NCBI GenBank assembly: GCA_041688155.1
Contig: JBDNIW010000012.1
Location: forward strand, 202-64,201
DNA length: 64,000 nucleotides
Reading direction: 5' to 3'
Source: Minisyncoccota bacterium
GTDB taxonomy: Bacteria > Patescibacteriota > Minisyncoccia > Phycocordibacterales > UBA918
Part shown: one piece after another, positions 1-64,000 of the stretch
Layout of the letters: the number at the start of each line of letters is the position of its first letter
Numbering within the stretch: position 1 is the first letter of the stretch
Translations under genes and position numbers: made by a program
Notes under the pieces: generated by a model
Databases searched by the model: none
Told to the model about the DNA's origin: nothing
The model's input: the letters and a program-made list of their open reading frames with translations, nothing else

Positions 1-123
1 GGTGATGCTAAAGACCGCCTACAAGACACTGACGACGCGTTTGAAGATGAGGACTACGCCGAAGTGATGGAGCTGGTCGAAGAAGCCGAAAAACTGATTG
101 AAGAGGCGCTCGACGAACTCTAG
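1..123 (+). CDS. 3' end of an upstream gene (acidic C-terminus ...EEAEKLIEEALDEL*); product not identifiable
   Basis: Open frame entering from the window edge with a TAG stop at 121-123. Only ~40 residues are visible. Confidence 0.3.
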   Translation, partial: GDAKDRLQDTDDAFEDEDYAEVMELVEEAEKLIEEALDEL

Positions 124-139
124 AACCTAGAGCACGTCC

Positions 140-544
140 TTAGACCCCGGGTTTGCGAGAGCGCTGTGAGAATGAGAATTCTCGCAGCGCTTTTGTCTGT
201 TGCAGATGGGCAATGACGATGGCGGCAAAGACACCGTGCACGGCGACTTTCTGCACCCCTTGGCCGGTGATGATCAGCTCGCACCCACCAGCGAGTTCGA
301 CGACGGTAACAAACCGTTTGCCACCTTTACGCCGCGAAGCGGTGTTTATTTCACCGGGGGCAATCATTTTGATGCCGGGGATTTTGTATAGTTCGCGCAC
401 TACCAGCGTCGCGGTTTCGGTCAGGGTAGTGTGTTCTCGGCCACGGGGTTTGGGCATAGTAGAGTTAGCGTAGCATAGTTCATTGACTTTGTAGCGTAAT
501 TTGGTATTCTCATGCAGTTCCAACCTCATTGTTGTAGTGGTCAT
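140..544 (-). CDS. hypothetical small protein (134 aa; possible internal start MPKPRG...)
   Basis: ORF with ATG at 542-544 and no recognisable family. It lies between an unknown gene and rpsS, where rplB would normally sit. Confidence 0.3.
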   Translation of the reverse strand: MTTTTMRLELHENTKLRYKVNELCYANSTMPKPRGREHTTLTETATLVVRELYKIPGIKMIAPGEINTASRRKGGKRFVTVVELAGGCELIITGQGVQKVAVHGVFAAIVIAHLQQTKALREFSFSQRSRKPGV

Positions 545-703
545 ATCTAACCGCTACACAAGAAGTACAACCAAACAAACGAGGTTGGGAGCTTCTACTA
601 AGGCCGGCCGTTACCTGTCTTTATAAGAGGCTCCCATCAAGCGCGTCTACGACGCGCTGCAACTGGTTTAGACCAGGGTAGTCCAATAATTAAACAATTT
701 ACA

Positions 704-1033
704 ATGTCACGATCACTCTATAAAGGACCAAACGTTGACGAGAGAATTCTCGGAAAAATCGCCGGAAAAAAACCCGGAGAGAGTGGAGTCATTAAGATCT
801 GGAAGCGCGGATCGGTGATTTCACCAGAAATGGTAGGATTCACTTTTGGGATTCACAACGGACGCGAGCACCTTCCCGTCCTGATTGCCGAAGAAATGGT
901 AGGGCACAAGTTTGGTGAATTCTCACCGACCAAGAAGTTCCACCGCCACGGAGGTAAGATGCAGAAAGAACTAGAACAGAAAAAGAAAGAAGCTGAAATT
1001 TCAGCTGCCAAAGCTGCTAAGTCTGCTGGATAA
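704..1033 (+). CDS. rpsS: 30S ribosomal protein S19
   Basis: Translation MSRSLYKGPNVDERILGKI...GIHNGREHLPV... is typical S19. It has the conserved position ahead of rplV. Confidence 0.95.
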   Translation: MSRSLYKGPNVDERILGKIAGKKPGESGVIKIWKRGSVISPEMVGFTFGIHNGREHLPVLIAEEMVGHKFGEFSPTKKFHRHGGKMQKELEQKKKEAEISAAKAAKSAG

Positions 1034-1044
1034 TACAAAACTAT

Positions 1045-1371
1045 ATGAAAGCATTCCTCAAAAACTATCGCCAGTCACCCCGTAAGGTTCGCCTACTGGC
1101 TGACCTGGTGCGTGGCAAAAAAGTAGCCGAAGCCCTAACCACCCTACAGTTTGTCGACAAACGAGCAGCAGAACCATTTGCCAAAGTCATCAAATCAGCC
1201 GTAGCTAACGCTGCTGATCATGGGCATGACACCAACAATCTGATTGTCAAAACGGTTTCGGTCAACAAAGGTGTCACCTACAAACGAATGATGCCCCGAG
1301 CCCGTGGTTCAGCATCACGCATTAACAAACGTAACAGCCATATCCTCGTGGAGCTTGGCACTAAAAAATAA
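1045..1371 (+). CDS. rplV: 50S ribosomal protein L22
   Basis: Translation MKAFLKNYRQSPRKVRLLADLVRGKKVAEAL... matches L22. Operon order supports it. Confidence 0.93.
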   Translation: MKAFLKNYRQSPRKVRLLADLVRGKKVAEALTTLQFVDKRAAEPFAKVIKSAVANAADHGHDTNNLIVKTVSVNKGVTYKRMMPRARGSASRINKRNSHILVELGTKK

Positions 1372-1376
1372 TTGGT

Positions 1377-2090
1377 ATGACACACGTAGCTCATCCATAC
1401 ATTCAACGGATTGGTATCAACCGCGGCTGGAGAAGCCGTTGGTTCACGACTAGCCCAGCAAAGTTCCGAGAATACCTCCGGGTAGATGCGGCACTACGAA
1501 AAATGCTTAAGACTCGACTCAAAGGCATGTCAGTTGACGCCCTAGAGATTGAACGGAGCCAACAAGGAATCCGTCTGGTTATCAAAACTGCCAAGCCAGG
1601 TATTATCATCGGTCGCAGTGGTGAAGGAATCAACCTGCTCAAAAAAGACATCGATCTGTTTTTGCGTAAGCAAAAAATGAGCGAAGCGCTCGAACTCAAA
1701 ATCGACATCGAAGAAATCCGATCACCAGAATCATCAGCGCAGATTGTCGGACAAATGATTGCTGAAGGACTAGAAAAACGCATGACGTTCCGTCGCGTGA
1801 TGAAGCAAACTGCCGAAAAAGTGATGGCTAACCGTGACGTCGAAGGTGTCCGGATCATCCTGTCAGGTCGACTGGGAGGAACAGATATGGCCCGAAAAGA
1901 AGAAATTAAAAAAGGTCGAGTACCACTCCAAACCCTCCGAGCAGACATTGATTTTGCTCGGGTGGAAGCCAACTTGCCGTACGGCGTGTTGGGTATCAAA
2001 GTGTGGATCTACCGCGGCGAGGTATTTGCTGATCGAAAAGTCGGACAGCAAGACCAAGAAGCACGGCCAACTCATTCTCGTAACTCATAG
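1377..2090 (+). CDS. rpsC: 30S ribosomal protein S3
   Basis: 237 aa. KH and S3-C motifs are present (GIRLVIKTAKPGIIIGRSGEGI...). It sits between rplV and rplP. Confidence 0.95.
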   Translation: MTHVAHPYIQRIGINRGWRSRWFTTSPAKFREYLRVDAALRKMLKTRLKGMSVDALEIERSQQGIRLVIKTAKPGIIIGRSGEGINLLKKDIDLFLRKQKMSEALELKIDIEEIRSPESSAQIVGQMIAEGLEKRMTFRRVMKQTAEKVMANRDVEGVRIILSGRLGGTDMARKEEIKKGRVPLQTLRADIDFARVEANLPYGVLGIKVWIYRGEVFADRKVGQQDQEARPTHSRNS

Positions 2091-2093
2091 CGT

Positions 2094-2528
2094 ATGTTGT
2101 TTCCAAAAAAAGTAAAACACCGCAAGTGGCAAACACAGCGCAAAAGCGCAGCCAAACAACAGCTGCCTGATACCCGAGGTCTAACTGTCGCGTACGGTTC
2201 GTTTGGACTACGCGCAATGACTGGAACTCGTATCCGTTCAAACCAGATCGAAGCCGCGCGTCGAGTTATTTCTCGCACCATGGGTAAAGCTGGTAAATCG
2301 TGGATTCGAATCTTTCCTGATCGTCCGGTGACGAGAAAGGCGGCTGAGGTTCCCATGGGTAAGGGTAAAGGGGATCCTGATCACTTCGTGTTTGAAGTGC
2401 GACCGGGTCGAATCCTGTTTGAAATCGACGGCGTGTCAGAAGAAATCGCTCGTGAAGCAATGCGAAAAGCTACCGCCAAATTACCAGTCAACACCAAATT
2501 CGTGCGTCGGGAGGACACCCGCGTGTAA
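2094..2528 (+). CDS. rplP: 50S ribosomal protein L16
   Basis: Translation MLFPKKVKHRKWQTQRK...RIRSNQIEAARR... matches L16. Confidence 0.95.
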   Translation: MLFPKKVKHRKWQTQRKSAAKQQLPDTRGLTVAYGSFGLRAMTGTRIRSNQIEAARRVISRTMGKAGKSWIRIFPDRPVTRKAAEVPMGKGKGDPDHFVFEVRPGRILFEIDGVSEEIAREAMRKATAKLPVNTKFVRREDTRV

Positions 2529-2533
2529 TCACA

Positions 2534-2740
2534 TTGCTTATGACAAACATGCAAGACATCCGGAACAAGTCTGACCAAGAACTCGTTGAGTTCACCCAAG
2601 CTGGTCGAGACGTGGTCCGAGGAGAACGATTCAAAGATAAGTTCAGCAAAACGGCGCACGTGATTCACACCAACAAGAAAGACGTCGCGCGCGCATTGAC
2701 CGAGTTGAACGCTCGCCGCAATAAGACCGCAACCAACTAG
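2534..2740 (+). CDS. rpmC: 50S ribosomal protein L29
   Basis: 68 aa basic coiled-coil protein between rplP and rpsQ. Confidence 0.85.
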   Translation: MLMTNMQDIRNKSDQELVEFTQAGRDVVRGERFKDKFSKTAHVIHTNKKDVARALTELNARRNKTATN

Positions 2741-2743
2741 CCT

Positions 2744-2998
2744 ATGACAACATCTATTACAACCAGCAACGGTCGTACGCTCAAAGGTACCGTGGTAGCA
2801 GCCAAAATGGTTGATACCTGTACCGTGGCCGTAGAACGATACGTCAAACACCCCAAGTACAAAAAGTTCCTCAAACGAACCAGTAAATTCCTCGTGCATG
2901 ACGCCGGGAACACTGCGGTCGTCGGAGACAAAGTAGAAATCACTGAGTGCCGACCAATCTCAAAACGTAAAAGCTTCACGCTCGTAACTACCAAATAA
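2744..2998 (+). CDS. rpsQ: 30S ribosomal protein S17
   Basis: Translation ...[31 protein letters not shown]... matches S17. Confidence 0.93.
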
Positions 2999-2999
2999 T

Positions 3000-3371
3000 A
3001 TGATTCAGCCACAAACAATCGTAAAAATCACTGACAACTCAGGAGCCAAGAGTGGTCGAGTGTTCAAAGTGCTCGGTGGATCAAAAAAGCGGTACGCAGA
3101 GCTTGGAGAAATGGTCGTCCTCGCAGTTCAGACAGCTGAGCCACGCAAGCAGGTCAAGAAAAAAGACGTGGTGTACGGAGTAGTCGTGCGACAGCGCAAA
3201 GCCTTCCGTCGCAAAGACGGATCATACGTATCATTTGACGACAATGCCGTAGTGCTTGTCGACAAAGAAAAGAAAGAACCGCGCGCTAACCGCGTGTTTG
3301 GTCCAATCCCACGAGAACTGTCAGAAGCTGGTTACCAGAAGATCGTTTCTCTAGCCCCAGAAGTGGTTTAA
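3000..3371 (+). CDS. rplN: 50S ribosomal protein L14
   Basis: Translation MIQPQTIVKITDNSGAK...VVRQRKAFRRKDGSY... matches L14. Confidence 0.95.
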   Translation: MIQPQTIVKITDNSGAKSGRVFKVLGGSKKRYAELGEMVVLAVQTAEPRKQVKKKDVVYGVVVRQRKAFRRKDGSYVSFDDNAVVLVDKEKKEPRANRVFGPIPRELSEAGYQKIVSLAPEVV

Positions 3372-3511
3372 AAGTCTAAAATTGGCGCATTGCTGCGTTG
3401 TTGCGCAAAAGAAATGTAGTCAACGTATAAAAATACGTCTTCCAAATTTCTTTCGCTTACGTCTTGCACTGCACACAATTTAAAACTTTTAACAATCAAA
3501 ATGAAATCATT

Positions 3512-3811
3512 ATGAAAATCAAACAAGGAGATACAGTGAAAGTAATCGCTGGTAAAGACAAAGGAAAAACTGGGTCTGTGTTAGCTATTCACAAAGTAAC
3601 CAACCAAGTGACTATCGAGGGCCTCAACGTGTCTAAGCGACACCAAAAAGCCACACGAAAAGGATCAGCTGGACAGATCATCGAGAAAAGCATGCCGCTT
3701 AACGCTTCAAACGTTGCGTTGATGGAAGGTGACAAAACCATCCGTGCTGGCTATGCCGTGAAGGACGGCAAAAAAGTCCGCATCTCTCGGCAGTCAGGGA
3801 ACACTATTTAA
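3512..3811 (+). CDS. rplX: 50S ribosomal protein L24 (start taken at MKIKQGDTVKV)
   Basis: KOW motif KQGDTVKVIAGKDKGKTG. The track ORF starts upstream at 3464, but the conserved N-terminus begins at 3512. Confidence 0.9.
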   Translation: MKIKQGDTVKVIAGKDKGKTGSVLAIHKVTNQVTIEGLNVSKRHQKATRKGSAGQIIEKSMPLNASNVALMEGDKTIRAGYAVKDGKKVRISRQSGNTI

Positions 3812-3839
3812 TTAACATTGTCAGGTAACACTAAAGAGT

Positions 3840-4394
3840 ATGGAAACACTACAGACTCGCCTCGCATCAGTCTACGAATCTTTGAAAGGAGATTTTGGAT
3901 ACAAGAATGTGAACGAAGCGCCCACCCTTGAAAAAGTCGTGGTATCAGTTGGAACTGGTCGAATCGAAGACAAAGCCAAAATTGCGTTGATCCAAGATCG
4001 ACTAGCGCTCATCACCGGGCAAAAAGCGTCACCCAGGCCAGCGCGGCTATCAATCGCTGCGTTCAAATTGCGTGAAGGCGATATCGTCGGGTACCAGGTT
4101 ACCCTACGTGGGCCTCGAATGCGTGACTTTATGAACAAGTTGATTCACGTAGCGCTACCCCAAACCCGTGACTTTCGCGGACTAAAAGTAACCTCAATCG
4201 ACGAAATGGGGAACTACACCCTTGGGATCAAGGAACACACTATTTTCCCCGAGACAGCCGATGAGGACATCCGCGATGTGTTCGGGATGTCAATCACCAT
4301 CGTAACCACCGCCACCAGTAAACCAGAAGCCGAAGCTCTACTGCGACACATCGGCATGCCGTTGCAAAAAGTAGAGACAAAAGCGAAAGCTTAG
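3840..4394 (+). CDS. rplE: 50S ribosomal protein L5
   Basis: 184 aa. The sequence ...YKNVNEAPTLEKVVVSVGTG... is typical L5. Confidence 0.95.
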   Translation: METLQTRLASVYESLKGDFGYKNVNEAPTLEKVVVSVGTGRIEDKAKIALIQDRLALITGQKASPRPARLSIAAFKLREGDIVGYQVTLRGPRMRDFMNKLIHVALPQTRDFRGLKVTSIDEMGNYTLGIKEHTIFPETADEDIRDVFGMSITIVTTATSKPEAEALLRHIGMPLQKVETKAKA

Positions 4395-4464
4395 ATAGAT
4401 ACTTTTAAAATAGTAGTCTACTTCATTCAAAAAATATTGTTTGGACAGGAAAAGCGAATTTACT

Positions 4465-4492
4465 AAAAAGCAGGCGAATACGCCTGCTTTTT
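4465..4492. terminator. rho-independent-type hairpin (aaaaagcaggcg-aata-cgcctgcttttt), bidirectional
   Basis: Perfect GC-rich inverted repeat flanked by A and T runs. It separates rplE from the convergent island gene. Confidence 0.7.
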
Positions 4493-4544
4493 AGTTGTAT
4501 AAACAACTTTGAATACAAGCTGTATTATTTCTCGTCCCAGCGTT

Positions 4545-6026
4545 TCAGCGCGATAAAGGTAATTCAAAAATAAGACTGGTATCTTCATTGTAGTTAGCCT
4601 GGGCAATTAAGTTGCCCTCAGCATCAAACACCACTGATGGTCCAGATCTGGTAGCCCGAATGACTACTTTACGATGCTGTGTTGCGTACAGCCTGGCCTT
4701 TGTAGCATTGAAAGTGCTAGGTATTTCGTTTGAAAACATCGCTTCTGACCCTATTGAAAGCAATAGGTCTGATTGGTCCAGTTGCTTGGCTATGTGATCG
4801 GCGTTTGTTATCTCAGAGCAGATTGCATTTCCAATTACGAAATCACCAATTATAACAGGGGCTGTGTCTATGCCTGGCGTCGCATCAATCGGGGTGCTGT
4901 TCAGGCCAATATTTTGTGCCCAAAGAGGCGTATAATCAAAAAAAGGAAATAGATTTGCTTTTTGGTACGTAGCAATAACTTCGCCGTCTTGCCAATATAC
5001 GGTTTCATTAAAAAATTGACCTTCAGTGTACCTCGTATACCAAGTCACAAATATTATTTCAGGTGCCACGTGTTCTCGTAGCCAAGAACTAAATTGTAGG
5101 TGTGTAACTGTGATTATTTGTCGATCGAAAGTAAGGTTATCGTCACTACTTACACCCAATACTCCTGACCAAGGATTGAATGGATATATGATCATGTCCA
5201 ATTTGTGTTCTGACAAGTCAGCTAATTTTGCTTCTAATCTAGGAAAAGCAAACTGTCTGTCAATGACCTTGCCAAAAGCTTCGTTCTGATCAGCAGTTGG
5301 GTCTTGAATGATTGCAATTTTGAGACTCGCATTTTGTAATGGTGACAAACTGGGGCTACTTGAAACTATTGTACCCAACAGCCCAGCCACTACTATTCCA
5401 CATAAAAAAGAAAGAACCTGTTTACCTTTCCAGGGCTGAGTTTGAATTGCTTCGGCCAGAAGTGCATTTATAAAAACAACACCTAATATGTACCATTCAG
5501 CTGCATGTGAAGTGAATTGTGACGGTAGGGCAGAGACAAGTTCAACTGCTACATACACAAAAGAACCGTAGTTGAAGCCATATAAAATATACGAGAGTAA
5601 GACATCAACGCCTGCAAAAGTACAAAAAATACCAACCCTCACCCACCAGATAGATACAGGGAGTAGTTTTGTTTTAAGAAGCCAAATACCAGTACCCCAT
5701 AGTAGAGACATGATTATGGCTAGGAGTACTATGCCGATACCAACTGCATACATGAACCAGGTGAAAAGTACGGCCTCGTTAAGCCAAGAGAATCCGCTCA
5801 TAGTAACGCCTGTAGTGTAGCCAGCAAAAACCACGGCGTACATACCAACTCCAATAAGTATTTTGTACAAAGATGGTGTGTTAAATATATATATGTAGAG
5901 AGGTATAAGTGCAACAAAACCAAGTGCTGTAAAGTTGAAAGGTGGCAGGGAAATGATAGACGCTAAAGCAGCTATGACAGGGAGTGTAAAAGACGAGCGG
6001 TTGTGCATATGGGTTAAAGAGTACAA
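4545..6026 (-). CDS. apolipoprotein N-acyltransferase (Lnt)-like protein: polytopic N-terminal membrane domain plus C-terminal CN-hydrolase domain
   Basis: 493 aa. The N-terminal half is hydrophobic (LPPF..., many TM segments). The C-terminal half has nitrilase/CN-hydrolase features including GNAICSE (catalytic Cys context, as in the ICYE of Lnt). Confidence 0.65.
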   Translation of the reverse strand: MYSLTHMHNRSSFTLPVIAALASIISLPPFNFTALGFVALIPLYIYIFNTPSLYKILIGVGMYAVVFAGYTTGVTMSGFSWLNEAVLFTWFMYAVGIGIVLLAIIMSLLWGTGIWLLKTKLLPVSIWWVRVGIFCTFAGVDVLLSYILYGFNYGSFVYVAVELVSALPSQFTSHAAEWYILGVVFINALLAEAIQTQPWKGKQVLSFLCGIVVAGLLGTIVSSSPSLSPLQNASLKIAIIQDPTADQNEAFGKVIDRQFAFPRLEAKLADLSEHKLDMIIYPFNPWSGVLGVSSDDNLTFDRQIITVTHLQFSSWLREHVAPEIIFVTWYTRYTEGQFFNETVYWQDGEVIATYQKANLFPFFDYTPLWAQNIGLNSTPIDATPGIDTAPVIIGDFVIGNAICSEITNADHIAKQLDQSDLLLSIGSEAMFSNEIPSTFNATKARLYATQHRKVVIRATRSGPSVVFDAEGNLIAQANYNEDTSLIFELPLSR

Positions 6027-7219
6027 ATTAGAGAGCGACGCTTATTGCCAATTACCGATAAAGAACCCACCGGCTGCACGTGTACTGTTGCAATAAGGTC
6101 ATCTTGAATTGCTTTACGCAGCGAATAGTCTTTTGCTAGATACAACTTATTTAGCACATGTTCAGACAACAGGTTTGCACCACCACAGCGCGTGACACTA
6201 TCTTGCAATATTTCCAGTCGAAAATTAATATCATTACCTGTTCCAGACTCAACGTGGAGTTGGTATTCATCGGCTTTGAGGCTTGCTGCAGCGCAGCACT
6301 CGTCAAGGGTGCCTGCTCGTAATTCGAAGCCAGCTACTCTAACCACGTCCACCCCATTTCGTCCGTTGAGTTCAAGTATAGGCATTTGGGTTGACTCATC
6401 TCTACCTGAGATCGAAAAATAATCTCCTGTGCGGTATCTAATGAGTGGAAAAGCGGGATTACTATCGTATGTTATGACGAGTTCATCGTCAATTAACTCT
6501 GTAGCAATAAGTGCACTCTGATTAGGAACAAACCCAGTTTGATTGTTTGTAATCATGTCTTGAGTTGGACCTAGTATAAATTGACCAACCTCTGCTGATG
6601 CATACATGTTTATGATTTTTGCAAAAGGGTAGTGCGATCGAAGTTGCTTCATGATGGTATCATTACTCAACTCGGAAGCTACCACAAGTAGTTTAATGTT
6701 TGCTGTTGAGCATTGTGTTGCAAACCGTAATGCAATAGTTGGTGTAGCAAAAAGAGCATCGCAGTTGAATTTTTTTAGTAGCGCTGCACTGGTGGATAAA
6801 TTACTAATATCACCAAATACTGGCACAAGCCCAGAGTTTGACTGACGACACTGCTGGATGAAAGATGCACTAAAACTTTTGAGTAGTGGTTGATATAAGA
6901 TCAGGGCTCGATTGACAGGTAAATTAAAAGCAGGATTAAAATAGTAATCTTCGACTTGACCAAAAAAGAGTAACAAAGGATTTCCGCTTGAAGTTCCCGA
7001 CGTGTAAGCCGTGAACACAAGTTGATCGGCGGGGACATAACAACGTTCATCCGGTGAAGTCTTAGCAATTTCACTACGGGTCAGGAATGGTAAATCAGCG
7101 AGTGCTGCTATATCAGTGGTTAGATATTTGTTCCTGTAAAAATTGGAATATGTTGTGCTTGAGACTCGCCCAAGCAGAGCTCGCAGCCGTTCAGTATCGC
7201 AGTGCAAAAGCATTGTCAT
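6014..7219 (-). CDS. PaaK-like adenylate-forming enzyme (phenylacetate-CoA ligase / F390-synthetase family)
   Basis: TSGTSSGNP P-loop-like motif and YRTGD adenylation motif (LIRYRTGDYF). 401 aa. It overlaps the Lnt-like gene by 13 nt, so the two are probably co-transcribed. Confidence 0.6.
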   Translation of the reverse strand: MTMLLHCDTERLRALLGRVSSTTYSNFYRNKYLTTDIAALADLPFLTRSEIAKTSPDERCYVPADQLVFTAYTSGTSSGNPLLLFFGQVEDYYFNPAFNLPVNRALILYQPLLKSFSASFIQQCRQSNSGLVPVFGDISNLSTSAALLKKFNCDALFATPTIALRFATQCSTANIKLLVVASELSNDTIMKQLRSHYPFAKIINMYASAEVGQFILGPTQDMITNNQTGFVPNQSALIATELIDDELVITYDSNPAFPLIRYRTGDYFSISGRDESTQMPILELNGRNGVDVVRVAGFELRAGTLDECCAAASLKADEYQLHVESGTGNDINFRLEILQDSVTRCGGANLLSEHVLNKLYLAKDYSLRKAIQDDLIATVHVQPVGSLSVIGNKRRSLICTL

Positions 7220-7258
7220 ATTGTACCAAAATTAGCGTTATTTTGGTACAATAAAGGT

Positions 7259-7789
7259 ATGCAAACACTCTTGTTCGGTATTCTTATAACTGCAATCTGG
7301 ATTTTTATCTGGATTGATTTAGCTAGGTGCTCAGATTCAAACCGCAAGGCACTGCCAGAGAATACGAACATCAAAGTGGTGGGTGTTATTCTTCTGGTTG
7401 CTATTGCTTGTTTTTACACTGCGCTTTACTCAGTTTCATCTTATATATATCTCGCTCCTTTGTACGCACAATTTGTTTGCGTTGGATTACTCTTCTGCGG
7501 AGCCTATCTTGTTGTAGGGGCAAGAAGGCAAATGTCAGCACTCACGGCAAGAGAGGTTTTGTTTTCTGTGAATACAAAATATTCAGTCGGTGGCGTGTTT
7601 CAAAAATTTACCCACCCAATGTTTTTTGGTATCGCTATCATTTTGATTTCTAGCTGGTGTTTACTCCCAAATATTATACCGGGTGTACTTTTATTAATAT
7701 CACTGGCATTACTGTGCGTAAAAGCAGCGCTTGAGACAAGTGAACTTAGGAAACAATTGAATTTACGAGAACCAGGTATTGATCAGTAA
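7259..7789 (+). CDS. ICMT/PEMT-family membrane methyltransferase-like protein
   Basis: Polytopic membrane protein. The C-terminal motif YSVGGVFQKFTHPMFFG resembles the RHPxY.G motif of isoprenylcysteine carboxyl methyltransferases. The track ORF starts at 7202, but the likelier start is MQTLLFG. Confidence 0.5.
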   Translation: MQTLLFGILITAIWIFIWIDLARCSDSNRKALPENTNIKVVGVILLVAIACFYTALYSVSSYIYLAPLYAQFVCVGLLFCGAYLVVGARRQMSALTAREVLFSVNTKYSVGGVFQKFTHPMFFGIAIILISSWCLLPNIIPGVLLLISLALLCVKAALETSELRKQLNLREPGIDQ

Positions 7790-8537
7790 CTAGACGTGAC
7801 TGTTCGTTTGCTTGTAATGTAACAATATCGATTTCATCAAGTAAATCTTGATTAGGAATATTACCCGTAAGCGTTTGATCTAGTAAGTCCATAAGTTTAA
7901 TCACCAATTCAGAGTACTTAAGAGTTTCTGTTTCCAAGATGAATATCTGAGATTTTATCGTGTCAGCAACTATGTCAGAATTTCTGGCATACGTAGCTAG
8001 ATTTGTTGTGGCAAGATTAGTTGACGCTGCATACTCTCTGGACGCACTAACTTCAACTTGTGCATTATTTAATATTGCAAAAAAACCAACAAAATTTCCA
8101 GAAAGTGCTTTCTGCTGTACTAATTCCATTGTTGTCTGTACATCACTGAATAGCTTTTGGTTGAGAAGATCATTTTCTGTTGAGGCTACCTCTAAGAGGT
8201 TGACAAAATCCGGCGTTACCTGACTAGAAGCGGTGATGGTCAGCTGATTCACTGAGGATCGCGTGTTAGTCGTTATTCCTCCTTCTGGTCTGGTTGGAAA
8301 TTGTAGAGCATCTCTATCAGCTTGTGTGGGAACTGAGCCAAAAGTTGGTCTTTCGAGTACCGCATCCTCTAGCAGTTGTTCGAGTTGGGTGATACGGTTC
8401 TCCAGTTTTAAATTTGTTAACTCGACCTGCCCGCGATAAATAAATGTTTGTAGTGTGAACAAGAGTCCACTTATTAATATTCCAGCAGTAAATGCAGCAA
8501 TTATTTTTATCATCATATACTTGTAACTATACATCAT
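7746..8537 (-). CDS. hypothetical membrane-anchored coiled-coil protein
   Basis: N-terminal TM helix followed by a long low-complexity, coiled-coil-like region. No family recognised. Confidence 0.4.
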   Translation of the reverse strand: MMYSYKYMMIKIIAAFTAGILISGLLFTLQTFIYRGQVELTNLKLENRITQLEQLLEDAVLERPTFGSVPTQADRDALQFPTRPEGGITTNTRSSVNQLTITASSQVTPDFVNLLEVASTENDLLNQKLFSDVQTTMELVQQKALSGNFVGFFAILNNAQVEVSASREYAASTNLATTNLATYARNSDIVADTIKSQIFILETETLKYSELVIKLMDLLDQTLTGNIPNQDLLDEIDIVTLQANEQSRLVTDQYLVLVNSIVS

Positions 8538-8694
8538 TTTTTATTCCAGATACTAGTAATTAACAAATTGCCAATAAACACACGATTTAGTCGCGTATTA
8601 ATTTTGTTAATACGGAGATGGTATACTAAATTAGTCGATAGTTCGGTTAAAAGAATTCCAAAGTTTATGCAAAGGCATCTGATATAATTAAAAC

Positions 8695-9315
8695 ATGTTT
8701 TCACAAGTATCTAATAGTTTAAAAAAAAGTGTTGTTGTTGTTGTGATGGTCGCAATGCTTACTTTTTCAGTACCAAAAGAGTCGGAAGCCATTTTGTTGC
8801 TGCTGTTCGCACCGCTTACTATCGGTGCTACAGTTGCTCTCATTATTACTGAGATAGCAATTCTTTGTGCAGTAGGTGTGATTTGTGGAGGTGGGGGTGG
8901 GGGTGGCACGATAGGCGGAGGTCCAGGTAGTGCTTTTGTCGGTGATTCTTGTTCAGCTTCTAATTATTGCGGTCAAACCGGTGCTGGAACAGTTCAAAGT
9001 GATGGTTTTTGTACTGCATTACCGCCGCCAAATAGTGCGTGTACCAATGGATCGTTTCCAGATGATGCGCTAACAATAAACCCAGGTTTGGTAAGGATAG
9101 GTGATGATGTTGTAGTTAGTTATGATGTAGGTGTTTTTAACTATCCACCAAACTGTACTTTGAGTGGACCTGCCCCAATTGGGGTCATGCCTCTTACTAC
9201 ACAAACTGGCAGTTTGACAGTGACTGCATCAGCTGCGCACTTCTTTAGGCTTGAGTGTGGTACAACAAATGCGGAAGCAAAACTAGACTTGGTTGGTATT
9301 ATTCAAGAGATTTAA
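8695..9315 (+). CDS. hypothetical secreted/membrane protein with a Gly7 run and a Cys-rich ectodomain
   Basis: ATG start. N-terminal signal-like segment, then a TM helix, then GGGGGGG, then multiple Cys (CSASNYC, CTALPPPNSAC, ...). Confidence 0.45.
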   Translation: MFSQVSNSLKKSVVVVVMVAMLTFSVPKESEAILLLLFAPLTIGATVALIITEIAILCAVGVICGGGGGGGTIGGGPGSAFVGDSCSASNYCGQTGAGTVQSDGFCTALPPPNSACTNGSFPDDALTINPGLVRIGDDVVVSYDVGVFNYPPNCTLSGPAPIGVMPLTTQTGSLTVTASAAHFFRLECGTTNAEAKLDLVGIIQEI

Positions 9316-9336
9316 AAATTAATAAATCCAGATACA

Positions 9337-9840
9337 ATGAATAATGTCACAAACAATAACGTCTTTGCTTCATTTCGAGACAGCAAGACAAAAACACTTA
9401 AACTACGATTCTTGTTGGTGATTGTGTTTGGGTTCTTCTTCTATAGTGCTGGCATTTATATCTTACTTCGGGGGCTCTCAACGATTATGTTGGCTGAACA
9501 AGTAACCTTATTAAATTTTCTCCACTTATTTGCAACGGCGATACCGCCATTATTGATTGGATTCGGTTTACTAACTCTCAGGCATTGGTCAATATATGTA
9601 CTTGTTGCACACGTCACTCTGGCGGCACTTTCAGTACTTCCTTTATGGTACTTCGGTCTAAGTGAGTTGATTAGTAGTACCTTATCTAACAATTTGGTGA
9701 TTTTAGCTATTTTATTAGTCATGATTTCGCTTTCTTCGGAGTTGTACAAATCACGATACGGCATACTTCTCACAGTACTGTACGTATTGCTGCTGACTGT
9801 GACAAGTGGAACGCAGATATACTATCGATTGCAACTTTAA
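9337..9840 (+). CDS. hypothetical integral membrane protein (about 5 TM)
   Basis: Hydrophobic ORF that follows directly downstream of 8695..9315. Confidence 0.4.
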   Translation: MNNVTNNNVFASFRDSKTKTLKLRFLLVIVFGFFFYSAGIYILLRGLSTIMLAEQVTLLNFLHLFATAIPPLLIGFGLLTLRHWSIYVLVAHVTLAALSVLPLWYFGLSELISSTLSNNLVILAILLVMISLSSELYKSRYGILLTVLYVLLLTVTSGTQIYYRLQL

Positions 9841-9965
9841 AGTAGTTTTACCGGACAGTTTTTACCTTTGAAGCGTATTAAACAAGGTGTTACTTTATAA
9901 TATTGGATTAGTGCTAGTACTGATTTGATGATGTAACATTATATTATGTGTGCTATAAAGACAGA

Positions 9966-11495
9966 ATGAAACAAATAAGTTTAGGCAGTGATTTTACCTT
10001 TCAAGCTTTTATTGAAGCGGTTTTTTCATCTCCGGACTTAGATATTCCTTCGTTGCAGAGTGCCAACAAAACAGTGCAAGCTTCAGCTGAAGAAATTGTA
10101 TATGGCTGGAACACCGGTTTTGGACCGATGGCTCAAATCTATGTTGGTAAGCATGAACGGGTAAATCTTCAATACAATCTCGTCCGTAGTCATGCCTGCG
10201 GGGCAGGAAAACCCCTGTCAGATACATTGTGCCGAGCCATTTTGATTGCTCGACTGCAGACACTCTCCTTAGGATATTCAGCTGTAACAGAGCCTTTGCT
10301 GAGCGCTATGAAAAAGTTGGTAGTAAATCGTATACACCCGGTGGTGTATGAGCACGGTTCTGTTGGGGCGAGCGGAGATTTGGTACAGTTAGCGCACGTT
10401 GGCCTAGGACTCATTGGAGAAGGGGAGGTTTGGTACGAGAACGTTCTGATGCCTGCTGCCAAGGCACTTGAGGCGTGCGGACTAACTCCTTATGAACTTG
10501 GAAACCGTGATGGTTTAGCATTAATCAATGGGACAGCTGCGATGACAGCAATCGCAGCCATAAATATCAATCAAGCAGAGCAACTCTTTGAGCAGGCTAT
10601 CATCAATACGGCTTTAATTTATGATATATGCGAAGTACATCGAGATGTTTTTGATTCGCTTGTGGCACAAGTTCGTCCCCACCCAGGTCAGCGATACGTT
10701 ATTGATCGTTTGAATCATTATCTGCCGACCAGCTCCCATACCAGAGCTACTCCACTAATTAATTCAAAACAGATTAACGATTCAGAAACGTCACTTTTGT
10801 CCCATAATCCACAAGATATATATTCGTTACGTTGCGTTCCTCAAATACTTGGTCCAATACAAGACTCGATTCAGAGGGCTAAACAAACAGTTACAATTGA
10901 GCTCCAAAGTGTTACCGACAACCCAATTTTCAGTGCTAACCGTATTGTACACAATGGTAATTTTCACGGTGATTATGTTTCGTACGAAATGGATTGTTTA
11001 AAAATTGCGATAACGAAGCTGAGTTTATTGCTTGACCGACAAATGCATTTTTTGCTCCACGAACGAATCAACCAAAAATTCCCGCCATTTTTAAATGCCA
11101 ATACTCCAGGTCTAACTCTCGGACTCCAAGGATTACAGTTCGTTGCTACTTCAACAACAGCGGAAAATCAAACGATAAGTAATCCGATGAGTATTCACAG
11201 TATTCCAACCAATGGTGATAATCAAGATGTGGTTAGTATGGGTACCAATAGCGCTCTACTAGCTCACAAAGTTGTGAATAATACTTTTGAAATTTTAGCT
11301 GCCCACACAATTGCAGTAGTTCAGGCTACTAGGTTAAGCGGTAAGGGTGAATCTTTACCAAAAGAGTTATCCATGAAATACCAAATCGTAAACGAATTGA
11401 TTCCAGTGCTAGATAAAGATATGTCTCTACAGCCGGTTTTGGCAAAAGTGGGCCAAGATCTGCAGTCGTATCCACATACCAAAAAAACAAAATAA
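9966..11495 (+). CDS. aromatic amino-acid ammonia-lyase family enzyme (HAL/PAL/TAL; MIO prosthetic group)
   Basis: Ala-Ser-Gly MIO triad in GSVGASGDLVQLAHV and family-typical NTGFG. About 510 aa. No hutU, hutI or hutG neighbours. Confidence 0.8.
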   Translation: MKQISLGSDFTFQAFIEAVFSSPDLDIPSLQSANKTVQASAEEIVYGWNTGFGPMAQIYVGKHERVNLQYNLVRSHACGAGKPLSDTLCRAILIARLQTLSLGYSAVTEPLLSAMKKLVVNRIHPVVYEHGSVGASGDLVQLAHVGLGLIGEGEVWYENVLMPAAKALEACGLTPYELGNRDGLALINGTAAMTAIAAININQAEQLFEQAIINTALIYDICEVHRDVFDSLVAQVRPHPGQRYVIDRLNHYLPTSSHTRATPLINSKQINDSETSLLSHNPQDIYSLRCVPQILGPIQDSIQRAKQTVTIELQSVTDNPIFSANRIVHNGNFHGDYVSYEMDCLKIAITKLSLLLDRQMHFLLHERINQKFPPFLNANTPGLTLGLQGLQFVATSTTAENQTISNPMSIHSIPTNGDNQDVVSMGTNSALLAHKVVNNTFEILAAHTIAVVQATRLSGKGESLPKELSMKYQIVNELIPVLDKDMSLQPVLAKVGQDLQSYPHTKKTK

Positions 11496-11521
11496 TTGTA
11501 CTATATGGTATTATTCATTGT

Positions 11522-11734
11522 ATGAGCACGACATCAATAGTATTTACAAAAGTTTCTGCGGCACTGATTCTGTTACTAGCAATAGCAGCTTTCTTGGCTA
11601 CGTACGTCACCCAGGTTATAGGTGCACAGATGGCTAAAGAGTCAGGTTTTAGAGTAACAGAAAGTGTTAGCTGTACCCCAGGTCAATCAACTGAAAATGA
11701 TGCACATTTTTCAGGTTGTAGTTCTCTGATCTAG
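11522..11734 (+). CDS. hypothetical small membrane protein (70 aa)
   Basis: Single TM segment. Lies immediately downstream of the lyase. Confidence 0.3.
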   Translation: MSTTSIVFTKVSAALILLLAIAAFLATYVTQVIGAQMAKESGFRVTESVSCTPGQSTENDAHFSGCSSLI

Positions 11735-11751
11735 TTGCGCACAAGTGGGCG

Positions 11752-11827
11752 ATTGAAACTATTGAAACTATTGAAACTATTGAAACTATTGAAACTATTG
11801 AAACTATTGAAACTCAATAGTTTCAAT
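11752..11827. repeat. seven direct copies of ATTGAAACT, then an inverted copy (caatAGTTTCAAT) that can hairpin with the last unit
   Basis: Perfect 9-bp tandem repeat visible in the sequence. It lies inside an ORF that would encode (LKL)n. Confidence 0.9.
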
Positions 11828-11930
11828 CAAATGATAGAGAGAATTAATCTGGCTGATATTTTTACTAAAAATGAACATTGGATCCAATTAATATCAATCG
11901 AGCGACGCGCCGAACAGCTAAGTACATAGA

Positions 11931-11959
11931 AAAACCACCGGGTTTATCCGGTGGGTTTT
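11931..11959. terminator. hairpin aaaaccaccgg-gtttat-ccggtgggtttt (bidirectional terminator-like)
   Basis: Perfect inverted repeat with flanking A and T runs at the distal end of the island, before rpsN. Confidence 0.65.
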
Positions 11960-12139
11960 CTATTGCAATTCCACTTATTTCGCGTATAGTACTGCGCAAG
12001 ACGGGTTGCTAGTCCTATCTCTTTTGGTTGCTAGTACCGTTGTAGGCTTGGTGTTGACCTCGGTTGCACATAGCCGAATTTATTAAGGAGCCAGTCGTGA
12101 CATCTTCACGAAACTACTCCACTTTAGTCTAAGAAAAAA

Positions 12140-12325
12140 ATGGCACGAAAAGCACTTTTGATCCGCGCAGCGCGGACACCAAAGTTCAAATCGCGTGTGG
12201 TCCGACGTTGCGCCCTGTGTGGTCGTGGCAAGGGGTACATGCGTGACTTCGATATGTGTCGGATCTGTTTCCGAGAACAAGCACACGAAGGTCATATTCC
12301 AGGCGTAACCAAATCATCATGGTAG
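12140..12325 (+). CDS. rpsN: 30S ribosomal protein S14, type Z (zinc-binding)
   Basis: 61 aa with a CxxC...CxxC zinc-binding pattern: MARKALLIRAARTPKFKSRVVRRCALCGR...CRICFRE. Confidence 0.93.
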   Translation: MARKALLIRAARTPKFKSRVVRRCALCGRGKGYMRDFDMCRICFREQAHEGHIPGVTKSSW

Positions 12326-12714
12326 GCGACGTCGTGGGGGATTTTATCATCCGCCTCAAAAACGCCGGAGCAGTGAACAAGGGAACGATTTCGATCCCGT
12401 ATTCAAAACTCCGACACGCGGTAGCAGATAAGTTAGTAGACGCTGGATATCTAGTGTCAGTAACCACTGCCGGTGTTAAGGTACAAGAAAAAACTCTCGA
12501 AGTGACACTGAGGTATGAGGACGGCACACACATCATCCGTGGTGTAAAACGCATCTCAAAACCAGGTCGACGTCTCTATACGAAAGTTACGGATATTCAT
12601 CCGGTTAAATTTGGACAAGGGCACATGATCCTTTCTACCCCCGCAGGCATCGTCACTGGCGAAGAAGCGCGGGCCCAGAAAGTTGGTGGTGAGCAATTGT
12701 TTATCATTTGGTAA
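12319..12714 (+). CDS. rpsH: 30S ribosomal protein S8
   Basis: Translation MVGDVVGDFIIRLKNAGAV... matches S8. The gene overlaps the end of rpsN. Confidence 0.9.
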   Translation: MVGDVVGDFIIRLKNAGAVNKGTISIPYSKLRHAVADKLVDAGYLVSVTTAGVKVQEKTLEVTLRYEDGTHIIRGVKRISKPGRRLYTKVTDIHPVKFGQGHMILSTPAGIVTGEEARAQKVGGEQLFIIW

Positions 12715-12715
12715 T

Positions 12716-13252
12716 ATGTCACGATTAGGAAAAATTCCAGTCGTCATCCCAGCGGGAGTAGAGGTTACTCTCACTGACGGCGTACTGAAGACAAAAGGAC
12801 CCAAAGCCACCCTCGAGCGAGCTGTTCGAGAAGCCAACGTGTCGTTTGTAATCGAAGGAAACGAAATAACGCTCGCACCAGTGAACCAAACCAAAGAGTC
12901 AAGAGCGCTTTGGGGTACCTATGCCGCGCACGCGCGCAACATGATCACCGGAGTGACAGAGGGGTTCACTCGGGTACTTGAGATTGAAGGAGTGGGGTAT
13001 CGAGCGACCATCGAAGGTAATACAATCGTACTGAACGTCGGATTCTCACACCAAGTCAAGCTAGAAATCCCAGCTGGGATTACGGCTGAAGTGGTCAAGA
13101 GCACCATCACTCTAGCTGGGTCTGATAAAGACGCACTGGGGCAGTTCGCTGCCAACCTGCGCAAAGTCAAACCACCAGAACCATACAAAGGCAAAGGAAT
13201 CAGGTACCAAGGCGAACACATTATCCGCAAGCAAGGTAAGAAGGCTGTCTAG
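12716..13252 (+). CDS. rplF: 50S ribosomal protein L6
   Basis: Translation MSRLGKIPVVIPAGVEVTL... matches L6. Confidence 0.92.
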   Translation: MSRLGKIPVVIPAGVEVTLTDGVLKTKGPKATLERAVREANVSFVIEGNEITLAPVNQTKESRALWGTYAAHARNMITGVTEGFTRVLEIEGVGYRATIEGNTIVLNVGFSHQVKLEIPAGITAEVVKSTITLAGSDKDALGQFAANLRKVKPPEPYKGKGIRYQGEHIIRKQGKKAV

Positions 13253-13273
13253 TCTCGCCGTAATTATATTTGT

Positions 13274-13621
13274 ATGAAAACAATCATCAGCAAAGCGCAA
13301 TCACGTGCCAAACGACACAACCGCCTGCGACACAAAATCACTGGAACAGCAGCCCGACCACGACTCGCTGTGTTCAAGAGCAATAAGTTCGTATACGCGC
13401 AATTGATCAACGATGAAACTGGCACCACATTGGCTGCAGTTGACTCGCGGAAAGAGAAAGGGACGTCACTCGAGGCTGCTCAAGTTATCGGCACCGCCAT
13501 CGCCAAACAAGCGCTCGATGCTAAGGTAACCGAAGTTGTGTTCGACCGCGGAGGGTTCCAATACATCGGGATAGTGGCTGCAGTAGCAGACGCCGCCCGA
13601 GCCGGAGGATTAAAGTTCTAG
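13274..13621 (+). CDS. rplR: 50S ribosomal protein L18
   Basis: 115 aa. The sequence ...RLAVFKSNKFVYAQLIND... matches L18. Confidence 0.92.
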   Translation: MKTIISKAQSRAKRHNRLRHKITGTAARPRLAVFKSNKFVYAQLINDETGTTLAAVDSRKEKGTSLEAAQVIGTAIAKQALDAKVTEVVFDRGGFQYIGIVAAVADAARAGGLKF

Positions 13622-13652
13622 TTCTAGATACATTAAAAAATAGCAAATTACT

Positions 13653-14345
13653 ATGTCTGAAGATAAACAGCAGGAAGCTACAACTGACAAAAAGTCAGAC
13701 GCTGTCGTGGAGAAAACTCCCACAGCAGTTGCGCCGGAAGCGGCCGCAACCACAGATGCACCCGCTGGCGAAACGCCCGTCCTGACAGGCGGTGATCGTC
13801 CGCGACGAGGTGGAGCGCGTCCCCGAGGGGCCAATGATCGCCGCGCTGGCGCCCAAGGTAGTCGCCGCGGGGGTGGTAACCGCCGGAGCGGTCGCCCAGA
13901 GCGAGTGAAACCGGAATTCGACCAGAAAATCATCAGTATTCGCCGAGTGACCCGTGTGATGGCGGGAGGTCGTCGGTTCTCATTCTCAGTATCAATGGTG
14001 ATTGGAGACAAAAAAGGTAAAGTTGGCGTTGGTATCGGCAAGGCTGGTGATACCCAACTAGCGATTGAAAAGGCTGTCCGAGACGCGAAGAAAAACATGT
14101 TGCAGGTCTCAATGGATGCTGAAGGCCGCATCCCACACGATGTGCATGTGAAATACGCTTCAAGCGAAGTTATGATCATGCCAGCACCTGGGCGAGGGCT
14201 CGTGGCTGGATCATCAGTGCGTACCGTACTGGAGCTAGCTGGAGTCAAAGACGTGACGGCAAAACTCTTTTCTCGAAGTAAGAACAAACTTAACAATGCA
14301 CGCGCTGCTGTCGAGGCGCTCAAGGAGCTAAAAATGAAAGCGTAA
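13653..14345 (+). CDS. rpsE: 30S ribosomal protein S5 with an ~85-aa Arg/Gly-rich N-terminal extension
   Basis: The S5 core IISIRRVTRVMAGGRRFSFS...GKVGVGIGKAGD follows a low-complexity RGG-rich extension. Confidence 0.92.
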   Translation: MSEDKQQEATTDKKSDAVVEKTPTAVAPEAAATTDAPAGETPVLTGGDRPRRGGARPRGANDRRAGAQGSRRGGGNRRSGRPERVKPEFDQKIISIRRVTRVMAGGRRFSFSVSMVIGDKKGKVGVGIGKAGDTQLAIEKAVRDAKKNMLQVSMDAEGRIPHDVHVKYASSEVMIMPAPGRGLVAGSSVRTVLELAGVKDVTAKLFSRSKNKLNNARAAVEALKELKMKA

Positions 14346-14346
14346 T

Positions 14347-14796
14347 ATGCAACTTCATGAACTACAGCCTTCAACTCCTAAAAAAGCCGCAAAGCGGATT
14401 GGACGAGGAGGAAAGCGCGGTAAGACTTCAGGCCGAGGTCACAAAGGACAGAAAGCGCGAGCTGGTAACAGTACTCGCCCAGAAATGCGTGAGCACATCA
14501 AGAAAATTCCCAAGCTTCGTGGTCACGGAGTCAACCGATCGCGGACAGTGAACGCCGAAAAGGTGCGACCAGTAGCGATCAATATTGCTGCGCTTGAAGC
14601 CGGGTTTGAAGCTGGCGCAGTAGTAAACCGAAAAACCATGGTCGCAGCTGGTGTGCTCGCAACCGTCCGAATGAAAGCTCCCGCGGTCAAGATTCTTGGC
14701 AACGGGGACCTCACCAAAAAACTAATCGTTGAAGATTGTCAGGTATCTGCCTCAGCTAAAAGCAAAATTGAAGCGGCTGGCGGAAGCGTAAAATAA
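14347..14796 (+). CDS. rplO: 50S ribosomal protein L15
   Basis: Basic, Gly-rich N-terminus typical of L15: KRIGRGGKRGKTSGRGHKGQK. Confidence 0.9.
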   Translation: MQLHELQPSTPKKAAKRIGRGGKRGKTSGRGHKGQKARAGNSTRPEMREHIKKIPKLRGHGVNRSRTVNAEKVRPVAINIAALEAGFEAGAVVNRKTMVAAGVLATVRMKAPAVKILGNGDLTKKLIVEDCQVSASAKSKIEAAGGSVK

Positions 14797-14812
14797 GCGG
14801 TAAACTCAGCTT

Positions 14813-16081
14813 ATGCAAACATTCTTCCAGAAACTTAAAATAGCTTTCACTGACCGGACGATTCGTAATCGCATCTTATTTATTTTTGGTGCGCTGATCG
14901 TGTTTCGTCTGTTGGCATCAATTCCAATTCCTGGAGTTGATCAAACGGTGCTCGAACAATTCTTTAGTAACAACCAATTCTTGGGTCTACTGAATATATT
15001 CTCCGGCGGAGGGTTGGCGAACTTGTCCATCGTGATGCTTGGGGTGGGGCCGTTTATTACAGCTTCCATCATCATGCAGTTGATGACCGTGATGTCACCA
15101 GCGGTGAAAAGTATGAACACCGAAGAGGGAGAAGCTGGTAAGGCTAAATTCACGCAGTATAGTCGCATGTTGACGTTGCCGCTAGCGGTCTTACAAGGAT
15201 TTGGGTTCCTCACGCTCTTGCAGAGCCAGGGTGTACTAGTTGGACTATCGACGTTTGATTTCATTTTGAACATCATTCTGATTGTGTCTGGTTCGATTCT
15301 ACTCATGTGGATTGGTGAACTAGTGACTGAATACGGGATTGGTAACGGAGTATCGATTATCATTTTTGCCGGGATTGTAGCGACGCTACCGTCCACTGCC
15401 TCACAGTTGTTCTTCAGCTATGATCCATCACAACTACCGTTGTATCTAGGGTTCGGTTTGATTGCGCTAGCGGTTATCTACGCGGTGGTGATTATGACCG
15501 AAGCCGAGCGACCAGTACCTGTCACCTACTCCAAAGAAAGCCGCGGCGGGAGTACCTACGGCAAAAGTGCGTCGTATCTACCAATGCGCCTCAACCAAGC
15601 TGGTGTAATCCCAATCATCTTTGCGTTGTCCATCATCCTGTTTCCACAGATGATTCTCAACATCTTGACGGCGTTCAACTTGCCGTGGGTGGCAGACGCC
15701 AACACCGTAGTGACTGATTTTCTCAACAACCAATGGGCGTACGGAGCAACGTACTTTATCCTCGTGATTCTGTTTACGTTCTTCTACACCGCGGTAACGT
15801 TTGATCCAGACAATGTGGCCAAAAACCTACAACGATCAGGTGGCTTCATCCCAGGCATCCGTCCGGGGGCACAAACCAGCGAATACCTTGGTAACCTGGT
15901 TACTCGACTGACATTGGTAGGTGCGCTCTTCCTAGGGTTTGTAGCGGTGCTTCCAGTTGGGATGCAGATTGCTACCGGAATCACCGCCCTGGCGATTGGA
16001 GGAACGGCGATTCTCATTGTGGTGCAAGTGGTGCTTGACCTGATCCGAAGGCTAGACGCCCAAGTCTCAATGCGGGAATAA
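14813..16081 (+). CDS. secY: preprotein translocase subunit SecY
   Basis: 422 aa with about 10 TM segments. Conserved position after rplO. Confidence 0.95.
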   Translation: MQTFFQKLKIAFTDRTIRNRILFIFGALIVFRLLASIPIPGVDQTVLEQFFSNNQFLGLLNIFSGGGLANLSIVMLGVGPFITASIIMQLMTVMSPAVKSMNTEEGEAGKAKFTQYSRMLTLPLAVLQGFGFLTLLQSQGVLVGLSTFDFILNIILIVSGSILLMWIGELVTEYGIGNGVSIIIFAGIVATLPSTASQLFFSYDPSQLPLYLGFGLIALAVIYAVVIMTEAERPVPVTYSKESRGGSTYGKSASYLPMRLNQAGVIPIIFALSIILFPQMILNILTAFNLPWVADANTVVTDFLNNQWAYGATYFILVILFTFFYTAVTFDPDNVAKNLQRSGGFIPGIRPGAQTSEYLGNLVTRLTLVGALFLGFVAVLPVGMQIATGITALAIGGTAILIVVQVVLDLIRRLDAQVSMRE

Positions 16082-16119
16082 ATCTCCAAAACTAGGCAGC
16101 TACTTTGTTGCTCTACGAA

Positions 16120-16165
16120 AAAAGACCCTCACTGGACATTCGTCCCGCTCGGGTCTTTTTTCTTG
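16120..16165. terminator. stem-loop aaaaaagaccc...gggtctttttt between convergent secY and the kinase-like gene
   Basis: Inverted repeat GACCC/GGGTC with flanking A6 and T6 runs. Confidence 0.5.
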
Positions 16166-16220
16166 TGCGCCGCGCATCTTTCCTAATTTGGGGATTTATT
16201 CAGCCGTATTACTTTTGAGT

Positions 16221-16853
16221 TTAGTATTGGTTCTTGTATGAAAACCCAAGTGGGATGGCGCTTTTCCGTTGTTTCCAGTATTCCATCTGCAGCCACTGCT
16301 TATAGGCATCAAATACGGCAATCGCGACTGAGTGCGGGTTGTGGCGGGCGGTGTCGATGATTAGGTCAAATTGCGATTGATCGTACGGATCGACCCCATA
16401 TAGTTTCAAAAAGCGTTCTTGTTCATCACACATCCGGTCCTCAACACTGTGCGCCACCGACGAGAGGGTTTGGTCACCTCCCTCAACGCCAGTCCGGGTC
16501 GAGTTGGCGGTGACGTCTTTATAGATTCGCGCGGTGGCAACTGAGAGGTCTAAGTCCAAATAGACTTTGAATGATTCGGGGAGCCAGTAGAACCCGAGAC
16601 GCGAGTCAACGATGATGTCTTCTTGGTCTCGCAAGTTGCGCAACTCCTCATCAATTTGGTCGTCAAGGTCATGGTCTGAGAAAGCTTTCCGGTTGTATTC
16701 TTCGAGCGTGATGCCGTTGCGTTTGAGTACCCGGCGTACCATGTCACCAGAGGAATGCCGTGTGTACCCCAGTAGCTCCGCGACTTTGTCAGAGGTAGAC
16801 GATTTGCCGCTGCCTGGTTTGCCAGAGAGAGTGATGATGTGTTTCTTTTGCAT
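16221..16853 (-). CDS. cytidylate kinase-like (P-loop NMP kinase) protein, paralog 1
   Basis: P-loop LSGKPGSGKSS and a Cmk-like segment HSSGDMVRR (compare DTGAMYR). About 210 aa from MQKKHI. Confidence 0.6.
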   Translation of the reverse strand: MQKKHIITLSGKPGSGKSSTSDKVAELLGYTRHSSGDMVRRVLKRNGITLEEYNRKAFSDHDLDDQIDEELRNLRDQEDIIVDSRLGFYWLPESFKVYLDLDLSVATARIYKDVTANSTRTGVEGGDQTLSSVAHSVEDRMCDEQERFLKLYGVDPYDQSQFDLIIDTARHNPHSVAIAVFDAYKQWLQMEYWKQRKSAIPLGFSYKNQY

Positions 16854-16857
16854 GCGT

Positions 16858-17427
16858 CTATGATACACGCCATTGCGCAAATGCGGCAATCACCAGTGCG
16901 GCAACTTCCGCCGGATTGTGTTTCTCGGTGTCAACTACGAGGTCGTATTGAGTGCTGTCGTATGGTGATAGTCCATAGTGGCGCATGTATCGATCGTTAT
17001 GATTCTCGATGCGGGCTTGGATGCGTTTCTTGGCTTCCTCGACACTGTCCATGACATCCCCAACTGATTTGCGAGTCTCGCGCTCGCGGTCCTTGTAGAT
17101 ACGCCGAGCTGATTCTTCAATAGATACCTGAAAAAAAACTTTAAATCCGCTGGGAACAAAATGAAACGCTAGGTGTGAATCGACGACGATGTTATCTACT
17201 TCAGTCTGGATTCTTTTTAACTCTAGGTCAATTAGTTCATCGTCATCTTTGTGTGTGGCAATGTGTGCATTAAATTCGTCAAACGTCATTCCTCGTTTTT
17301 TTGCTATTGAGCGCATGTAGTCACCAGTAGAAAACATCTGCATACCTAACTGGGCCGCAATCTCGTCTCGGACGGTTGATTTGCCACCACCTGGTAATCC
17401 ACCAAGACAAATAATATTCTTTTTCAT
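16858..17427 (-). CDS. cytidylate kinase-like (P-loop NMP kinase) protein, paralog 2
   Basis: P-loop LGGLPGGGKST and STGDYMRSIAKKRG. It is colinear with paralog 1, so the two form a tandem pair. Confidence 0.6.
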   Translation of the reverse strand: MKKNIICLGGLPGGGKSTVRDEIAAQLGMQMFSTGDYMRSIAKKRGMTFDEFNAHIATHKDDDELIDLELKRIQTEVDNIVVDSHLAFHFVPSGFKVFFQVSIEESARRIYKDRERETRKSVGDVMDSVEEAKKRIQARIENHNDRYMRHYGLSPYDSTQYDLVVDTEKHNPAEVAALVIAAFAQWRVS

Positions 17428-17502
17428 GTCGAACAGAATAACACAACTTGCAGTTTTTGGGCGACTTGTTTTTTGACATAACTTACGTACACTAGGCAAC
17501 GT

Positions 17503-18099
17503 ATGACACCAAAAACCATTATTTTTATTGGACCCCAAGGAAGTGGGAAGGGAACCCAGATTGCAAAACTATACGACGTGATTGCTGCTAGCGACCCGTC
17601 GCGCCGGATTGTCGACATTCAGACTGGGCGTCGGTTCAGGGCGTTAGCCGCCAAACATGAAACATTCGCAGACAAGAAAATAGCTGACAGTATGAGTACG
17701 GGTGAATTGCAGCCTGACTTCATCACCCACTTGCTATGGGGACAAGCGATGCTCGACCAGCTCGACCCTAAGTCCCATTTGTTGATTGACGGGTTCCCTC
17801 GCACCGCCCATCAAGCTCGTGTGCTTGATAATGCCCTGACGTTTTTTGAACGTGACAAAGTCACCGTTATCAACCTCGACACTCCTGAAGACATCGTGCG
17901 TAGTCGAATGGAAAGTCGTGCCCGGGCGGATGATACTCCAGATTCAATCGAGACCCGACTGCGCTGGTACCGCGAAGATACTCTGCCGGTACTTGATTTT
18001 TATCGGGCTCGCACCCACACGACAGTGCACGATATAGATGGTACGATGGATATTGATGGCGTACACAACGCAATTTGTGACGCTCTTAACTTGTCCTAA
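17503..18099 (+). CDS. adk: adenylate kinase
   Basis: Translation IIFIGPQGSGKGTQ...; conserved position after secY. Confidence 0.9.
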   Translation: MTPKTIIFIGPQGSGKGTQIAKLYDVIAASDPSRRIVDIQTGRRFRALAAKHETFADKKIADSMSTGELQPDFITHLLWGQAMLDQLDPKSHLLIDGFPRTAHQARVLDNALTFFERDKVTVINLDTPEDIVRSRMESRARADDTPDSIETRLRWYREDTLPVLDFYRARTHTTVHDIDGTMDIDGVHNAICDALNLS

Positions 18100-18108
18100 C
18101 TTTTTATA

Positions 18109-18879
18109 ATGATTACCAAAAAGTCACCCGAAGAAATCGCCATCCTCGCCGAGGGTGGGGCAATACTGGCGCAGATACTCAAAACTCTCGGGACAGCTGC
18201 GTTGGCCGGAGTGAGTACTTTAGCACTTGATGATTTAGCGATGGAACTAGCTGCTGCGGCTGGGGTCGAGCCGGTGCTGCTGGGGTACCACCCAGAATTT
18301 GCTTCAGTGCCGTATCCGGCGGCGGTTTGCATATCGGTCAACAACTGCGTCCAGCACGGAATTCCCTCTGCGGAAAACGTCCTTCAGGACGGAGACGTCG
18401 TCAATATCGACATGTCGATCGCACACGGTGGAATGATTGTCGATAGCGGGATCACTGTGGGGGTGGGGGAGATTGACGAGCAGTCACGCAAACTAATCGA
18501 GGTGACCCGCGAAGCGCTGGCACATGGGATCAAAGCTGCTCAGCCTGGTAACCACATCGGTGACATTGGTGCAGCCGTTCAGCGCCTGGTCGAGTCGCGC
18601 GGCTTTTCTGTCGTGGAGACACTCTGCGGGCACGGGGTAGGCTACGCCATCCATGAGTCACCAAACATTCCCAACTACGGCCAGGCTGGTACCGGTCCAC
18701 TCATCGAAGTTGGGCACGTGTATGCCATTGAGCCAATTGTGAACATTGGTAAGCCTGACGTTGTGTTTGACGACGAGGGCGACGGCTACAGCGTGTACAC
18801 CGAAGACGACAGCTGGAGCGCTCACTTTGAACACACCGTAGTGATCACTCCTGATGGTCCAGTGATACTAACCAGATAA
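18109..18879 (+). CDS. map: methionine aminopeptidase (type I)
   Basis: Pita-bread fold metal ligands (D..D..H..E..E context: HGIPSAENVLQDGDVVNIDMS..., CGHGVGYAIHESP). Confidence 0.92.
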   Translation: MITKKSPEEIAILAEGGAILAQILKTLGTAALAGVSTLALDDLAMELAAAAGVEPVLLGYHPEFASVPYPAAVCISVNNCVQHGIPSAENVLQDGDVVNIDMSIAHGGMIVDSGITVGVGEIDEQSRKLIEVTREALAHGIKAAQPGNHIGDIGAAVQRLVESRGFSVVETLCGHGVGYAIHESPNIPNYGQAGTGPLIEVGHVYAIEPIVNIGKPDVVFDDEGDGYSVYTEDDSWSAHFEHTVVITPDGPVILTR

Positions 18880-18959
18880 AGTCTCGCTTGAGGCTTTTCT
18901 TTTTTATTTCGTACGGTATACTGCGCGCATATTAATCAGTCATACTAATCAATACTTTC

Positions 18960-19574
18960 ATGTCAAAAGCCCCCCACCAAGAACGAACGTTCGTTATGTT
19001 GAAGCCTGACGCTGTCCAGCGCGGTTTAATCGGTGAAATCATTCAGCGTTTTGAAGCGACTGGTCTGAAATGCTCAGCGCTGAAAATGTTTATGGCTGAA
19101 GAATCAACTCTGTTTGCCCACTACAATAAAGATGAAGCTTGGTTCATGAAAAAAGGAAATGGAATTGTTGAGAATCTCAAAGAGCAGGGCAAGCCAGTCG
19201 AGAAAGAAGCGATGGAGTACGGTAAAGATATCATTCGTCAAAACGCTGTGTTTATGATGCAGTCACCACTGATTGCAATGGTATGGGAAGGAAACAAAGC
19301 CGCTGCCGTTATTAAAAAACTGGTTGGCTCAACCGAGCCATCTACTTCAGATGTGGGTACTATCCGCGGTGACTACACCGTTGATTCATATTCTCATGCG
19401 GCGTATGAAGACCGAGCAGTACGTAACCTGATTCACTGTACTGACCCTGAAGATGGTCTTGAGGAAGCCGAACGAGAAATCGCACTGTGGTTCGACGAGT
19501 CAGAAATCATGTCGTATACTACCGCCCAAGAAGCCATCATGTACGACGTGAACCTCGATGGAGTACCTGAGTAA
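18960..19574 (+). CDS. ndk: nucleoside diphosphate kinase with two internal insertions (204 aa against about 140)
   Basis: NDK signatures ERTFVMLKPDAVQRGLIGEII and active-site NLIHCTD. Extra segments lie after ...HYNKDEAW and before AVRN. Confidence 0.85.
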   Translation: MSKAPHQERTFVMLKPDAVQRGLIGEIIQRFEATGLKCSALKMFMAEESTLFAHYNKDEAWFMKKGNGIVENLKEQGKPVEKEAMEYGKDIIRQNAVFMMQSPLIAMVWEGNKAAAVIKKLVGSTEPSTSDVGTIRGDYTVDSYSHAAYEDRAVRNLIHCTDPEDGLEEAEREIALWFDESEIMSYTTAQEAIMYDVNLDGVPE

Positions 19575-19933
19575 CAAGTAGCCGATACAATCACCTGACC
19601 GACGTGTCAGGTGATTGTTGTTTAGTAGCCTAGAATCGGTAAACCCAACCCAACCCAGTCAATGTATTATAGATGATACACAGATTGAGTTGTGGCGATT
19701 TGTAGGGAAGGAGTGAGTGTGTCTGCGCCAGCTGGGCGCGGCTGATTTTATTGGTCGGTATCTTGTGCTAGTATTACTAGTGGAGCTACATTACGTATGT
19801 TCTCAATACTCTATCGCAGGGCTGCCTGGTCTCAATGTTTCGTGCTGAATGCCATTAAGGGCGATCAAATATTCGGAACAGATATGGTGCCCACCTGATC
19901 TTTAGTTCAGGGCATGCGTCTGTAGCTCCATAG

Positions 19934-19962
19934 AAAAAGTCCGGCTTTGCGCCGGACTTTTT
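19934..19962. terminator. perfect hairpin aaaaagtccggc-tttgc-gccggacttttt
   Basis: Textbook bidirectional rho-independent terminator in the ndk to RNase intergenic region. Confidence 0.8.
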
Positions 19963-20080
19963 CGTGTCTGCTGGTCGAGTTAACGTATATTGTTGTAGTA
20001 CAAATACTCCAATCGATTGGAGTATTTTGTCGCTCATTGTATCCAGGTAGTTTCAGTTCCCCCGACCACAATGCGGTATA

Positions 20081-21454
20081 ATGCTGCTAATGTCTTCTAC
20101 ACTTGGGTTCTATGGCGGGGTTGGGTCGGTTACTGGGGCTAATTTTATGCTGGATACCGGCGAGCAGGCATTCCTGGTCGACTGCGGGTTAGTGCAGGGG
20201 GATCGGTTTGCGCAAGCGAAAAACGCCGAGCCGTTTGCCTACGATCCAGCCAAGGTCGACGTGTTGTTTGTCACCCACGCCCACGCCGACCATATCGGCC
20301 GCATCCCCAAACTCGTTCGGGACGGGTTTCGCGGGCAGATTTACTCGACGGCAGCCACCCGCGACCTCGCGCACATTATGTTTGAAGATGCGCTACACAT
20401 CATGCAGCACGAGGCGGAGCGTGATAATCGTCAGCCACTCTATAATGGTAAGGATATCGACCTGGCGATTGGGATGTGGGAAGGGGTGACGTACGACCAG
20501 CCGATTGTTTTGGGCGACACCACGGTGCGATTTACCGACGCGGGGCATATCTTGGGGTCCGCGATGGTGACAATGGAGCGTTACGGCAAGAGAATTGTTT
20601 TTACCGGGGACGTAGGCAACATCCCACAGCCACTGCTGGCTGCGCCAACGGTTCCCAAGGACTATGATTATATGGTGATGGAAAGTGTCTATGGTGATCG
20701 CGTCCACGAGGAGGTGGATGAACGAACGGCGCTACTCAAATACCACATCGAGGAAACCATCCGCAAAAACGGTACCCTGATCATCCCAGCGTTCTCACTC
20801 GAGCGGACCCAGGGCATATTGTACGAGATCAACAACATGATTGAGTCTGGCGCCGTGCCGTCAATCAAAACGTACCTCGACTCACCGCTGGCAATCCGCG
20901 TGACTGACGTCTACCGTGACTCGACCGAGTATCTGCGAGATGATGTACAGCAACAAATTGAGGGCGGTGACGACATCTTCTCGTTTGAGGGACTGTCGTT
21001 TACCGAAACCATGAAAGAATCAAAACAAATCGCAGCGTTTGGTGGTCCCAAAATCATCATCGCTGGCAGTGGGATGAGTCATGGTGGTCGCATCCGTGAG
21101 CACGAGAAGCGGTTCTTGGGTGACGCAGCCACCACGCTGCTCTTGGTCGGGTACCAAACAGTGGGGAGTATCGGACGTCTACTCCAAGACGGCGCCAAAC
21201 AGGTCTGGATAGATGGCACTGACGTGCGAGTTAAAGCCAAGGTGGAGACCATTAGGGGCTTCTCAGGCCACGCTGACCGCAACCAGCTGATTGACCTGGT
21301 GTACCAGGGGACAGAGGACTACAAACCCAAACAAGTGTTCGTCACCATGGGGGAGGAGCGAGCCTCCCTGTTCCTCACCCAACGCCTGCGCGACTACCTA
21401 GGAATAAACGCCATTGCCCCCGAACCAAACGCTGAGATTGAGATTGATTTTTAG
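20081..21454 (+). CDS. MBL-fold beta-CASP ribonuclease (RNase J / CPSF-like)
   Basis: HAHADH zinc motif. The domain order MBL then beta-CASP fits. 457 aa. The true start may be ATG at 20090. Confidence 0.75.
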   Translation: MLLMSSTLGFYGGVGSVTGANFMLDTGEQAFLVDCGLVQGDRFAQAKNAEPFAYDPAKVDVLFVTHAHADHIGRIPKLVRDGFRGQIYSTAATRDLAHIMFEDALHIMQHEAERDNRQPLYNGKDIDLAIGMWEGVTYDQPIVLGDTTVRFTDAGHILGSAMVTMERYGKRIVFTGDVGNIPQPLLAAPTVPKDYDYMVMESVYGDRVHEEVDERTALLKYHIEETIRKNGTLIIPAFSLERTQGILYEINNMIESGAVPSIKTYLDSPLAIRVTDVYRDSTEYLRDDVQQQIEGGDDIFSFEGLSFTETMKESKQIAAFGGPKIIIAGSGMSHGGRIREHEKRFLGDAATTLLLVGYQTVGSIGRLLQDGAKQVWIDGTDVRVKAKVETIRGFSGHADRNQLIDLVYQGTEDYKPKQVFVTMGEERASLFLTQRLRDYLGINAIAPEPNAEIEIDF

Positions 21455-21485
21455 GTATGGCAGATAAATCATTATTTAGGTCTAG

Positions 21486-21510
21486 TCTAGTCTAGTCTAG
21501 TCTAGTTTGG
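21486..21510. repeat. (TCTAG)5 pentanucleotide microsatellite immediately 5' of the next gene
   Basis: Five perfect tandem TCTAG units. Confidence 0.9.
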
Positions 21511-21912
21511 TTGATAGCTGGGGTTGGAGTGTTTATTTACGCGACAATCGGCATTCTAATTGAGAATGTGCCCGGTGTCGAAGCACTTATATTGTGGCTC
21601 GAGACATTGGTCGGTGTATGGGTTGTACTGGCGGTATTTGTGGCGATTATTATTGAGGGGTTGTATTTCGTCGGTAGTTTCTTTCCGGGATTCTCGGTAG
21701 TGGTATTGCTCGCGATACTGTCACAAACCGACAGTTTGGCTCTATTTGTCTCAACCATTCTAGCTATTTTTCTAGGTTGGGTGATCTCAGGTGCCGTAAA
21801 TATTTACTTTGCTAAAAAGTACGCCGTTGAGGTAGATCATCCCGTCTCAGCCCGGGACTACCCATTGGCTACCTGGCTACCATCATTTCGAGCGAATCAA
21901 GAAGTGGCGTAA
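21511..21912 (+). CDS. DedA/SNARE-associated-like membrane protein (hypothetical)
   Basis: 133 aa hydrophobic protein with an alternative (non-ATG) start in the track. Family call is weak. Confidence 0.4.
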   Translation: MIAGVGVFIYATIGILIENVPGVEALILWLETLVGVWVVLAVFVAIIIEGLYFVGSFFPGFSVVVLLAILSQTDSLALFVSTILAIFLGWVISGAVNIYFAKKYAVEVDHPVSARDYPLATWLPSFRANQEVA

Positions 21913-21915
21913 ACT

Positions 21916-22131
21916 GTGGCTGGAATAGCTCCGTTGCGAGTATTTATTAATTCTACGCGCATAAAGTTATGTGCCAGTTTGTTTATGGCGGTGATTGTAC
22001 TGGTATTAGCTCAAACGCTAGATATAAATGAAATAAGTAATGACGAAGGGTTTGCTACTTTATATGTTTCAGCGTCAGTTATGTTGATTGTAGGGATTAT
22101 GCAATTAAGAAGATATTATTTTTTAAAATAA
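21916..22131 (+). CDS. hypothetical small membrane protein
   Basis: 71 aa with two hydrophobic helices. Confidence 0.3.
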   Translation: MAGIAPLRVFINSTRIKLCASLFMAVIVLVLAQTLDINEISNDEGFATLYVSASVMLIVGIMQLRRYYFLK

Positions 22132-22366
22132 CCGCTATGAACCTGCCGTCAGAAATTGAAGCTGCATTGGACAGGTGTGTTTCAGTGGTTGACAGGATGG
22201 AATACCAAGCACGTAATGGAAATAGACGGGGAAAGGTTGGAGATTGATTACACTGAATACAACGAGGTGCGGTGGGTAACTATTGATGAGGCTTGAGTGC
22301 TGGTGACAGATTTCGTAAACCTACAGGCGTTAGATCGATTGGAGAAACTCTAGCAAGCAATAATTT

Positions 22367-22406
22367 CAACTGTACAGTTGAAATGTACAGTTCATTATGC
22401 TATAAT
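22367..22406. promoter_or_regulatory. putative operator and promoter of the TA operon: perfect palindrome CAACTGTACAGTTG plus a TGTACAG repeat, then TATAAT
   Basis: 14-bp perfect palindrome at 22367-22380, half-site repeat at 22385-22391, -10-like TATAAT at 22401-22406 just 6 nt before the ATG. Confidence 0.5.
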
Positions 22407-22412
22407 CTAGCT

Positions 22413-22667
22413 ATGCCTGAAACTATCTCATCAACTAAACTACGTGCGAATCTTAAAGATGCATTGCGGCACGTTAAGGAAAGCAAAAAGCCTCTGATTA
22501 TTACCGAGCGTGGTGCCGCCACCTCAGTGATTTTAGACATTGCTGAGTATGAAGATGTTTTGATGTCTCATGACAAACAAGCCGTTGCTGAGCTGCATGA
22601 ATCCATCGCGCAGAAAAAGCGAGGAGAAGTTGTGTCGTTTGAAAGTGTCTTTGCAGATATTTTGTAG
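22413..22667 (+). CDS. type II antitoxin, Phd/YefM family
   Basis: Translation MPETISSTKLRANLKDALRHVKESKKPLIITERGAATSVILDIAEYE... matches the YefM fold. Confidence 0.8.
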   Translation: MPETISSTKLRANLKDALRHVKESKKPLIITERGAATSVILDIAEYEDVLMSHDKQAVAELHESIAQKKRGEVVSFESVFADIL

Positions 22668-22668
22668 T

Positions 22669-22926
22669 ATGGCGTTTACGTTTGTATTTACCCAACTCGC
22701 CAAAAAACAAACCGATAAACTCGACACGCTGACTCGCCGCAGGATTGCCAAAAAATTACAGCAACTAGCTCAGTATGACGACCTGTCACACATTGCAATT
22801 AACTTAGAAGGCCAGTTTGCAGGCAAGCAGCGTATTAGGGTGGGCACGTACCGAATCATATGTGAAATCGAAGTGGATATTGTTACGGTCCTACGAGTGG
22901 AGCATAGGCGGAAGATATATCAGTAA
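22669..22926 (+). CDS. type II toxin, RelE/ParE family
   Basis: Starts 1 nt after the antitoxin stop. RVGTYRIICEIEVDIVTVLRVEHRRKIY matches the RelE/ParE C-terminal consensus. Confidence 0.8.
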   Translation: MAFTFVFTQLAKKQTDKLDTLTRRRIAKKLQQLAQYDDLSHIAINLEGQFAGKQRIRVGTYRIICEIEVDIVTVLRVEHRRKIYQ

Positions 22927-22982
22927 GAATACAAAAAGACCGACACGTTACGTGTCGGTTCTTTTTATTCTTACTGCTTGGC

Positions 22983-23330
22983 TTACTTACTCGCTTCGGC
23001 TACGACTCGACTGAATGCTTCTGGGTTCTCTACTGCTAGGGTAGCCATGATCTTTCGATCGAGAGCGATTTCTCGCACTTTTAGCAGGTTGATGAATCGG
23101 CTGTACTTGATGCCATGTTCCATCAGGGCAGCGTTGATTCGCACTGTCCATAGCCGTCGGAAGTCATTCTTTTTGTCTTTACGGTGCGCAAACGCGTAGG
23201 TTTGGGCGTGGTAGATTGCTTCGCGCGCTTGGGCTTTTTTGGTTGAGCGTCCGAACCGATACCCCTTTACTTCATCGAGGATGTTTCGTTTTCGCTTCTG
23301 GGCCATCAGGCCTCCTTTTACTCGTGCCAT
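22983..23330 (-). CDS. rplT: 50S ribosomal protein L20
   Basis: Translation MARVKGGLMAQKRKRNILDEVKGYRFGRS... matches L20. Confidence 0.93.
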   Translation of the reverse strand: MARVKGGLMAQKRKRNILDEVKGYRFGRSTKKAQAREAIYHAQTYAFAHRKDKKNDFRRLWTVRINAALMEHGIKYSRFINLLKVREIALDRKIMATLAVENPEAFSRVVAEASK

Positions 23331-23333
23331 AGA

Positions 23334-23582
23334 TTAAGAGTTAATTACGTTAGCTTCAACCGCCGCCGCTGCAGCAGCAATTTTCTTGGCTCGGCCAGCG
23401 TTACCTGGTAAAAAGCGACGCACCAGTCTTTCTGACATACTGATGGTGTTACTTCGTTTGCGGGCTAGTCGCTGTCGACCTGTCTGGCGGGCGTTGAAGT
23501 GGTTTTGACCTGGTCGCCGAGTAACCAGTTTACCGTTCTTGGTAACCTTGATTCGTTTGGTGAATGACTTGTTTGTTTTCAT
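23334..23582 (-). CDS. rpmI: 50S ribosomal protein L35 (C-terminally extended)
   Basis: Translation MKTNKSFTKRIKVTKNGKLVTRR.... Sits between infC and rplT. Confidence 0.85.
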   Translation of the reverse strand: MKTNKSFTKRIKVTKNGKLVTRRPGQNHFNARQTGRQRLARKRSNTISMSERLVRRFLPGNAGRAKKIAAAAAAVEANVINS

Positions 23583-23666
23583 AAATTGTTTGTTTTTTGA
23601 TCGAGCTTCAAACGTGGGGGAAAGTACGTCAAAGTGGGCAAAATATACCGTATTTGGCTCCAGAAG

Positions 23667-23712
23667 TAAAGCGAAACGGAGGTGGAATTAGATGATCCCC
23701 CTCCGTTTCGCT
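23667..23712 (-). promoter_or_regulatory. strong stem-loop (13-bp perfect stem agcgaaacggagg / cctccgtttcgct) in the infC-rpmI spacer
   Basis: Perfect inverted repeat. Candidate attenuator, processing site or L20-responsive element. Confidence 0.4.
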
Positions 23713-23725
23713 ACTGCAGGGCTGA

Positions 23726-24415
23726 TTAAATCAGTCCTCCTTCAATATCAAGCAAATCATCGAGTGATTTTTTCTTAGATTTACTAGTTCCATCGTCGGT
23801 TTTGCTGGTTTTCTTGGTGGCTTTTTTCTCGGCTACTTCTTCCAGAATTTTGGGCTTATCTGACTTTTTTACCTTGCCGATACGTTCGATGGTGGCTGTC
23901 CAACCTTTGGGGCTTTTCTTCATCGGGTCAGCCAGTTTGTACTCAGCGGGGATGATTTTCATGAACCGATCGAGTCGTTCTTTGAGGAACTCAGCTTCCA
24001 TGTATTTGTAGCGCCCCCACAGGAATAGGTCGACTTTGACGCGGTGTCCTTCCTCGAGCCATTGTGCAGCGCGTCGTGCCTTCATTTGCTGGTCATGTTC
24101 GCCGGTGCCGATTTTGACTTGGACGCTTTTGGTCTCGGTAACGTGTGCTTTAGCTTTGGCGACGCTGGCTTTGCGTTTGGTGTCATAGCGGTATTGGCCA
24201 TAGTCGGTGATTTTGGCTACCGGTGGTTTGGCTTTGGGCGAGATCTCGATCAGGTCGAGCTTCATTTCATCGGCTTTTTTTAGTGCCTCAGTGAGTGATA
24301 GGGTGCCGAGGTTTTCGTTGTCGGGACCAACGACGCGCAGTTCGGACGCCCGAATAGCTTTGTTGATGCGGGTTCTGGTGTCTGGTCCGTGAAAACGTCG
24401 TTGTGGTGCTGGCAA
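23726..24415 (-). CDS. infC: translation initiation factor IF-3 with a Lys-rich C-terminal tail; apparently a non-ATG (TTG) start
   Basis: IF3 N and C domains are recognisable (...ELRVVGPDNENLGTLS...KVKIGTGEHDQQ...). Sits upstream of rpmI-rplT. Confidence 0.88.
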   Translation of the reverse strand: MPAPQRRFHGPDTRTRINKAIRASELRVVGPDNENLGTLSLTEALKKADEMKLDLIEISPKAKPPVAKITDYGQYRYDTKRKASVAKAKAHVTETKSVQVKIGTGEHDQQMKARRAAQWLEEGHRVKVDLFLWGRYKYMEAEFLKERLDRFMKIIPAEYKLADPMKKSPKGWTATIERIGKVKKSDKPKILEEVAEKKATKKTSKTDDGTSKSKKKSLDDLLDIEGGLI

Positions 24416-24524
24416 GTGAGTGGGGTTTAAAGATTAATATTACGTGTCGATGAGGCAATCAGGCCAAGTCCACCGCGACGTACTAATTGACAAAATATAC
24501 TAGGATTGGCCTTGTTTTGCAAGG

Positions 24525-25328
24525 TTATTGTTTTTTGAACCAGGGAATAAAGTAGCTGGTGGTCTGGATGTAGTGCTGGTACTCAGCTGGATAGCGCTCA
24601 AGAAAGGCGGTTTCGAGCATCGGTCCAGTGATTTTGGTTACTATGTATGTAATCACTAGTGGACTAATGATTGCGAGGTACCCAAACGGTAGTGGCAACA
24701 CCATCACGGTCAGGCCCCACCAGATGAGTGTTTCACCAAAGTAATTTGGCCGTCGAGACAGACGAAACAGCCCGCGCGTCATCAAGGTAGCTGGCTCAGT
24801 GCCAGCTACCTTGCCAGCGATAAAGCGATCGAGCTGTAGGTCTGCGATGGTTTCGTACACTAATCCAAAACAAAACACTAGGAAGCCGATCAGCACAAAC
24901 CATGGGTTATACATTGTGGGGAAGGAGATTGCCCACAAAGCTGGTGCCGAGATGATTAAAATTAGTGCAACCTGCAGCAAGTTCACTTGTAGGTAACTAC
25001 GGATAAGAAAGTATCCGCGACCTCGCTCCATCCAGGTTTGGCGCCACTTCGCGTAGCGCGCATCCTCTGGCGTGCCGAGGTTTTTGCGGAAGATTCGACT
25101 GGAGAGTCGGATGGCCCAAGCGGCGATGCAGCCGACCACGACGGTTGGTAATAATTCGGTTGTGCCAGACAGATACAGCGCGCCACCCGAGGCAATGAAA
25201 AACGCTGGCCCGTAGGCGATGTCCATGACACTGTTGTCACGACAGATACGGGCAATAATAAAGATAATCACTGAGTAGATGATGAGGATACCCCCAACTA
25301 ATCCACTGGTTGTTAACAGGTTTTCCAT
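24525..25328 (-). CDS. DUF1295 / steroid-5-alpha-reductase-like polytopic membrane protein
   Basis: RRPNYFGE motif in a polytopic membrane protein. Confidence 0.6.
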   Translation of the reverse strand: MENLLTTSGLVGGILIIYSVIIFIIARICRDNSVMDIAYGPAFFIASGGALYLSGTTELLPTVVVGCIAAWAIRLSSRIFRKNLGTPEDARYAKWRQTWMERGRGYFLIRSYLQVNLLQVALILIISAPALWAISFPTMYNPWFVLIGFLVFCFGLVYETIADLQLDRFIAGKVAGTEPATLMTRGLFRLSRRPNYFGETLIWWGLTVMVLPLPFGYLAIISPLVITYIVTKITGPMLETAFLERYPAEYQHYIQTTSYFIPWFKKQ

Positions 25329-25372
25329 ATAGTACCCTTCATTGTAGCAGATGCTATACTATAGTTTGACTT

Positions 25373-26021
25373 ATGCCTCGAGTATCCACCACATCACAAG
25401 TGCAACCAGTGGAGAAAAAACCCACCAGGCGGCGGGCCGTACCCAAACCATCGGACGATGGACATGCTTCAACCACACCAAAAAAGGTAGCTAAAAAAAA
25501 CGGCTCGTCAGACTCCTGTCAAACACAAGGCAGCGACCAAAAAATCCAACTCAGCCAAAGCCGAACCAGTTGAGGAGGTTGAAACAGTAGCGACTATGCC
25601 AGCAACAACTACCACCAGAAAAGCGCCGACAGAATTTGCTGATCAGGTAGCTCGAAAGAAAGCCACCTGTACCCAGGCGGTCGTGATTGGGGTGCTGCTA
25701 TCACTTGGAGTGGGTGCATCGGCGGCGGTTGGGTTTACCGATTCAGCAGCTGGGCAGATACATGTGGCAAAGACCATTAGCGACCGAACTGAACCGATGG
25801 CCAACATGGTGGATGTCGATGGTCCAACGATCGTTGCTCCTCGACGAAACAGCAACAACGCTCCCGACGGTGGATTTATCGGTGTGCGTCCGATTGATCC
25901 ACCAGCTCTAAAAACCGCCGCCAATCTGGCAGCCGAAGCACTGGCTACCTCGACAGTGGACATCGCCACTACTACAGCTGTGGATGGGGGGTGCGCAAGA
26001 GGAAGGAATAGACATGTCTGA
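25373..26021 (+). pseudogene. single-pass membrane protein gene interrupted by a frameshift in an A8 homopolymer (25493-25500)
   Basis: ORFs 25373..25573 and 25596..26021 become one continuous reading if the A8 run loses 1 nt (...TTPKKVAKK|TARQTPVKH...). Confidence 0.5.
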
Positions 26022-26148
26022 TCAACCCGCAGCGTCGATGGATTCTGCTACGACTACCGTGACTGCAGTGGAGTAAATTGACTCTGAAGCGGTTGTCTAA
26101 TGCACTGAACAAAGAGTGGTTCAGTGATACACTATAAATATAAACAGT

Positions 26149-27444
26149 ATGGAAGTTAATGCAGAAGAAGTCAGGGCTCGCGCTTTTTTGATTACCGTCA
26201 GTGTATTTGTCGTTTCGATTTGCGGCGTGCTACTGCTGGCTTTTTTGTACGATTTCTCAACGCTGAACCTGAGCGGTTTGTTGTTCTTGTTGGCTTTTCT
26301 GTGCTGCGTGTTGATTGCTAAAAACGTCTACGATGTTTCGAGCATAGCCCCCGTTGCAGATCAACCGATGGTGTCTAGGGTACTGGAAGCAAATCAGTCG
26401 ATGTATCTGCAACTCTATCAAAAGAGCCCAATTCCGTATTTTATGATTGATACTGTTGGGGTCATCACGTCTGCCAACACCGCAGCTGCTCGGTTGCTTG
26501 GCGTGCAACAAAAACGCGTGATTGGCATTAATATATTTGAAATAATCGAAACAAGTAGCGTCGAGCACAAAGACACCTTGATCAAAAAATACACCAGTGG
26601 GGTTGGTGTGAGTGATGAATTGGTGCGATTGCGTCGCTCTGATCATCGTGAGGTGTGGGGCTTGCTCTCACTCTTTCAGTTTGTTGCGAGCAATCAGCAA
26701 CCTCAGGGGCTTCTCACGCTAGTTGATATCACGAAGCAAAAAAAAGCCGAAGACGCCAAATCAGACTTCGTCTCTTTAGCTTCTCACCAGTTACGGACAC
26801 CACTGGCGGGTATGAAATGGAGCGCAGAGTTGCTCGAGATGGACAGCCCGGAAACATTGACTCAACGACAGCGTAAATACATGGATCGTTTACTCGAGAG
26901 TATCGCTCGTATGTCGGTGTTAGTGGACGATTTTTTGCGCGTATCGCGGTTCGAGTTGGGGAGTTTTACTGCTGACTACCAGCCGGTCAATCTGCCACAG
27001 CTGTTAGCTGCAGTGATTGAAGAACTTGACCCAAAAATAAAACAAAAAAACTTAGTACTGCAGACAGATTTTGATCCAGCTATCATCACCATCGTGAGTG
27101 ACCCCAATTTATTGCGGATGGCTATGACTAATCTGTATGGTAATGCAATCAAATACACACCAACAGGTGGCAGTGTGCGGTTGTCATACCAAGAAGTAAA
27201 CGGTCTACTCAAAATAGAAGTCGCCGACTCTGGTATAGGAATACCCCAGGTTGATCAAGAGTATATTTTCTCTAAGCTGTTCCGAGCAACCAATGCTCGA
27301 CGCGATGTGCCTGATGGTACTGGGTTGGGATTGTATATTGTTCGTGAAGCAGTGTCGGTCCTGCGTGGAAAAGTAACCTTTACCTCAATTGAGGGTCAAG
27401 GGACCGTGTTTACTGTTCATATCCCACTAGAGGCGGTGGAGTAA
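26149..27444 (+). CDS. sensor histidine kinase (membrane anchor, PAS-like domain, HisKA, HATPase_c)
   Basis: H-box SHQLRTPL. N/G-box motifs NLYGNAIKYT, DSGIGI, GTGLGL. Confidence 0.85.
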   Translation: MEVNAEEVRARAFLITVSVFVVSICGVLLLAFLYDFSTLNLSGLLFLLAFLCCVLIAKNVYDVSSIAPVADQPMVSRVLEANQSMYLQLYQKSPIPYFMIDTVGVITSANTAAARLLGVQQKRVIGINIFEIIETSSVEHKDTLIKKYTSGVGVSDELVRLRRSDHREVWGLLSLFQFVASNQQPQGLLTLVDITKQKKAEDAKSDFVSLASHQLRTPLAGMKWSAELLEMDSPETLTQRQRKYMDRLLESIARMSVLVDDFLRVSRFELGSFTADYQPVNLPQLLAAVIEELDPKIKQKNLVLQTDFDPAIITIVSDPNLLRMAMTNLYGNAIKYTPTGGSVRLSYQEVNGLLKIEVADSGIGIPQVDQEYIFSKLFRATNARRDVPDGTGLGLYIVREAVSVLRGKVTFTSIEGQGTVFTVHIPLEAVE

Positions 27445-27820
27445 CAGGTAGCGCTAGTTTTTTGGCAATAATGTCCGCTAGTTGCTGCATACTCCAGTCC
27501 GGCTTAAACATCACATCTGACAGAGGTAGGTCGATGTTATTGGCTATGTTTTCGATCGATTCTGAAGCGGTGAGAACCACGATGTTGGCGGTCGCCCCCC
27601 AGGCGGTTGCGCGGATTTGACGATACACCTCGTAGCCGTTGATGTCAGGGAGGCGGATATCAAGCAAGATTAAGTCCGGGTGTTGCTCAAGTGCGATTGC
27701 CACACCGTCTGTGCCATTCGCGCTATACAGTGTGTTGTAGTTATGCATTTCTAGCATATCAATGAGCGAGTCGGCTAAGTACGACGAATCTTCAATTACT
27801 AAAATGGTTGAGGCTGACAT
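27410..27820 (-). CDS. stand-alone response-regulator receiver domain protein
   Basis: ILVIEDS...LILLDIRLPDINGYEV...: phospho-acceptor Asp context and no output domain. Convergent with the kinase, overlapping it by 35 nt. Confidence 0.8.
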   Translation of the reverse strand: MSASTILVIEDSSYLADSLIDMLEMHNYNTLYSANGTDGVAIALEQHPDLILLDIRLPDINGYEVYRQIRATAWGATANIVVLTASESIENIANNIDLPLSDVMFKPDWSMQQLADIIAKKLALPVTPPPLVGYEQ

Positions 27821-27859
27821 GTTACTAGTGTAGCATTTTGTACTATACTAGCTATATCT

Positions 27860-28621
27860 ATGGAAATTATTTTAGCCTTTGTAATGATGGTGTGGACGCA
27901 GTGGTTTGGTGGTGGGGTGGTCGAGCCGGTGCTGACTCCGGCCGAACAGTCGGTCCAAATTGAAGTGGTTGCAGTCATGTCGGTGATTGACGGCGACACC
28001 ATTCGCGTCTCGATTGATGGTGTTACAGAAACCGTACGCTACATCGGCATCGACACTCCCGAACCGTATCGCGACCGGGAGCCAGCTTGCTACAGTGCGC
28101 AAGCAACAGCAAAAAACCAGGCGCTGCTCGCAGCCGGAGTAGTCACGCTAGTAGCTGATGCTGAAAACCGTGATCGTTACGATCGGTTGTTACGCTACGT
28201 CTACGTTGACGGCACTTTGCTTAACGAGCAGTTGGTCCGCGGCGGGTACGCCACGACGATGACCATCCCCCCAAACACCGCCAAGCGAGAACTGCTCTCC
28301 GTCGCCGAGGCAGACGCTCAGACCGCTGGAGCTGGACTATGGTCGGCTTGTGCGGCGACTGCACCGCAACCAGAGTCAGTCGCCATCGAGCTAGAAGCCA
28401 CACCCGAACCACTCGCCCTAGTTGACGTCTCCAGACTCAGTCCGGGACAACAGCAACTCCTCGAGACACTCGGTATCGACGGTACCGCATTTACCATCAA
28501 TCAGCAGATGATCACCTGCGCCGAGGCAGCTGTCGGCGCTGACCGCGTTGCTGCCGTCACCGCAGGTGGGTTGCCAACGTTTATGGAAGGAGTCCGGTTG
28601 GTAGGGTGTTACCGCCAGTAG
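27860..28621 (+). CDS. thermonuclease (staphylococcal nuclease-like) with a C-terminal extension
   Basis: VIDGDTIRV...YIGIDTPE...RLLRYVYVDG...GLW are SNase motifs. Confidence 0.8.
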   Translation: MEIILAFVMMVWTQWFGGGVVEPVLTPAEQSVQIEVVAVMSVIDGDTIRVSIDGVTETVRYIGIDTPEPYRDREPACYSAQATAKNQALLAAGVVTLVADAENRDRYDRLLRYVYVDGTLLNEQLVRGGYATTMTIPPNTAKRELLSVAEADAQTAGAGLWSACAATAPQPESVAIELEATPEPLALVDVSRLSPGQQQLLETLGIDGTAFTINQQMITCAEAAVGADRVAAVTAGGLPTFMEGVRLVGCYRQ

Positions 28622-28637
28622 GGTCGGTGTCTGGGAT

Positions 28638-28892
28638 TTAGCCGGGACGTAGGCCTTTGCGGGATTTGCGCGCTGTACTTCCGTCGGCAGTTTTTTGGAA
28701 TCTATTGCGCAGATCAGCTACGCCAGGCGCACTAGCGGGCCCAGCTGGTTTGGAAGCCGCCACCGTTTTATTTAGTCGGTCACGCCAAAGCTGCCCAGCC
28801 GTAGCTGGCTCAGTAGTTTCAACTTTTGATTCTGTATCCGTAGTCCTCGGCTCAGTGGTCAGATCATCAGGGTTCGGCGCGTCGGTTGTCAT
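28638..28892 (-). CDS. hypothetical protein (84 aa); the strand choice against the overlapping + ORF is uncertain
   Basis: ORF only. Confidence 0.2.
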   Translation of the reverse strand: MTTDAPNPDDLTTEPRTTDTESKVETTEPATAGQLWRDRLNKTVAASKPAGPASAPGVADLRNRFQKTADGSTARKSRKGLRPG

Positions 28893-28996
28893 GCTGGCAG
28901 TGTAGCAAGTTTTATGGTGCTGTACAGTGCGGACGTGGTTTCATCGTCCAATAGGTAGTTTTCCCACGACGTTTTTATTCGTGGTAGCATAAACCT

Positions 28997-29236
28997 ATGA
29001 AAAAAATATTCTGTAGCGACCTCGGTGGACCAGAGAACTGTGAGGTAGAGTTCAGAGGAGACGATCCGGCCGCTATAGTGAAAAACTGCCAAGAACACGT
29101 AATGGAGGAAGTAGAGGGCGGCGACAGCGACCACCAAGACGCCGTAGAAAACATGTCCGGCATGTCCCCCGAAGAACAACAAGAAAAATACACCGAGTAC
29201 CTACAAATTTGTACTGATGCGTTTAAGCGAGATTAG
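28997..29236 (+). CDS. DUF1059-like small metal-binding protein
   Basis: Translation MKKIFCSDLGGPENCEVEFRGDD... matches the DUF1059 N-terminal pattern. Confidence 0.5.
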   Translation: MKKIFCSDLGGPENCEVEFRGDDPAAIVKNCQEHVMEEVEGGDSDHQDAVENMSGMSPEEQQEKYTEYLQICTDAFKRD

Positions 29237-29288
29237 GGGAGTGGGAGTGTAAACAACAAACCACCCGTTTGGGTGGTTTGTCATTGTG

Positions 29289-29690
29289 GAGATGGCGGGA
29301 GTTGGTCACGAATCACTAAGTATATTGTTTCGCTGCGCTCACAATCTACTAAGTGTTCTCGACCCCGCCTCAACTGTTGTAGAGCCACATGTTTCCGTCT
29401 TTCAACTCCCGATGAAAGCAAAACTGTTTGCTTTCTCCATCTCCACCGAGCAAACAAAAAACGCTCTTGCGAGCGTTAATGTTTCCTGGTGGAGATGGCG
29501 GGAGTTGTCCTGACGGTCACAAATTCGCTTACGCTCATAAGTGCCGCGGGACATGGCTCGACTGTTTTGTGCCTTAGGAAAAGGCACAAAACATATCTCC
29601 GCTGTTCAACTCCCGACGAAAGCAAAACTGTTTGCTTTCTCCATCTCCACCGAGCAAACAAAAAACGCTCTTGCGAGCGTTAATGTTTCC
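29289..29690. repeat. two tandem ~210-bp units downstream of ssrA, each ending in a copy of the tmRNA 3' terminus (GGAGATGGCGGGAGTTG) and each carrying a copy of the ssrA terminator hairpin
   Basis: About 105 bp of each unit are near-identical (1 mismatch) and the rest has diverged. The tmRNA 3'-end fragment occurs 3 times in total (29289, 29481, 29691). Confidence 0.85.
29660..29684 (-). terminator. ssrA terminator (AACGCTC-GCAA-GAGCGTT followed by TTTTTTG on the minus strand)
   Basis: Hairpin plus U-run immediately 3' of the tmRNA CCA end. Confidence 0.75.
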
Positions 29691-30085
29691 TGGTGGAGAT
29701 GGCGGGAGTTGAACCCGCGTCCGAATTAGGGTGCGATTGTGATTCTACAGTGTGTAGGACATTCTTTGGTTTAAAGTCGCTCACTCAAGAATGAACAAAA
29801 CATGAGCGCCTCGAGTTCTTACAATCTTGACCTGCTATATGAACGGTATAGTAGTGTCCAGTCTCGTGTTTATTTTACCCCACTCAGCGTATGAGACGTT
29901 TACTGAGGGAGCATCTCTCCGAGCGAGCGGTTACGCTACAGCGAAGGGAGAGAATCCAAACGCGTTAGCGTAAGGACTTGGTATTGCTTTGTTTGCAAGT
30001 ACAGAGTGGAACCTTTTAACGAATTGATTCCAATTTCGACACTGCACACAACCGACACGACTAACCGTCGATGCCTGGCATCCCC
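29691..30085 (-). ncRNA. ssrA: tmRNA (SsrA), one-piece, 395 nt
   Basis: 5' GGGGAUGCCAGGCAUCGACGG... and 3' ...GGACGCGGGUUCAACUCCCGCCAUCUCCACCA. The tRNA-like acceptor has a G3:U wobble. The internal tag reading frame ends ...ANAFGFSPFAVA-UAA. smpB lies upstream on the same strand. Confidence 0.9.
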
Positions 30086-30138
30086 TATAGGGGTCCGACG
30101 TGGCAAGTAAAATTGCTGCGTCGGACTCTGGTAGGGAA

Positions 30139-30495
30139 CTATGTGCTTTCAATCTCTGGAGGCATAAGAAGCAACTGACGAAAATGGTCAATCGGGCGAT
30201 TCAGGTTGCTGTGACAGCTGTAATACAGACGGACCGGTATGACGCTCAGGTCAAGGTGACATTGCTGGTTGCAATAACCAGCTTGCATCAGTAGCGCCAA
30301 TTGGACTTGAGGGATATCTTGCGGTACGCCCATACTAATGGCCGATAACCACGTTTCGAAACTGATTCCCATGGGTATCTCCTTTGATTGAAATGTAATT
30401 TGGTTACTTAGAGGTGGTGCGGAGGTATCGACTATTCGATAGGTTTCCTCCGCAACGTGGTCTAGTTTAGGGGGCCAGCCCATGATTCGATCCAA
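30139..30495 (-). CDS. hypothetical protein (118 aa) between smpB and ssrA
   Basis: ORF only. Confidence 0.3.
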   Translation of the reverse strand: MDRIMGWPPKLDHVAEETYRIVDTSAPPLSNQITFQSKEIPMGISFETWLSAISMGVPQDIPQVQLALLMQAGYCNQQCHLDLSVIPVRLYYSCHSNLNRPIDHFRQLLLMPPEIEST

Positions 30496-30761
30496 ACTTG
30501 TAGACCGGCTGGGTCGCGTTCGGCTGCCATCAAAAAGTCTTCGGCTAACATGCCGATGTCACTGAGTGCGTCGTGCAAAGCATCGCCTAAAGATGTTCCT
30601 GGCTCAATTTCATCAATGTCGATGTGCACACCAATTTCCAAATTGGCCGGCATACCTTCATCTTTGAGTATGCTATCCCAAAATTCTTTTTGTCCCATGT
30701 TCATCTCCTGTTGTTCTGTTGCAACCTGCTCTTTGCAAGAAGGATGGATCATTGTGACCAC
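30462..30761 (-). CDS. hypothetical acidic protein (99 aa) between smpB and ssrA
   Basis: ORF only. Same strand as smpB and ssrA. Confidence 0.35.
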   Translation of the reverse strand: MVTMIHPSCKEQVATEQQEMNMGQKEFWDSILKDEGMPANLEIGVHIDIDEIEPGTSLGDALHDALSDIGMLAEDFLMAAERDPAGLQVWIESWAGPLN

Positions 30762-30780
30762 CTTTGAGTAACCAAATTAT

Positions 30781-31227
30781 TTACTGACTTTTCAAGGTTC
30801 TATCGATCTCGCGTTTGTTGTCGCGGTCCTTTATGGATTCTCGCTTGTCTGTCTTCTTTTTACCACGGGCGAGGGCAATTTTCAACTTTATTTTTCCACC
30901 TGAACCATACCACGAAATAGGCACTATTGTCAATCTGTTGGCTCTGGTTTCTACTTCGAGTCGGTCTAACTGTTTTTTGGACAAAAGTAGTTTGCGGGCT
31001 CGCTCGGGGTGGTAGTTTTTGCTGGTGTTGGCTACCTGGAACGGGGCGATGCTAGCGCCAGTGAGCCACGCCTCACCGTGGGTGATCATGACGTATGATC
31101 CTTCGAGTTTACCCTTGCCGGCACGGATTGATTTGACTTCGGACCCAATCAAAACCGCCCCCGCTTCAAACGTATCGAGGTGTTCAAAATCAAACGTGGC
31201 TTTGCGGTTTTTGATAAAAGTAGGCAT
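30781..31227 (-). CDS. smpB: SsrA-binding protein SmpB
   Basis: Translation ...IKNRKATFDFEHLDTFEAGAVLIGSEVKSIRAGK.... Basic C-terminal tail. Confidence 0.92.
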   Translation of the reverse strand: MPTFIKNRKATFDFEHLDTFEAGAVLIGSEVKSIRAGKGKLEGSYVMITHGEAWLTGASIAPFQVANTSKNYHPERARKLLLSKKQLDRLEVETRANRLTIVPISWYGSGGKIKLKIALARGKKKTDKRESIKDRDNKREIDRTLKSQ

Positions 31228-31238
31228 AGATTTAGATA

Positions 31239-32222
31239 TTGTACTCTAGCAGTGGTAAGATAGCGAAACTAATTATGATTTTTGAAGGCGACAGAGGTGT
31301 GATATCTGCCATAAAAGAAAAGAAACGCCTCATGGAGGCTGGGCTAGAACATGGACATATCAAACCACTGTTGGTAATTGACGGCGGCCTGATGAAAGGG
31401 GCGTATGGAGTTGGAGCAGCGTTGGCAATCGAGGAACTTGGTTTGACAGATGCGTTTGATAACGTAGTTGGTATTTCTTCTGGTGCCCCGACAGCAGCGT
31501 ATTTTGTCTCCGGAGATGTTTCTTCGGGTTCATCAGTGATTTGGAAATACTGTTGTTCAAAAGAGTTTCTGAATATGTGGCGGTTTTGGAACCAGGTTGA
31601 TACTGACTATTTTATGTCAGTTTTAAAGGATTCTACAAAATGCGGGCTACAAACTGACAAAATATTGAGTGCTCGTCCAAAGCTTCATATCGGTGTCGCT
31701 AATTTTGAGACAGGAAAACCTTCATTGTTCCAGCCAACAACTGAATCTGGTCTATTTAATAGCATTCAAGCATCGATACTGATGCCAAACGTCTCGAATG
31801 ACATTGTTCATATTGATGATATTAGATACGTAGATGGTGGATTTACTAACCCGCATGTTCTGACATGCGTACTAGACCAAATTGAGGTTACACACATGTT
31901 AATGATAACTAATCAGAATCATATCGATCAACTAATTCCTGACCTCCCTTGGCTCGAACGTTTTTTGAACCATACATTGTTTCGCAGAAGAATGCCAAAG
32001 TTGTTACGCTTTGCTGCGCACGAACGGTGGCGAACGAGAACGGTGGCGATTGAGAAAATAAAAAAAAATACGTCTATTGCGTGTGCGCTTGTTTGGGGAA
32101 ATCGATCAATCAAAAGTATGGAGCGTGACGCTGATAAAGTGCAACGGGTAGTTGAAGCGTCTCGAAAGTGGTGGATGGAGCTTCTGATTGACGAAACGGT
32201 GAAAGACACGCAAAATCCCTAG
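31239..32222 (+). CDS. patatin-like phospholipase
   Basis: Oxyanion-hole motif DGGLMKGAYGVGAA, nucleophile motif GISSGA (GxSxG), catalytic-Asp context VDGGF. Confidence 0.8.
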   Translation: MYSSSGKIAKLIMIFEGDRGVISAIKEKKRLMEAGLEHGHIKPLLVIDGGLMKGAYGVGAALAIEELGLTDAFDNVVGISSGAPTAAYFVSGDVSSGSSVIWKYCCSKEFLNMWRFWNQVDTDYFMSVLKDSTKCGLQTDKILSARPKLHIGVANFETGKPSLFQPTTESGLFNSIQASILMPNVSNDIVHIDDIRYVDGGFTNPHVLTCVLDQIEVTHMLMITNQNHIDQLIPDLPWLERFLNHTLFRRRMPKLLRFAAHERWRTRTVAIEKIKKNTSIACALVWGNRSIKSMERDADKVQRVVEASRKWWMELLIDETVKDTQNP

Positions 32223-32254
32223 CGTCAAGGCTCTTTTTCTGTATAATAGCGATC

Positions 32255-34348
32255 ATGACTAACCACGACAAAAACAAGCAGACTACCGACAAACCAACCC
32301 CTGAAACTCCAGTGGTTGTACCTGAGAGTGAGCCGGAAGAAACTGTCGATGAGGTAAAGCAGCCAAAAACCAAAATTCCTAAAGGTCACAAAGTCGACCT
32401 CAAAAAAGTCGGAAAAAACATGCAACTCGGTCCCGGAAATTTCTGGAACAATATGCTCTCAACAGTATTATTGTTGATTTTTGTAATTGCGGTGTTCTCA
32501 TACCTGACCGAAACACAGCCAGCTGAGCCGACGTCGCTGACGTTGTCTGCGGTAGTGAACCAGATCAAAGCGGGGGAAGTGAGTGAGATCATCGTGCGCG
32601 GGAGTACCATCGAGGTCAACTACAACGTCGAAGGTTGGGTCCCTGGTGAAGCCAAAAAAGAAGTTGATGCGTCGGTAACTGATTCGCTTACTAGTCTCGG
32701 GGTGACCACTGACGAACTGGCTACGGTATCAATCGACGTGCAGCGAGAAACCGGACTGGCGTACTGGCTGGGTATGCTGGCACCGTTTATTTTCCCATTG
32801 TTGTTCCTCGGGATTATTATTTGGTTTGTTTTGCGGTCGATGAAAGGTGGCGGGATGCAGGCGCTGAGTTTTGGGAACAGCAAAGCGCGCATGATTGACC
32901 CCGAAGACCTCAAAAACAAAGTGACGTTCAAAGACGTCGCCGGGGCCAAAGAAGCCAAGCAAGAGTTAGAAGAAATTGTCGATTTTCTCAAGAACCCGAA
33001 GAAGTTCCTCGACATTGGAGCGGAGATCCCGAAAGGCGTGATGATGATGGGGTCGCCAGGCACGGGAAAGACTCTGCTCGCGCGCGCCGTCGCCGGGGAA
33101 GCTGGGGTGCCGTTTTTCTCTATCTCTGGATCAGAGTTCGTGGAGATGTTTGTGGGTGTGGGTGCATCACGCGTGCGTGATTTGTTTAGTATGGCTAAGA
33201 AAAACTCACCGGCGATTATTTTTATCGATGAGATTGACGCGGTGGGACGGGTACGGGGGTCAGGGACAGGGGGTGGAAACGACGAGCGAGAGCAGACACT
33301 CAACCAGATATTGGTTGAGATGGACGGGTTTGAGCCTAACGCCAAGGTAATCATCATGGCCGCGACCAACCGGCCGGATGTGTTGGACCCAGCGTTGCTA
33401 CGGCCAGGTCGGTTTGACCGCCGGGTGACGATTGATCTACCTGACCGCCTCGATCGCGAGGCCATCCTCAAGGTCCACGCCCGCAAAAAACCTCTGCAAG
33501 AGGATGTGAACCTCGAAATCGTCGCTCAGCGAACGCCAGGATTCTCGGGTGCTGATCTAGCGTCACTCATGAACGAAGCGGCCATCCTGGCCGCCCGCGA
33601 AGAGCGTAAGAAAGTAGGTCAGTTTGACGTGATCCGTTCAATTGAGAAAGTCATGCTGGGACCTGAACGCAAAAGTCACGTGATGTCCAAATACGAAAAA
33701 ACCGTAACGGCGTATCACGAGGTAGGACACGCGCTCGTAGCCTCAGCGCTACCATACGCCGACCCAGTACAAAAAATCTCCATCATTTCCCGGGGGCGAG
33801 CAGCTGGATATACCCTGAAACTGCCTGACCAAGACCGTCGCATGCACACCAAAAAAGAATTCCTCGATGACATCGCGATGACGCTCGGTGGGTACGTGAC
33901 TGAGCAGATGATATTTAACGACCTCTCAACTGGTCCGAGTAACGACCTACAGGTGGTCGCGAATCTGGCCCGCGACATGGTCACCAAATACGGCATGAGC
34001 GAGACGCTTGGTCCGATTGCACTAGAAGGAACGGGTGGGCGAATGATTGGTGGTGGTATGAGCGAGAACCGCGGTTACAGTCCCCAGGTCGCTAAAGCCA
34101 TTGATGAGGAAGTGTCCAAAATTATCGAAGCTGGTATGGTAACCGCCAAAGAGATCCTCACCAAGTACCGCCCAGCACTGGAAGCAATCTCTAAACGCCT
34201 AGTCGAAGTCGAGACGATGGAGCGAGAAGAGTACGAAGCGCTACTCAAGCGAGAAGGAGTTGAAATCAAAGACGCGTACGAAGAAATGTACGGCGAAAAA
34301 AGAGCAGCAGCAGACCCAAGTAAAGTTGTAGAGTCAGCCAAAGCCTAA
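32255..34348 (+). CDS. ftsH: ATP-dependent zinc metalloprotease FtsH
   Basis: Walker [14 protein letters not shown], second region of homology, and HEVGHAL zinc motif. 697 aa. Confidence 0.95.
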
Positions 34349-34391
34349 CTAGCTAGGATAAACAAAAACCGGCGCCATCAGGCGCTGGTTT

Positions 34392-35081
34392 TTATTTGAG
34401 TTGTTCGATACTCGTCACTAGGCCGTCTTCCATGTGGATGATGCGGTCACACCCCAGAGCGTATTCACGTTCGTGGGTGACCATGACGACGGTCTGGCCG
34501 TCGTTGCGGTTGAGGTCGGCGATCAGCGCGATCACTTGTGTGCCTGAGACGGTGTCGAGGTTAGCGGTTGGCTCGTCAGCAAACAGGATTTTGGGTTTGC
34601 CTGCGACCGCTCGCGCGATTGATACGCGCTGCTGCTCGCCACCGGAGAGTTCGGCTGGGAGGTTGGCGTATTTACCCTCGAGTCCGACGCCGTCTATCGC
34701 CGCTCGCGCCATGGCTTTGGCCTCAGCCCAGACATACCCGCGCATGAGTAGAGGGAGCATGACGTTTTCCTCTGCCGAGAGGTCGGGTACCAGCGCGTAG
34801 TTTTGGAACACGTACCCGAGGGTGTTCAGCCTAAAGGTGGTACTTTCGTGTTCGTTTAATGGGACTACGTCAATGCCGTTGACGATGATTGTTCCTTCGG
34901 TTGGCTCATCGAGTACCGACAGCTGATACATCAACGTTGATTTGCCCGCGCCTGATTTGCCCATGATGGCGACGAACTCACCTTCCTTCACGGTCACGTC
35001 AATCCCCTTGAGGATATGCGCTTCGAGCGCGCCTGTGCCGAATTTTCGATGAATGTTGGTAGCTGTGATTATATCGGTCAT
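34392..35081 (-). CDS. ABC transporter ATP-binding protein (MacB/LolD/FtsE-like)
   Basis: Walker A GKSGAGKST, signature LSGGEQQR, Walker B ILFADEPT. Confidence 0.85.
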   Translation of the reverse strand: MTDIITATNIHRKFGTGALEAHILKGIDVTVKEGEFVAIMGKSGAGKSTLMYQLSVLDEPTEGTIIVNGIDVVPLNEHESTTFRLNTLGYVFQNYALVPDLSAEENVMLPLLMRGYVWAEAKAMARAAIDGVGLEGKYANLPAELSGGEQQRVSIARAVAGKPKILFADEPTANLDTVSGTQVIALIADLNRNDGQTVVMVTHEREYALGCDRIIHMEDGLVTSIEQLK

Positions 35082-35097
35082 ATACAAATAATTAAAA

Positions 35098-36351
35098 TTA
35101 CTTCCTGCCCAGGATAGAGTTAAGGGTGTTTTGCCTGACGATGATCCAGGCTGGTATGAACCCTGCAAAGAGGGTGATAATCATCAAAATAATAAAGCGA
35201 TACAGGGTGCCAATTGGTTCCGCTACTAGGATGCCGTCACTAAAGGGAAAGTCGATGGGGTTGGCATCAAAGTATCCTACTAGGAACCCGTAGGTGATTA
35301 GTATCCCTAGTAGGGAGCCCACCAGTGCATAGAAGGCTGATTGCAACACATAGGCTACCTCGATAACCTTTCTGTCGATACCGATTCCTTTGAGAATCCC
35401 AATCTGTTGCCGTCTACTGATAGCGTTGATAAAGATTATGATAAAAATCGTGATGGACGCCACTATAATCCCGATTGCACCAATGAGGGTTCCAAGGATG
35501 CTAAATGTCTGTTTGATATCAGTAATAAATTTTGGCAGAGCTTCTTGAAACGTACGGATAATTCCAAACTCATCAAGCCCTTGTCCTACTAAAATAGCTT
35601 TAACCGCTATTCCCGTGGCTGGTGTTTTGTCAGCTAACCTAATGACAATCCCGTTAGCATCTCGACTGGAGCTGTCACTCAGCCGACGTAGTTCTTTTTC
35701 TGGTAGGTATACAAAACTAGCGACGTCACCTGCTTTGGCGTTGATGATGCCTTTGACGGTGAATTCTTGACTGGCACCGTTAACGGTGACTCGGACTGAG
35801 TCACCTGGAAATACATTTTCAAGTGAGCCAGTAATATCAGCAAAGCCAGCGGTGTAGCGGTCGAGATTAAGCGCACCGATTAGGATATAGCCTGATTCGT
35901 TTGGATTGAAATATTCACCCTCAACTAGATTGTCTGCTAGCGCGGTGACGGTATTTTCAGCGACAGGATCAATCCCTAACGCCCGGGCGCCAATCGTATT
36001 TGTTTCGATACCGAAATCACGCCTCGTCTTGTAGTTGGCGGTTACCTGTACGCTTTGGGTATATCGAATACTGTATGAAGCAACCTCTGGAATAGTATCC
36101 AGCGTCCGACGAATAGTTTCCGTTTGCAAAATCTTCTCCTCATCATCGAGTGCGGTAATGATGATGTCACCAATTGACTGGTCCTGCACCGCTCGTTCTG
36201 AGCCAGCAATCAGACCAACTAAAATACCTGACACAGCAATCAGATTGAGAAAGGTAAGCATCATCACAAAGATAATCAGGGCCGTGGTCCAGAAATTAGC
36301 CCGTTGGATTTGGCGGAAGCCGAGCAAGAACCCGATGCGGAGTGCGCGCAT
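35098..36351 (-). CDS. ABC transporter permease, FtsX/MacB-type
   Basis: 417 aa. N-terminal TM, large extracytoplasmic domain, three C-terminal TM segments. Confidence 0.75.
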   Translation of the reverse strand: MRALRIGFLLGFRQIQRANFWTTALIIFVMMLTFLNLIAVSGILVGLIAGSERAVQDQSIGDIIITALDDEEKILQTETIRRTLDTIPEVASYSIRYTQSVQVTANYKTRRDFGIETNTIGARALGIDPVAENTVTALADNLVEGEYFNPNESGYILIGALNLDRYTAGFADITGSLENVFPGDSVRVTVNGASQEFTVKGIINAKAGDVASFVYLPEKELRRLSDSSSRDANGIVIRLADKTPATGIAVKAILVGQGLDEFGIIRTFQEALPKFITDIKQTFSILGTLIGAIGIIVASITIFIIIFINAISRRQQIGILKGIGIDRKVIEVAYVLQSAFYALVGSLLGILITYGFLVGYFDANPIDFPFSDGILVAEPIGTLYRFIILMIITLFAGFIPAWIIVRQNTLNSILGRK

Positions 36352-36356
36352 AGTGA

Positions 36357-37862
36357 CTAGGGCGCGACGACAATATCGCCTTGGTTAAGACCAGTAATCG
36401 CAGTGAAGCCGTCGTTACCAGTGAGGGTGACGTTTACCGTTGTGGTGGCTACCAGTTCGCCGACTTTGGTGCGCACTTGTGCACCGCCATCGGTCTGTGT
36501 GACGAATCGTGACGGGACGCGCAGACTGTCAGCGGCGTCAATAATCACGATGTCGATGTCAGCGTTCAGGCCACTACGCATCCAAACGGGAGTGTCATCA
36601 AGCGAAATAATGGCTTCGTAGTATGCCACCCCATCAATCTCGGTGGCTTGCAATGAGATGAATTCGATTGATCCAAGTAGCAGTGCGTCCGGTTGCGTGT
36701 CAAACACCGTGCGGACCGATTGTCCTAGGGCTAGCTTGCCAATGTCAATCTCCGGAATCCTCGCGGTTAATTCAAAATCAGTGGCCGCAAGCAGGGTAAT
36801 CACCGGTGTCGTGCCAACCGTCTCACCCGGCAAACTGTCGATCACGGTAATCGTGCCAGCAAATGGCGCGCGGATAGTGCGGTCTGCAATCTGGGCGTCG
36901 ACCCGGGCAATGCGAGCATTAGCGCTCGAGATGTCGGCGTTGGCGCGAGCGACTGATTCGCTGCGGGCTGGGGCATTGGTACTCACGGCGTTGATTTCGG
37001 CCAGTTCGAGGTCTTGCTCAGCGATAGTGATAGCGCTTGCGGCTTGGGTTTTGGCCAGGGTGTACCCATTACGATTAGCGATGTAGCGGGCTGATTCTTT
37101 GTTCGGGATGTCTATAGTCCAGGTCGTATTGCTGTAGCGCGAGTTAGCGCTAAATAGTACCTGAATCCCGCAATCACCCATGGTAACCGGCTGGTCGCTC
37201 GATACTGCATACGTACCAGACTCCAACCCAGATAGCCTGAACGAATACCCAGAGTTTGATCCAGACGAATACGTCTCGAGTGTATAGCGACCTTCCGCCT
37301 CGCAGGTGTAGGTCCCGGAGACTGTTGGTGCAATTGCCTCTTCACCCGGGTCGTCACTAGCGGCTGTGAGGTCAGTTGAGAGCAAGGTGCGGTACGCGTT
37401 GTTGATCAGATCAGCCTGGGTATTTCTGATAGTGGTCAGGGTGGTGGCCTTAAACGCAATTGCCCCGACCGTAGCAGCGCGCGATTCTGATTGGGGACCA
37501 GCTAGGAGTTCGTCGCGTGTAGCCACCGCGCGCGCGAGGTTCGCAAACGCGTCTTGCCGGTCGGCCTGCAAGGCACGGGATTCGAGTGTGATTAGCACAT
37601 CGCCCGCGGCCACCACGTCACCCCTGTTGACGTTGACGTTGGAAATAATCCCGGTGGTAGGAAACGCCAGCTCAGCGCTTTGCTCCGCCTCAACCACCCC
37701 GGTGACTGACACCAGCTGCTGCACGCTACCGCGGTCGACCGTAGCAGTCACATAGTCAATCGGCTGGTTACTGCGCACTGTCACCACCATAAAAATAATA
37801 AACCCAATCACCGCCAACGCAATCGCAACGTGAAAGGAACGGCTCATCAACAGCTTTTTCAT
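36357..37862 (-). CDS. HlyD/MacA-family periplasmic adaptor (membrane-fusion protein) with an enlarged central domain
   Basis: N-terminal TM, lipoyl and beta-barrel motifs (VVAAGDVLITLES...), 501 aa. Confidence 0.7.
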   Translation of the reverse strand: MKKLLMSRSFHVAIALAVIGFIIFMVVTVRSNQPIDYVTATVDRGSVQQLVSVTGVVEAEQSAELAFPTTGIISNVNVNRGDVVAAGDVLITLESRALQADRQDAFANLARAVATRDELLAGPQSESRAATVGAIAFKATTLTTIRNTQADLINNAYRTLLSTDLTAASDDPGEEAIAPTVSGTYTCEAEGRYTLETYSSGSNSGYSFRLSGLESGTYAVSSDQPVTMGDCGIQVLFSANSRYSNTTWTIDIPNKESARYIANRNGYTLAKTQAASAITIAEQDLELAEINAVSTNAPARSESVARANADISSANARIARVDAQIADRTIRAPFAGTITVIDSLPGETVGTTPVITLLAATDFELTARIPEIDIGKLALGQSVRTVFDTQPDALLLGSIEFISLQATEIDGVAYYEAIISLDDTPVWMRSGLNADIDIVIIDAADSLRVPSRFVTQTDGGAQVRTKVGELVATTTVNVTLTGNDGFTAITGLNQGDIVVAP

Positions 37863-37920
37863 ATGCCCTAGTATAGCATCCTAGATATGTAGGGTGTTGC
37901 TGCACTGATGTTAGAAAAAC

Positions 37921-38262
37921 CCTCTGTCTGCCCACTAGAACTTGAAACTTACAGTTTCAGTACAGGTTATCGACAGTTTATTTCGAAAACTCATAAACCT
38001 GTCTGATAACCTTCTCAAATAGTTTCCCAAACTATTTGAGCCTAGAACCACGAAGGTATATAGATATTCAAATTCTGAACATCTATACAGTCCTTCGCTC
38101 CAGATCTCAAATACTCGTAAACTCGTGCTTGAATCTTACTCTAGGACTGTAAGCTTCGCGCTCTACTTGGGCAAGTGAGGAGGTGTAGGAAAGTTTACTT
38201 TCGTATAGCCTCCGAACGCAGGACAAGCAAGCTTTGCTTACCGATTGAGCTACTTGGTTTGT
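37921..38262 (-). pseudogene. tRNA-like gene copy split into four ordered pieces (D-arm, D/anticodon, anticodon/T, T-loop/acceptor) by three 75-95-nt inserts; paralog of the adjacent tRNA
   Basis: Pieces ccaagtagctcaatcgg / tagagcgcgaagctta / tataccttcgtggttctagg / tttcaagttctagtgggcaga match the intact tRNA at 38290-38362. They are colinear and on the same strand. Confidence 0.6.
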
Positions 38263-38289
38263 ATATGGCACAAAGAAACACTTTATTTG

Positions 38290-38362
38290 TCCGCCCGCTA
38301 GGACTTGAACCTAGAACCACGAAGGTATAAGCTTCGCGCTCTACCGATTGAGCTACAGGCGG
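38290..38362 (-). tRNA. tRNA with anticodon loop CUUAUAC (anticodon UAU, Ile-AUA-type); CCA not encoded
   Basis: A cloverleaf folds by hand: acceptor CCGCCUG/CGGGCGG (one G-U), D-arm GCUC/GAGC, anticodon stem CGAAG/CUUCG, T-arm CUAGG-UUCAAGU-CCUAG. Confidence 0.7.
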
Positions 38363-38764
38363 ATGTCGGTGCTGTCTACTATAGCGCGAAGGAGCCCAGG
38401 GGACAACGGACTTGACCGATTTTTTACAAACACGTATAACAAGAAGTGGAAGGTGATCCCGCCTCCGTTCCGCCTCTTTTCAACTGGAGTGACCCATGAA
38501 ATATTTCCTGCACACCCCCGTGACGTATGTTACTTCGCAAAAGTCTTGCTTCAGCTGAAAGGAGGCCCAATCTAAACAAGGACACAGTGAGGTAAGCTCT
38601 CACGCAAGATCCTGACGTTGTGTGTCACTTGGGTCCAGTGGACTGACTCGCAACAGACCATGAGATTGTCGCCCACGACAATTAGACTGGTAAATAAAAG
38701 ACCGCACCCCAAAAGGTGCGGTCGAATCGCGTCTACCGTCCAACTATTGCTATACTATAATTCT

Positions 38765-39289
38765 ATGAAACCTGCCCTGTTTATTTTTGGATTACTGATA
38801 ATGAGTGGATTTGCTTCGACCGCCTTGGCCGCTGGTGCAACTACGACGGTGCTTACTAGCACGCCAACCCAAACCGTCGAGGAATCAGTTCGGGAGTACT
38901 TTGCAGACATTCCCGTCATGATTGAAATCGCGCGCTGCGAATCCAAATTTCGCCAGTTTGCTGATAGTGGCAATGTGCTGCGCGGTGGAGTGGGTGGACA
39001 GATGGTTGGGGTGTTTCAGTTTTTTGATCGGTACCACACCAGCCCCGCCTATGAGCGAGGGTTCGACATCGAGACACTCGCGGGTAACCTCGCCTACGCC
39101 AGATACACCTATGAGCAAGAGGGAACAACCCCTTGGAACTCCGCCCGGGCGTGTTGGGATATTCCCAGCGTGAGTACAGCCAAAACGGTTGCCGTATCAG
39201 ACGCTGAACTGACAAAGCAGATCGCATTGCTCAGGCAAATAATCGAACTGTTGCAAACAATCCTTAGTTTGCAACAGGGTAGAGTGTAG
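38765..39289 (+). CDS. secreted Rpf/transglycosylase-like domain protein
   Basis: Signal peptide, then IARCESKFRQF...GGVGGQMVGVFQF, which resembles the CESGGNW...GLFQ transglycosylase-like motif. Confidence 0.55.
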   Translation: MKPALFIFGLLIMSGFASTALAAGATTTVLTSTPTQTVEESVREYFADIPVMIEIARCESKFRQFADSGNVLRGGVGGQMVGVFQFFDRYHTSPAYERGFDIETLAGNLAYARYTYEQEGTTPWNSARACWDIPSVSTAKTVAVSDAELTKQIALLRQIIELLQTILSLQQGRV

Positions 39290-39300
39290 CCGCTAGGTAA

Positions 39301-41478
39301 CTACTCCATATGCAGCGCATCACCCAGACGTGCTACTCGCGCGGCGATCATGGGGAAGTCTTTCTTTAACTCAGGATGGGCGGCGACCAGGTGCTGGGCT
39401 TCGGTGCGGGCTGCTTCAACTAACTTTAGGTTGCGGATGGCTTCCATCCCGAGGTCGCTTAAGCCTGACTGCTTGCCGCCGTACAGCTCACCTGAACCAC
39501 GGAACGTCAGGTCATGCTCGGCTAACTCAAAGCCGTTTTTGGCGGTCGCAAGCGCCTTGAGGCGGTCGCGGGTCTTTTGACTCTTGCTTTCTGTCACCGC
39601 AAAACAGTACGGCTGATGGGTGCCGCGCACCACTCGCCCGCGCAACTGGTGGAGTTGTGACAGTCCAAATCGTTCCGCGCCCTCGATGATGATGTTAGTG
39701 GCATTGGGGACGTTCACGCCGACCTCAACTACGCTGGTTGCAACTAGCACATCTATCTTGTGCTCGTTAAATTCTTTCATAATTTCATCTTTTTCTTTGG
39801 GGGTCATTTTGCCGTGCAGAATCCCGATGGTGTACTCACTGAATTCAGTGTCGCCGAGGCGCTTGGCTTCGGCAACCACACTTTTCATATTTAAGGCATT
39901 TTCTTTGGCGGGGTCAGGCTCTTCGATTCGCGGACAGATAACGTAGGCTTGGCGCCCAATGGCGAGTTCACTGCGGACGTGTGTATACATCGGGGCTGAC
40001 TGACTCGGTCCGACGATGGTGGTTTTGATTGGTTTGCGCCCGGCGGGCATTTCTTCGAGCAGGGTGATGTCGAGGTCACCGTAGATGGTGAGGGCTAGGG
40101 TGCGAGGAATCGGAGTGGCGGTCATTGATAACAGGTGTGGCATCCGGGCGTCTTTTTTGGCCAGCTGCTTACGCTGGTTGGTCCCAAACCGGTGTTGCTC
40201 GTCGATGATGACGTAGGCAAGGTGCTTGAACTCGACGCTTTTGTAAATCAGTGAATGGGTCCCAATCAGGATTGGGATCTCACCGTTTTTCACCCACTTG
40301 AGGAGCTGCGGTTTGCTGATCTTGGTTGGTTTGCTGGGGTCAGTTTTACTAGGGAATTTCATACAACCACTACCAGTAATCAGGCCGATGTTGATCGGCA
40401 GGTGTTGGAAGTATTCGATGAATGATTCAAAGTGTTGTTTCGCGAGGATTTCGGTTGGTGCCATGTAGCCGACCTGTAGGTTTCCAAACTCGATTTTTTT
40501 GTCCATACCCTCGGGCGGGCGAGAGGTGGCTACCGCGTAGGCGGTAGTTGCTGCTACGGCGGTTTTGCCACTCCCAACGTCGCCCTCGAGTAGTCGCGAC
40601 ATAGCGTGGTTGCCACCAAAATTATCGAGGATGTCTTTGATGGATTTGTCCTGGCTAGCGGTGAGAGTAAACGGGAAGCGGTCGGTGAACGCAGCCACGT
40701 GCGCGGGGGAGGTTTTGAAACTATAGGTGGTCGCGGCGTTGGCCGCCGCACGGTTTTGGGCATTCTGGACCTGGATGTAAAACACTTCCTCAAACGCAAA
40801 CCGCTTGCGGGCACTCTCTGCGTGTTGGGCTTTTTTGGGACTATGGATCCACACCAGTGCCGTCGATAACTCGGGCAGATTGTATGTAGACAATATTTCT
40901 TTGGGGATAGGATCGATCAATGTGTCGAGCACGTCTTTCTCAAAGCACTTTAGCACCGTGTGATAGATCCACTTGCTGGTGACGCCTTTGGTCTCGCGGT
41001 AGACGGGGTACAGCGTGTCATCAAGTTGCTCAGTGTCTTTAAAAATACTGTCGTGCCGGTCAATCGGTAGGCTGTCGAGTTTCTCAATCTCGGGGTTAGA
41101 TAGGTACAGTTTGCCCTCAGTGCCTGATACTTTTCCAGCCAACTTCACATACATTCCGTCGGTGTACATTTTGGCGATGTACGGCTGGTTGAACCACATG
41201 ATTTTCATTTTGGCAGAGCCGTCCTCGATATAGCCTTCAGCAATCGGCATTTTGCTCTTCCAGGCTTTACGGGTTTTGAGTCCCGACAGCTGCCCATATA
41301 CCACTGTGTCTTGGTCTTTTTGCAAACTACCAACTGACTGCACATCTGTAATGTCCTCGTAGCGCGCGGGCAAGTGGTACAGCAAGTCAGTCACCGTCTC
41401 AATCCGCAATCGAGCCAAGGCTTTTTTGTGCACGACATCAATCCGGAAATGGTCAGCCAGGTTGTCCGAGAGTTTCAT
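39301..41478 (-). CDS. recG: ATP-dependent DNA helicase RecG
   Basis: 725 aa. Wedge and helicase motifs (GDVGSGKT, DEQHRFG, QLRGRVVRG). Confidence 0.92.
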   Translation of the reverse strand: MKLSDNLADHFRIDVVHKKALARLRIETVTDLLYHLPARYEDITDVQSVGSLQKDQDTVVYGQLSGLKTRKAWKSKMPIAEGYIEDGSAKMKIMWFNQPYIAKMYTDGMYVKLAGKVSGTEGKLYLSNPEIEKLDSLPIDRHDSIFKDTEQLDDTLYPVYRETKGVTSKWIYHTVLKCFEKDVLDTLIDPIPKEILSTYNLPELSTALVWIHSPKKAQHAESARKRFAFEEVFYIQVQNAQNRAAANAATTYSFKTSPAHVAAFTDRFPFTLTASQDKSIKDILDNFGGNHAMSRLLEGDVGSGKTAVAATTAYAVATSRPPEGMDKKIEFGNLQVGYMAPTEILAKQHFESFIEYFQHLPINIGLITGSGCMKFPSKTDPSKPTKISKPQLLKWVKNGEIPILIGTHSLIYKSVEFKHLAYVIIDEQHRFGTNQRKQLAKKDARMPHLLSMTATPIPRTLALTIYGDLDITLLEEMPAGRKPIKTTIVGPSQSAPMYTHVRSELAIGRQAYVICPRIEEPDPAKENALNMKSVVAEAKRLGDTEFSEYTIGILHGKMTPKEKDEIMKEFNEHKIDVLVATSVVEVGVNVPNATNIIIEGAERFGLSQLHQLRGRVVRGTHQPYCFAVTESKSQKTRDRLKALATAKNGFELAEHDLTFRGSGELYGGKQSGLSDLGMEAIRNLKLVEAARTEAQHLVAAHPELKKDFPMIAARVARLGDALHME

Positions 41479-41580
41479 ATAAGTAATATACCAAATAAAC
41501 AGCCGTCGTGGTTGCTGTCATATTTTGCCCCCGCGGGCGGGTGGCGTATACTGTTACTATTATTTTTGTATTTTTATACC

Positions 41581-42729
41581 ATGCCTGCCAAAAAACCTGA
41601 CTACAATCGCCTTGCTCTTGAACTACACAAAAAACTCAAAGGTAAGATTGCTATTGCACCCAAAGGGTCGCTCAAAACCAAACTCGATTGGAGTACGATG
41701 TACTCGCCAGGGGTCGGGGCGGTGTCGACTCATTTGGCCAAGCATCCCCAAGACGCGCGCGAGTACACCATGAAGCGCAACATGGTCGCGGTCATCAGTG
41801 ACGGGTCAGCCATCTTGGGTCTTGGCAACCTTGGTCCCATTGCGGCGCTGCCGGTGATGGAAGGCAAGTGTGCGATTTTTAAGGCGATGGCAAACGTTGA
41901 TGCGTTCCCGATTGTGCTTAATGTGCAGGAACCAGAGCAGATTATTGCCGCGGTTAAAGCCATCGCACCTGGGTTTGGTGGTATCAACCTCGAAGATATC
42001 TCGGCTCCCAAATGCTTTGAGATTGAAGAGCGACTCAAAGCAGAGCTCGATATTCCTGTTATGCACGACGACCAGCACGGGACGGCCATCGTCGTACTAG
42101 CCGGGCTAATCAACGCAGCTAAAGTGGTCAAAAAACGGCTGGAGGATATGAACGTAGTTGTGGTCGGTGCCGGCGCGGCTGGCCGGGCAGTGACTTTGCT
42201 ACTGGTGCAGGCCGGAATCAAACACATCATCGTCACCGACAGCCAAGGGGCAATAGCAGAAGGTCGCGCGGGTATGGCTAGCTACAAACGCGAGTTGGCC
42301 AAGCTCACCAACCGAGAAAAAGTCACCGGTGACTTGATGCAGGTCATCAGTGGAGCAGACGTCGTTATCGGTGTATCTGGTCCCGGCACGATAGCGTCAG
42401 CGCACATCGAGCGGATGGCACCAAACGCCATCGTGTTTGCCTTAGCGAACCCCATCCCCGAAATCATGCCCGAAGACGCCAAACGAGCTGGTGCCCTGAT
42501 CTGCGCGACTGGTCGCTCAGACATGCCAAACCAAATCAACAACTCCCTCGCGTTCCCCGGGATTTTCCGTGGCGCGCTCGACCGTGGTGTGCGAGACATC
42601 ACCGACGAGATGAAGCTAGCCGCCGCGAAGAAAATAGCCAGCCTAGTCAAAAAACCAACCGCAGACAAAATCGTCCCCACCAACAACGAACCAGGTTTGG
42701 TCAAAGCGGTGGCTAGCGTGATCAAATAG
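41581..42729 (+). CDS. NAD(P)-dependent malic enzyme (short form)
   Basis: Malic-enzyme motifs (VISDGSAILGLGN, GAGAAGRAV). Start taken at MPAKKPDY. Confidence 0.85.
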   Translation: MPAKKPDYNRLALELHKKLKGKIAIAPKGSLKTKLDWSTMYSPGVGAVSTHLAKHPQDAREYTMKRNMVAVISDGSAILGLGNLGPIAALPVMEGKCAIFKAMANVDAFPIVLNVQEPEQIIAAVKAIAPGFGGINLEDISAPKCFEIEERLKAELDIPVMHDDQHGTAIVVLAGLINAAKVVKKRLEDMNVVVVGAGAAGRAVTLLLVQAGIKHIIVTDSQGAIAEGRAGMASYKRELAKLTNREKVTGDLMQVISGADVVIGVSGPGTIASAHIERMAPNAIVFALANPIPEIMPEDAKRAGALICATGRSDMPNQINNSLAFPGIFRGALDRGVRDITDEMKLAAAKKIASLVKKPTADKIVPTNNEPGLVKAVASVIK

Positions 42730-42768
42730 TTTGAAGCTAACACTTTTTCTGCTATTCTAGCCAGCAAC

Positions 42769-42854
42769 GGAGACGTGTCAGAGTGGTCTATCGTGCTTCC
42801 TTGCTAAGGAAGTGGGGTTTACGCCCCCGGAGGTTCGAATCCTCTCGTCTCCGC
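42769..42854 (+). tRNA. tRNA-Ser (anticodon GCU), type II with a long variable arm
   Basis: Anticodon arm CUUCC-UUGCUAA-GGAAG, variable hairpin UGGGG...CCCC, T-loop GGUUCGAAUCC, G73 discriminator. Confidence 0.85.
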
Positions 42855-42898
42855 AAATTAAAAAGACCCAACAGGGTCTTTTTAATTTGCGGAGACGA
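42847..42898. terminator. 52-bp perfect palindrome (24-bp arms) that includes the last 8 nt of the tRNA-Ser and an inverted copy of them
   Basis: cgtctccgcaaattaaaaagaccc-aaca-gggtctttttaatttgcggagacg. Confidence 0.7.
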
Positions 42899-42902
42899 AG
42901 CA

Positions 42903-43190
42903 ACAGTCCGGGGGACTGTTGCGTGAGGATTCGAAAAGCTTTTGCGTCAGATTGGGAGCGGAGCGAACTAATCTGTCCAAAAGGTATACTGCTTGTGTAA
43001 CAAGCGAATCCTCTCGTCAATTACGTCACCCGGTCCGGGGGACTGTTGCGTGAGGATTCGAAAAGCTTTTGCGTCAGATTGGGACCGAAGGGAACCAATC
43101 TGTCCAAAAGGTATACTGCTTGTGTAACCAGAGAATTCTCTCGTCAATTACGTCACCCAGTCCGGGGGACTGTTGCGTGAGGATTCGAAA
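42903..43190. repeat. 2.3 tandem copies of a ~127-bp MITE-like unit. Each has a 5' hairpin (caacagtccgggggactgttg), a conserved core hairpin (CTTTTG.GTCAGATTGG...CCAATCTGTCCAAAAGG) and a 3' copy of the tRNA-Ser 3' end (GAATCCTCTCGTC)
   Basis: Direct repeats are visible. The same core family occurs again at 44470-44760. Confidence 0.85.
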
Positions 43191-43277
43191 ATCTTGCTTT
43201 GTTTAAGATGTGTAGTAGTATTTTTGATGGATGTTGCCTAAATCGCAACACAACCTTCATGGAAGAGGAGATGCACC

Positions 43278-43670
43278 ATGAAAACGCGTACCCACTTTGT
43301 TATTCCAGCTTTGGCTGTCCTGGCACTTTCTGCTTGTGGCGGCGGAGGCGAACCTTTTGATCAATCTCGGTCTGCCTTAGACCAGCCACTGACTGTCGCT
43401 ACCATGGATATTACGTCGGTATCGTCCTCCGGTGAAGAGATGGTAGGTACCATATGGGCCTACATAAACTTTACCAGCGAGTTTCATGTTTCTTCTGACG
43501 CTGGCGTTGTGTGTGAAGGCAACACGAACGCCCATGGCGTTGGCGCGATGAATTGCTCCGACGGTCGTATGTACCCAATCGCGATCGAGGGCTATGGTTC
43601 CTTCAATGGTTCCTATGTTGAAGAATACCCAGGTGAAACAGTTCAAATTACCTGGAACCGACGGACCTGA
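43278..43670 (+). CDS. hypothetical lipoprotein
   Basis: Signal peptide with lipobox LSAC-G. Confidence 0.5.
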   Translation: MKTRTHFVIPALAVLALSACGGGGEPFDQSRSALDQPLTVATMDITSVSSSGEEMVGTIWAYINFTSEFHVSSDAGVVCEGNTNAHGVGAMNCSDGRMYPIAIEGYGSFNGSYVEEYPGETVQITWNRRT

Positions 43671-43750
43671 GTTTGAACGAAAACTGACCACTAACCACTA
43701 ACCACTAGCTATGTGTCTGGCCGTCAGTATAAAAAGTAAGAAAGCCCGCG

Positions 43751-43776
43751 GTGTGGGCTTTTTTTGTGCTCCACTG
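43751..43776 (+). terminator. hairpin aaagcccgcggtgtgggcttttttt
   Basis: GC stem followed by a T7 run after the lipoprotein gene. Confidence 0.65.
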
Positions 43777-44218
43777 AGTAGGTTGATGCAGTAGATGAGA
43801 CATGAAGCTGGTGTAAAAATTTAGGATAAATCTGGGATATAAAAAGTATACTAATACTATCCAGATACTCAGCGAATCTTCTCGTTTTTACCACCAAAAA
43901 ACACTCTTTGCTATACTCAATCTATGAATAAATTCTTTCATCACGAATCAGCTGTAAGGGATGGAAATCTGGCGGTACAGCACGTCGACTCCAGATCTGT
44001 TGTAGCTGCAACTCAGACATTTCTTGCATCATGTGGACTAGCACTTAAGGACTGCGTCTTGATTGAGTGTCAACATGCAGACAATATCACTCACGTAACA
44101 GCCAAAGAGAAATCACGTACTATTCCAACGTAAGCGTTGATTACTAACCAATCTGGTCCCAGTAACAAGTGAATCCTCTCGTCGCAAGTAACACTTTATG
44201 ATAAAGTACTACGCACCA

Positions 44219-44315
44219 CACGGAGAGTTGGCTGAGTGGATAAAATAGTCTGGGAGACTGTTTTATCCGACCAAAGGGAGGCGACGAACTCGTTCGACCC
44301 GAAGCCAACTCTCCG
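44219..44315 (+). pseudogene. degenerate tRNA-like element sharing the first 18 nt of the downstream tRNA, with an 11-bp acceptor-like stem (GGAGAGTTGGC/GCCAACTCTCC)
   Basis: The 5' 18 nt are identical to the tRNA at 44338. The internal arms do not form a canonical cloverleaf. Confidence 0.45.
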
Positions 44316-44337
44316 TGGATGAGTAAAGCGAATAGAT

Positions 44338-44424
44338 GGAGAGTTGGCTGAGTGGTCGAAAGCAGCAGTTTACTAAACTGCCGAGCCTTTGCGGGCTCCA
44401 AGGGTTCGAATCCCTTACTCTCCG
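44338..44424 (+). tRNA. type-II (Ser-like, G73) tRNA with an atypical anticodon loop UUACUAA (anticodon ACU?)
   Basis: Acceptor GGAGAGU/ACUCUCC, 3-bp D-stem, anticodon stem GCAGU/ACUGC, variable hairpin GAGCC/GGCTC, T-loop GGGUUCGAAUCCC. Confidence 0.6.
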
Positions 44425-44432
44425 CAAATACC

Positions 44433-44830
44433 AAAACCTAAAGCATGTCTTTAGGTTTTGTTGTATTTTGCGAGAGAGTAAGGGATTCGAAAAGCTTTTG
44501 AGACAGATTGGGACCGAAGGGAATCAATCTGTCCAAAAGGTGTACTGAACTCGTAGAGTTCGAATCCCTTACTCTCCGCCAAAACAAAAAGTACCCGCAA
44601 GGGTGCATTTTTGTAAGCGGACAGTAAAGTAACAGTTCGGGGAACTGTTACGTGGGATTCGAAAAGCTTTTGAGTCAGATTGGGACCAAAGGGAACCAAT
44701 CTGTCCAAAAGGTATACTGCTCGTGTAACGAGAGAAATTCCCTTACTCTCCGCAAATACCAAAACCTAAAGCATGTCTTTAGGTTTTGTTGTATTTTGTG
44801 CGAGAGTGAGGGGTTGGAAAAGAGCTGGAG
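44433..44830. repeat. nest of tRNA-linked repeats: two MITE-like units with the same core as 42903-43190, bounded by inverted and direct copies of this tRNA's 3' end, plus a duplicated terminator hairpin
   Basis: cgagagagtaagggattcgaa (inverted 3' end) ... core ... gttcgaatcccttactctccgcc (direct 3' end). The second unit ends the same way. The terminator AAAACCTAAAGCATGTCTTTAGGTTTT occurs at 44433 and again at 44761. Confidence 0.8.
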
Positions 44831-44929
44831 TGTGTGTCAAAATGAATACTATTCATTTCACATAGCACTGGTTGGGTTATATCTAGGTCCAGCTACCGTT
44901 AGTTCTCAAACACAGCTATAGCTAAACTA

Positions 44930-45289
44930 TCATTCGTGTTTCTGGTGTGAGCCACGGACGGTAATCTCAAGTTCCTCGACGTCGAAGTCATCGAGTCCTA
45001 GTAGTTTGATGATTTCCTTATCAGGAGCAGTAAAGTGAATCACTTTTTCACATTGCCCACAGACAGCATGGTGGTGGGGTTCATGTTGGTATTCAAACCG
45101 GGCTTCTTGAGTCCTCAACTGTAGTTTTTTGATAACCCTTTCTTTGGTGAAGTATTCGAGGTTGCGATATACGGTCGCTAGATTCATATCAGGAACCAGC
45201 CGGTGTACTTCTGACGCTGAAAGGGCAGCCTTATGTTCTTTTAAGGTGTCTAGTATAGCTTGACGTTTTTTAGTGAGCCTTGTTTTCAT
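44930..45289 (-). CDS. Fur-family metalloregulator (probably Zur)
   Basis: Winged-helix and metal-site motifs (HHHAVCGQCEKV, CxxC). Divergent from a His-rich znuA-type operon. Confidence 0.8.
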   Translation of the reverse strand: MKTRLTKKRQAILDTLKEHKAALSASEVHRLVPDMNLATVYRNLEYFTKERVIKKLQLRTQEARFEYQHEPHHHAVCGQCEKVIHFTAPDKEIIKLLGLDDFDVEELEITVRGSHQKHE

Positions 45290-45360
45290 ATGCGAATCAT
45301 TTGCATAATAGCATTCTTCTGCTATACTGCCAATTGCTAATTATTTGCATACAGATTTTA
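45290..45360. promoter_or_regulatory. candidate Zur/Fur boxes in the zur-znuA divergent promoter (ATGCGAATCATTTGCAT and GCTAATTATTTGCAT) with a -10-like TATACT
   Basis: AT-rich near-palindromes between divergent metalloregulator and transporter genes. Confidence 0.45.
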
Positions 45361-45375
45361 TAAGAAAAACAAAAC

Positions 45376-46443
45376 ATGGTCATAAAAAATACAATAGGAA
45401 TTATAATCGGGGTGGCACTACTGGCTGGGGGTGCGTATGTTCTCAGTAGCAATCAAAGTGCTGAAACAAATAGCACTGAGAACCAGGCGCTGTCGATTAC
45501 CACTTCTTTTTACCCGTTAGAGTTCGCTCTTGAGCGAATTGTTGGTGAGTTTGGTACGGTGACCAACGTTGGTGCCGGGAGAGACCCCCATAACTTTAGA
45601 CCAAGTACGCAAGATATGGTGATGATGCAACGGTCTGATATAGTTGTGCTCCAGGGAGCCGATTTTGAACCGTGGGGTGATGATGTCATTGCTCGCCTGG
45701 AGGCAGATGGTGTGCAGGTTATCATTGCTACCGACGCTGTTGAGCTGCACGAAGGTGGACATGATCACGGGGAAGAGCATGCAACAGAGGCAGACCACGC
45801 TGATGAGCCTCATGGTGAAGAACATGCCGATGAACATAAAAAAGATTTGCATGACGATGGTCACAAAGAAGACGAACACGCCGATGAACACAAAGAAGAG
45901 TCTCATGAAGACGAACATGAACATGGTGCGTACGATCCACACACGTGGCTCGACCCGGTACTATTTAGCGAAATGGTAGAATATTTAACTGAAAAAATTG
46001 CTACCCTAGACCCGAGTAATGCTGCGGTGTACCGAAAAAATGCAGCTGCTTTGCAGGCTGAGCTGGCTGCTCTTGATACCGAGTATGCTGACAGACTGGC
46101 CAACTGCGAGCTCGATGAGGTGATTACCTCGCACGATGCCTTTGGGTATCTCGCGGACCGGTATGGCTTCAAAGCGCACTCTATCGCTGGACTGTCTACC
46201 CAAGATACACCGTCGGTCACGACGCTAGCCGCACTACGAGCCGAAGCAGCCGAAGGAATTGGCGCCATCCTGCTTGAGGAAAACAGCATCACTGCCTACG
46301 GCGAAACGCTAGCCAGGGAAACTGGTCTACAGACCCTCCGTCTCAACCCAATCGCGTACATCATCCCTGCAGATGAAACCTACCTCACCTTAATGCAAAG
46401 CAATCTCGATTCGTTCGCGACAGCATTAGTTTGTAATGAATAA
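45376..46443 (+). CDS. znuA: metal (zinc) ABC transporter substrate-binding protein with an ~60-aa His/Asp/Glu-rich loop
   Basis: ZnuA/TroA fold motifs with a long HxxHxxEH-rich insert. Confidence 0.8.
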   Translation: MVIKNTIGIIIGVALLAGGAYVLSSNQSAETNSTENQALSITTSFYPLEFALERIVGEFGTVTNVGAGRDPHNFRPSTQDMVMMQRSDIVVLQGADFEPWGDDVIARLEADGVQVIIATDAVELHEGGHDHGEEHATEADHADEPHGEEHADEHKKDLHDDGHKEDEHADEHKEESHEDEHEHGAYDPHTWLDPVLFSEMVEYLTEKIATLDPSNAAVYRKNAAALQAELAALDTEYADRLANCELDEVITSHDAFGYLADRYGFKAHSIAGLSTQDTPSVTTLAALRAEAAEGIGAILLEENSITAYGETLARETGLQTLRLNPIAYIIPADETYLTLMQSNLDSFATALVCNE

Positions 46444-47131
46444 ATCAGTTATCAGTGTGAAAAACGTGTCTAAAGCTGTCGCTGGTCGACAGCTTTTAGT
46501 CGATGTCAGTTTCGATGTGGCTGAACAGTCCCTCGTTTCTCTGATTGGCCCTAATGGAGCCGGGAAATCAACCTTGGTCAAGATAATTTTAGGTCTTGAT
46601 CCTCACTACGAGGGGTCAGTCGTGATTCGGACAGGAGAGCGGGTGCAGTATATTCCGCAGCTCACCATGAACGATCAGTATCAGTTACCGATGTCAGTGT
46701 ATGAGTATATATCCATTGCTACCAATCGACTCTACGGTGCAACTCGAAAGAAAGTTGACTTTAAAAAAACCTTAACCCACGTGGGGGTGGCGACTGAAAA
46801 ATTATACCAGTCCTATACCAGCCTATCAGGCGGGGAGCGTCAGCGAGTAGCAATCGCGCGAGCGCTGCTGGGTGATCCGACTATTCTTGTACTTGACGAA
46901 CCGTTGGCGGCTGTGGACTATGCATCACGCGCTGGTTTGTATGAGCTGATTCGTCATCTTCAGCAAGGTCACAAAATGACAGTATTGCTGGTGTCTCACG
47001 ACATCGATAGTGTTCTGCCACTAAGTGACCAAGTGCTCTGTTTGAACCAGTCACTCCACACCGACTGTCATCCGTCAGAGTTTACAACCAAGGATGGTCA
47101 GACCAATCAGACTATTCATCATCATTGTTAA
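46436..47131 (+). CDS. znuC: metal ABC transporter ATP-binding protein
   Basis: Walker A GPNGAGKST, signature LSGGERQR. Confidence 0.85.
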   Translation: MNKSVISVKNVSKAVAGRQLLVDVSFDVAEQSLVSLIGPNGAGKSTLVKIILGLDPHYEGSVVIRTGERVQYIPQLTMNDQYQLPMSVYEYISIATNRLYGATRKKVDFKKTLTHVGVATEKLYQSYTSLSGGERQRVAIARALLGDPTILVLDEPLAAVDYASRAGLYELIRHLQQGHKMTVLLVSHDIDSVLPLSDQVLCLNQSLHTDCHPSEFTTKDGQTNQTIHHHC

Positions 47132-47946
47132 GTATGGAATTACTCACCTACACATTCGTGCAGTACGCTTTCCTTGGGGGGATATCCATGGCTATGTTAG
47201 CGGGGATGCTCGGGCCCTTTGTCGTACAAAGTCGACAGTCAATTGCATCAGACATGTTTGCCCACGTTGCCTTGGCGGGTATTGGGGCCGCGTTGCTGGT
47301 TGGAGCGAGTCCTTGGTGGGGAGCCCTACCGGCACTGATTATCGTCAGTACCTTGATTTGGTGGCTGCTTGATTCTGGTACCTACAGTCCTGATGCGCTA
47401 GCGATGTTTTTCCTCAGTGGTGGTCTGGCTCTCGCACTGGCATTTGTACACCTTGCTCGGGACACAGTGTTTTCTTTTGAGAACTATCTGTTTGGAAGCA
47501 TCCTGACCCTTACCACCACGGACGTCTTGGCAATAGTTGTCTCGACCATACTGGTTGCAGGTATCGTCTGGTTTGCCTGGTATCCATTACTCGGGGCGAC
47601 TCAAAGTCCACGGTATTTCGTCCCATTCAGGCGAACACCTAAAGTAGTACAACTATTATTTTTCTGGTTGCTGGCGATTGTAGTGTGGGTAGGGATTAAA
47701 ACTGTTGGAGGGTTGTTGATTGGAGCGCTACTGGTAATCCCAGTCTTAGCCACCCGCAATTGGGCGACTTCGTTCAAGCAGTTAGTATTGCTTTCTACGT
47801 TTGCTTCAGTTCTCTCAGTATCCCTTGGTCTCATTACCGCACTCTACGTAGACCTGCCGCCAAGTAGTCTGATTATCGGTATGACAATTTTATTATTCAT
47901 ACTGCAATCGGTCGTACGGTTTATTATGCAAAAGAGGATTTTGTAG
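47125..47946 (+). CDS. znuB: metal ABC transporter permease
   Basis: 273 aa with 8 TM segments. Operon position supports it. Confidence 0.8.
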   Translation: MLSMELLTYTFVQYAFLGGISMAMLAGMLGPFVVQSRQSIASDMFAHVALAGIGAALLVGASPWWGALPALIIVSTLIWWLLDSGTYSPDALAMFFLSGGLALALAFVHLARDTVFSFENYLFGSILTLTTTDVLAIVVSTILVAGIVWFAWYPLLGATQSPRYFVPFRRTPKVVQLLFFWLLAIVVWVGIKTVGGLLIGALLVIPVLATRNWATSFKQLVLLSTFASVLSVSLGLITALYVDLPPSSLIIGMTILLFILQSVVRFIMQKRIL

Positions 47947-48167
47947 CTGGAAATAATACTGATGTAGTGATTTTATAAAATCATTTAGACAATCCAACCA
48001 AACAAAAGAATCACCGCTTTATTGTATGCAGTAAAGTGGTGATTCTTTTTTAGTATCCTTGCGCTAACACGAGATACTATGTTCATGTTTATATGAGGTA
48101 CAATTGATGATATGGCACTAGAAGCAACTCACATTCGCTACGCCCCCGATACCAAGACCGTTTTGGT

Positions 48168-48767
48168 GTGACTGACGAAACTAAATACATCTCTGGTTCT
48201 ATCTACCCTGATAGTCGATATCCTACTGGTATCGACCGTACTCTTACACACGATAACTCTCAGATGGAGAAAGAATTTTGGAGTGACGATGACTTCCGTA
48301 AGGGATGGGCAGCCCATTTGTTATATGACAAAATTCAACACTCAGTCCATACTGACTGGTTCAAAGATATTCTACAAGAAGCTAACTCAGAAATGGTAAA
48401 CGAAGAAGATTGGGTCATTCGTTCGGCTTTGAAGATGTTGCAAGATATTGATGACATCAAACACTTTGATATTAAGGCTCACCTGGCATCGTTGTCTCAT
48501 ATTGAAACACCCAATGGTGAGGACGTGGCCAAGGTACAAGAATACAACAAGCTTTTTGTGGACATTTATAACAAGTCGCCAGATGTTTCTATAGAAGACC
48601 TCGAACAAATGTGGATTGATTGGGGTGTTTTAGTTGAGGCTGCTGCAAAGATGCGCGAAAAGTCTTATGAGATACTAGCTGATGATGTATTAATGGAGAG
48701 AGTGCGAGGTATCTATGTTGAGACGATGAATCGCACTGATGAATTCTTTAATCGATACTGCCTATGA
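48168..48767 (+). CDS. hypothetical protein (199 aa)
   Basis: ORF only. Start is uncertain. Confidence 0.35.
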   Translation: MTDETKYISGSIYPDSRYPTGIDRTLTHDNSQMEKEFWSDDDFRKGWAAHLLYDKIQHSVHTDWFKDILQEANSEMVNEEDWVIRSALKMLQDIDDIKHFDIKAHLASLSHIETPNGEDVAKVQEYNKLFVDIYNKSPDVSIEDLEQMWIDWGVLVEAAAKMREKSYEILADDVLMERVRGIYVETMNRTDEFFNRYCL

Positions 48768-49375
48768 GTATCAAAGCTATCTGCTTCGACCTCGACGGCG
48801 TCTACTTTACTCCGCAGGGAAAGCAGTCTTTTCAGGTAGCACTAAGTGAAGAGTATGGTGCTGACCCAACTGTTGTCGATGAGATTATGTATCGCAGTGA
48901 TGCAATGCGTGACCTGGTTACAGGGAAAATACAACCAGCAGATTTTTTAAATTACTTAAGGTCAGAAACAGGTATTCTTGCTACTGACGAAGAACTAATT
49001 GCTCGCTGGATTCGTGACTACAAAATAGATGTAGATGTACAAAAAGCAGTTCGCTCAGCTAAGGAACAAGGATTTATTACCTGCGTTTGTACCAACAATA
49101 ATGCAGCCAGGTTACCAGCACTTGAAGCTACGTTTGGTTTCTATAGTGACTTTGATGCAGTGGTTTCATCTCACGAAGTAGGTCACACCAAGCCAAGTAA
49201 AGAAATCTTCGAAGCACTGCTTGAGAAAATAGGGGTACAAGCCAGTGAGTTAGTTTACTCAGACGATAATCCTAATCGCCTGCAGGGAGCAAAAGATCTC
49301 GGGATTATTGTTTTTGTGTACGAAGATTTTACCCAATTCCTGAGTGAACTAAAGGTGCTTGGAATCACATTATGA
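48764..49375 (+). CDS. HAD-superfamily hydrolase
   Basis: Motif I CFDLDGV. Confidence 0.7.
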   Translation: MSIKAICFDLDGVYFTPQGKQSFQVALSEEYGADPTVVDEIMYRSDAMRDLVTGKIQPADFLNYLRSETGILATDEELIARWIRDYKIDVDVQKAVRSAKEQGFITCVCTNNNAARLPALEATFGFYSDFDAVVSSHEVGHTKPSKEIFEALLEKIGVQASELVYSDDNPNRLQGAKDLGIIVFVYEDFTQFLSELKVLGITL

Positions 49376-49935
49376 AAAACTGCATCATCATCCATGGCGG
49401 ACCGCTCACCGATACTCCAGAAAATCCTCATACCTTACACACGCTTTACTGGCACCCTTGGACTGCGACTGAGTTAGATACATACAATATTAAAACTCAT
49501 ATCCCAGCCATGCCTAATCCATGGAATCCTAAATATGATGAATATAAGAAAGTAATGGATAACCTGCCTGTAACGGAAGATTCAGTATTGGTTGGACACA
49601 GTAGAGGGGTCGCTTTTCTGCTGCGCTGGTTAGGTGATACAAAGCAGACAGTACAAAAACTGATTATGGTCGCGCCAAATCTGCGCACTGACAGTGCTGA
49701 CCTCGAGCTGCAGAGTTTTTATGATTTTGATATCGATGCTTCGATAAAAGAATTGGCTACAGAGCGAGTAGTTTTTACATCTGAAAACGATGACCTAGAG
49801 AACATAGAAAGTGCAAAGCTGCTAGCCGATGTATTAGAATGCAAAGTAATCAACCTACCCCAGCACGGCCACTTTATTACACAAGAGATGGGTACGGCTG
49901 AGTTTCCAGAGTTAATCAAAGAGATCGTAGATTAA
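49372..49935 (+). CDS. alpha/beta-hydrolase (RBBP9/YdeN-like serine hydrolase)
   Basis: GHSRG nucleophile elbow. About 190 aa. Confidence 0.6.
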   Translation: MKNCIIIHGGPLTDTPENPHTLHTLYWHPWTATELDTYNIKTHIPAMPNPWNPKYDEYKKVMDNLPVTEDSVLVGHSRGVAFLLRWLGDTKQTVQKLIMVAPNLRTDSADLELQSFYDFDIDASIKELATERVVFTSENDDLENIESAKLLADVLECKVINLPQHGHFITQEMGTAEFPELIKEIVD

Positions 49936-50111
49936 ATTATGACCCTTGCAACATGGTAAAGCTTTGCCTAGGCCTTGACTAGGCACTTCGGCGCAATAAA
50001 TGGTGACCGAAATTCCCATACCCTCCGCAGCAATCAAACTTCGTCAGAAATCGGAATAGGATCACCCTACAGCTAAAGTATTGGGTGAGTAGGCGCCAAA
50101 TCAACGACCTA

Positions 50112-50822
50112 CTATCCTGGCAGTTCCTCGGCAACACGGGCCGACAGTAGTGAGACAACCCGCTGGAGTAATACTATAATCTGCCTCATGAGGGTTTCTC
50201 GCTCTGCATCTTCTAGTGTCACCTCGGTTGGTTGTGTGGTTGGTGGTGTAATCAGTGCTAGTAGATCTCGTGCTAGTTCAGAGTCGGGGGCAAACACTTG
50301 TATCACTTGTTGGTCGCTCAGCACATACACCGCTGCCGCGCCCTCTGCTGCCGGCTCGCCCGAGCATAAATAATTCCAGGTCTCATTGAAGGCAAACGAC
50401 ACGGTATCAGTTGCACCTAGTTCACCTTTGTACAAGGTGTTGGTCGTGATTGTCTGATCATGTTCGTCACCTACCGTCTCGATTGCGCCAGCGGTAATGA
50501 GCGCCACGGTGTAATCGTCTTGCGTTGCGTACTGTTCAAGTAGCTCGGCTGGATTCATACAACTCAGCGCAGCAGCAGGGCGGGGCAGGGCAATTATAGT
50601 AACTAGGATTAGTAACAAACTTGCTCCTATCAGGGCGGTGCTGCGGGTGTACGTGGTTGATGGCATAGCAGTAAATGATATCACAGCTAACGTCAGCGAG
50701 CCTGCTCGCTCAGCATCAGCACACTGATGAAGCAGTTCATGCAAGACGGTGGGCGCTTGGGATAATTTGCCTCTTAACTCCAGAGGCCGGTCCTCTAACA
50801 AATACAATAATTTGCAGTTCAT
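50112..50822 (-). CDS. hypothetical exported/membrane-anchored protein
   Basis: One TM helix. No family recognised. Confidence 0.35.
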   Translation of the reverse strand: MNCKLLYLLEDRPLELRGKLSQAPTVLHELLHQCADAERAGSLTLAVISFTAMPSTTYTRSTALIGASLLLILVTIIALPRPAAALSCMNPAELLEQYATQDDYTVALITAGAIETVGDEHDQTITTNTLYKGELGATDTVSFAFNETWNYLCSGEPAAEGAAAVYVLSDQQVIQVFAPDSELARDLLALITPPTTQPTEVTLEDAERETLMRQIIVLLQRVVSLLSARVAEELPG

Positions 50823-50918
50823 CTTCGTCTAGGTCAGGCTAAGGCACTCCTCTTAGTAGAAAAAGCAGTGGTGCTCAGTGCTTTTTTAAATATTCTTGTG
50901 CTAGAATAGCCTGTTTTT

Positions 50919-52241
50919 ATGACCCTGTATCTGAATCCGCAAAAGACTTTTTATTACTTGCTTGGCAATAACCTAGTAGCTGATACGACCAACTATTTTG
51001 TTTGGTTTGCACTCACTTTTTGGGTTTTTATTGAGACCAACTCTGTGCTGGCTACTTCGTTTATTGCCGGTATTTTTGCGGTGGCTAATATGCTGGGGGC
51101 TATTTTGTTTGGTACGTTCGTCGACCACAATAAAAAGAAGACAGCGATGCTGTACTCGAGCGTGATTAGTTTTATTGCTTTTTTTCTAGGGACGGTCTTT
51201 TACTTCAGTGTTCCTGAAGCCACGTTTAGTGACCCGACAAGCGTTTTACTTTGGGTATTGGTGACCATATTAATGGTGGGTACTGTCGCTGGTAATTTGC
51301 GCACCATCGCGCTGGCAACTACAGTGACCATGTTGTTTACCAAAAACCGTGACAAAATCAACGGTCTAGTGGGAATGTCTAAAGGCGTCAGCTTTTCACT
51401 CACCTCTGTTTTGAGTGGGGTGACCATTGGATTTTTTGGTATGGACGTTGCTCTAGTGGCTGCGTGTACCGCTACTTTAGTGGTTTTTGTCCATCTGATT
51501 TTTATCTCGCTTCCAGAACCGGAAATTGTCCATACAAAAGACACTCCCAGAACGATGGATGTCAGGCGGACTATGGCCATAGTGGTCGCTGTCCCTGGGT
51601 TGCTGGGTCTAATTTTTTTCAACACGTTTAACAACTTTCTTGGTGGTGTCTTCCTGGCGTTAATGGATCCTTATGGTCTGTCTTTAGTATCAGTAGAGAC
51701 TTGGGGGTTCATGTGGGGAGTGGGCAGTCTAGCGATTATATTTAGTAGTGCGCTAGTGGTTAAGTTTGGCCTTGGTAGTCAACCGGTCCGCCTCATTCTT
51801 TTGCTTAACGTTGTCTCCTGGGTTAGTTGTATTATCTTCCCCCTGCAGCCATCAATTATCCTGCTCTTTTTTGGAATGGTGATGTGGATGCTTATCTTTC
51901 CGATCGTAGAGGCGGCTGAGCAAACCGTTATTCAAAACGTTGTACCGTTTGAACGTCAGGGTAGAGTCTTTGGGTTTGCTTCTAGTATTGAAGCAGCCGC
52001 GAGTCCAGTAGTTGTGTTTATGGTCGGTCCGTTAGCCCATTTTTTCTTTATTCCGTTTATGACTACTGGAGCTGGTGTCGCTCTCATCGGTAGTTGGTTT
52101 GGGACGGGAATGGATAGAGGGATTGCTCTGGTGTTTATCATGGCGGGTGTTATTGGTCTCACCGTGACTCTGCTGGCGTTTGCGACTAAATCATACCGCT
52201 TATTAGCACAGTATTACACCGATAACCAGATAGACAAGTAA
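50919..52241 (+). CDS. MFS transporter
   Basis: 12-TM topology, 440 aa. Confidence 0.7.
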   Translation: MTLYLNPQKTFYYLLGNNLVADTTNYFVWFALTFWVFIETNSVLATSFIAGIFAVANMLGAILFGTFVDHNKKKTAMLYSSVISFIAFFLGTVFYFSVPEATFSDPTSVLLWVLVTILMVGTVAGNLRTIALATTVTMLFTKNRDKINGLVGMSKGVSFSLTSVLSGVTIGFFGMDVALVAACTATLVVFVHLIFISLPEPEIVHTKDTPRTMDVRRTMAIVVAVPGLLGLIFFNTFNNFLGGVFLALMDPYGLSLVSVETWGFMWGVGSLAIIFSSALVVKFGLGSQPVRLILLLNVVSWVSCIIFPLQPSIILLFFGMVMWMLIFPIVEAAEQTVIQNVVPFERQGRVFGFASSIEAAASPVVVFMVGPLAHFFFIPFMTTGAGVALIGSWFGTGMDRGIALVFIMAGVIGLTVTLLAFATKSYRLLAQYYTDNQIDK

Positions 52242-52336
52242 TCTGTGTCCAGCAAAGAATCAGTCAAAAAATATCGCCTAGCTGGGGGTTGATCAACCCA
52301 GTTACACGAACCGACACGTTTGGTATAATAGAAAGT

Positions 52337-53257
52337 ATGAAAAGTGAAACGGAAATTGCTGCGCTGGCTACAGAAGCTTTGGGTTTAGAGAATCTGTCTG
52401 TTTCGCTCCTGGCAGAAGGGTTTGGTAACCGCAATTATCTCATCGAAACAGGTAACAAAAAATTTGTCTTTAGATTAAAGAAAAGTATGGAATCTCAGTT
52501 TTCTGACTCTCTGGAAAAAGAGTATGTGTTCCTAAAGTACTTTGAGTCTCAAGGGATAGATTTCTGCCCCAAAGCGCTAGCACTTAATAAAAAAGAAAAC
52601 TTTTTAATCGAAAGTTATCTAGCGGGGGATGAGGTAACCCAAGCAGATTTTACTGATGGGCAGATTGATGAACTTGCTAGAAACTTGCAGCAACTATTTC
52701 ATCTGGACGTGGCAGCGTTTGCTGATTTTTGTGAACAAAATGGGTACAAAAAATTTACCTACCTTGACCCTGTAGCTTCTCTTAAAACATATGGTTTTGA
52801 TAGATATGAACAAGCAAAGCAAGGTGATCTTCCGGTAGAGGTGATGGCCTGGTTTGAAGAATCACTGGCTCAGAATTTAGAGCATATGACGAGTTTTGTG
52901 GGTGGTACTGAACTAGGTTTTTCGTGGGGAGATATTCAGTCAGAGGTTATTGTGGACAATGCCGGCAAGATGCATTTGTATGATTTTGAACACGTGAGTA
53001 TTTCCAACTCTTTTGGTCTGTCATACATAAAAATCCACGGCACCTTTAGCCCAAGTCAGTTGGACTACTTGGTAGGCAGATGTGCCCATCACTTCGGGCG
53101 CAACAAAGATGAGTTACTGCTCGATATTATTGCTCACGAAAAAGTAGTGAGAACAAATGATGCGGTCTGGGCGGCAATGAAGTGGACTGTCACAAAAGAT
53201 AGAAGTTTTGAATCCCAAATGTACGAAAGAATCGAGCTGGTTAAAAAACTAGATTAG
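52337..53257 (+). CDS. aminoglycoside/choline-kinase-like phosphotransferase family protein
   Basis: Protein-kinase-like fold cues (...HLYDFEHVSI... resembles the HxDxxxxN/D region). Confidence 0.45.
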   Translation: MKSETEIAALATEALGLENLSVSLLAEGFGNRNYLIETGNKKFVFRLKKSMESQFSDSLEKEYVFLKYFESQGIDFCPKALALNKKENFLIESYLAGDEVTQADFTDGQIDELARNLQQLFHLDVAAFADFCEQNGYKKFTYLDPVASLKTYGFDRYEQAKQGDLPVEVMAWFEESLAQNLEHMTSFVGGTELGFSWGDIQSEVIVDNAGKMHLYDFEHVSISNSFGLSYIKIHGTFSPSQLDYLVGRCAHHFGRNKDELLLDIIAHEKVVRTNDAVWAAMKWTVTKDRSFESQMYERIELVKKLD

Positions 53258-53419
53258 TAGCCTTAGAAGGTTGGTCTCTAGAGTTGTCTGGAGAGTACGG
53301 TGTATTCTATGTAACGTGAACTCACCGTCACTGCTGCCAAAATGTTTGTGACGGTTACTGGTAGAGAACATTTATCGAGGTTCGCAGTGGTCAAAACACC
53401 ATCTGTAAAACTATTGTCT

Positions 53420-54064
53420 ATGAAATATACGAAATACATCATCGGCGTGCTACTAACAGTAGCGTTGTTTGTCGCTCTGGCGCAGTGGTCGCAGCAGCAT
53501 GTAGCGCTGCTACAAGAGTTGAGCAGCCAGGCTGGGTTTGTTGGTGTATTTTCCTACATCACCATTATGGCAGCGTCTATCGTGTTTGCGCCATTAGGGA
53601 CGGCGTTCCTGCTGCCGGTGGCGGCGACGAGTTATGGTCCGTTCCTAGCTGCGATCTACAGTATTGTGGGTTGGACGCTAGGTTCGGTGGGGGCGTTTTG
53701 GATTGCTCGTCACTTTGGGTTCAAGAAATTTAAAGAGACTCCGGTTATGCGACGGATTCAATCGTATGAAGCGTCGGTGCCTAAACTACAGTTTTATGGA
53801 TTGATTGTGTTGTTCAGGGTTGCCCTACCAGTTGATGGAGTGAGCTACGCTCTGGGGCTTGTCAGTACGATTAGTTATCCAGCGTTTATCGTGACCACTG
53901 TCCTTGGTATCACGCCGCTGGCGTTTGTGTTTACGTTTGCAAGTACTTTGTCAGCCACAATTCAGATTGCTGTTGGTGTGTTTGCGACGGGGTTATTTCT
54001 TGCCGCATCGTACGTTGCGTACCGAGGATATAAAAATAATCCTGGCCCAAAAGATATCCAATAG
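53420..54064 (+). CDS. TVP38/TMEM64 (DedA-related) family membrane protein
   Basis: Polytopic membrane protein with the characteristic G...PxxP...Y..G pattern. Confidence 0.5.
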   Translation: MKYTKYIIGVLLTVALFVALAQWSQQHVALLQELSSQAGFVGVFSYITIMAASIVFAPLGTAFLLPVAATSYGPFLAAIYSIVGWTLGSVGAFWIARHFGFKKFKETPVMRRIQSYEASVPKLQFYGLIVLFRVALPVDGVSYALGLVSTISYPAFIVTTVLGITPLAFVFTFASTLSATIQIAVGVFATGLFLAASYVAYRGYKNNPGPKDIQ

Positions 54065-54257
54065 GTTGTACCATAATAAGCCGCTGCTCATGCAATGACC
54101 GTCCGGTCGCAACCTGCGCAGTAGTGCATGGACGAGCTGTTGGCCGGACCTCTGACCCTACTGTCGCTCAATACGCACAAACACGTGCATTCCAGGGTTC
54201 TAGTTGCGCTTCCCGGCAATGAGCATATAGTTACTGGTATAAGGACGGTGAAAAATT

Positions 54258-55979
54258 ATGCAGCCTACTCAACCAAACTCAATCTTCCGTCTGCTCACGC
54301 AATACAAATCGCTCATTGCCGGGGTGCTGGTACTTGGGGTCATCGCTAACGGTCTCACACTGGTTATCCCAACCATCATCGCTGATGCCATCGACACGTT
54401 TCGGGCGGGAAATTTTGCGCTGGAATCATTTGCGCTGACATTTTTCTTATTTGCGCTCGCCATTTTGGTGTTCTCGTACCTGCAGGGCATCGTGCAGACC
54501 TACGCGTCAGAATACGTCGCCAAAGATATCCGGGCGCAGCTCGTGGGGAAAATAGCGCAGCAGGACTTTGGGTTTGTAGAGACCTACAAGCCGAGTACGC
54601 TTCTGACTAATATCACCTCAGACATTGACTCAATCAAAACGTTTGTGGCGCAAGTGGTAGCGACTCTCGTATCGTCGCTGGTGCTGATTGTGGGTGCCAC
54701 AGTTATTTTATTTACTATCAACATCAAGCTCGCTGCGGCGGTACTGACGATTGTGCCGATTATCGGGATTGCTTTTTTCTTAGTGTTTCGCTTACTGCGA
54801 CCACTGTTTACCGCTAGCCGCGAAATCATCGACACTCTCAACGGCGTGATTAGTGAAACTATCATTGGCGCTGCACTCATTCGCACTCTCAACTCGGTGT
54901 TGCCGGAGCACGATAAATTTGCGGTGGCAAACGAACGCTCCAAAGACATCGGGCTCAGGATCCTGGGTCTTTTTTCTATTCTCGTGCCACTGATTACGCT
55001 GGTGGCGAGTATCGCGACGCTAATCGTGGTGGTACTGGGTGGGTACTATGTGATTTTGGGAGAGATGACTCTCGGCTCGTTTGTGGCGTTCAACAGTTAC
55101 ATTGGCATTCTCATTTTTCCGATTATCACGATCGGGTTTGTGAGCACGATTATTGCCCAAGCGAGCGCATCCTACGAGCGGGTCTACGTAGTGTTGTCGG
55201 CACCTGACGTTATAGCGGCTGGCACACATGTGACGACCCTAACCGGTGCGATTACGGCGACTGATATCGCACTGGCGTTTGACGGTAAACCAGCTCTGGC
55301 GGCGGTGTCGCTTAAGATACAGGCTGGATCAAAAACTGCCATCATTGGCCCCACTGGCGCCGGCAAAACCCAGCTGCTCAATATCTTGACCGGGCTGACC
55401 CAGCCGGATAGCGGGCAAGTAACGTACGACGACGTGTCCCTACGTGATGTGGCGCCGGACAGTTTCTTTCCGCAAATCGCCATCGTCTTTCAAGACAGTA
55501 GTGTGTTTAACACGAGTGTGCGGGAGAATATAGTGTTCAAGACTGACGTGGCCGACGCCCCGCTCCAGCTCGCGATAGACACGGCTGAGCTGGGTGAGTT
55601 TATCAACCAGCTACCGCACGGGCTTGATACCATCATTTCTGAGCGAGGGAGCTCTCTCTCCGGTGGGCAAAAGCAGCGCTTGATGCTCGCCCGAGCGCTG
55701 GTACAAAACCCGACCATTTTATTTCTCGATGACTTCACGGCGCGCGTTGACCCTAAAACCGAGCAATCAATTCTCGCGAACATTGCACTCCATTATCCTG
55801 ACCTCACCCTCATCTCAATCACCCAAAAAATCAGCCCCATTACCGCCTACGACCAGATTCTCCTACTAATGCAGGGTGAATTGATTGCGGCGGGCACCCA
55901 CCGTGAGCTGCTTGCTACGTCACCCGAGTACGTGCAGATTTATAACTCGCAGCGTTCAACCAGTACGTATGAACTATAA
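54258..55979 (+). CDS. ABC exporter, fused TMD-NBD (subunit A of a heterodimer)
   Basis: 6 TM segments plus an NBD. Walker A GPTGAGKT, signature LSGGQKQR. Confidence 0.85.
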   Translation: MQPTQPNSIFRLLTQYKSLIAGVLVLGVIANGLTLVIPTIIADAIDTFRAGNFALESFALTFFLFALAILVFSYLQGIVQTYASEYVAKDIRAQLVGKIAQQDFGFVETYKPSTLLTNITSDIDSIKTFVAQVVATLVSSLVLIVGATVILFTINIKLAAAVLTIVPIIGIAFFLVFRLLRPLFTASREIIDTLNGVISETIIGAALIRTLNSVLPEHDKFAVANERSKDIGLRILGLFSILVPLITLVASIATLIVVVLGGYYVILGEMTLGSFVAFNSYIGILIFPIITIGFVSTIIAQASASYERVYVVLSAPDVIAAGTHVTTLTGAITATDIALAFDGKPALAAVSLKIQAGSKTAIIGPTGAGKTQLLNILTGLTQPDSGQVTYDDVSLRDVAPDSFFPQIAIVFQDSSVFNTSVRENIVFKTDVADAPLQLAIDTAELGEFINQLPHGLDTIISERGSSLSGGQKQRLMLARALVQNPTILFLDDFTARVDPKTEQSILANIALHYPDLTLISITQKISPITAYDQILLLMQGELIAAGTHRELLATSPEYVQIYNSQRSTSTYEL

Positions 55980-57738
55980 ACTCGGGTCAACTGAAGATCA
56001 GCCAGTGGTTTCTACCTGGACAGCGCTCAAGTCACTGTTGCGCTTTCTGGTTGATGAGAAACGGGTATTGCTGTACACCGGCGGCATCTCACTTATCAAC
56101 GCGGCCGCGACACTCGTGGCGCCACTTATTATTGCCTATATCATCGACACCTATATCGTGACGGCAGAATTCTCCGGGGTACTGACCTACGGCGCTATCT
56201 TACTAGGGTTGTATCTAGTGGCAGCGATTACGAGTTACCTGCAAACCAGGCTGATGGGTGGCGTGGGGCAGCGCGTGTTGTTTACGCTTCGCAGTGGGCT
56301 GTTTGGTAAATTGCTCGAGCTACCCGTTGCGTTTTTTGACGCCAACAAAACCGGCGACCTTATCTCGCGCATCAACAACGACACCGACAAACTCAACCAG
56401 TTTTTCTCACGCACCTTGGTCAGCTTCTTTATGAGTGCGGTGGTGATGGTCGGAGCTGCGGGGTTTATGTTGGTGCTCAATTTCAAGCTCGGCGTGGCCG
56501 CCTTACTGCCAGCCCTGCTCTTGATTGGGTTCACCCAAGTGGTTGCCCGCGTCATCAAACGAGCCAATAAAAACGCCGCGCAGGCCACTGGGGATCTCTC
56601 CGGTGAAATCGCAGAAAGTATCGCCAACTTTAAAGTCATCGTTGCGTTCAACCAGCGCCAATTTTTTACTGATAATTTTGCTCGCGCTAATCAAACCAAC
56701 TATCAAAAGGCCATCACGGCTGGGATTGCAAACGAGACGTTTGAACCAGTATTCTCGTTTGCAGCCTACGGGGCTCAGTTGCTCGTGCTGGCCTATGGGG
56801 TGTTCCTGATTACTGCTGGTGAACTGACCATTGGTCTCTTGATTGGGTTTTTGGTGTACGTGAGTAGTTTTTACGACCCCCTGCGGCAGATCGCTGGTCT
56901 GTGGGCTAACCTCCAAGTCGCGCTGGCCAGCTGGGATCGTATCTCGGTTATTCTACGGATGAAAAATACCATGCAGTATCTGACGCCAGGCGCGCAGCCA
57001 GAGGAAAGCTCCGTTGTGCCGCCCGTCATTACCTTTGAAGCGGTATCGTTTGCATACGTGGCGGACAGACCAGTGCTGTCCGACATCAATCTGTCGCTCG
57101 CAGCCGGCAAAACCTACGCGCTGGTTGGCCCCACCGGCGGGGGTAAGACCACCACCGCCGTGCTGATGGCGCGTCTGTATGACCCAACAACAGGGACAGT
57201 TTTGCTCAACGGCCAAGACATCCGTAGTTACACCGATGAACAGCGGACCCAGAAAATAAGTTTTATCCTGCAAGAACCAATCCTGTTCTCTGGCACTATC
57301 CGCGACAACCTGCTCTACGGCAACGCCGACCTGGTCGACTGCAGTGATCAGGAGTTAGGGGCGGTGATAACAGAGCGCGGGTTGCTGCCACTGTTGGAGC
57401 GATTTGAAGGCGGCCTTGGTACCAAAGTTGAGAACGCGGGTAGTGGTATTTCGCTCGGACAAAAGCAACTCATTGCCTTTATGCGCAGCATTTTGCGGCA
57501 GCCTGACCTACTGATCCTGGACGAGGCCACCGCCAACATAGATACCGTCACCGAGCAAATCCTCGAAAAAGTCCTAACGCAGCTGCCAAAAACCACCACC
57601 AAAGTCATCATCGCCCATCGGCTCAACACCATCGAAAACGCCGACGAGATTTACTTCGTCAACGCTGGTAGCATCAAGCACGCTGGCTCCATGGAGCAAG
57701 CCCTTAAAATGCTCGCGGCCGGGGTGCGGGGGAGTTAA
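55969..57738 (+). CDS. ABC exporter, fused TMD-NBD (subunit B)
   Basis: Overlaps subunit A by 11 nt. Walker A GPTGGGKTT, signature ISLGQKQL. Confidence 0.85.
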   Translation: MNYKLGSTEDQPVVSTWTALKSLLRFLVDEKRVLLYTGGISLINAAATLVAPLIIAYIIDTYIVTAEFSGVLTYGAILLGLYLVAAITSYLQTRLMGGVGQRVLFTLRSGLFGKLLELPVAFFDANKTGDLISRINNDTDKLNQFFSRTLVSFFMSAVVMVGAAGFMLVLNFKLGVAALLPALLLIGFTQVVARVIKRANKNAAQATGDLSGEIAESIANFKVIVAFNQRQFFTDNFARANQTNYQKAITAGIANETFEPVFSFAAYGAQLLVLAYGVFLITAGELTIGLLIGFLVYVSSFYDPLRQIAGLWANLQVALASWDRISVILRMKNTMQYLTPGAQPEESSVVPPVITFEAVSFAYVADRPVLSDINLSLAAGKTYALVGPTGGGKTTTAVLMARLYDPTTGTVLLNGQDIRSYTDEQRTQKISFILQEPILFSGTIRDNLLYGNADLVDCSDQELGAVITERGLLPLLERFEGGLGTKVENAGSGISLGQKQLIAFMRSILRQPDLLILDEATANIDTVTEQILEKVLTQLPKTTTKVIIAHRLNTIENADEIYFVNAGSIKHAGSMEQALKMLAAGVRGS

Positions 57739-57748
57739 GATTACATAC

Positions 57749-57792
57749 GCTATCGCGTGTTACGTAGCATGCTACGTAACACGCGATAGCGT
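57749..57792. repeat. 44-bp perfect palindrome (core GTTACGTAGCATGCTACGTAAC); a second copy of the core is at 61813-61840
   Basis: Self-complementary over 22 + 22 nt. Confidence 0.9.
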
Positions 57793-57812
57793 ACAAAAGT
57801 AACGGAAAAAAC

Positions 57813-57958
57813 ATGCATGAAGTCACCCGCACCGAGCAGCGTAGACTGTCAGTACTAATACCGGCCTACATCGCAAGAGAGCTGGGTATCCGCGAGCGCC
57901 AAAAGCCAGTCGTGCACCCTCAGGCTAAAAAATAGTTATAGAAGACTGGAAAGAGTAA
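57813..57958 (+). pseudogene. MazE/AbrB (SpoVT-AbrB)-type small ORF, copy 1, frameshifted in an A6 run
   Basis: MHEVTRTEQRRLSVLIPAYIARELGIRERQK.... Restoring one A yields ...KKIVIEDWKE*, matching copies 2 and 3. Confidence 0.55.
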
Positions 57959-58109
57959 CCCAGACGTTCTTCCGTATAAACAACTACAGTCAAACCTAGT
58001 CCACGTCCGACCAGTTACACACGTGGTGCAGGTTGAGTGTATGGAGGCTCAAAATGGTGGCTGACTCATTTTCATTAGGGTTTTCTGGAACGTTTGTTAT
58101 ATTACATGT

Positions 58110-58889
58110 ATGAATAAAACAGCCTTGATTACTGGAGCTAGTAGTGGCATCGGAGAACAATTGGCACGGATACACGCAGAGAAAGGTGGTGACCTGATTA
58201 TAGTCGCGCGCGGACTGGGCACACTGGAGGAATTGAAAAAAGAGTTGGAAGATACCTTCCAGGTGAACGTGTACGTGATTGAAAAAGATTTAGCCAAACC
58301 CAACGCTGCGCGAGAAGTGTACGAGCAGGTGCAGGCAGCTGGGCTGCAGGTAGACTACCTGGTCAATAACGCTGGCTTTGGTGGAATTGGAAAATTTCAC
58401 GAGCGTGAGCTCGACCGAGATCTGTCTATGCTCCACCTAAACATCGTGGCGTTGACTGCCTTGACTCATTATTTCCTGCAGGATTTTGTCGCAGCCAACG
58501 AAGGCAAAATCCTTAATGTGTCTTCCACCGCCAGCCTCATGCCTGGTCCTATGCAAGCGGTATATTACGCGACCAAGGCGTACGTAACTTCTTTTAGTAA
58601 CGCAATCGCGGAGGAGTTGCACGATACTAACATCACGGTGACCAACCTGATGCCGGGAGCAACTGAGACCCAGTTCGGCAAAATATCTGGCATGGATAAA
58701 ACGGTTCTATTCAAGACTACCGCCAGCGCCAGAAGCGTCGCTGAAGCTGGCTACAACGCAATGCTAGCCGGGAAATTGGACGTTATCGCCGGCGTCACAA
58801 CAGCCCAAAAACTCACCATGCGGCTGCTACCATTCTTGCCCAAAAAACTGCTTTTGAAACAGGTCAGACAAATGCAGGAAGTGGAGTAG
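58110..58889 (+). CDS. short-chain dehydrogenase/reductase (SDR)
   Basis: TGASSGIG cofactor motif, NNAG, YxxxK. Confidence 0.85.
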   Translation: MNKTALITGASSGIGEQLARIHAEKGGDLIIVARGLGTLEELKKELEDTFQVNVYVIEKDLAKPNAAREVYEQVQAAGLQVDYLVNNAGFGGIGKFHERELDRDLSMLHLNIVALTALTHYFLQDFVAANEGKILNVSSTASLMPGPMQAVYYATKAYVTSFSNAIAEELHDTNITVTNLMPGATETQFGKISGMDKTVLFKTTASARSVAEAGYNAMLAGKLDVIAGVTTAQKLTMRLLPFLPKKLLLKQVRQMQEVE

Positions 58890-58962
58890 AGATATCGTAT
58901 ATCTATAAATACAGAAGATCTTCAAGCTTTGCTTAGGCCTTGCCTAGGCGAAGCTTGAGGTT

Positions 58963-59592
58963 ATGGTGGTGACAAGAGAAAAAGAGAGTGTGTTTGAAAT
59001 AAATTACGAAGACAACCAGGAAAGCGGCGTTGCGACTACGGCGGTAATGAAAGAAATAAGTCTTGAATTGGCAAATTTAAACCCAGACGATGCATTGCTT
59101 GATTCTGCTATCACACAACTATATAAAGAGTCTGGTGTGGCCTCAAGTATATTCTGTGAACATTGTGATCTGACGCGACTCTATGTCTCACCATTTGGAG
59201 ATTTTATTTACTTTCGTCAACTTACTTATTCAAGTGCAACTAGGCCTGTTGTACGTTTTAATATATTGAGCGGAGTTTTAGATATTGTTGGTAACGTCAA
59301 TCCTAATTTTTCGTACGGAGAATCTTTTTCACCAGTTGGAAATAGATATTCAGATATTGACGAGGATTTTAAAACCATTTCAATTTATGACTACTATACA
59401 AATGAGTCGTCAGCTATAACAGTAGCCGCTGGTGAGTCTTTGGCAGCTGACCATTGTGGATATGGTGGTTTTGTGGCAAGTACAACCTGGATTTCAAACT
59501 CAATTTTAGAGTACGGCGTGTATGACATTGAAGTGGACGTAAATGACCGCTGCACTCCAAAGCTGGTCGATATCCGAAAACTTGAACTATAA
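58963..59592 (+). CDS. hypothetical protein (209 aa)
   Basis: ORF only. Confidence 0.35.
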   Translation: MVVTREKESVFEINYEDNQESGVATTAVMKEISLELANLNPDDALLDSAITQLYKESGVASSIFCEHCDLTRLYVSPFGDFIYFRQLTYSSATRPVVRFNILSGVLDIVGNVNPNFSYGESFSPVGNRYSDIDEDFKTISIYDYYTNESSAITVAAGESLAADHCGYGGFVASTTWISNSILEYGVYDIEVDVNDRCTPKLVDIRKLEL

Positions 59593-59675
59593 TTGATAAG
59601 GGGTCAGTTACACTTATCTCACTAAAAAGGTTACCTGAACCCATTATCCCCGGGTAGGGAAGCGTAGTCTGTCGG

Positions 59676-59783
59676 TGGTGATACCAGCTGACATTGCAAG
59701 AGAGCTGGGTATTCGTAAGCGCCAAAAGCTCGTCGTGCGCCGCTCAGGCCAAAAAATAATCATCGAAGACTGGAAAGAGTGAG
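59676..59783 (+). CDS. MazE/AbrB-type small ORF, copy 2 (...KRSLSVVIPADIARELGIRKRQKLVVRRSGQKIIIEDWKE*)
   Basis: Swapped-hairpin AbrB/MazE pattern (compare MazE VKRWGNSPAVRIPATL...DGKLIIEP). Start codon unclear (GTG?). Followed by a MAPD... stub. Confidence 0.5.
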
Positions 59784-59838
59784 TTGCACAATAATGGCTC
59801 CTGATTCCGGTTACTCATTAATTGCATAGAAAAAAGTA

Positions 59839-61731
59839 TTGTATAATAAATCAATAATATTAATTTTCACTATGTCTTTCACTAAAAATCTGTCGCTTGC
59901 TTTTATTATTATTCCTTTCGCATTGTTTTTTAGTTTTGCTCAAATTTCATCTGCGCAAACCGCCCCGTCTACACCCACAGATCTGACTCCTACCCCCGGC
60001 AGTACACAAGTCGACCTCACGTGGACTGCGCCAGCAGACGGTGGATCCGCTATTACCGACTACACAGTCGAGTATCAATCATCCAATGGAGTTATCTATG
60101 TTACAAATGCTGCCAACAATACCATCCTCAAATCTACCGACGGTGGAACAACCTGGACTGACACTACTAACGGTGGAGCGTTTAATTCTCCACGAGATCT
60201 CACCACTGATAGTGCAAACGCTATCTATGTTACAAATCTTAGCAACAACACCATCCTCAAATCCACCGACGGTGGAACAACCTGGACTGACGCTACTAAC
60301 GGTGGAGCGTTTAATAATCCAATAGGTATCACTACCGATAGTGCAAATAACATTTATGTTGCAAATGCTGACAACAACACCATCCTCAAATCCATCGACG
60401 GCGGAGCAAGTTGGACTGACACTACCAACGCTGGAGCGTTTAATGGTCCACGAGGCATCACCGTAGATAGTGCAAATAACATCTATGTTGCAAATGCTGA
60501 CAACAACACCATCCTCAAATCCATCGACGGCGGAGCAAGTTGGACTGACACCACCAACGGTGGAGTGTTTAGTACTCCAGCAAGCATCACCACTGATAGT
60601 GCAAACGCTATCTATGTTACAAATGCTGGCAACAACACCATCCTCAAATCCACCGATGGTGGAGCCAGTTGGACTGACACTACTAACGGTGGAGCGTTTA
60701 ATTCTCCAATAGGTATCACCACCGATAGTGCAAATAATATCTTTGTTGCAAATTTTAACAACAACACCATCCTCAAATCTACCGATGGTGGAGCGACCTG
60801 GACTAACACTACCAACGGTGGAGTGTTTGATAATCCAGCAGGCATGGCAGCTTCGAAGTGGCTCACGTTCTCTGATGGTACATCGACCACAGTTTCAGCA
60901 ACCGTTACAGGTCTCTCCAACGGCACTTCATACGATTTCCGAGTCAGAGCTATCAATGCCGTTGGTACTGGATTGCCGTCTGGTGTGGTAAGTTCGATTC
61001 CTGATATGGCACCTTCATTACTCTCATACACGTCTCCTAATGTCTATACAGTAGATGCGGTAATCACACCTCTTTCACCAACGGTGACAGGAACAGCGGT
61101 AAGTTATGTAGTTTCCCCAGCTCTTCCTACTGGGCTTTCTCTAGATGCAACCACAGGAATAATCAGTGGAACACCAACAGCTATTACAGGAGTGGCTACA
61201 TACACCGTCACTGTAACTAATATGGTTGGTAATACTACCTTTGACTTGGATATAACCGTTACTAATGCGCCTCGTAACAACAGCAGTTCTGGTGGATTTA
61301 GATATGGGTGTAAAGATACAAATGCAAGTAATTATAATGACCGTTCAAGACACAAGCAAAGTTTATGTGAGTATGAGCAAAAAATTGTAGATACAAATAC
61401 AAACTCTACCGATATTCTGGAGCAAATACGTGAACTACAGCAACTACTAGCCGAACTCCAAGCACAAGCCGAAGCAGTCGTTACAACAACTGCCGCAATC
61501 CCAGCAAACTGCAGCTTCACCCGTGACCTAACCACCGGTAGTAGTGGGCAAGACGTCACCCGCTTGCAGCAGTACCTCACCACCACCGGTGACTACACGT
61601 TCCCCGAAGGACCTACTGGCTACTTTGGATCAGTCACCGAACAAGCCGTGCAAAGCTGGCAGGCACGCAGCGGAATCCTACCAGCTGCCGGCTACTTTGG
61701 CCCAATCTCGCGCAGTGCTGTTACACAGTAG
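59839..61731 (+). CDS. secreted multi-domain protein: signal peptide; an Fn3 domain split by seven ~42-aa YVTN/NHL-type beta-propeller repeats; a putative Ig-like domain; a coiled coil; a C-terminal peptidoglycan-binding (PG_binding_1-like) domain
   Basis: Fn3 halves TPTDLTPTPGSTQVDLTWTAP...TDYTVEYQ and WLTFSDG...YDFRVRAINAVG. Repeats IYVTNAxNNTILKSTDGGxTWTD. The C-terminus DVTRLQQYLTTTGDY...GYFGP. Confidence 0.7.
   Translation: MYNKSIILIFTMSFTKNLSLAFIIIPFALFFSFAQISSAQTAPSTPTDLTPTPGSTQVDLTWTAPADGGSAITDYTVEYQSSNGVIYVTNAANNTILKSTDGGTTWTDTTNGGAFNSPRDLTTDSANAIYVTNLSNNTILKSTDGGTTWTDATNGGAFNNPIGITTDSANNIYVANADNNTILKSIDGGASWTDTTNAGAFNGPRGITVDSANNIYVANADNNTILKSIDGGASWTDTTNGGVFSTPASITTDSANAIYVTNAGNNTILKSTDGGASWTDTTNGGAFNSPIGITTDSANNIFVANFNNNTILKSTDGGATWTNTTNGGVFDNPAGMAASKWLTFSDGTSTTVSATVTGLSNGTSYDFRVRAINAVGTGLPSGVVSSIPDMAPSLLSYTSPNVYTVDAVITPLSPTVTGTAVSYVVSPALPTGLSLDATTGIISGTPTAITGVATYTVTVTNMVGNTTFDLDITVTNAPRNNSSSGGFRYGCKDTNASNYNDRSRHKQSLCEYEQKIVDTNTNSTDILEQIRELQQLLAELQAQAEAVVTTTAAIPANCSFTRDLTTGSSGQDVTRLQQYLTTTGDYTFPEGPTGYFGSVTEQAVQSWQARSGILPAAGYFGPISRSAVTQ
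60080..60840. repeat. seven tandem ~126-bp DNA repeats (encoding the beta-propeller blades)
   Basis: Near-identical nucleotide units, visible as repeating out-of-frame ORFs in the track. Confidence 0.85.
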
Positions 61732-61770
61732 AGTTAGAAATTAAGCTAAGAGAAATAAAAAAGACTAGCT

Positions 61771-61800
61771 TCAACGCTAGTCTTTTTAGTATGTTACGTA
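61771..61800 (+). terminator. hairpin aaaaagactagc-ttcaac-gctagtcttttt
   Basis: Perfect stem plus T-run after the large surface-protein gene. Confidence 0.75.
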
Positions 61801-61870
61801 GCATGCTACGTAACACGCTGCGCAGCATACTGAATTAGCGGAAAAACACCTTCGTACCGTAGCCTGCGCC

Positions 61871-61996
61871 TTGAAGCGTGGTCTATCGGTGATGATACCA
61901 GCAGACATTGCAAGAGAGCTGGGTATCAACGAGCGTCAAAAGCTCGTCGTGCGCCGCTCAGGCCAAAAGATAATCATTGAAGGCTGGAAAGGGTGA
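61871..61996 (+). CDS. MazE/AbrB-type small ORF, copy 3 (LKRGLSVMIPADIARELGINERQKLVVRRSGQKIIIEGWKG*)
   Basis: Same family as copies 1 and 2. Preceded by the GTTACGTAGCATGCTACGTAAC palindrome. TTG, GTG and ATG are all possible starts. Confidence 0.5.
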   Translation: MKRGLSVMIPADIARELGINERQKLVVRRSGQKIIIEGWKG

Positions 61997-62085
61997 GTTG
62001 AACAGAAATGGCTCCTGACCCCATTTATCTATTCGTTAGGAGTCTTAATTTGCTATTTTCATAGCATTTCTGCACAATTCTAAAT

Positions 62086-63003
62086 ATGAAACCCGAATTA
62101 CTAAAAAAGGTCGAATTATGGTTGAACACTTGGCGTAGCTTTTTATGGGGCTTAATAATATCTATAACAGTAGGATTGGTATATGAGTGGTCAAGTATCC
62201 TGGCGGTGCTAAAGAATTGGGAGACTTTGTTGGGTTCAATTATTGGGGCACTTCTCCCTGTGCTTGTTGCAATTCTGTGGAACCCAGCGGCTAATAGAAT
62301 TAAGAAATATGAAGCCCTTAAAGAATCTTTGAGAGAAATTGAAATTGATACCACTCAGATTATCAATGATATTTGTGACATTAGAAATATATATTTTGGT
62401 TTCATTAAAAATATACATGATCTGGTTGCGGTCTCAAAGAATGATGAAAAGATTGGCCCACTTTTATTTAATGCACCACCTAAGATTTACGTATATAAGA
62501 ATTCTCAATTACTAAAATACAAGACGGGTAGTATTTATTTACACAACACCTTAATTGGTCTAAATAAGTGGACGCTTCAGATTAATGCCGTTCTAGATAA
62601 TATTAGTGAAAACACGCTAGGTATTCAAAAGTCTTTTGGAGACAGATTCCATAAACTTCCTCACCCAGCCCTGCGTACTGATTTTAATGATATTAAGGAT
62701 AATTATAATATAGAACTTTTAAGGTTTGCAGATGAACTTTCCTCTATAGAGGAAACATTTGATAATGGCCTTGAGGCAGCGGTTATCGCAAAGGTGTGTG
62801 GTCAGAAAATGAATAATTGGAATAGGTCGTTCGTTTACTCGGTCTTCCTTAAACGTTTTGATTCGGAGTATCAAGCTTTTTTGAGTGCGGAGAAAAATTC
62901 GGATAGTGAACTTACTCTTAATCTGTATGAATCAGTTCAAACCTTAATTAAAGAAGATGTAGAAGCAATGATTAAAAAAATAGAAGCAGCAATGAAAGAT
63001 TAA
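62086..63003 (+). CDS. hypothetical protein (305 aa; N-terminal TM), AT-rich
   Basis: ORF only. Low-GC context. Confidence 0.4.
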   Translation: MKPELLKKVELWLNTWRSFLWGLIISITVGLVYEWSSILAVLKNWETLLGSIIGALLPVLVAILWNPAANRIKKYEALKESLREIEIDTTQIINDICDIRNIYFGFIKNIHDLVAVSKNDEKIGPLLFNAPPKIYVYKNSQLLKYKTGSIYLHNTLIGLNKWTLQINAVLDNISENTLGIQKSFGDRFHKLPHPALRTDFNDIKDNYNIELLRFADELSSIEETFDNGLEAAVIAKVCGQKMNNWNRSFVYSVFLKRFDSEYQAFLSAEKNSDSELTLNLYESVQTLIKEDVEAMIKKIEAAMKD

Positions 63004-63259
63004 TATTATTTACTTCTTCTTCTCGTTTAACTTCATTGATTCGCCTATCTTTGTCCTAGGTGAAGCAATGCATTATATTAAATCAGCAATATATAAACCA
63101 ATTACTGAACCTGCCGATGTTAGAATCATTGTTTTCCAAAACATATCCTTTCTGACCCAGCCCTTTTTATCCAGTGTATCTCTAAAGAAATAGGCTACCA
63201 CAATGATTATTATGAGGGGAAACAACATTCCTAGTAAAGATGCCATATAATATATTTAT

Positions 63260-63604
63260 TTAATAATCAAAACCTGTGTCTAGACTTAAACAGGCGTCTT
63301 GGTCTCCATCACTACATGCGTCCATTATTTTCCTCTCATTAATAGAGGAGTTTATGAAAAGGACTAACAATAGAGCACTTACTACAAATACAAGTAAATT
63401 TGTAAGCATCTGATTCTTATCTTCATCTAGTTCTTTGATCATTATATTAAACATGTATGCAGTAGCAACAGGTATGCCAAGATAATATGCGATACGCTCG
63501 ATTGTCTCGATAAGATTAATATCTATAAAAGTTAACAATAAAAATGTTGCCACGCCTATAGCAATCAAATTTTCAGTATCTATTCCAGTTTTAGCTTTTT
63601 CCAT
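63260..63604 (-). CDS. hypothetical small membrane protein
   Basis: 114 aa, two TM helices, AT-rich. Confidence 0.35.
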   Translation of the reverse strand: MEKAKTGIDTENLIAIGVATFLLLTFIDINLIETIERIAYYLGIPVATAYMFNIMIKELDEDKNQMLTNLLVFVVSALLLVLFINSSINERKIMDACSDGDQDACLSLDTGFDY

Positions 63605-63728
63605 AAAATAATTATAACAAAATTAGCGGAAGATAATGGGGAGGGGTTAATTAAAGCCTCAACCGCACAATAAAACATATCCACTAAGGTACGCTAGGAA
63701 TGTTAACAACCTAGTAACCAATAGTGGA

Positions 63729-64000
63729 TATGTATACACAGCATAAGTCTTTTAGACACATACGGCAAATAGAAAGGGAAAGAATCGAAGAATTAATCCA
63801 AGCCGGTCACACGCGAAAAGAACTAGCGGTTATTCTTGGTAGGCACCTCTCAACCATCACTCGAGAGATACAGAGAAACAGCAAAAATGATGGTTCATAC
63901 ACAGCTGCACACGCCCAAAAGAAAACGATGGAACGTCGATACACAGCCAAGGAATCATCAAGAAAAATAGAGAATAATCCAGAACTAGAAGCAGCTATCA
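63729..64000 (+). mobile_element. IS30-family transposase, N-terminal (HTH) part; truncated by the window end
   Basis: ...IEELIQAGHTRKELAVILGRHLSTITREIQRNS...YTAAHAQKK... matches the IS30 HTH_38 N-terminus (LGRxxSTIxRExxRN). Confidence 0.7.

Follow-up and report, generated by a model that had tools for sequence, protein, structure and literature searches.

The tmRNA gene (ssrA) of the window, the 64-kb stretch of Patescibacteria DNA analysed here, is followed by two tandem units which on balance we take to be miniature non-autonomous integrative cassettes, mobilised in trans, that within one Patescibacteria clade insert at the 3' ends of tRNA and tmRNA genes. The units show insertion polymorphism, modularity, retargeting, a conserved fold and a maintained palindrome composed of gene end, terminator and an inverted copy of the gene end, termed X'. 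In the literature searched and in Rfam no description of this unit family was found.

Insertion at tRNA and tmRNA genes is among the main ways in which genes spread horizontally. To our knowledge, the elements that integrate there are kilobase-sized and use their own or a borrowed integrase. The present family reduces the element to about 200 bp, yet it retains a conserved fold and an arm complementary to the target, and it can hold genes. If the arm or the fold is a recognition device, the units would represent a novel type of mobile DNA within Patescibacteria, a poorly studied group, and a compact integration module that can be retargeted. If they are only helper-dependent hitch-hikers, they still show that att sites can be parasitised at very little cost, since the terminator comes with the element. 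The family would also explain the stacked tRNA/tmRNA fragments in such metagenome-assembled genomes.

Two tandem units behind the tmRNA gene

ARAGORN and Rfam (RF00023, 116.5 bits against a threshold of 47) agree with the original prediction that ssrA is intact on the minus strand. The tag peptide is ANKAIPSPYANAFGFSPFAVA* (ARAGORN). Read from the sequence, the tmRNA starts with 5' GGGGAUG and ends with 3' CCAUCUCCACCA, and these termini give a G3:U70 pair, as in the original prediction. The last 19 nt ahead of the encoded CA (29693-29711) form block X, the target or identity block. The 3' terminus had been said to recur twice downstream, and the exact common 19-nt block CAACTCCCGCCATCTCCAC is indeed found at 29693-29711, 29489-29507 and 29286-29304; GGAGATGGCGGGAGTTG has three occurrences (29288, 29491 and 29695), where 0.01 are expected by chance. 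In all units the repeat runs from the T-loop CAACT.. to ..CTCCAC and measures 19-21 nt.

The copies are spaced by 204 and 203 bp, which are the sizes of the two units, A and B, and replace the previous estimate of about 210 bp. In the sense of the gene, a unit generally consists of a bidirectional terminator, X', a core of ~70-120 nt and a direct 3'-end copy spanning from the T-loop's middle to ..CTCCAC (Table 1). As predicted, each unit has the terminator hairpin: the terminator scan gave two minus-strand matches of AACGCTCgcaaGAGCGTT with a T-run. Module 1 serves the tmRNA gene and is also the tip of the palindrome. The description of the units as half near-identical and half diverged also holds, with 95% identity across 121 nt (29387-29507 compared with 29591-29711) and diverged cores. 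Units A and B share one terminator; A-type units elsewhere carry a different one. The extra hairpin terminator beyond the last copy is common to the end of the units and to the convergent ORF 28997-29236.

Table 1. Features of the tmRNA locus and of the two tRNA-Ser loci in the window
Feature	Position	Strand	Basis
tmRNA gene (ssrA), intact	29691-30085	minus	ARAGORN; Rfam RF00023
smpB, tmRNA partner gene	30781-31227	minus	Pfam SmpB on called gene in L001
Terminator module 1, GGAAACATT AACGCTCgcaaGAGCGTT TTTTGTTTGCTC	29652-29690	minus	terminator scan
Unit A inverted arm X'	29605-29651	minus	sequence alignment, coordinates
Unit A structured core (subtype A)	29508-29604	minus	alignment, covariation, orthologues, RNA fold
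Second tmRNA 3'-end copy (CAACTCCCGCCATCTCCAC + CA), right boundary of unit A	29487-29507	minus	
Terminator module 2, identical to module 1	29448-29486	minus	terminator scan
Unit B inverted arm X'	29401-29447	minus	coordinates
Unit B structured core (subtype B)	29305-29400	minus	orthologues, covariance model, RNA fold
Third tmRNA 3'-end copy (..CTCCACAA), right boundary of unit B	29284-29304	minus	
Extra hairpin terminator (AAACCACCCaaacGGGTGGTTT) beyond last 3'-end copy	29258-29279		sequence
Element architecture behind tRNA-Ser(GCT)	42855-44183	plus	sequence comparison, coordinates
Element architecture behind tRNA-Ser(ACT)	44426-44822	plus	sequence comparison, coordinates

Related loci (L-numbers) were retrieved with smpB as anchor. 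The same pair of units is present in an independent ENA contig (L001), in which a single nucleotide out of 8094 deviates from the window. With two assemblies agreeing on the layout, different sequences in the cores of A and B, and single-unit orthologues in many independent assemblies (L045=L067, L061=L070), a duplication or collapse during assembly, which had been raised as a caveat, has a negligible probability.

An inverted copy of the gene end completes a palindrome

After each terminator follows an inverted copy of the gene's 3' end, GGTGGAGATGG + hairpin + CGGGAGTTGAA, a feature overlooked in the original prediction. In general X' is an inverted copy of the last ~21 nt of the gene, divided at the T-stem/acceptor boundary by a conserved AG-hairpin-CGT. 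In unit A, 29641-29651 is the reverse complement of the acceptor 3' strand, 29616-29640 contains the inserted hairpin AG-AAAGCAAAC..GTTTGCTTT-CGT, and 29605-29615 is the reverse complement of the T-arm; in unit B the acceptor part, hairpin and T-arm part lie at 29437-29447, 29412-29436 and 29401-29411. The "second hairpin" reported before (GAAAGCAAA/TTTGCTTTC) is present in both units, but it is an insertion inside X'. Unit 1 at tRNA-Ser(ACT) is without it.

Since X' is split by the hairpin, gene end, terminator and X' together form a Y-shaped palindrome. The hairpin predicted for 29598-29716 as single-stranded DNA is Y-shaped, with -46.3 kcal/mol and a z of -11.7 (DNA fold). The complementarity of X' continues seamlessly into the terminator flanks, and in every case the bulged hairpin is found on one particular arm, centrally in the site, where 7 compensatory pairs maintain it.

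X' tracks the resident gene. In its T-arm part, 8 of the 11 positions show at least two Watson-Crick pair types, with 2 mismatches in ~108 cells. The distal direct copy, which retains 12-19 of 19 nt across units, has lost 2-7 of the 19 nt in 7 units, yet their X' is nearly perfect. The distal copy behaves like a displaced or duplicated target that decays later.

In two genomes (L047 and L051) X' is of the CAACT type despite a host T-loop CGACT, so X' appears to be carried by the element. The proposal that the element copies the local 3' end therefore suits the distal direct copy but not the inverted one. For the same reason, a fold-back or template switch that copies X' anew from the local target whenever the element inserts is disfavoured as the sole origin of X', and the AG-hairpin-CGT at one fixed place in all families is a further point against it. 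Arm-to-arm correction may help to maintain or rewrite X'. A primer-binding-site model, with tmRNA or tRNA priming reverse transcription on X', was rejected because X' complements the genomic sequence past ..CCAC (e.g., ..CCACTC in L006) and not the mature CCA end, so that the 3' end of the primer would be mismatched. X' may serve as a recombinase half-site mimic, a folded single-stranded DNA site or a guide.

The core has a conserved, covarying fold

A structure of ~165 nt is shared across genomes. In the unit A core (subtype A), domain 1 contains a CGGA/GAG internal loop and domain 2 a GTCC/GGAC closure; the CGGA/GAG internal loop, a GAGCGnAGCGAA loop and ..GTGAC are conserved unpaired motifs. 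In the alignment 93.7% of the cells are paired and 17 of the 33 pairs show compensatory changes. The 70 compensatory cells observed compare with 20.6 in shuffles and at most 11 with partners slid. The RNA fold of unit A reaches -83.2 kcal/mol (z -9.7), and unit B gives a z of -6.9 and a covariance model score of 172.7 bits.

Such a closed multi-helix fold with strong covariation and conserved unpaired motifs would also be expected of a small structured RNA gene, each unit encoding a tRNA-like RNA of ~165 nt. Here the 5' X' would pair with the 3' copy of the tmRNA terminus as an acceptor-like stem, tRNA/tmRNA processing enzymes could trim the product, transcription would come from read-through of the upstream gene, which is strongly expressed, and the repeats would stem from gene duplication and recombination instead of transposition. 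Every unit ends in the same 3' terminus and terminator, like tmRNA, and units always lie beside tRNA-like genes. However, promoter scans found no sigma-70-like site within or ahead of the units, a terminator lies directly upstream of each, and in at least 7 units the 3' copy needed for the closing stem has decayed, with X' still matching the upstream gene perfectly. Rfam 15 at gathering thresholds has no family matching the conserved half or the core, and a permissive scan gave chance long-hairpin matches only; the idea that the conserved half might be a known small RNA gene was accordingly not substantiated. The presence or absence of units at a site, two subtypes per site and a gene-carrying copy, all described below, look like insertions. 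We therefore consider an RNA gene improbable. In addition, the A3-U70 stem and pairing through the discriminator base mean that the unit is not a chargeable tRNA mimic. A permuted (two-piece) tmRNA (RF04321) was rejected as well, with 26.2 bits against a threshold of 47 and no tag reading frame; this sub-threshold match spans the tmRNA 3' end, the terminator and the start of X' and reflects the palindrome only.

The same architecture behind two tRNA-Ser genes

Comparable elements had been suggested at two tRNA loci, and the same architecture does follow both tRNA-Ser genes. The tRNA-Ser(GCT) gene is followed by a terminator and by an inverted arm, which reads GCGGAGACGA + AG-hairpin-CGT + GAGGATTCGAA, and next by two 127-bp units with a "type 2" core. 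In a third unit the core is broken by ~1 kb with two ORFs, and its rear module and 3'-end copy lie at 44140-44183. Behind tRNA-Ser(ACT) there are two units with type 2 cores, whose arms fit their own tRNA 3' end, and a partial third. Between the two loci the cores are 86-94% alike, and the arms match each tRNA. The same front module is thus present at tmRNA and both tRNA-Ser genes, i.e., at every tRNA-like gene in the window.

Homologous units in related genomes

Counting units that score >40 bits with the covariance model in the window and 16 other loci of related Patescibacteria, at least 19 homologous units were found behind tmRNA genes. Orthologues of the unit A core are present in L045, L059, L063 and L051, and single units with a unit B core in L061/L070, L002 and L047. 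At five loci (L009, L005, L071, L066 and L069) the site is empty and the tmRNA is directly followed by the flank GAcATAGAAgTATatGGAAG, which in L002, L045, L070, L074 and L079 follows the distal 3'-end copy. Empty and occupied sites with the same flank indicate insertion and not ancestral sequence. A-type (L045) and B-type (L070) cores occupy one site before one flank, the window has both, and the two insertions are independent events. To these belongs also the order relative to a HigBA islet, which is distal to the unit in L070 and proximal to it in L071. These observations, together with the covarying fold and the tRNA-Ser copies, substantiate the earlier proposal of a miniature non-autonomous element.

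The units are modular. The tmRNA of L008 has the same front module with a different core, and termX and termY are each found with both A and B cores. Since terminator, arm and core reassort, homologous recombination may explain much of the spread among close relatives. Units occur next to tRNA-like genes only, and core-family copies that have no arms lie behind tRNA-Ile terminators in L014 and L078. In a viral collection, CATCTCCAC-N30-60-GTGGAGATG gave 44 matches, none beside a tmRNA, and AATCTGTCCAAAAGGT gave 21, about the estimated chance level.

The original prediction had offered scars of serial integration and excision as an alternative, the units being deletion remnants of larger islands once integrated at ssrA. 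In relatives, serine-recombinase islands and the HigBA islet do use the same site, and tandem repeats or decay have affected some of the distal copies (L051, L063). However, a ~165-nt structure with 17 compensatory pairs common to several genomes is not what random deletions would leave, and the uniform size and covarying structure extend over at least 19 copies. The same modules are found at other tRNA genes, and units and island ends show no similarity. This origin is very unlikely.

Proposed mobilisation in trans and the recombinases at the junction

For cassettes mobilised in trans, the following course is proposed. A free form, probably circular and with one 19-21-nt block, would recombine with the identical block in the gene. 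The gene would remain intact, the terminator of the element would replace the displaced one, and the far side would be marked by a copy of the 3' end. Arrays could then build up as the gene-proximal site is regenerated and used again. The enzyme would act in trans, and the best candidates are large serine recombinases, which in relatives are found at the exact junction.

The prediction stated that no integrase lies between the repeats. The units are non-coding, and Pfam scans of the 64-kb window found no recombinase, tyrosine recombinase, transposase or RT domain in ORFs of at least 150 aa. The search for an ssrA-targeting integrase was positive in relatives. Large serine recombinase genes adjoin the ..CTCCAC junction in L004, L014, L048-50 and L062; they lie on the reverse strand and encode proteins of ~550 aa with Resolvase, Recombinase and Zn-ribbon domains. 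In L010 a gene of the same kind comes after the distal copy of a mini-unit.

Empty and occupied sites sharing a flank, A- and B-type cores at one site in different genomes, the modular, retargeted units with their conserved fold and an X' that follows the resident gene, the number of units in the family, the one copy with ~1 kb of genes, the serine recombinases at the junction in the clade and the precedent of the Dehalococcoides ssrA islands (PMC3146451) argue for trans-mobilised cassettes. Several points stand against them. No recombinase was found in the window, nor, the L010 gene apart, one adjacent to a mini-unit. On the island side, the serine-recombinase islands have a conserved junction, ATCAYRGGARTTTG..CAAAYTCC, which is absent from the mini-units, whose left ends are A-rich terminator flanks. 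Therefore serine recombinases may not recognise the units, a direct helper role was rejected, and the link to these enzymes is by site only. For mechanical reasons a double-stranded circle of 200 bp is implausible, neither X' nor a covarying core is accounted for by plain site-specific recombination, and the reassortment noted above may account for much of the spread. A simple staggered-cut target duplication would be indistinguishable from a reciprocal crossover, and the informative polymorphisms conflict: L047 fits a crossover and L051 does not. In L078 and L079 the distal copies differ from the present gene, which requires an extra allelic replacement.

Guided insertion as an alternative

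A rival to such cassettes is a guided or structure-guided insertion, in which X' would be a programmable targeting device, either as a single-stranded DNA fold or as RNA, for any tRNA-like gene. We regard this as possible but doubtful. In a DNA version the single strand would fold, the 19-21-nt block would pair with X' and rebuild a duplex copy of the target, and one strand would then be exchanged with the gene, as in the folded attP of CTX phage or integron attC. In an RNA version an RNA encoded by the element would pair via X' with the target strand and direct insertion right behind it. Under this reading, and with the same limited probability, the arm would be rewritable for new targets (tmRNA, two tRNA-Ser, tRNA-Ile) and the element may carry cargo. 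If true, candidate-phyla-radiation bacteria would harbour in these units a new class of guided integrative element of minimal size.

The Y-shaped fold, the seamless complementarity into the terminator flanks and the constant arm and position of the bulged hairpin all suit guided insertion, as do arms that differ between tRNA-Ser loci with similar cores and the retention of X' in units with a decaying distal copy. Among the loops, many are of the GNA triloop type with a C-G closure (CGAAG, CGCAG, CGGAG, T-GTA-A), and triloops of this type are unusually stable as DNA. The order of block, short spacer, inverted block, body and block corresponds to the footprint that folded-hairpin integration would be expected to leave under the CTX model; there, one strand pair is exchanged between phage ssDNA and host duplex, and the step is irreversible (PMC3442271, PMC6744903).

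Against guided insertion, the window yielded no recombinase and no protein of the HUH nuclease, IS110 or TnpB type, and the target is no dif site and is without dyad symmetry of its own. The arm-less copies in L014 and L078 show that X' can be dispensed with. One and the same strand pairs with the two halves of X', in contrast to bridge RNAs, which are guides for two strands. G-U and A-C counts are balanced and give no strand or RNA signal, and arm-to-arm correction within the palindrome could maintain X' without any function.

Comparison with known elements

Like islands that integrate into tRNA/tmRNA genes (Islander, PMC4383910), the units leave an intact target and a displaced 3' fragment at the far boundary, but the Islander definition also wants an internal integrase gene, which the non-coding units of 203-204 bp do not have. 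Closest in site use are the Dehalococcoides ssrA islands (DsiB; PMC3146451), which have a 20-bp repeat starting in the T-loop's middle and a 540-aa serine integrase beside attL; 15 of these islands have no integrase and were interpreted as cis-mobilizable elements. The units also keep the gene intact, have a ~20-nt repeat, form tandem arrays and share with some islands the missing integrase. The ~540-aa reverse-strand serine recombinase next to attL is absent from units and window but is found at the junction in relatives. In contrast to these kilobase-sized islands, the units measure 140-225 bp, are gene-free save one tRNA-Ser copy, and have an extra inverted target copy, a dedicated terminator and a conserved structured core, and one family serves several tRNA-like targets.

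CIMEs are presumed to be mobilised, through accretion, by the recombinase of a co-resident helper and are decayed derivatives of larger elements, without conserved non-coding structure. The units are likewise flanked by att-like repeats, have no recombination or transfer genes and stand in tandem at one site (PMC5704250). In contrast to CIMEs, conservation and modularity reside in the minimal unit itself, and the 64-kb window shows no helper.

Guide-bearing elements include IS110, with its bridge RNA, and group II introns, with EBS/IBS pairing. The units also carry a segment of ~21 nt complementary to the sequence immediately before the insertion point, which varies with the target while the rest of the element is conserved. 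In difference to IS110, no DEDD recombinase was found in the window, and X' is a single contiguous antisense arm split by a hairpin, with no donor-binding loop; compared with group II introns the units are far too small and no intron-encoded protein was found.

With CTX-type IMEX (PMC3442271, PMC4246890) and integron attC sites the units share an imperfect palindrome, one arm of which bears an extra-helical feature. They could, by the predicted fold, form a single-stranded copy of the target duplex, they have the order site, spacer, inverted site, body and site, and their insertion looks irreversible and additive at a regenerated site. However, the target is the end of a tRNA-like gene and not dif or attI, and the body is ~100 nt of structured non-coding sequence.

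MITEs with terminators or hairpins (Correia/NEMIS, RUP) are also small, non-coding, structured and multi-copy, and like the units they can supply terminators (PMC3184786). Unlike MITEs, the units show no consistent TIRs of their own in the aligned ends inspected and no short fixed target duplication, and they are not dispersed but lie only at ends of tRNA-like genes, with arms matched to the target. The inverted repeat of a unit pairs the element with its target and not the two ends of the element with each other.

Two tandem units follow the tmRNA gene

The tmRNA gene starts with GGGGAUG and finishes with CCAUCUCCACCA, and its boundaries were confirmed with ARAGORN and Rfam. As in the original prediction, its 3' end is copied again in tandem behind the gene: a 19-nt block (X) is found exactly at three places in the window, and the 17-mer GGAGATGGCGGGAGTTG occurs 3 times where 0.01 occurrences are expected. 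Each X copy is followed by an identical terminator on the tmRNA strand. The X copies bound two units, A (nearer the gene) and B, which measure 204 and 203 bp and not the predicted ~210 bp. The description of a near-identical and a diverged half holds, as 29591-29711 and 29387-29507 share 95% identity over a 121-nt block and the rest of the units has diverged. The same two units are present in a second assembly with one difference in 8094 nt, which excludes an assembly collapse or duplication.

In tmRNA sense, a unit consists of a terminator module, an inverted copy of the tmRNA 3' end (X'), a core of ~96 nt and X. X' itself comprises GGTGGAGATGG, the reverse complement of the acceptor 3' strand, followed by AG-AAAGCAAAC..GTTTGCTTT-CGT and by CGGGAGTTGAA, the reverse complement of T-stem and T-loop. 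The middle part is the predicted "second hairpin", whose place within X', between the acceptor and T-arm halves, had been overlooked. The gene 3' end, terminator and X' together make up a single long palindrome from which a side hairpin branches; folded as single-stranded DNA, it has a predicted energy of -46.3 kcal/mol (z = -11.7). Alternatively, X' could equally well pair with the distal X, which would close the unit; for the two closed units, RNA folds of -83.2 kcal/mol (z = -9.7) and -67.8 kcal/mol (z = -6.9) are predicted.

Coordinates of the features in the window and, where a locus is named, in related loci
Feature	Position	Strand	Remark
tmRNA gene	29691-30085	minus	ARAGORN; Rfam RF00023, 116.5 bits
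smpB	30781-31227		just upstream of tmRNA gene
X	29693-29711, 29489-29507, 29286-29304		exact shared block CAACTCCCGCCATCTCCAC
Type 2 core units	42855-43195	+	after tRNA-Ser(GCT); two 127-bp units, architecture as at tmRNA
Type 2 core units	44426-44822		after tRNA-Ser(ACT)
ORFs in split tRNA-Ser(GCT) unit	~43278-43670, ~43925-44133		lipoprotein-like; small
Rear module of split unit and tRNA 3'-end copy	44140-44183	+	whole array 42855-44183
Large serine recombinase genes	L048 6360-8021; L062 6516-8156; L004 7514-9169; L014 7265-8875; L010 7011-8579	-	in relatives

The units are conserved and structured in relatives

SmpB-anchored loci of relatives (L numbers) were taken from genomes and metagenomes; all SmpB relatives are Patescibacteria metagenome-assembled genomes. 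A single homologous unit lies directly behind tmRNA in L002, L006, L008, L021, L036, L045=L067, L047, L051=L052, L059, L061=L070, L063, L074, L075 and L078, while L079 and L082 have two each, L010 has a degenerate one and more distant relatives have no homologous units. A covariance model built on 16 units detects 19 copies above 40 bits.

In the consensus structure from an alignment of 16 units, 93.7% of cells are paired and compensatory changes occur at 17 of 33 pairs; compensatory cells number 70, whereas shuffles give 20.6 and sliding the partners gives no more than 11. The AG-hairpin-CGT by itself contributes 7 covarying pairs. The core has two domains. Its conserved unpaired motifs are an internal loop (CGGA/GAG), a loop of sequence GAGCGnAGCGAA, and ..GTGAC where the core meets X. 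This shared, covarying structure speaks strongly against the proposed scars of serial integration and excision, and the idea that the conserved half is a known small RNA found no match, as nothing in Rfam resembles the units. That the units form a genuine family of elements, and are neither scars nor an artefact, seems well established. The literature searched contains no description of such units.

Insertion at the tmRNA 3' end

The conserved flank GAcATAGAAgTATatGGAAG comes at once after tmRNA in L009, L005, L071, L066 and L069, but after the distal X in L002, L045, L070, L074 and L079. One and the same site holds core type A in L045, type B in L070 and both in the window. The order is tmRNA, unit, HigBA islet in L070 and tmRNA, HigBA islet, X, terminator, unit in L071, which indicates that the order in which different elements accumulated at the gene-proximal site varied. 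An encoded CCA, absent from the gene-proximal copy, is often still present in distal copies, which also preserve older or foreign 3'-end variants (L078, L079, L082).

The HigB/HigA-like toxin-antitoxin islet (L070 6810-9716; L071 6353-7110) is bounded by additional copies of the tmRNA 3' end. The flank on its left, GAcATAGAAgTATatGGAAG, is conserved beside tmRNA in genomes with only 55-85% SmpB identity. In L051 (6740-6900) and L063 (2500-2590) a decayed distal 3'-end copy is invaded by GCACGGAGGCCTTGCCTCCGTAGTTAT-like tandem repeats.

The units are most likely non-autonomous integrative mini-cassettes. They would recombine at a 19-21-nt block, supply a terminator to the gene cut off from its own, and build up in arrays.

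Origin of the inverted copy

The acceptor part of X' is complementary to the resident gene at 161 of 163 positions and its T-arm part changes along with the local T-arm variants at 8 of 11 positions, while distal copies in seven units have lost 2-7 of 19 nt. L047 and L051, where a CAACT-type X' meets a CGACT host T-loop, speak against copying of X' from the local 3' end, so that X' appears to have arrived with the element. A tRNA-primer binding site is excluded, since the complementarity extends past ..CCAC along genomic sequence into the terminator flanks. The pattern suggests either a palindrome at the DNA level or a block that is inherited together. Together with the conserved fold, X' might serve as a folded single-strand site, act as a guide, mimic a recombinase half-site or form an RNA product.

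Modules reassort and occur at tRNA genes

Terminators, X' with its hairpin, and cores reassort. The terminator termX is combined with A and B cores in the window and B in L070, and the termY type with A in L045, L063 and L051 and B in L047. In L008 a tmRNA-matched front module (terminator and X') is fused to a different core, type 2. Type 2 cores at the two tRNA-Ser loci of the window are 86-94% identical, with arms (X') matched to each tRNA. In a third tRNA-Ser(GCT) unit, ~1 kb that holds two ORFs interrupts the core, and arm-less core copies lie behind tRNA-Ile terminators in L014 and L078.

Several arrangements were seen around these tRNA genes. Beside the normal tRNA-Ser(GCT), the window encodes a tRNA-Ser with the unusual anticodon ACT (44338-44425, +). 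Upstream of it lies a mirror image (44222-44337, +): a direct copy of its 5' end (GGAGAGTTGGCTGAGTGG, 44222-44239), hairpins, an inverted copy (CCAACTCTCC, 44305-44314) and the tRNA. Insertion at 5' ends may also be open to the family. Downstream of the intact tRNA-Ile(UAU) (38289-38362, -), whose anticodon recurs in relatives, a second copy (37930-38288, -) is broken by three insertions: in the D-loop, in the anticodon loop and where T-stem and T-loop meet. The last of these is type 2 core-like (nhmmer E 0.064). In L078 (470-900, -) an intact tRNA-Ile is nested between the 5' part (1-35) and 3' part (39-76) of another copy; ~20-nt inverted repeats on both flanks extend its acceptor stem, and a terminator and an arm-less tmRNA-type core copy follow.

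Serine recombinases share the site

The window has the gene content of an ordinary chromosome (FtsH, RecG, ribosomal proteins, SecY), and its ORFs of at least 150 aa include no recombinase, transposase or RT domains. Candidates for the suggested ssrA-targeting integrase were found at the ssrA junction of relatives: ~550-aa large serine recombinase genes on the reverse strand overlap X with their 3' ends, in L010 the distal copy, where the gene comes after the mini-unit's distal X. The island junction lies exactly behind ..CTCCAC in L004, L014, L048-50 and L062. A similar layout is seen in the ssrA islands of Dehalococcoides, where a 20-bp repeat begins mid T-loop and a serine integrase of 540 aa lies at attL; 15 integrase-less islands were read there as cis-mobilizable elements (PMC3146451).

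The island side begins with ATCAYRGGARTTTG-N6-CAAAYTCC, an inverted and direct T-arm-like pair. The short inverted motif varies together with the T-arm of the host (GGGAGTT with ACTCCC, CGGAAT with ATTCCG), and inverted target copies may thus be a general trait of elements at this site. The islands' junction motif is absent from the mini-units, so that the recombinase is linked to them by the site only. Mobilisation by a recombinase in trans is moderately likely.

Other repeats in the window

At ~4500-11500 the ribosomal-protein cluster (S3, L5 ... L6, S5, SecY) is broken by a low-GC stretch (0.39-0.43) coding for CN-hydrolase-like, AMP-binding-like and aromatic amino acid lyase proteins. Seven perfect copies of a 9-nt repeat, ATTGAAACT, lie at 11752-11814. 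Tandem repeats of 129 nt (60094-60909, +; ~5.8 copies) lie within the gene of a 630-aa NHL/fn3/peptidoglycan-binding protein (59839-61731), and repeats of 113-155 nt lie ahead of three genes nearby (57806, 59629, 61843).

Follow-up and report, generated by a model that had tools for sequence, protein, structure and literature searches.

A probable graveyard of older tRNA-Ile(UAU) copies, with hairpin elements in their loops, beside an intact gene in a Patescibacteria chromosome

In the Thermoproteales and Nanoarchaeota, tRNA genes can be split or carry several introns, with up to three short inserts in the D, anticodon and T loops. Archaeal tRNA introns are marked by a bulge-helix-bulge motif and removed by a splicing endonuclease, functional tRNAs result, and related inserts are shared between tRNAs. 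MITEs, REP/REPIN sequences and the Rickettsia palindromic elements are likewise short; they form hairpins, are gene-less, occur in many copies and in either orientation, and can sit inside RNA-coding sequence of reduced genomes. Tyrosine integrases use sites in the anticodon, T and D loops of tRNA genes, and in 2002 Williams reportedly placed integrase sites in tRNA loops.

Patescibacteria are rich in group I introns of tRNA genes, including introns at position 35/36, and the known tRNA group I introns measure 184–894 nt (Nakagawa et al. 2026, PMC13011429). The locus described here shares with these introns the phylum, an insertion site at or beside 35/36 of the anticodon loop, and a gene that is hidden from standard finders (PMC13011429); it differs from them in having a defective host copy, an intact gene as well, and antisense relatives of one insert. 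From the archaeal multi-intron tRNAs it differs by its bacterial host and by a joined product that is not a tRNA. In contrast to MITEs, REPINs and the Rickettsia elements, the inserts have so far turned up nearly exclusively in the loops of sequence derived from tRNA or tmRNA, and one family, the T elements, is framed by inverted copies of local tRNA 3′ ends.

The window, that is the whole stretch of 64,000 nt that was analysed, is ordinary chromosome of a Patescibacteria (CPR) organism with a GC content of 47%. The host is a bacterium, as the presence of tmRNA and SmpB in the window shows. Also encoded are a ribosomal-protein/SecY cluster, RecG, FtsH and ABC transporters. Directly downstream of the tRNA relic region, at 36357–37862 on the minus strand, lies the gene of an HlyD-like efflux adaptor, relatives of which are found in CPR genome bins. 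No integrase, transposase or reverse transcriptase and no EndA or RtcB domain was found among the approximately 50 ORFs scanned in the 64-kb window. For comparison, 16 syntenic loci were looked at in detail; related contigs are given below by their L numbers.

An earlier note on this DNA had reported a canonical minus-strand tRNA at 38290–38362, followed by a diverged copy interrupted by three inserts. The tRNA is borne out: ARAGORN calls a tRNA-Ile with anticodon TAT at 38289–38362(−), Rfam RF00005 gives a full-length match at 38290–38362 with 69 bits, and the gene has the cloverleaf and the 7-nt anticodon loop of a canonical bacterial tRNA. The tRNA-Ile(UAU) is conserved in at least 12 related assemblies and in many of them stands upstream of the same efflux operon (carriers are L001–L004, L007–L009, L132, L133, L136, L139, L143 and L163); given this conservation at the locus, it is presumably the working gene. 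The ...TTGTYC...GCGCTATAGT motif of its promoter-like sequence is also found ahead of the first tRNA-Ile piece in relatives. Its trailer is similar to that of L133, and window positions 38289–38245, comprising the trailer and the first 13 nt of relic R1, are 100% identical to positions 39–83 of L131. What follows, from 38257 down to 37913, we read, with a probability of roughly 70%, as a graveyard of older tRNA-Ile(UAU) copies that decayed and were colonised, the working gene having taken over. The parts of the locus, in the direction of transcription of the intact gene, are as follows.

38378..38406, minus strand: promoter-like TTGTCC-17-TATAGT just upstream of the intact tRNA (sequence motif)
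38290..38362, minus strand: intact tRNA-Ile, anticodon UAU, acceptor CCGCCTG/CGGGCGG (ARAGORN, Rfam RF00005)
38258..38289, minus strand: trailer or spacer CAAATAAAGTGTTTCTTTGTGCCATATACAAA (compared with L131 and L133)
38228..38257, minus strand: relic R1, degenerate 5′ half of an older tRNA-Ile copy, containing segment 1 and ending ...GGTAAGCAAAGCTTG
38175..38227, minus strand: leader between relic R1 and copy 2, with the internal hairpin GGAGG..GAAAGTAAACTTTC..CCTCC (from the sequence)
38150..38174, minus strand: copy 2, 5′ part, with acceptor TTGCCCA, AG, TAG^AGC, the 5′ strand of the anticodon stem and loop CTTA
38059..38149, minus strand: A1, a 62-nt three-helix domain (38149–38088) and a terminal hairpin TATAGATGTTCA-GAATT-TGAATATCTATA (38087–38059)
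38041..38058, minus strand: copy 2, rest of the anticodon loop, 3′ strand of the anticodon stem, variable region and 5′ strand of the T stem (TACCTTCGTGGTTCTAGG)
38014..38040, minus strand: H hairpin CTCAAATAGTTT-GGG-AAACTATTTGAG, first part of the T-loop insertion
37945..38013, minus strand: T element of 69 nt, second part of the T-loop insertion (covariance model R1)
37927..37946, minus strand: copy 2, T loop, 3′ strand of the T stem, 3′ acceptor strand TGGGCAG and discriminator A
37913..37926, minus strand: 3′ flank of copy 2, CAGAGGGTTTTTCT, including the run GGGTTTTT

Four segments downstream of the intact gene match it, collinear and on the same strand as had been noted. Segment 1 (GTAGCTCAATCGGTA, 38253–38239) is identical to the intact gene at 15/15 positions and segment 2, a 17-nt repeat at 38166–38150, at 17/17; segments 3 (38060–38036) and 4 (37949–37925) are 25-nt repeats with 96% and 84% identity. 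The gaps of 73, 89 and 94 nt between them are indeed rich in hairpins, and the 271-nt stretch 38185–37915 folds at −107.9 kcal/mol (z = −9.5 against shuffles).

The four collinear segments are not, however, one gene cut by three introns, and the anatomy had to be corrected. Of the three inserts assigned to a single copy, those in the anticodon loop and the T loop stand, while ‘insert 1’ in the D loop falls away: segment 1 is part of a separate relic, R1, which consists of this segment and the next 15 nt (CCAAGTAGCTCAATCGGTAAGCAAAGCTTG, 38257–38228), and no 5′ acceptor strand lies ahead of it. The degenerate GGTAAGCAAAGCTT of relic R1 recurs in L133 (twice) and L009, and a looser form (GGAAAGCATAGCTTATAC) is seen in L163; homologues of the relic are present in L133 (twice; 95% and 89% over 38 nt), L134 and L009. 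The anticodon-loop insert is not near position 37/38, where it had been put, and lies between CTTA and TAC, from 33/34 to 35/36, a range and not one point because TA is duplicated. The tRNA-like bits (CCTAGAG...TTCAAG; GAGCGAAGG) attributed to insert 1 are located in insert 2. As to the leader that separates relic R1 from the next copy, its 3′ end CCTCCTCAC, compared by eye, tentatively resembles the leader before the functional L136 tRNA, and one short hairpin motif hints at an as yet unproven homology of 38175–38227 with the ‘A2’ leaders of L007 and L009.

The heptamer TTGCCCA (38174–38168), at the end of the former ‘insert 1’, pairs at 7/7 positions with TGGGCAG (37934–37928) and directly precedes AG-TAG-AGCGCG. 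With this heptamer as 5′ acceptor strand, copy 2 lacks 12 nt of the D arm, namely CTCAATCGGTAG from between the two GTAG repeats. In silico joining of the four segments (collinear splice) gave no acceptor stem and no ARAGORN call. Copy 2 spliced without restoration of the D arm gave a strained ARAGORN model with a C.C mismatch in the acceptor stem and a 3/4 D stem; removal of the two inserts together with addition of CTCAATCGGTAG gave a normal ARAGORN tRNA-Ile(UAU). Run on the region with intron search and a lowered threshold, ARAGORN found the intact gene alone.

The 3′ end of copy 2 with its flank (GTGGGCAGACAGAGGGTTTTTCT) is identical over 23 nt to the functional tRNA-Ile of L139, and copy 2 is therefore taken as the former resident gene; the window's working gene differs from both copy 2 and L139 in acceptor stem and trailer. 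The acceptors of copy 2 and L139 are separated by a C-to-U transition only. The idea that the TTGCCCA/TGGGCAG pairing reflects selection through compensatory changes was dropped, since L139 shows the native stem and a single transition. Some features sit less well with a graveyard. Identity to the working gene is 100% in segments 2 and 3 (as in the whole copy 2 part at 38041–38058) and the acceptor pairs at 7/7, which is unexpected in an old pseudogene and counts against this reading. The identity of segments 2 and 3 would best be explained by gene conversion between tandem copies, to which the single transition from the L139 acceptor would add. The GTAG|AGC junction of copy 2 is also found in L133, a relative at 74%, and L143 has a distal fragment that starts in a similar way; such a junction could be a site-specific recombination boundary and not a decay deletion.

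The insert in the anticodon loop, A1, adds 91 nt between positions 33 and 36, of which the terminal hairpin makes up 29 nt. A covariance model (R2) scores it at 80 bits in the window, 85 bits in L003 and 81.5 bits in L143. In each of the three, A1 starts right after ...GAAGCTTA of a tRNA-Ile copy, and the homologues in L003 and L143 repeat TA at the far side as the window does. Compensatory changes are seen in 8/21 pairs of the fold. The terminal stem bears a nested working tRNA at its tip in L003 and L143 and is an empty hairpin in the window. A search of approximately 290 kb with model R2 gave no further copies, A1 being single-copy per genome; thus it may not be a multi-copy element. As it leads the nested working tRNA in relatives, A1 may be an inherited leader and not a mobile element.

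The T-loop insertion measures 94–96 nt, duplicates TTCAA of the T loop on both sides and comprises the H hairpin and the T element. Hairpins of the H type, with GGGR loops, are found at 42900–42922, 44237–44269 and 44629–44651, all beside tRNA-Ser genes; elsewhere in the window this type occurs only next to tRNA-type genes. An alignment of seven T elements gave a two-domain fold with compensatory changes in 14/23 pairs. The T element of copy 2 matches covariance model R1 with 73.3 bits (E 1.7e-13). A search for other copies of the inserts, which the earlier note had proposed as a check, was successful for this element: model R1 found five full copies in the 64-kb window, one in copy 2 and four behind two tRNA-Ser genes, the latter scoring 89–94 bits, and a partial copy lies behind tmRNA. 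The tRNA-Ser-side copies are the following.

42936..43131, plus strand: tandem T elements (42936–43004, 43063–43131) downstream of tRNA-Ser(GCU)
44492..44732, plus strand: T elements (44492–44560, 44664–44732) downstream of tRNA-Ser(ACU)

Each of these lies between copies of the tRNA 3′ end in inverted and in direct orientation, and behind tRNA-Ser and tmRNA such 3′ ends form arrays in which each unit is followed by a terminator copy. All four tRNA-type genes in the window (tRNA-Ile, two tRNA-Ser, tmRNA) are trailed by copies of their own ends and by conserved hairpin elements.

Beyond the window, model R1 found T copies in L133 and L139. Members of the T family are also found in antisense: L006, L009 and L143 have them in anticodon loops of tRNA-Ile relics, and L003 in an intergenic stretch. 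The antisense matches score 32–36 bits (L143 22 bits), and the model tells the strands apart, true copies giving about 90 bits on the right strand and 14–15 bits on the wrong one. A third insert family (C; CACCAC..AGAGTATTTCC) lies in sense in L005, L006, L007, L133 and L139 and in antisense in L004 and L163. Like a MITE or REPIN, the T element is multi-copy, folds into hairpins, occurs in either orientation and is non-coding; terminal inverted repeats of its own, a regular target duplication and a transposase were looked for and not found. The inverted repeats that flank it are copies of the local tRNA 3′ end, and the target duplications are inconsistent (TA for A1, TTCAA for H and T, a 2-nt loss for the antisense copies). 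Insertions of the IS630/Tc1 type (TA duplication) and of the IS200/IS605 type (TTAC-like target) were considered and rejected, as terminal repeats, a consistent target and a transposase are lacking. A MITE/REPIN-like mechanism thus fits the copy number and the folds, without terminal repeats, regular duplication or an enzyme. Going further, one might suppose that this clade carries small structured DNA elements (H, T, C and A1) which home to the hairpin loops of tRNA and tmRNA genes and of their relics in either orientation and sometimes give rise to inverted copies of the tRNA 3′ end, together with mobile tRNA-Ile(UAU) cassettes that enter the anticodon loop of the resident gene and replace it in function, the fragmented copy of the window being a snapshot of such turnover; we offer this as a tentative proposal, rather doubtful at present. 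As far as we found, the literature does not describe small structured elements associated with tRNA-type genes in this CPR clade, a wider pattern of which the present locus is one instance.

If the inserts were removed from the RNA, by self-splicing or by cleavage and ligation, the locus would encode a second tRNA-Ile(UAU) as a genuine multi-intron gene, which the earlier note had named as the far less likely of its two readings. Such a gene would agree with inserts that lie exactly in loops, are highly structured and have conserved folds, with exon-like segments (2 and 3) that do not differ from the working gene, and with a phylum known for tRNA group I introns (PMC13011429). However, the collinear product has no acceptor stem and the alternative product no D arm; the inserts measure 73–94 nt against the 184–894 nt of known tRNA group I introns, and A1 lacks a terminal G. 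There was no Rfam match to Intron_gpI or a ribozyme at E≤10 in 37500–38800, and Rfam searches (gathering threshold and E≤10) of the window region, L007 and L133 returned tRNA only. A group I intron is expected to match the model, to be about 180 nt or longer, to lie in sense and to leave a functional product; the inserts gave no such match, are shorter, have relatives in antisense and left no normal tRNA on removal. Nor did joining of the exons produce the complete tRNA expected of archaeal-type (bulge-helix-bulge) introns, 0 genes being called. In relatives, members of the insert families are found antisense, and the antisense T family in particular argues against RNA splicing; the insert hosts there are degenerate, with an intact gene present in every case, and the closest relative, at 94%, is missing the copy altogether. 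We regard a multi-intron tRNA as hardly credible. Both orientations, the different loops, defective hosts with an intact partner, the absence from L131 and the lack of an intron or ribozyme match point instead to colonisation at the level of DNA, which supports the colonised tRNA pseudogene favoured at the outset: the inserts belong to element families, their host copy is defective and the intact copy adjoins it.

The locus varies among relatives. L001 and L132 have a plain tRNA-Ile(UAU) alone. L003, L007, L009, L143 and L163 have an intact tRNA-Ile(UAU) nested in an outer copy that is split at the anticodon loop, and the outer copies have decayed: L003 has a broken anticodon stem, L007 a 1-nt loss and a T-loop insert, and L009 and L163 have degenerate 5′ halves. 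The inner gene is enclosed by complementary flanks whose sequence is different in each genome and whose duplex energies are −12.6 to −34.8 kcal/mol, compared with −4.6 to −11.6 kcal/mol for shuffles. The outer 5′ half in L007 is the same in sequence as the L001 working gene, and the body of the inner gene, AATCGG/TTCAAGT, is that of the window's genes, so that the inner gene looks acquired. L133, with 74% protein identity, has the intact gene, trailer, relic R1, leader and a copy with GTAG|AGC, and the two inserts are absent. Contigs with the whole locus and an interrupted copy, all having the intact tRNA-Ile(UAU), are L003, L007, L009, L133, L139, L143 and L163. The closest relative, L131, with 94% identity in the HlyD-like protein, has in common with the window the 3′ part of the tRNA (nt 1–38) and 45 nt from the start of the trailer. 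Inside relic R1 its sequence departs and leads into a pyrD-like gene, and both A1 and the T element are absent. The fragmented copy is dispensable.

This bears on a further explanation, by which a tRNA-like shell has been kept as a functional structured trailer, either as a non-coding RNA or as a processing or termination module that insulates the efflux operon. There is no canonical terminator between the tRNA and the HlyD-like gene, and the whole copy is predicted to fold as one stem-closed structure followed by GGGUUUUU; relics of the R1 type keep the same degenerate sequence across genomes at 56–74% HlyD identity, and covarying stems on either side enclose the working tRNA in 7 relatives. 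Yet the region is dispensable in the closest relative and absent from L001, L132 and others, and its architecture varies in nearly every genome, so that we hold a functional trailer to be very improbable.

The nested genes of the relatives recall integration. Phages or islands would have integrated into the D, anticodon and T loops of tRNA-Ile, some of them bringing a replacement tRNA-Ile, and would later have shrunk by deletion to a few hundred bases; displaced att fragments would account for copy 2 and the other pieces, and surviving att-flanking arms for the ‘elements’. This explanation agrees with ours on the status of the pseudogenes and differs on the nature of the inserts. The fragment borders do lie in the anticodon, T and D loops, and an intact gene adjoins them, as with att fragments beside a regenerated gene. 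The displaced fragments described for islands and prophages (Islander, PMC4383910) are likewise partial tRNAs beside an intact one with borders in loops. In L163 an insertion that carries the inner tRNA is flanked by the direct repeat CTTATAC(C)TTCG, and the 3′ flank of copy 2 is still the native one, the trailer of the working gene being foreign. The arrays of 3′ ends behind tRNA-Ser and tmRNA, each with a terminator copy, are also in line with integration. Mycobacteriophages are documented to disrupt a host tRNA and to complement the loss with a tRNA of matching isotype carried on the element (Guerrero-Bustamante and Hatfull 2024, PMC10865867). The nested replacement genes resemble this tRNA-dependent lysogeny, in that relatives have a disrupted resident gene whose place is taken by an incoming tRNA of that isotype (PMC10865867).

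On the other hand, there is no integrase or phage gene in the window, and none was seen beside any tRNA-Ile locus examined in relatives. An island between gene and fragment is lacking too: the intact gene is 115 nt from copy 2, and the ‘islands’ would measure just 70–190 nt. BLAST of phage sequences with a fragment query and of plasmids with a tRNA-Ser array query gave no match. IMG/VR scans with the junction, the C element, the B element and the tRNA-Ile body gave chance or unrelated matches, and the loose metagenome pattern GCACGAGN{3,8}GAGTATTT gave only chance matches among the matches listed. The compensatory changes in T and A1 show that their folds are under selection, for which att arms have no use; the T element is placed centrally in a perfect inverted repeat made of the tRNA 3′ end, not next to a simple core site, and the same element occurs in both orientations. 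Compared with lysogeny and with the fragments of the Islander source, the pieces here jointly tile a whole tRNA, the folds of the inserts are conserved, both orientations are found, and integrase and island are missing. Taken together, integration seems to us unlikely.

For the graveyard, which on this reading is non-functional, lies behind the working gene and is probably co-transcribed with it, the following history is proposed. Two layers would have been laid down, relic R1 with its leader and the once-complete copy 2, an earlier resident. Copy 2 would have suffered a 12-nt loss from the D arm at the GTAG/GTAG repeat, insertion of A1 into the anticodon loop, and insertion of the H hairpin and the T element into the T loop. 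The present working tRNA, with its other acceptor stem and trailer, would then have taken over the decoding of AUA. We infer that the inserts are hairpin elements acting at the DNA level, selfish or recombination-borne, which landed in the hairpin loops of tRNA-type sequences, and that the locus turns over as replacement tRNA-Ile cassettes arrive repeatedly, the nested intact genes of relatives being examples. In annotations, tRNA relics and repeat elements are the proper labels for the downstream pieces, not an intron-containing tRNA. Should the elements prove mobile, they would be parasites that target loops in the most conserved genes of very small genomes, and they would provide a route for horizontal replacement of tRNA genes.

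Such mobility would also bear on how CPR bacteria maintain a decoding set that is minimal yet complete and that includes here an unusual UAU reader of AUA. That the intact gene has this anticodon had been proposed from the letters and is upheld by the ARAGORN assignment to Ile. A tRNA-Ile with an encoded UAU is unusual, yet documented in several bacteria (PMC3575796). Neither tilS nor a tRNA-Ile(CAU) was found within the 64-kb window, a span that says little on the whole genome. An encoded UAU on an Ile-type body, conserved in the lineage, is one of the marks expected of tilS-independent decoding of AUA, and it is found here; in Mycoplasma mobile and other tilS-less bacteria, too, the genome encodes a tRNA-Ile2 with a UAU anticodon, which is unmodified there (Taniguchi et al. 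2013, PMC3575796). AUA codons are in use in the window, at 10.7 per 1000 codons in 15 long ORFs.

The tRNA-Ile locus is a hot spot of rearrangement. In the closest relative, with 94% protein identity, the region concerned is the following.

L131 1-200 and L130: breakpoint region

Agreement between the L131 contig and the window spans the 3' part of the tRNA and 45 nt of trailer, and breaks within R1, the degenerate 5'-half relic that lies in the window between the intact tRNA-Ile gene and its defunct second copy (copy 2). Beyond this break L131 carries unrelated sequence and a dihydroorotate-dehydrogenase gene, upstream of the efflux operon. Two further relatives show repeats or duplications of tRNA-Ile sequence.

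L005 1-285: inverted repeat at the contig start, ~60 nt, perfect
L136 1793-1862: partial tRNA-Ile duplication with an insert

The inverted repeat of L005 takes in both the 3' end of tRNA-Ile and the efflux-operon promoter region, and encloses back-to-back copies of the C element, the third insert family; it could be genuine or a fold-back artefact of assembly. In L136 the initial 9 nt of tRNA-Ile (CTGCCCGTA) are present twice, the promoter-proximal copy being separated from the intact tRNA-Ile by a 70-nt insert, the end of which is similar to the leader preceding copy 2 in the window.

The T element (69 nt, structured) and the H hairpin, both found in the T-loop insertion of copy 2, are also present around the tRNA-Ser genes of the window, and tandem units likewise follow the tmRNA gene.

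42855-43200 and 44426-44800, plus strand: tandem units 3' of tRNA-Ser genes
44222-44316, plus strand: shell 5' of tRNA-Ser(ACU)
29300-29690, minus strand: two tandem units 3' of the tmRNA gene

Each tRNA-Ser gene is followed by two to three tandem repeats of a unit in the order terminator hairpin, inverted tRNA 3' end, H hairpin, T element and direct 3'-end copy. The shell consists of the initial 18 nt of the tRNA, an H hairpin, ~40 nt and the initial 11 nt in reverse complement (GCCAACTCTCC). Each tmRNA unit comprises a terminator, an inverted tmRNA 3' end interrupted by a hairpin, an insert of ~70-97 nt and AACTCCCGCCATCTCCAC in direct orientation; this direct copy reaches ...CACCA in the first unit and departs beyond ...CTCCAC in the second. 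A weak, partial match to the T element was seen in the insert of the second unit. The only copy of the H+T unit seen without obvious tRNA context comes from another relative.

L003 19600-19710: antisense, intergenic H+T unit

No tRNA frame was recognised around this unit, which lies ~1.8 kb from tmRNA.

Two other features of the window were recorded.

4545-11495: ribosomal-protein gene run S3, L16, L14, L24, L5 ... L6, L18, S5, L15, SecY
44338-44425, plus strand: tRNA-Ser, anticodon ACU, loop TTACTAA

A stretch of ~8 kb interrupts the ribosomal-protein run between L5 and L6; it encodes an aromatic amino-acid lyase and several ORFs that gave no Pfam matches. A34 is unusual in a serine tRNA, and no tRNA-Ser(ACU) was found among the relatives scanned. 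With the Rfam tRNA model the ACU gene scores 57.9 bits, above its tRNA-Ser(GCU) neighbour (43.8 bits), and its anticodon loop differs from the GCU loop by a single G-to-A change.

Follow-up and report, generated by a model that had tools for sequence, protein, structure and literature searches.

We report here a large, unannotated family of elements of about 100-140 nt that is specific to Patescibacteria, mainly to Paceibacteria/Parcubacteria-type genomes, and we suggest, with a probability of roughly 0.4, that its members are non-autonomous, structure-dependent mobile or duplicative elements, each of which is framed by target tRNA sequence at every new site. The anatomy, distribution and covariation of the family, the match between its arms and the adjacent tRNA, and its polymorphism among relatives are documented below, starting from the window, i.e. 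the whole stretch of 64,000 nucleotides that was analysed.

Tandem units behind tRNA-Ser(GCU)

The following features were located at the tRNA-Ser(GCU) locus.

42769-42854, + strand: tRNA-Ser(GCU), intact (ARAGORN; Rfam tRNA 43.8 bits)
42845-42898, + strand: perfect palindrome (inverted-repeat search, arms 100% complementary)
42889-43018, + strand: unit 1 (covariance model R1, 97 bits, E=1.5e-24)
42889-42898, + strand: unit 1, left arm part a
42900-42922, + strand: unit 1, hairpin H
42925-42932, + strand: unit 1, left arm part b, GAGGATTC
42933-42938, + strand: unit 1, junction GAAAAG
42939-42983, + strand: unit 1, P1/P2
42984-42991, + strand: unit 1, junction GTATACTG
42992-43004, + strand: unit 1, P3
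43006-43018, + strand: unit 1, right arm GAATCCTCTCGTC
43019-43145, + strand: unit 2, tandem copy (Tandem Repeats Finder; model R1, 87.6 bits; alignment)
43146-43191, + strand: left part of unit 3, broken after GATTCGAAAA (alignment)
43192-44144, + strand: cargo of about 950 bp in place of the middle of unit 3 (ORF listing)
44145-44183, + strand: 3' remnant of unit 3 (sequence and alignment)

An initial annotation, made from the sequence alone, had described 2.3 tandem units of about 127 bp behind this tRNA, and Tandem Repeats Finder returned the same arrangement (127-bp unit, 2.3 copies, 42904-43195, 93% matches). As described there, each unit contains the two helices of the core (CTTTTG/CAAAAG and CAGATTGG/CCAATCTG), an inverted T-loop-like copy and, at its 3' end, a direct copy of the tRNA 3' end, GAATCCTCTCGTC. 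The sequence GTGAGGATTCGAA, present in each unit, is 93% complementary to TTCGAATCCTCTCG of tRNA-Ser(GCU), and nt ~54-74 of the tRNA serve as template for the arms at this locus. A further helix, P3 (CTTGT-GTA-ACAAG), had been overlooked and is the best supported of all.

The palindrome, which takes in the final 8-10 nt of the tRNA, is indeed perfect, but its arms measure 25 nt (42845-42869 and 42874-42898) and not 24 nt, and they are separated by a 4-nt loop. It runs from the tRNA 3' end through a bidirectional terminator-like hairpin to GCGGAGACGA, which repeats the tRNA 3' end in inverted form and is part a of the left arm. The 9-bp hairpin that was thought to lead every unit (hairpin H) is a perfect stem in unit 1 alone, where it has 10 bp and where the minimum-free-energy fold recovers all helices (z=-6.2). 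The 5' strand of hairpin H is replaced in units 2 and 3, leaving about 5-6 bp, and the right arm of unit 2, GAATTCTCTCGTC, carries one mismatch. Unit 3 is interrupted at about 43191, and the earlier account can be extended by its distant remnant, which consists of TAACCAATCTG, a degraded P3 and the right arm GAATCCTCTCGTC. The cargo between the two parts of unit 3 contains one ORF (43278-43670) whose product starts with a lipoprotein-like signal sequence and a second ORF at 43924-44133, neither with a match in Pfam, and this segment is absent from the syntenic locus in the relative L117.

Units at tRNA-Ser(ACU) and tRNA-Ile(UAU)

At the other two tRNA loci of the window we found the following.

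44221-44316, + strand: structured element derived from tRNA-Ser(ACU) (fold z=-7.0)
44338-44425, + strand: tRNA-Ser, anticodon ACU, intact (ARAGORN; Rfam tRNA 57.9 bits)
44432-44469, + strand: terminator module CAAAACCTAAAG-CATGT-CTTTAGGTTTTG with a T-run (terminator scan)
44470-44579, + strand: unit 2a, without hairpin H (model R1, 102.7 bits; fold z=-9.6)
44470-44488, + strand: unit 2a, left arm GCGAGAGAGTAAGGGATTC
44547-44561, + strand: unit 2a, P3, GAACTC-GTA-GAGTTC
44562-44579, + strand: unit 2a, right arm GAATCCCTTACTCTCCGC
44617-44753, + strand: unit 2b (model R1, 100.4 bits; fold z=-6.4)
44629-44651, + strand: unit 2b, hairpin H, GTAACAGTTC-GGG-GAACTGTTAC
44760-44825, + strand: repeat of the terminator module with a degenerate left arm, GCGAGAGTGAGGGGTTGGAAAAGAGC (terminator scan)
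37926-38253, - strand: tRNA-Ile(UAU) pseudo-copy, 5'-truncated, nt 8-74 (sequence)
37931-38052, - strand: fifth core copy (model R1, 44 bits, E=7e-10)

The statement that the core recurs at the next tRNA locus with the ends of that tRNA was borne out at tRNA-Ser(ACU), where the ends fit the local gene (GAGAGTAAGGGATTCGAA ... TTCGAATCCCTTACTCTCCG) and the gene serves units 2a and 2b as the template of their arms. Unit 2b comprises left arm part a, hairpin H, the core and a right arm ending in CCCTTACTCTCCGC, and the segment 44760-44825 is the decayed start of one more unit. Near-identical copies of the terminator module lie behind other tRNAs in L031, L052, L072 and L121. The tRNA-Ser(ACU) gene is also found in L117, L121, L122 and L123. 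The structured element upstream of it combines tRNA nt 1-18 with the inverse of nt 1-12 and has two hairpins between them, one of 15 bp and a small one; in its L122 homologue the hairpin sequence differs while the pairing is kept (two sequences read by eye).

The tRNA-Ile(UAU) pseudo-copy lies 35 nt downstream of an intact tRNA-Ile(UAU) gene (38362-38289) and has insertions in the D-loop (38238-38164), the anticodon loop (38149-38061) and the T-loop (38040-37944), the last of which is the fifth core copy. All three tRNA loci of the window thus carry the element, with four of the five cores behind the two tRNA-Ser genes. A chance origin is excluded, since a 37-nt core pattern matched three times in the window, compared with 0 matches expected from 100 shuffles.

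Size, distribution and position of the family

When we scanned one genome per species with an exact pattern, at least 116 stretches were returned; among the matches listed, 99 were true units, nearly all of them in Patescibacteria and from about 70 assemblies (counted by contig names). Counting with a covariance model, as had been proposed in the initial annotation, gave about 168 copies (128 + 28 + 7 from the loci, plus the 5 of the window), well beyond the two loci known at first. Simple local tandem duplication at two loci, without wider meaning, could account for the 2.3 copies in the window by slippage between direct repeats, but it is refuted as a general explanation by a core present in at least ~99 loci, ~70 assemblies and behind 16 tRNA identities, and we give it practically no weight.

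The position of the copies is closely tied to tRNA genes. Among 133 copies examined (the 128 locus copies and the 5 window copies), 64 are found at most 100 nt downstream of a same-strand tRNA and 86 lie within ~500-600 nt, and a single one of the ~168 copies is inverted relative to its tRNA. In the fetched stretches, all of which were chosen for holding a unit, 74 of 108 tRNA genes carry the element, and for 60 of 138 tRNAs the 3' arm is repeated directly (13 nt, at most 2 mismatches) within 260 nt downstream. We also found a second, unrelated core family that occupies the same slot between tRNA-derived arms.

No known RNA family matched the core. Confinement to two loci and a match to a known family, the outcomes that would have spoken against the initial annotation on its own terms, were thus both absent. 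At the Rfam gathering score, the window and 14 loci contained no family for the element and yielded only tRNAs, tmRNA and one unrelated LOOT RNA; in a search of both tRNA regions at E<=10, the region 42700-44900 gave the two real tRNAs and otherwise chance-level matches of microRNA-like hairpins to the palindrome. Our literature search found no description of the element, and the scan of viral sequences gave one true match (L117), a cellular-looking fragment syntenic with the window.

The arms copy the local tRNA

The units are closed by a helix, P0, both strands of which correspond to nt ~54-74 of the adjacent upstream tRNA gene: the 3' strand repeats this segment directly, and the 5' strand repeats it in inverted form, often split by the 10-bp hairpin H at the boundary of acceptor stem and T-stem. 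The conserved ends of the element are GATTCGAAAAG and GA-ATCC. When we compared 86 units with their tRNAs, the right arm matched its own tRNA at 12.6 of 16 positions and other tRNAs at 8.4 of 16; at least 14 of 16 positions agreed in 41 of the 86 units, compared with 6 of ~1,600 controls. The left arm matched its own tRNA at 7.8 of 11 positions (controls, 6.5 of 11). The locus-specific, tRNA-derived termini that the initial annotation had seen at two loci are therefore a general rule, with 16 tRNA identities involved.

The left arm is the complement of the tRNA 3' strand and not a copy of the 5' strand, because at G.U positions it tracks the tRNA 3' strand in 5 of 6 clear cases and because it also holds the complement of nt 73-74. 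The same two observations rule out a tandem tRNA copy whose 5' acceptor strand would form the left arm. Moreover, the left arm follows the genome-encoded flank and not an added CCA. We considered a retroelement primer-binding site as well, and rejected it: the arm complements the flank past nt 74, and CCA only where this is genome-encoded (L093).

A small element that acquires host tRNA sequence and ends up beside the corresponding tRNA gene has a parallel in Neurospora, where variants of the Mauriceville and Varkud retroplasmids have captured mitochondrial tRNA sequence and integrated at a tRNA gene. Those captures include the post-transcriptional CCA and need the plasmid reverse transcriptase, whereas the present arms copy genomic flank, not CCA, and have no linked reverse transcriptase.

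Fold and covariation of the core

The core is a three-way junction. Two junction strands, the purine-rich GAAAAG and then G-URUACUG, alternate in it with two hairpins, the long P1-P2 and the 5-6-bp P3, which has a GUA loop. Paired cells amounted to 92.1%, compared with 69.8% in shuffles, and none of 500 shuffles was as good. Double changes were seen in 661 cells and in 25 of 26 pairs. In the covariation alignment, which was fitted to the model itself, the score was 0.529, compared with 0.145 in shuffles and no more than 0.137 with slid partners, P3 was paired in 99% with all four Watson-Crick types, and compensatory changes as expected of a structured non-coding RNA were present. On the plus strand, G.U (150) outnumbered A.C (46), and fold z-scores in the window ranged from -6 to -9.6. 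The nucleotides URUACUG, the GUA loop and the closing GA, which were not forced by the search pattern, are at least 90% conserved across deep lineages. A 75-nt module is nested in hairpin loops and is always placed after GTA; the elements contain hairpins and a junction, ...CGA| or ...GTA|, that recurs. The junction strands GAAAAG and GUAUACUG recall loop B of the hairpin ribozyme and also a loop-E motif, and an equivalent of the essential C25 is absent.

Conserved junction nucleotides together with covarying stems are the signature of a functional RNA, and they are equally compatible with the units being a functional small RNA family in which the three-way-junction core would be active, for example as a protein-binding or self-associating RNA, an explanation that is the chief competitor of the one we prefer and that we regard as somewhat unlikely. 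The closing helix would then mimic an acceptor/T-stem minihelix that may be trimmed and stabilised by RNase P, RNase Z and the CCA-adding enzyme, in the manner of tRNA-scaffolded RNAs, and the likeness of the arms to the neighbouring tRNA would come only from local duplication of the end of that tRNA. Strong covariation in all helices (in the alignment fitted to the model), unpaired junction nucleotides conserved at 90% or more, the excess of G.U over A.C on the tRNA-sense strand and the low fold z-scores all favour such an RNA. The same is true of the near-invariant orientation despite the inverted repeats around the core, of a terminator-like hairpin after 36% of first units (background, 4%), of the many copies kept in very small genomes, and of hairpin H, which lies exactly at the position of the tRNA D-arm and often has a GGG loop.

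However, a terminator-like hairpin precedes 67% of first units, which counts against simple co-transcription with the tRNA, and a simple scan found no sigma-70-like promoter ahead of the window units. In addition, the consensus pairs the T-loop UUC with GAA, so that no T-loop is offered to tRNA enzymes, the arms pair through the discriminator base without a free 3' tail, and the Rfam tRNA, tmRNA and YrlA models gave no score on the units (42700-44900, E<=10). One frame is shared by two unrelated cores, and gain, loss, truncation and splitting between close relatives, with partial units common, would be unusual for a needed RNA. In the tRNA-like domain of tmRNA, in YrlA, in mascRNA and in viral tRNA-like structures, an acceptor-like stem is formed from both ends and a functional domain lies inside. 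Hairpin H at the D-arm position recalls these RNAs, whereas the interrupted and paired T-loop, the paired discriminator base and the locus-specific stem sequence distinguish the present units from them.

Dynamics among relatives

The comparison of relatives, whose flanking proteins are ~90% identical, revealed differences in presence, copy number and content of the units. First, behind tRNA-Ser(GCU), L117 and L122 have one unit and L120 has three, compared with 2.3 units plus cargo in the window. Second, the two units behind tRNA-Ser(ACU) in the window are lacking in L117 and L122. Third, the site of the tRNA-Ile pseudo-copy is empty in L122 and L123 and holds a different pseudo-copy in L120. 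Finally, tandem arrays occur in L013, L026, L031, L099 and L120, cargo ORFs lie between a tRNA and its unit in L024, L039, L085 and L122, and the gene content downstream of the same tRNA differs among relatives.

Blocks of hairpin plus core at different tRNAs are 80-84% identical, compared with 78-94% for orthologous units at the same tRNA, and the same 45-nt terminator module is found behind different tRNAs in different genomes. These similar blocks and the polymorphism among relatives agree with the view of the initial annotation that the element is mobile or generated by recombination. No very recent transposition was caught, as identity between blocks at different tRNAs never exceeded ~84%, and no excised or circular form was seen. 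The intergenic DNA of the filled tRNA-Ile site (window) and the empty one (L122) gave no alignment, no filled/empty pair being alignable at base resolution, and the 99%-identical relative L124 stops before the tRNA.

Comparison with islands, introns and other mobile elements

We also considered that the units might be scars of integrase-mediated islands, each unit being a conserved att-proximal end whose cargo and integrase were mostly lost, and the tRNA loci being hot spots of re-integration; we judge this to be quite improbable. Tyrosine integrases place islands in the 3' portion of tRNA genes, and a direct repeat of the tRNA end (attL/attR) results. It is a recognised phenomenon that integrating elements leave tRNA gene fragments, with a partial tRNA 3' end behind the intact tRNA, foreign DNA between the two, and variable loci (PMC9897764). 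Similarly, direct repeats of the tRNA 3' end (13-21 nt) bound inserted DNA in our loci, cargo ORFs lie between tRNA and repeat not only at the four loci named above (L024, L039, L085, L122) but also in the window, and relatives have variable gene content behind the same tRNA. However, the search for integrases near other copies that the initial annotation had advised gave none, either in ~100 loci of 8 kb or in the scanned ORFs of the 64-kb window, and one family would have to use 16 different tRNAs instead of a few. Most elements have just 100-200 bp, and a unit was found on only one viral contig, which is cellular-looking and syntenic with the window. Crossover in a shared T-loop would swap in a foreign 3' end and inactivate the target tRNA, and neither the inverted third copy of the tRNA end nor a covarying structured core has a role in att sites.

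Very improbable is an intron-like insertion in the T-loop that would be spliced from a functional tRNA transcript. The core does lie between T-loop halves (TTCGA / core / GAAT), it is truly inside the tRNA T-loop in the tRNA-Ile pseudo-copy, and tRNA introns are abundant in Patescibacteria, where group I introns are self-splicing and occupy anticodon-loop position 35/36 of functional tRNA genes (PMC13011429). Both are structured insertions tied to tRNA genes in the same phylum, but an intact tRNA stands upstream of the present core in every case, and the 5' arm complements the 3' strand and is not the 5' tRNA half. When we removed the core in silico, no junction-spanning tRNA was obtained by ARAGORN in any of 124 units at nine junctions. 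Group I intron remnants are likewise rejected, with no match to the covariance models.

We also compared the family with known mobile systems. MITEs and PATEs, the latter being palindrome-associated IS200/IS605 derivatives that transpose as folded single-stranded DNA, are likewise small, non-coding and multicopy; they too have hairpins and terminal inverted repeats and are biased towards one strand or orientation, and the small module nested in hairpin loops after GTA (75 nt) is a further likeness. The label MITE-like used in the initial annotation is nevertheless not supported. Instead of terminal inverted repeats owned and shared by the element, the inverted repeats are target sequence, which varies from locus to locus and corresponds to the neighbouring tRNA; no target-site duplication lies beyond them, the sole direct repeat consisting of the tRNA 3' end and its copy in the right arm, itself one of the inverted repeats; and the stems covary freely, unlike a protein-binding transposon end. 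A parent transposase was not found: no transposase, integrase or reverse transcriptase recurred in the ~100 clustered loci or was detected by Pfam in 40 window ORFs, and clustering of 1,537 ORFs from ~100 unit-bearing 8-kb loci gave no recurring recombinase. Nor do the loci demonstrate targeting of the tRNA 3' end itself, as had been supposed; the tRNA is always intact, and the core lies within a copy of its 3' end.

Integron attC sites are imperfect palindromes of ~60-140 nt in which structure is conserved over sequence, one folded strand is used, and gene cassettes are associated with them at a fixed chromosomal site, all of which resembles the present units. In contrast, our units have neither R''/R' core sites or R/L boxes (RYYYAAC / GTTRRRY) nor a linked intI (IntI), they do not follow every ORF, and they are anchored at many tRNA genes and not at one attI site.

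A possible mechanism

In the reading that we prefer, the element would spread among tRNA loci at the DNA level, either by mobility or by duplication and without autonomy, and each new copy would gain a frame of sequence copied from the target tRNA while the tRNA gene stays intact. The copying might proceed through recombination or through synthesis with fold-back or strand switching, and two natural palindromes would serve as its sites: the hairpin of the terminator that follows the tRNA, and the T-loop hexamer TTCGAA, which is self-complementary. We built this scheme to fit these palindromes. The direct repeats that result could cause units to amplify in tandem, to be partly deleted and to trap cargo genes. 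Selection would act on the fold of the tRNA-sense strand and not on its sequence, and this strand may fold either once transcribed or, at the replication fork, in the form of single-stranded DNA.

A more specific version, which we consider unlikely, is a new kind of self-framing element without any protein: a ~190-nt 'dumbbell' that would propagate in single-stranded, folded form, be it DNA or RNA. Its duplex would be the tRNA 3' end, capped by the terminator hairpin at one end and by the three-way-junction core at the other. With a stem built from the target tRNA end and head-to-tail amplification, such dumbbells could turn tRNA trailers into landing pads for new genes in the reduced genomes of Patescibacteria.

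Implications for Patescibacteria

Patescibacteria have tiny genomes and few annotated mobile elements. If the family is mobile, it spreads with essential single-copy tRNA genes kept intact, borrows its ends from the target and creates hot spots of gene gain and loss, and it would help explain strain-level variation in these bacteria. If it is instead a functional RNA, the phylum, in which hardly any small RNAs have been characterised, would gain a large new class of RNAs framed by tRNA sequence. Under either reading the element needs a name and a model: current annotation is blind to it, and it yields tRNA-like fragments that can confuse tRNA gene calling.

Units behind two tRNA-Ser genes

The tRNA-Ser(GCU) gene is followed by a perfect palindrome into which its last nucleotides run, as the initial annotation had recognized, with arms of 25 nt rather than the 24 nt given there. 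The palindrome resembles a bidirectional terminator, and at the end of its second arm stands the inverted complement of this tRNA's acceptor 3' strand. Tandem Repeats Finder recovered the 2.3 tandem copies of a 127-bp unit that had been described after the palindrome; unit 3 is broken at ~43191, its missing 3' end lies at 44145-44183, and the ~950 bp separating the two parts hold two ORFs with no Pfam match. Behind a second tRNA-Ser, with the odd anticodon ACU, stand two units (2a and 2b) whose ends copy tRNA-Ser(ACU), not tRNA-Ser(GCU). The recurrence of the core at the next tRNA with that tRNA's ends was thus confirmed, with four units located. The 37-nt core pattern matched three times versus 0 expected (100 shuffles), and blocks of 17 and 15 nt are present in all four tRNA-Ser-linked units and nowhere else in the 64 kb.

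Features of the tRNA-Ser region and parts of unit 1 (window positions)
42769-42854: tRNA-Ser(GCU)
42845-42898: perfect palindrome, 25-nt arms, 4-nt loop
42889-43018: unit 1, whole
42889-42898: left arm a, GCGGAGACGA
42900-42922: hairpin H, GCAACAGTCC-GGG-GGACTGTTGC
42925-42932: left arm b, GAGGATTC
42933-42938: first junction, GAAAAG
42939-42983: P1/P2, CTTTTG...CAAAAG around CAGATTGG...CTAATCTG
42984-42991: second junction, GTATACTG
42992-43004: P3, CTTGT-GTA-ACAAG
43006-43018: right arm, GAATCCTCTCGTC
44338-44425: tRNA-Ser(ACU)

Minimum-free-energy folds of three units recovered this anatomy exactly (z = -6.2, -9.6 and -6.4), with the left arm paired with the right arm in a closing helix, P0. 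The hairpin that had been said to lead each unit is intact, with 10 bp, only in unit 1 of the tandem array. Hairpin H varies yet still pairs (GCAACAGTCC in unit 1, GTAACAGTTC in unit 2b, and GTATCAGTTT and GTAATAATCT in the relatives L117 and L122; L numbers denote fetched stretches of other genomes that bear units or are syntenic with the window).

A34 is unusual in bacterial tRNA-Ser. The tRNA-Ser(ACU) scores 57.9 bits as a tRNA, and at least five relatives have kept it, in each case 3' of tRNA-Ser(GCU) (L117, 10531-10618; L121, 8648-8735; L122, 11453-11540; two copies in L123, 8773-8860 and 11260-11347), and in the more distant genome L052 a tRNA that shares its acceptor stem and T-arm has anticodon GCU. 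Just 5' of tRNA-Ser(ACU) in the window, a 96-nt element (44221-44316) places a 15-bp hairpin between a copy of nt 1-18 of this tRNA and an inverted copy of nt 1-12; in its L122 counterpart (11351-11445) the hairpin differs in sequence with the pairing kept. This element is a 5'-side mirror of the units at the 3' side.

Distribution of the units

One genome per species, from 185,579 species, was scanned with the pattern TCGAAAAGCTTTTG-N25-45-CAAAAGG. At least 116 stretches matched; among the matches listed, 99 were true units and 17 were chance matches within genes of unrelated bacteria. The 99 units come from roughly 70 assemblies (counted from contig names), labelled Paceibacteria/Parcubacteria, Nomura-, Kaiser-, Adler- and Vogelbacteria, Minisyncoccia and 'Saccharibacteria', and the malic enzyme of the window likewise has its nearest named homologues in Paceibacteria, Nomurabacteria and Kaiserbacteria. 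A few unit-bearing bins carry other names, among them 'Acidimicrobiales' (L025, L031, L064, L072, L094), 'Patiriisocius' (L045, L093, L102, L111) and 'Azotimanducaceae' (L062, L073). Several contigs in these bins, with typical units and with tRNA genes that resemble those at the Patescibacteria loci, are probably mis-binned or mislabelled.

A covariance model built from 92 units, with the structure set by hand, detected 128 copies within the first 100 loci, 28 in the remaining loci (one viral-collection contig among them), 7 in four syntenic relatives and 5 in the window, including P1 variants changed on both strands, such as GGTTATC/GATAACC.

Unit ends copy the adjacent tRNA

When 133 copies were examined, a same-strand tRNA lay upstream within 100 nt for 64 and within 500 nt for 86, and the linked copies represented 16 tRNA identities. 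Conversely, 74 of 108 tRNAs had a unit within 300 nt, a proportion biased upward because the loci were chosen for holding a unit. Of 16 right-arm positions, 12.6 agreed with the unit's own tRNA versus 8.4 with other tRNAs, and at least 14 agreed in 41/86 cases versus 6 of ~1,600 controls. For the left arm, compared with the inverted acceptor 3' strand, 7.8 of 11 positions agreed versus 6.5. At G.U pairs of the tRNA it is the complement of the 3' strand in five of six clear cases, and it starts with the complement of nt 73-74; it is an inverted copy of the 3' end and does not represent the 5' strand of another tRNA copy. Beyond that it complements the flanking genomic sequence rather than CCA, except where CCA is genome-encoded, as in L093. 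Therefore, the general layout is tRNA(...54-74) - terminator hairpin - inverse(74-54) - core - direct(57-74), the inverse being often split by H at the boundary of acceptor and T-stem. Terminator-like hairpins were present between the tRNA and the first unit in 41/61 cases and after the unit in 22/61 (background 13/305), and one 45-nt terminator module stands behind tRNA-Ser, tRNA-Met and others in different genomes.

Conservation of the structure

In an alignment fitted to the covariance model, standard pairs made up 92.1% of cells, versus 69.8% in shuffles and at most 55% with slid partners. Both-side changes were seen in 25 of 26 pairs, and double-change cells numbered 661 versus 184 in shuffles, none of 500 shuffles reaching 661. 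P3 was 99% paired with all four Watson-Crick types in use. These figures carry the caveat of that fit to the model, but the same pattern is already visible in P3 and outer P2 in a MAFFT-only alignment. The unpaired nucleotides URUAC-G, the GUA loop and the closing GA are conserved at 90% or more, which is not forced by the search pattern. These patterns indicate that the structure is under selection. Since the tRNA-sense strand has 150 G.U pairs versus 46 A.C mismatches, with the bias in every helix, it is the folding strand.

Variation between relatives

Relatives whose malic enzyme is ~90% identical keep the order RecG, malic enzyme, tRNA-Ser(GCU) and differ downstream.

Arrangement 3' of tRNA-Ser(GCU)
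Window: 2.3 units, cargo (ORF-bearing DNA), then two units behind tRNA-Ser(ACU)
L117: one unit, then directly tRNA-Ser(ACU)
L120: three units
L121: a different core that encloses an inverted type-I core
L122: one unit and a partial one, ~4 kb of genes, tRNA-Ser(ACU)
L123: units and two tRNA-Ser(ACU)

Behind tRNA-Ser(ACU), the two units of the window have no counterpart in L117 or L122. Presence/absence polymorphism is borne out: unit number and content differ at tRNA-Ser(GCU), tRNA-Ser(ACU) and tRNA-Ile. In L124, a 99%-identical relative, a different gene separates malic enzyme and tRNA. Elsewhere, cargo ORFs lie between a tRNA and its unit in three loci (L024, L039, L085), and units form tandem arrays in four (L013, L026, L031, L099). 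The hairpin-plus-core block is 80-84% identical across different tRNAs, no less than many orthologues that share a tRNA (range 78-94%).

The gap from the malic-enzyme gene to tRNA-Ser(GCU) (42729-42769) is also variable among L120, L123 and L124, with ORFs of 93, 331 and 152 aa, the last in the strain with the 99%-identical malic enzyme. The syntenic contig L117 carries a LOOT RNA (RF03000, 56 bits) at 4313-4434 (-).

A fifth copy and other modules in the tRNA frame

A tRNA-Ile(UAU) gene lies at 38289-38362 (-) and is also found in L033, L120, L122 and L123, which implies that AUA is decoded without a lysidine-modified tRNA. A copy of its nt 8-74 starts 35 nt past the intact gene, with insertions in the D-loop, anticodon loop and T-loop. 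The T-loop insertion is the core (covariance model E=7e-10). The site is empty in L122 and L123; in L120 it carries a shorter pseudo-copy whose T-loop insert differs. The D-loop module (38238-38164 (-)), ~75 nt of the form AGCAAAGCTT...hairpin...CAAGTA and invariably directly after GTA, also occurs in the P3 GUA loop of units (six loci) and in a tRNA-Asn pseudo-copy (all sites: window, L035, L066, L073, L107, L108, L109, L051); it looks like a second tiny loop-inserting element. The anticodon-loop insertion (38149-38061 (-)) is 89 nt with two hairpins, has no match in Rfam and is shorter than a group I intron would be.

At least six loci have a second, unrelated structured core in the place of the first, likewise framed by inverted and direct tRNA arms, with conserved GCCGGAG ... 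GRCGGGGTCG ... CGACC (also given as GCCGGAG ... GCGAGRCGGGGTCG - hairpin - CGACC) (L014, L020, L024, L070, L090, L104, L121, e.g. L121 7338-7571); in L121 it also contains a reverse-oriented type-I core. A direct repeat of the 3' arm lies within 260 nt downstream of 60 of 138 tRNAs in these loci. Together with the 75-nt module, these observations indicate that the tRNA-end frame is more general than any single core.

Other features of the window

The ribosomal-protein gene run is split between rplE (3840-4394) and rpsE (13653-14345) by ~9 kb of unrelated genes (4545-13600), which include an aromatic amino-acid lyase (9948-11495); seven perfect tandem copies of the 9-bp ATTGAAACT lie at 11752-11814. 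A 129-bp tandem repeat of 5.8 copies (60093-60845; 258 and 387 bp also scored) lies inside the ORF 59839-61731 and would encode a repeated protein segment.

Origin of the element

The last ~20 nt of the tRNA occur three times, in direct, inverted and again direct orientation. A hairpin marks each change of direction, the terminator at the first turn and the core at the second, and the second turn is centred on TTCGAA, its own reverse complement. Such a zig-zag would be expected from fold-back or strand-switch copying, or from recombination at palindromes. A small block (terminator, H, core) may thereby gain its frame from whichever tRNA end it lands beside, a framing that would leave the target tRNA undamaged, and the direct repeats could then give tandem arrays, partial units and trapped genes. 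The G.U bias of the sense strand, an orientation that is nearly fixed although inverted repeats flank the core, and the modules nested in hairpin loops are compatible with a sense strand that folds as RNA or as lagging-strand template. We tentatively favor this reading as a mobile or duplicative element that frames itself, with a probability of about 0.4, and the initial view of a mobile or recombination-generated element targeting tRNA 3' ends is partly supported.

A functional RNA scaffolded on the tRNA, for which the selected structure would argue, is the main alternative and somewhat less likely; the RNA and self-framing readings are compatible with each other. The units match no Rfam family in the window or in 14 loci. 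Descent from decayed integrase-type islands is improbable. Integrating elements do leave tRNA gene fragments (PMC9897764), and their tRNA-end repeats, like hairpin-based miniature elements, are the closest relatives, but the element lacks defining features of both. No integrase, transposase or reverse transcriptase was found to recur near units among ORFs clustered from about 100 loci, and none is among 40 scanned window ORFs, which are ordinary cellular genes or unannotated. A T-loop intron is effectively refuted, since removal of the core restores a tRNA in 0/124 units; group I introns of Patescibacteria tRNAs lie at position 35/36 (PMC13011429). Local duplication, with the core at only two loci, is effectively refuted by its wide occurrence. 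These last two readings share the remaining weight with explanations beyond those considered.

The two papers cited were the nearest in a full-text literature search, which found no description of the element. The element is a real and widespread feature and is apparently undescribed.
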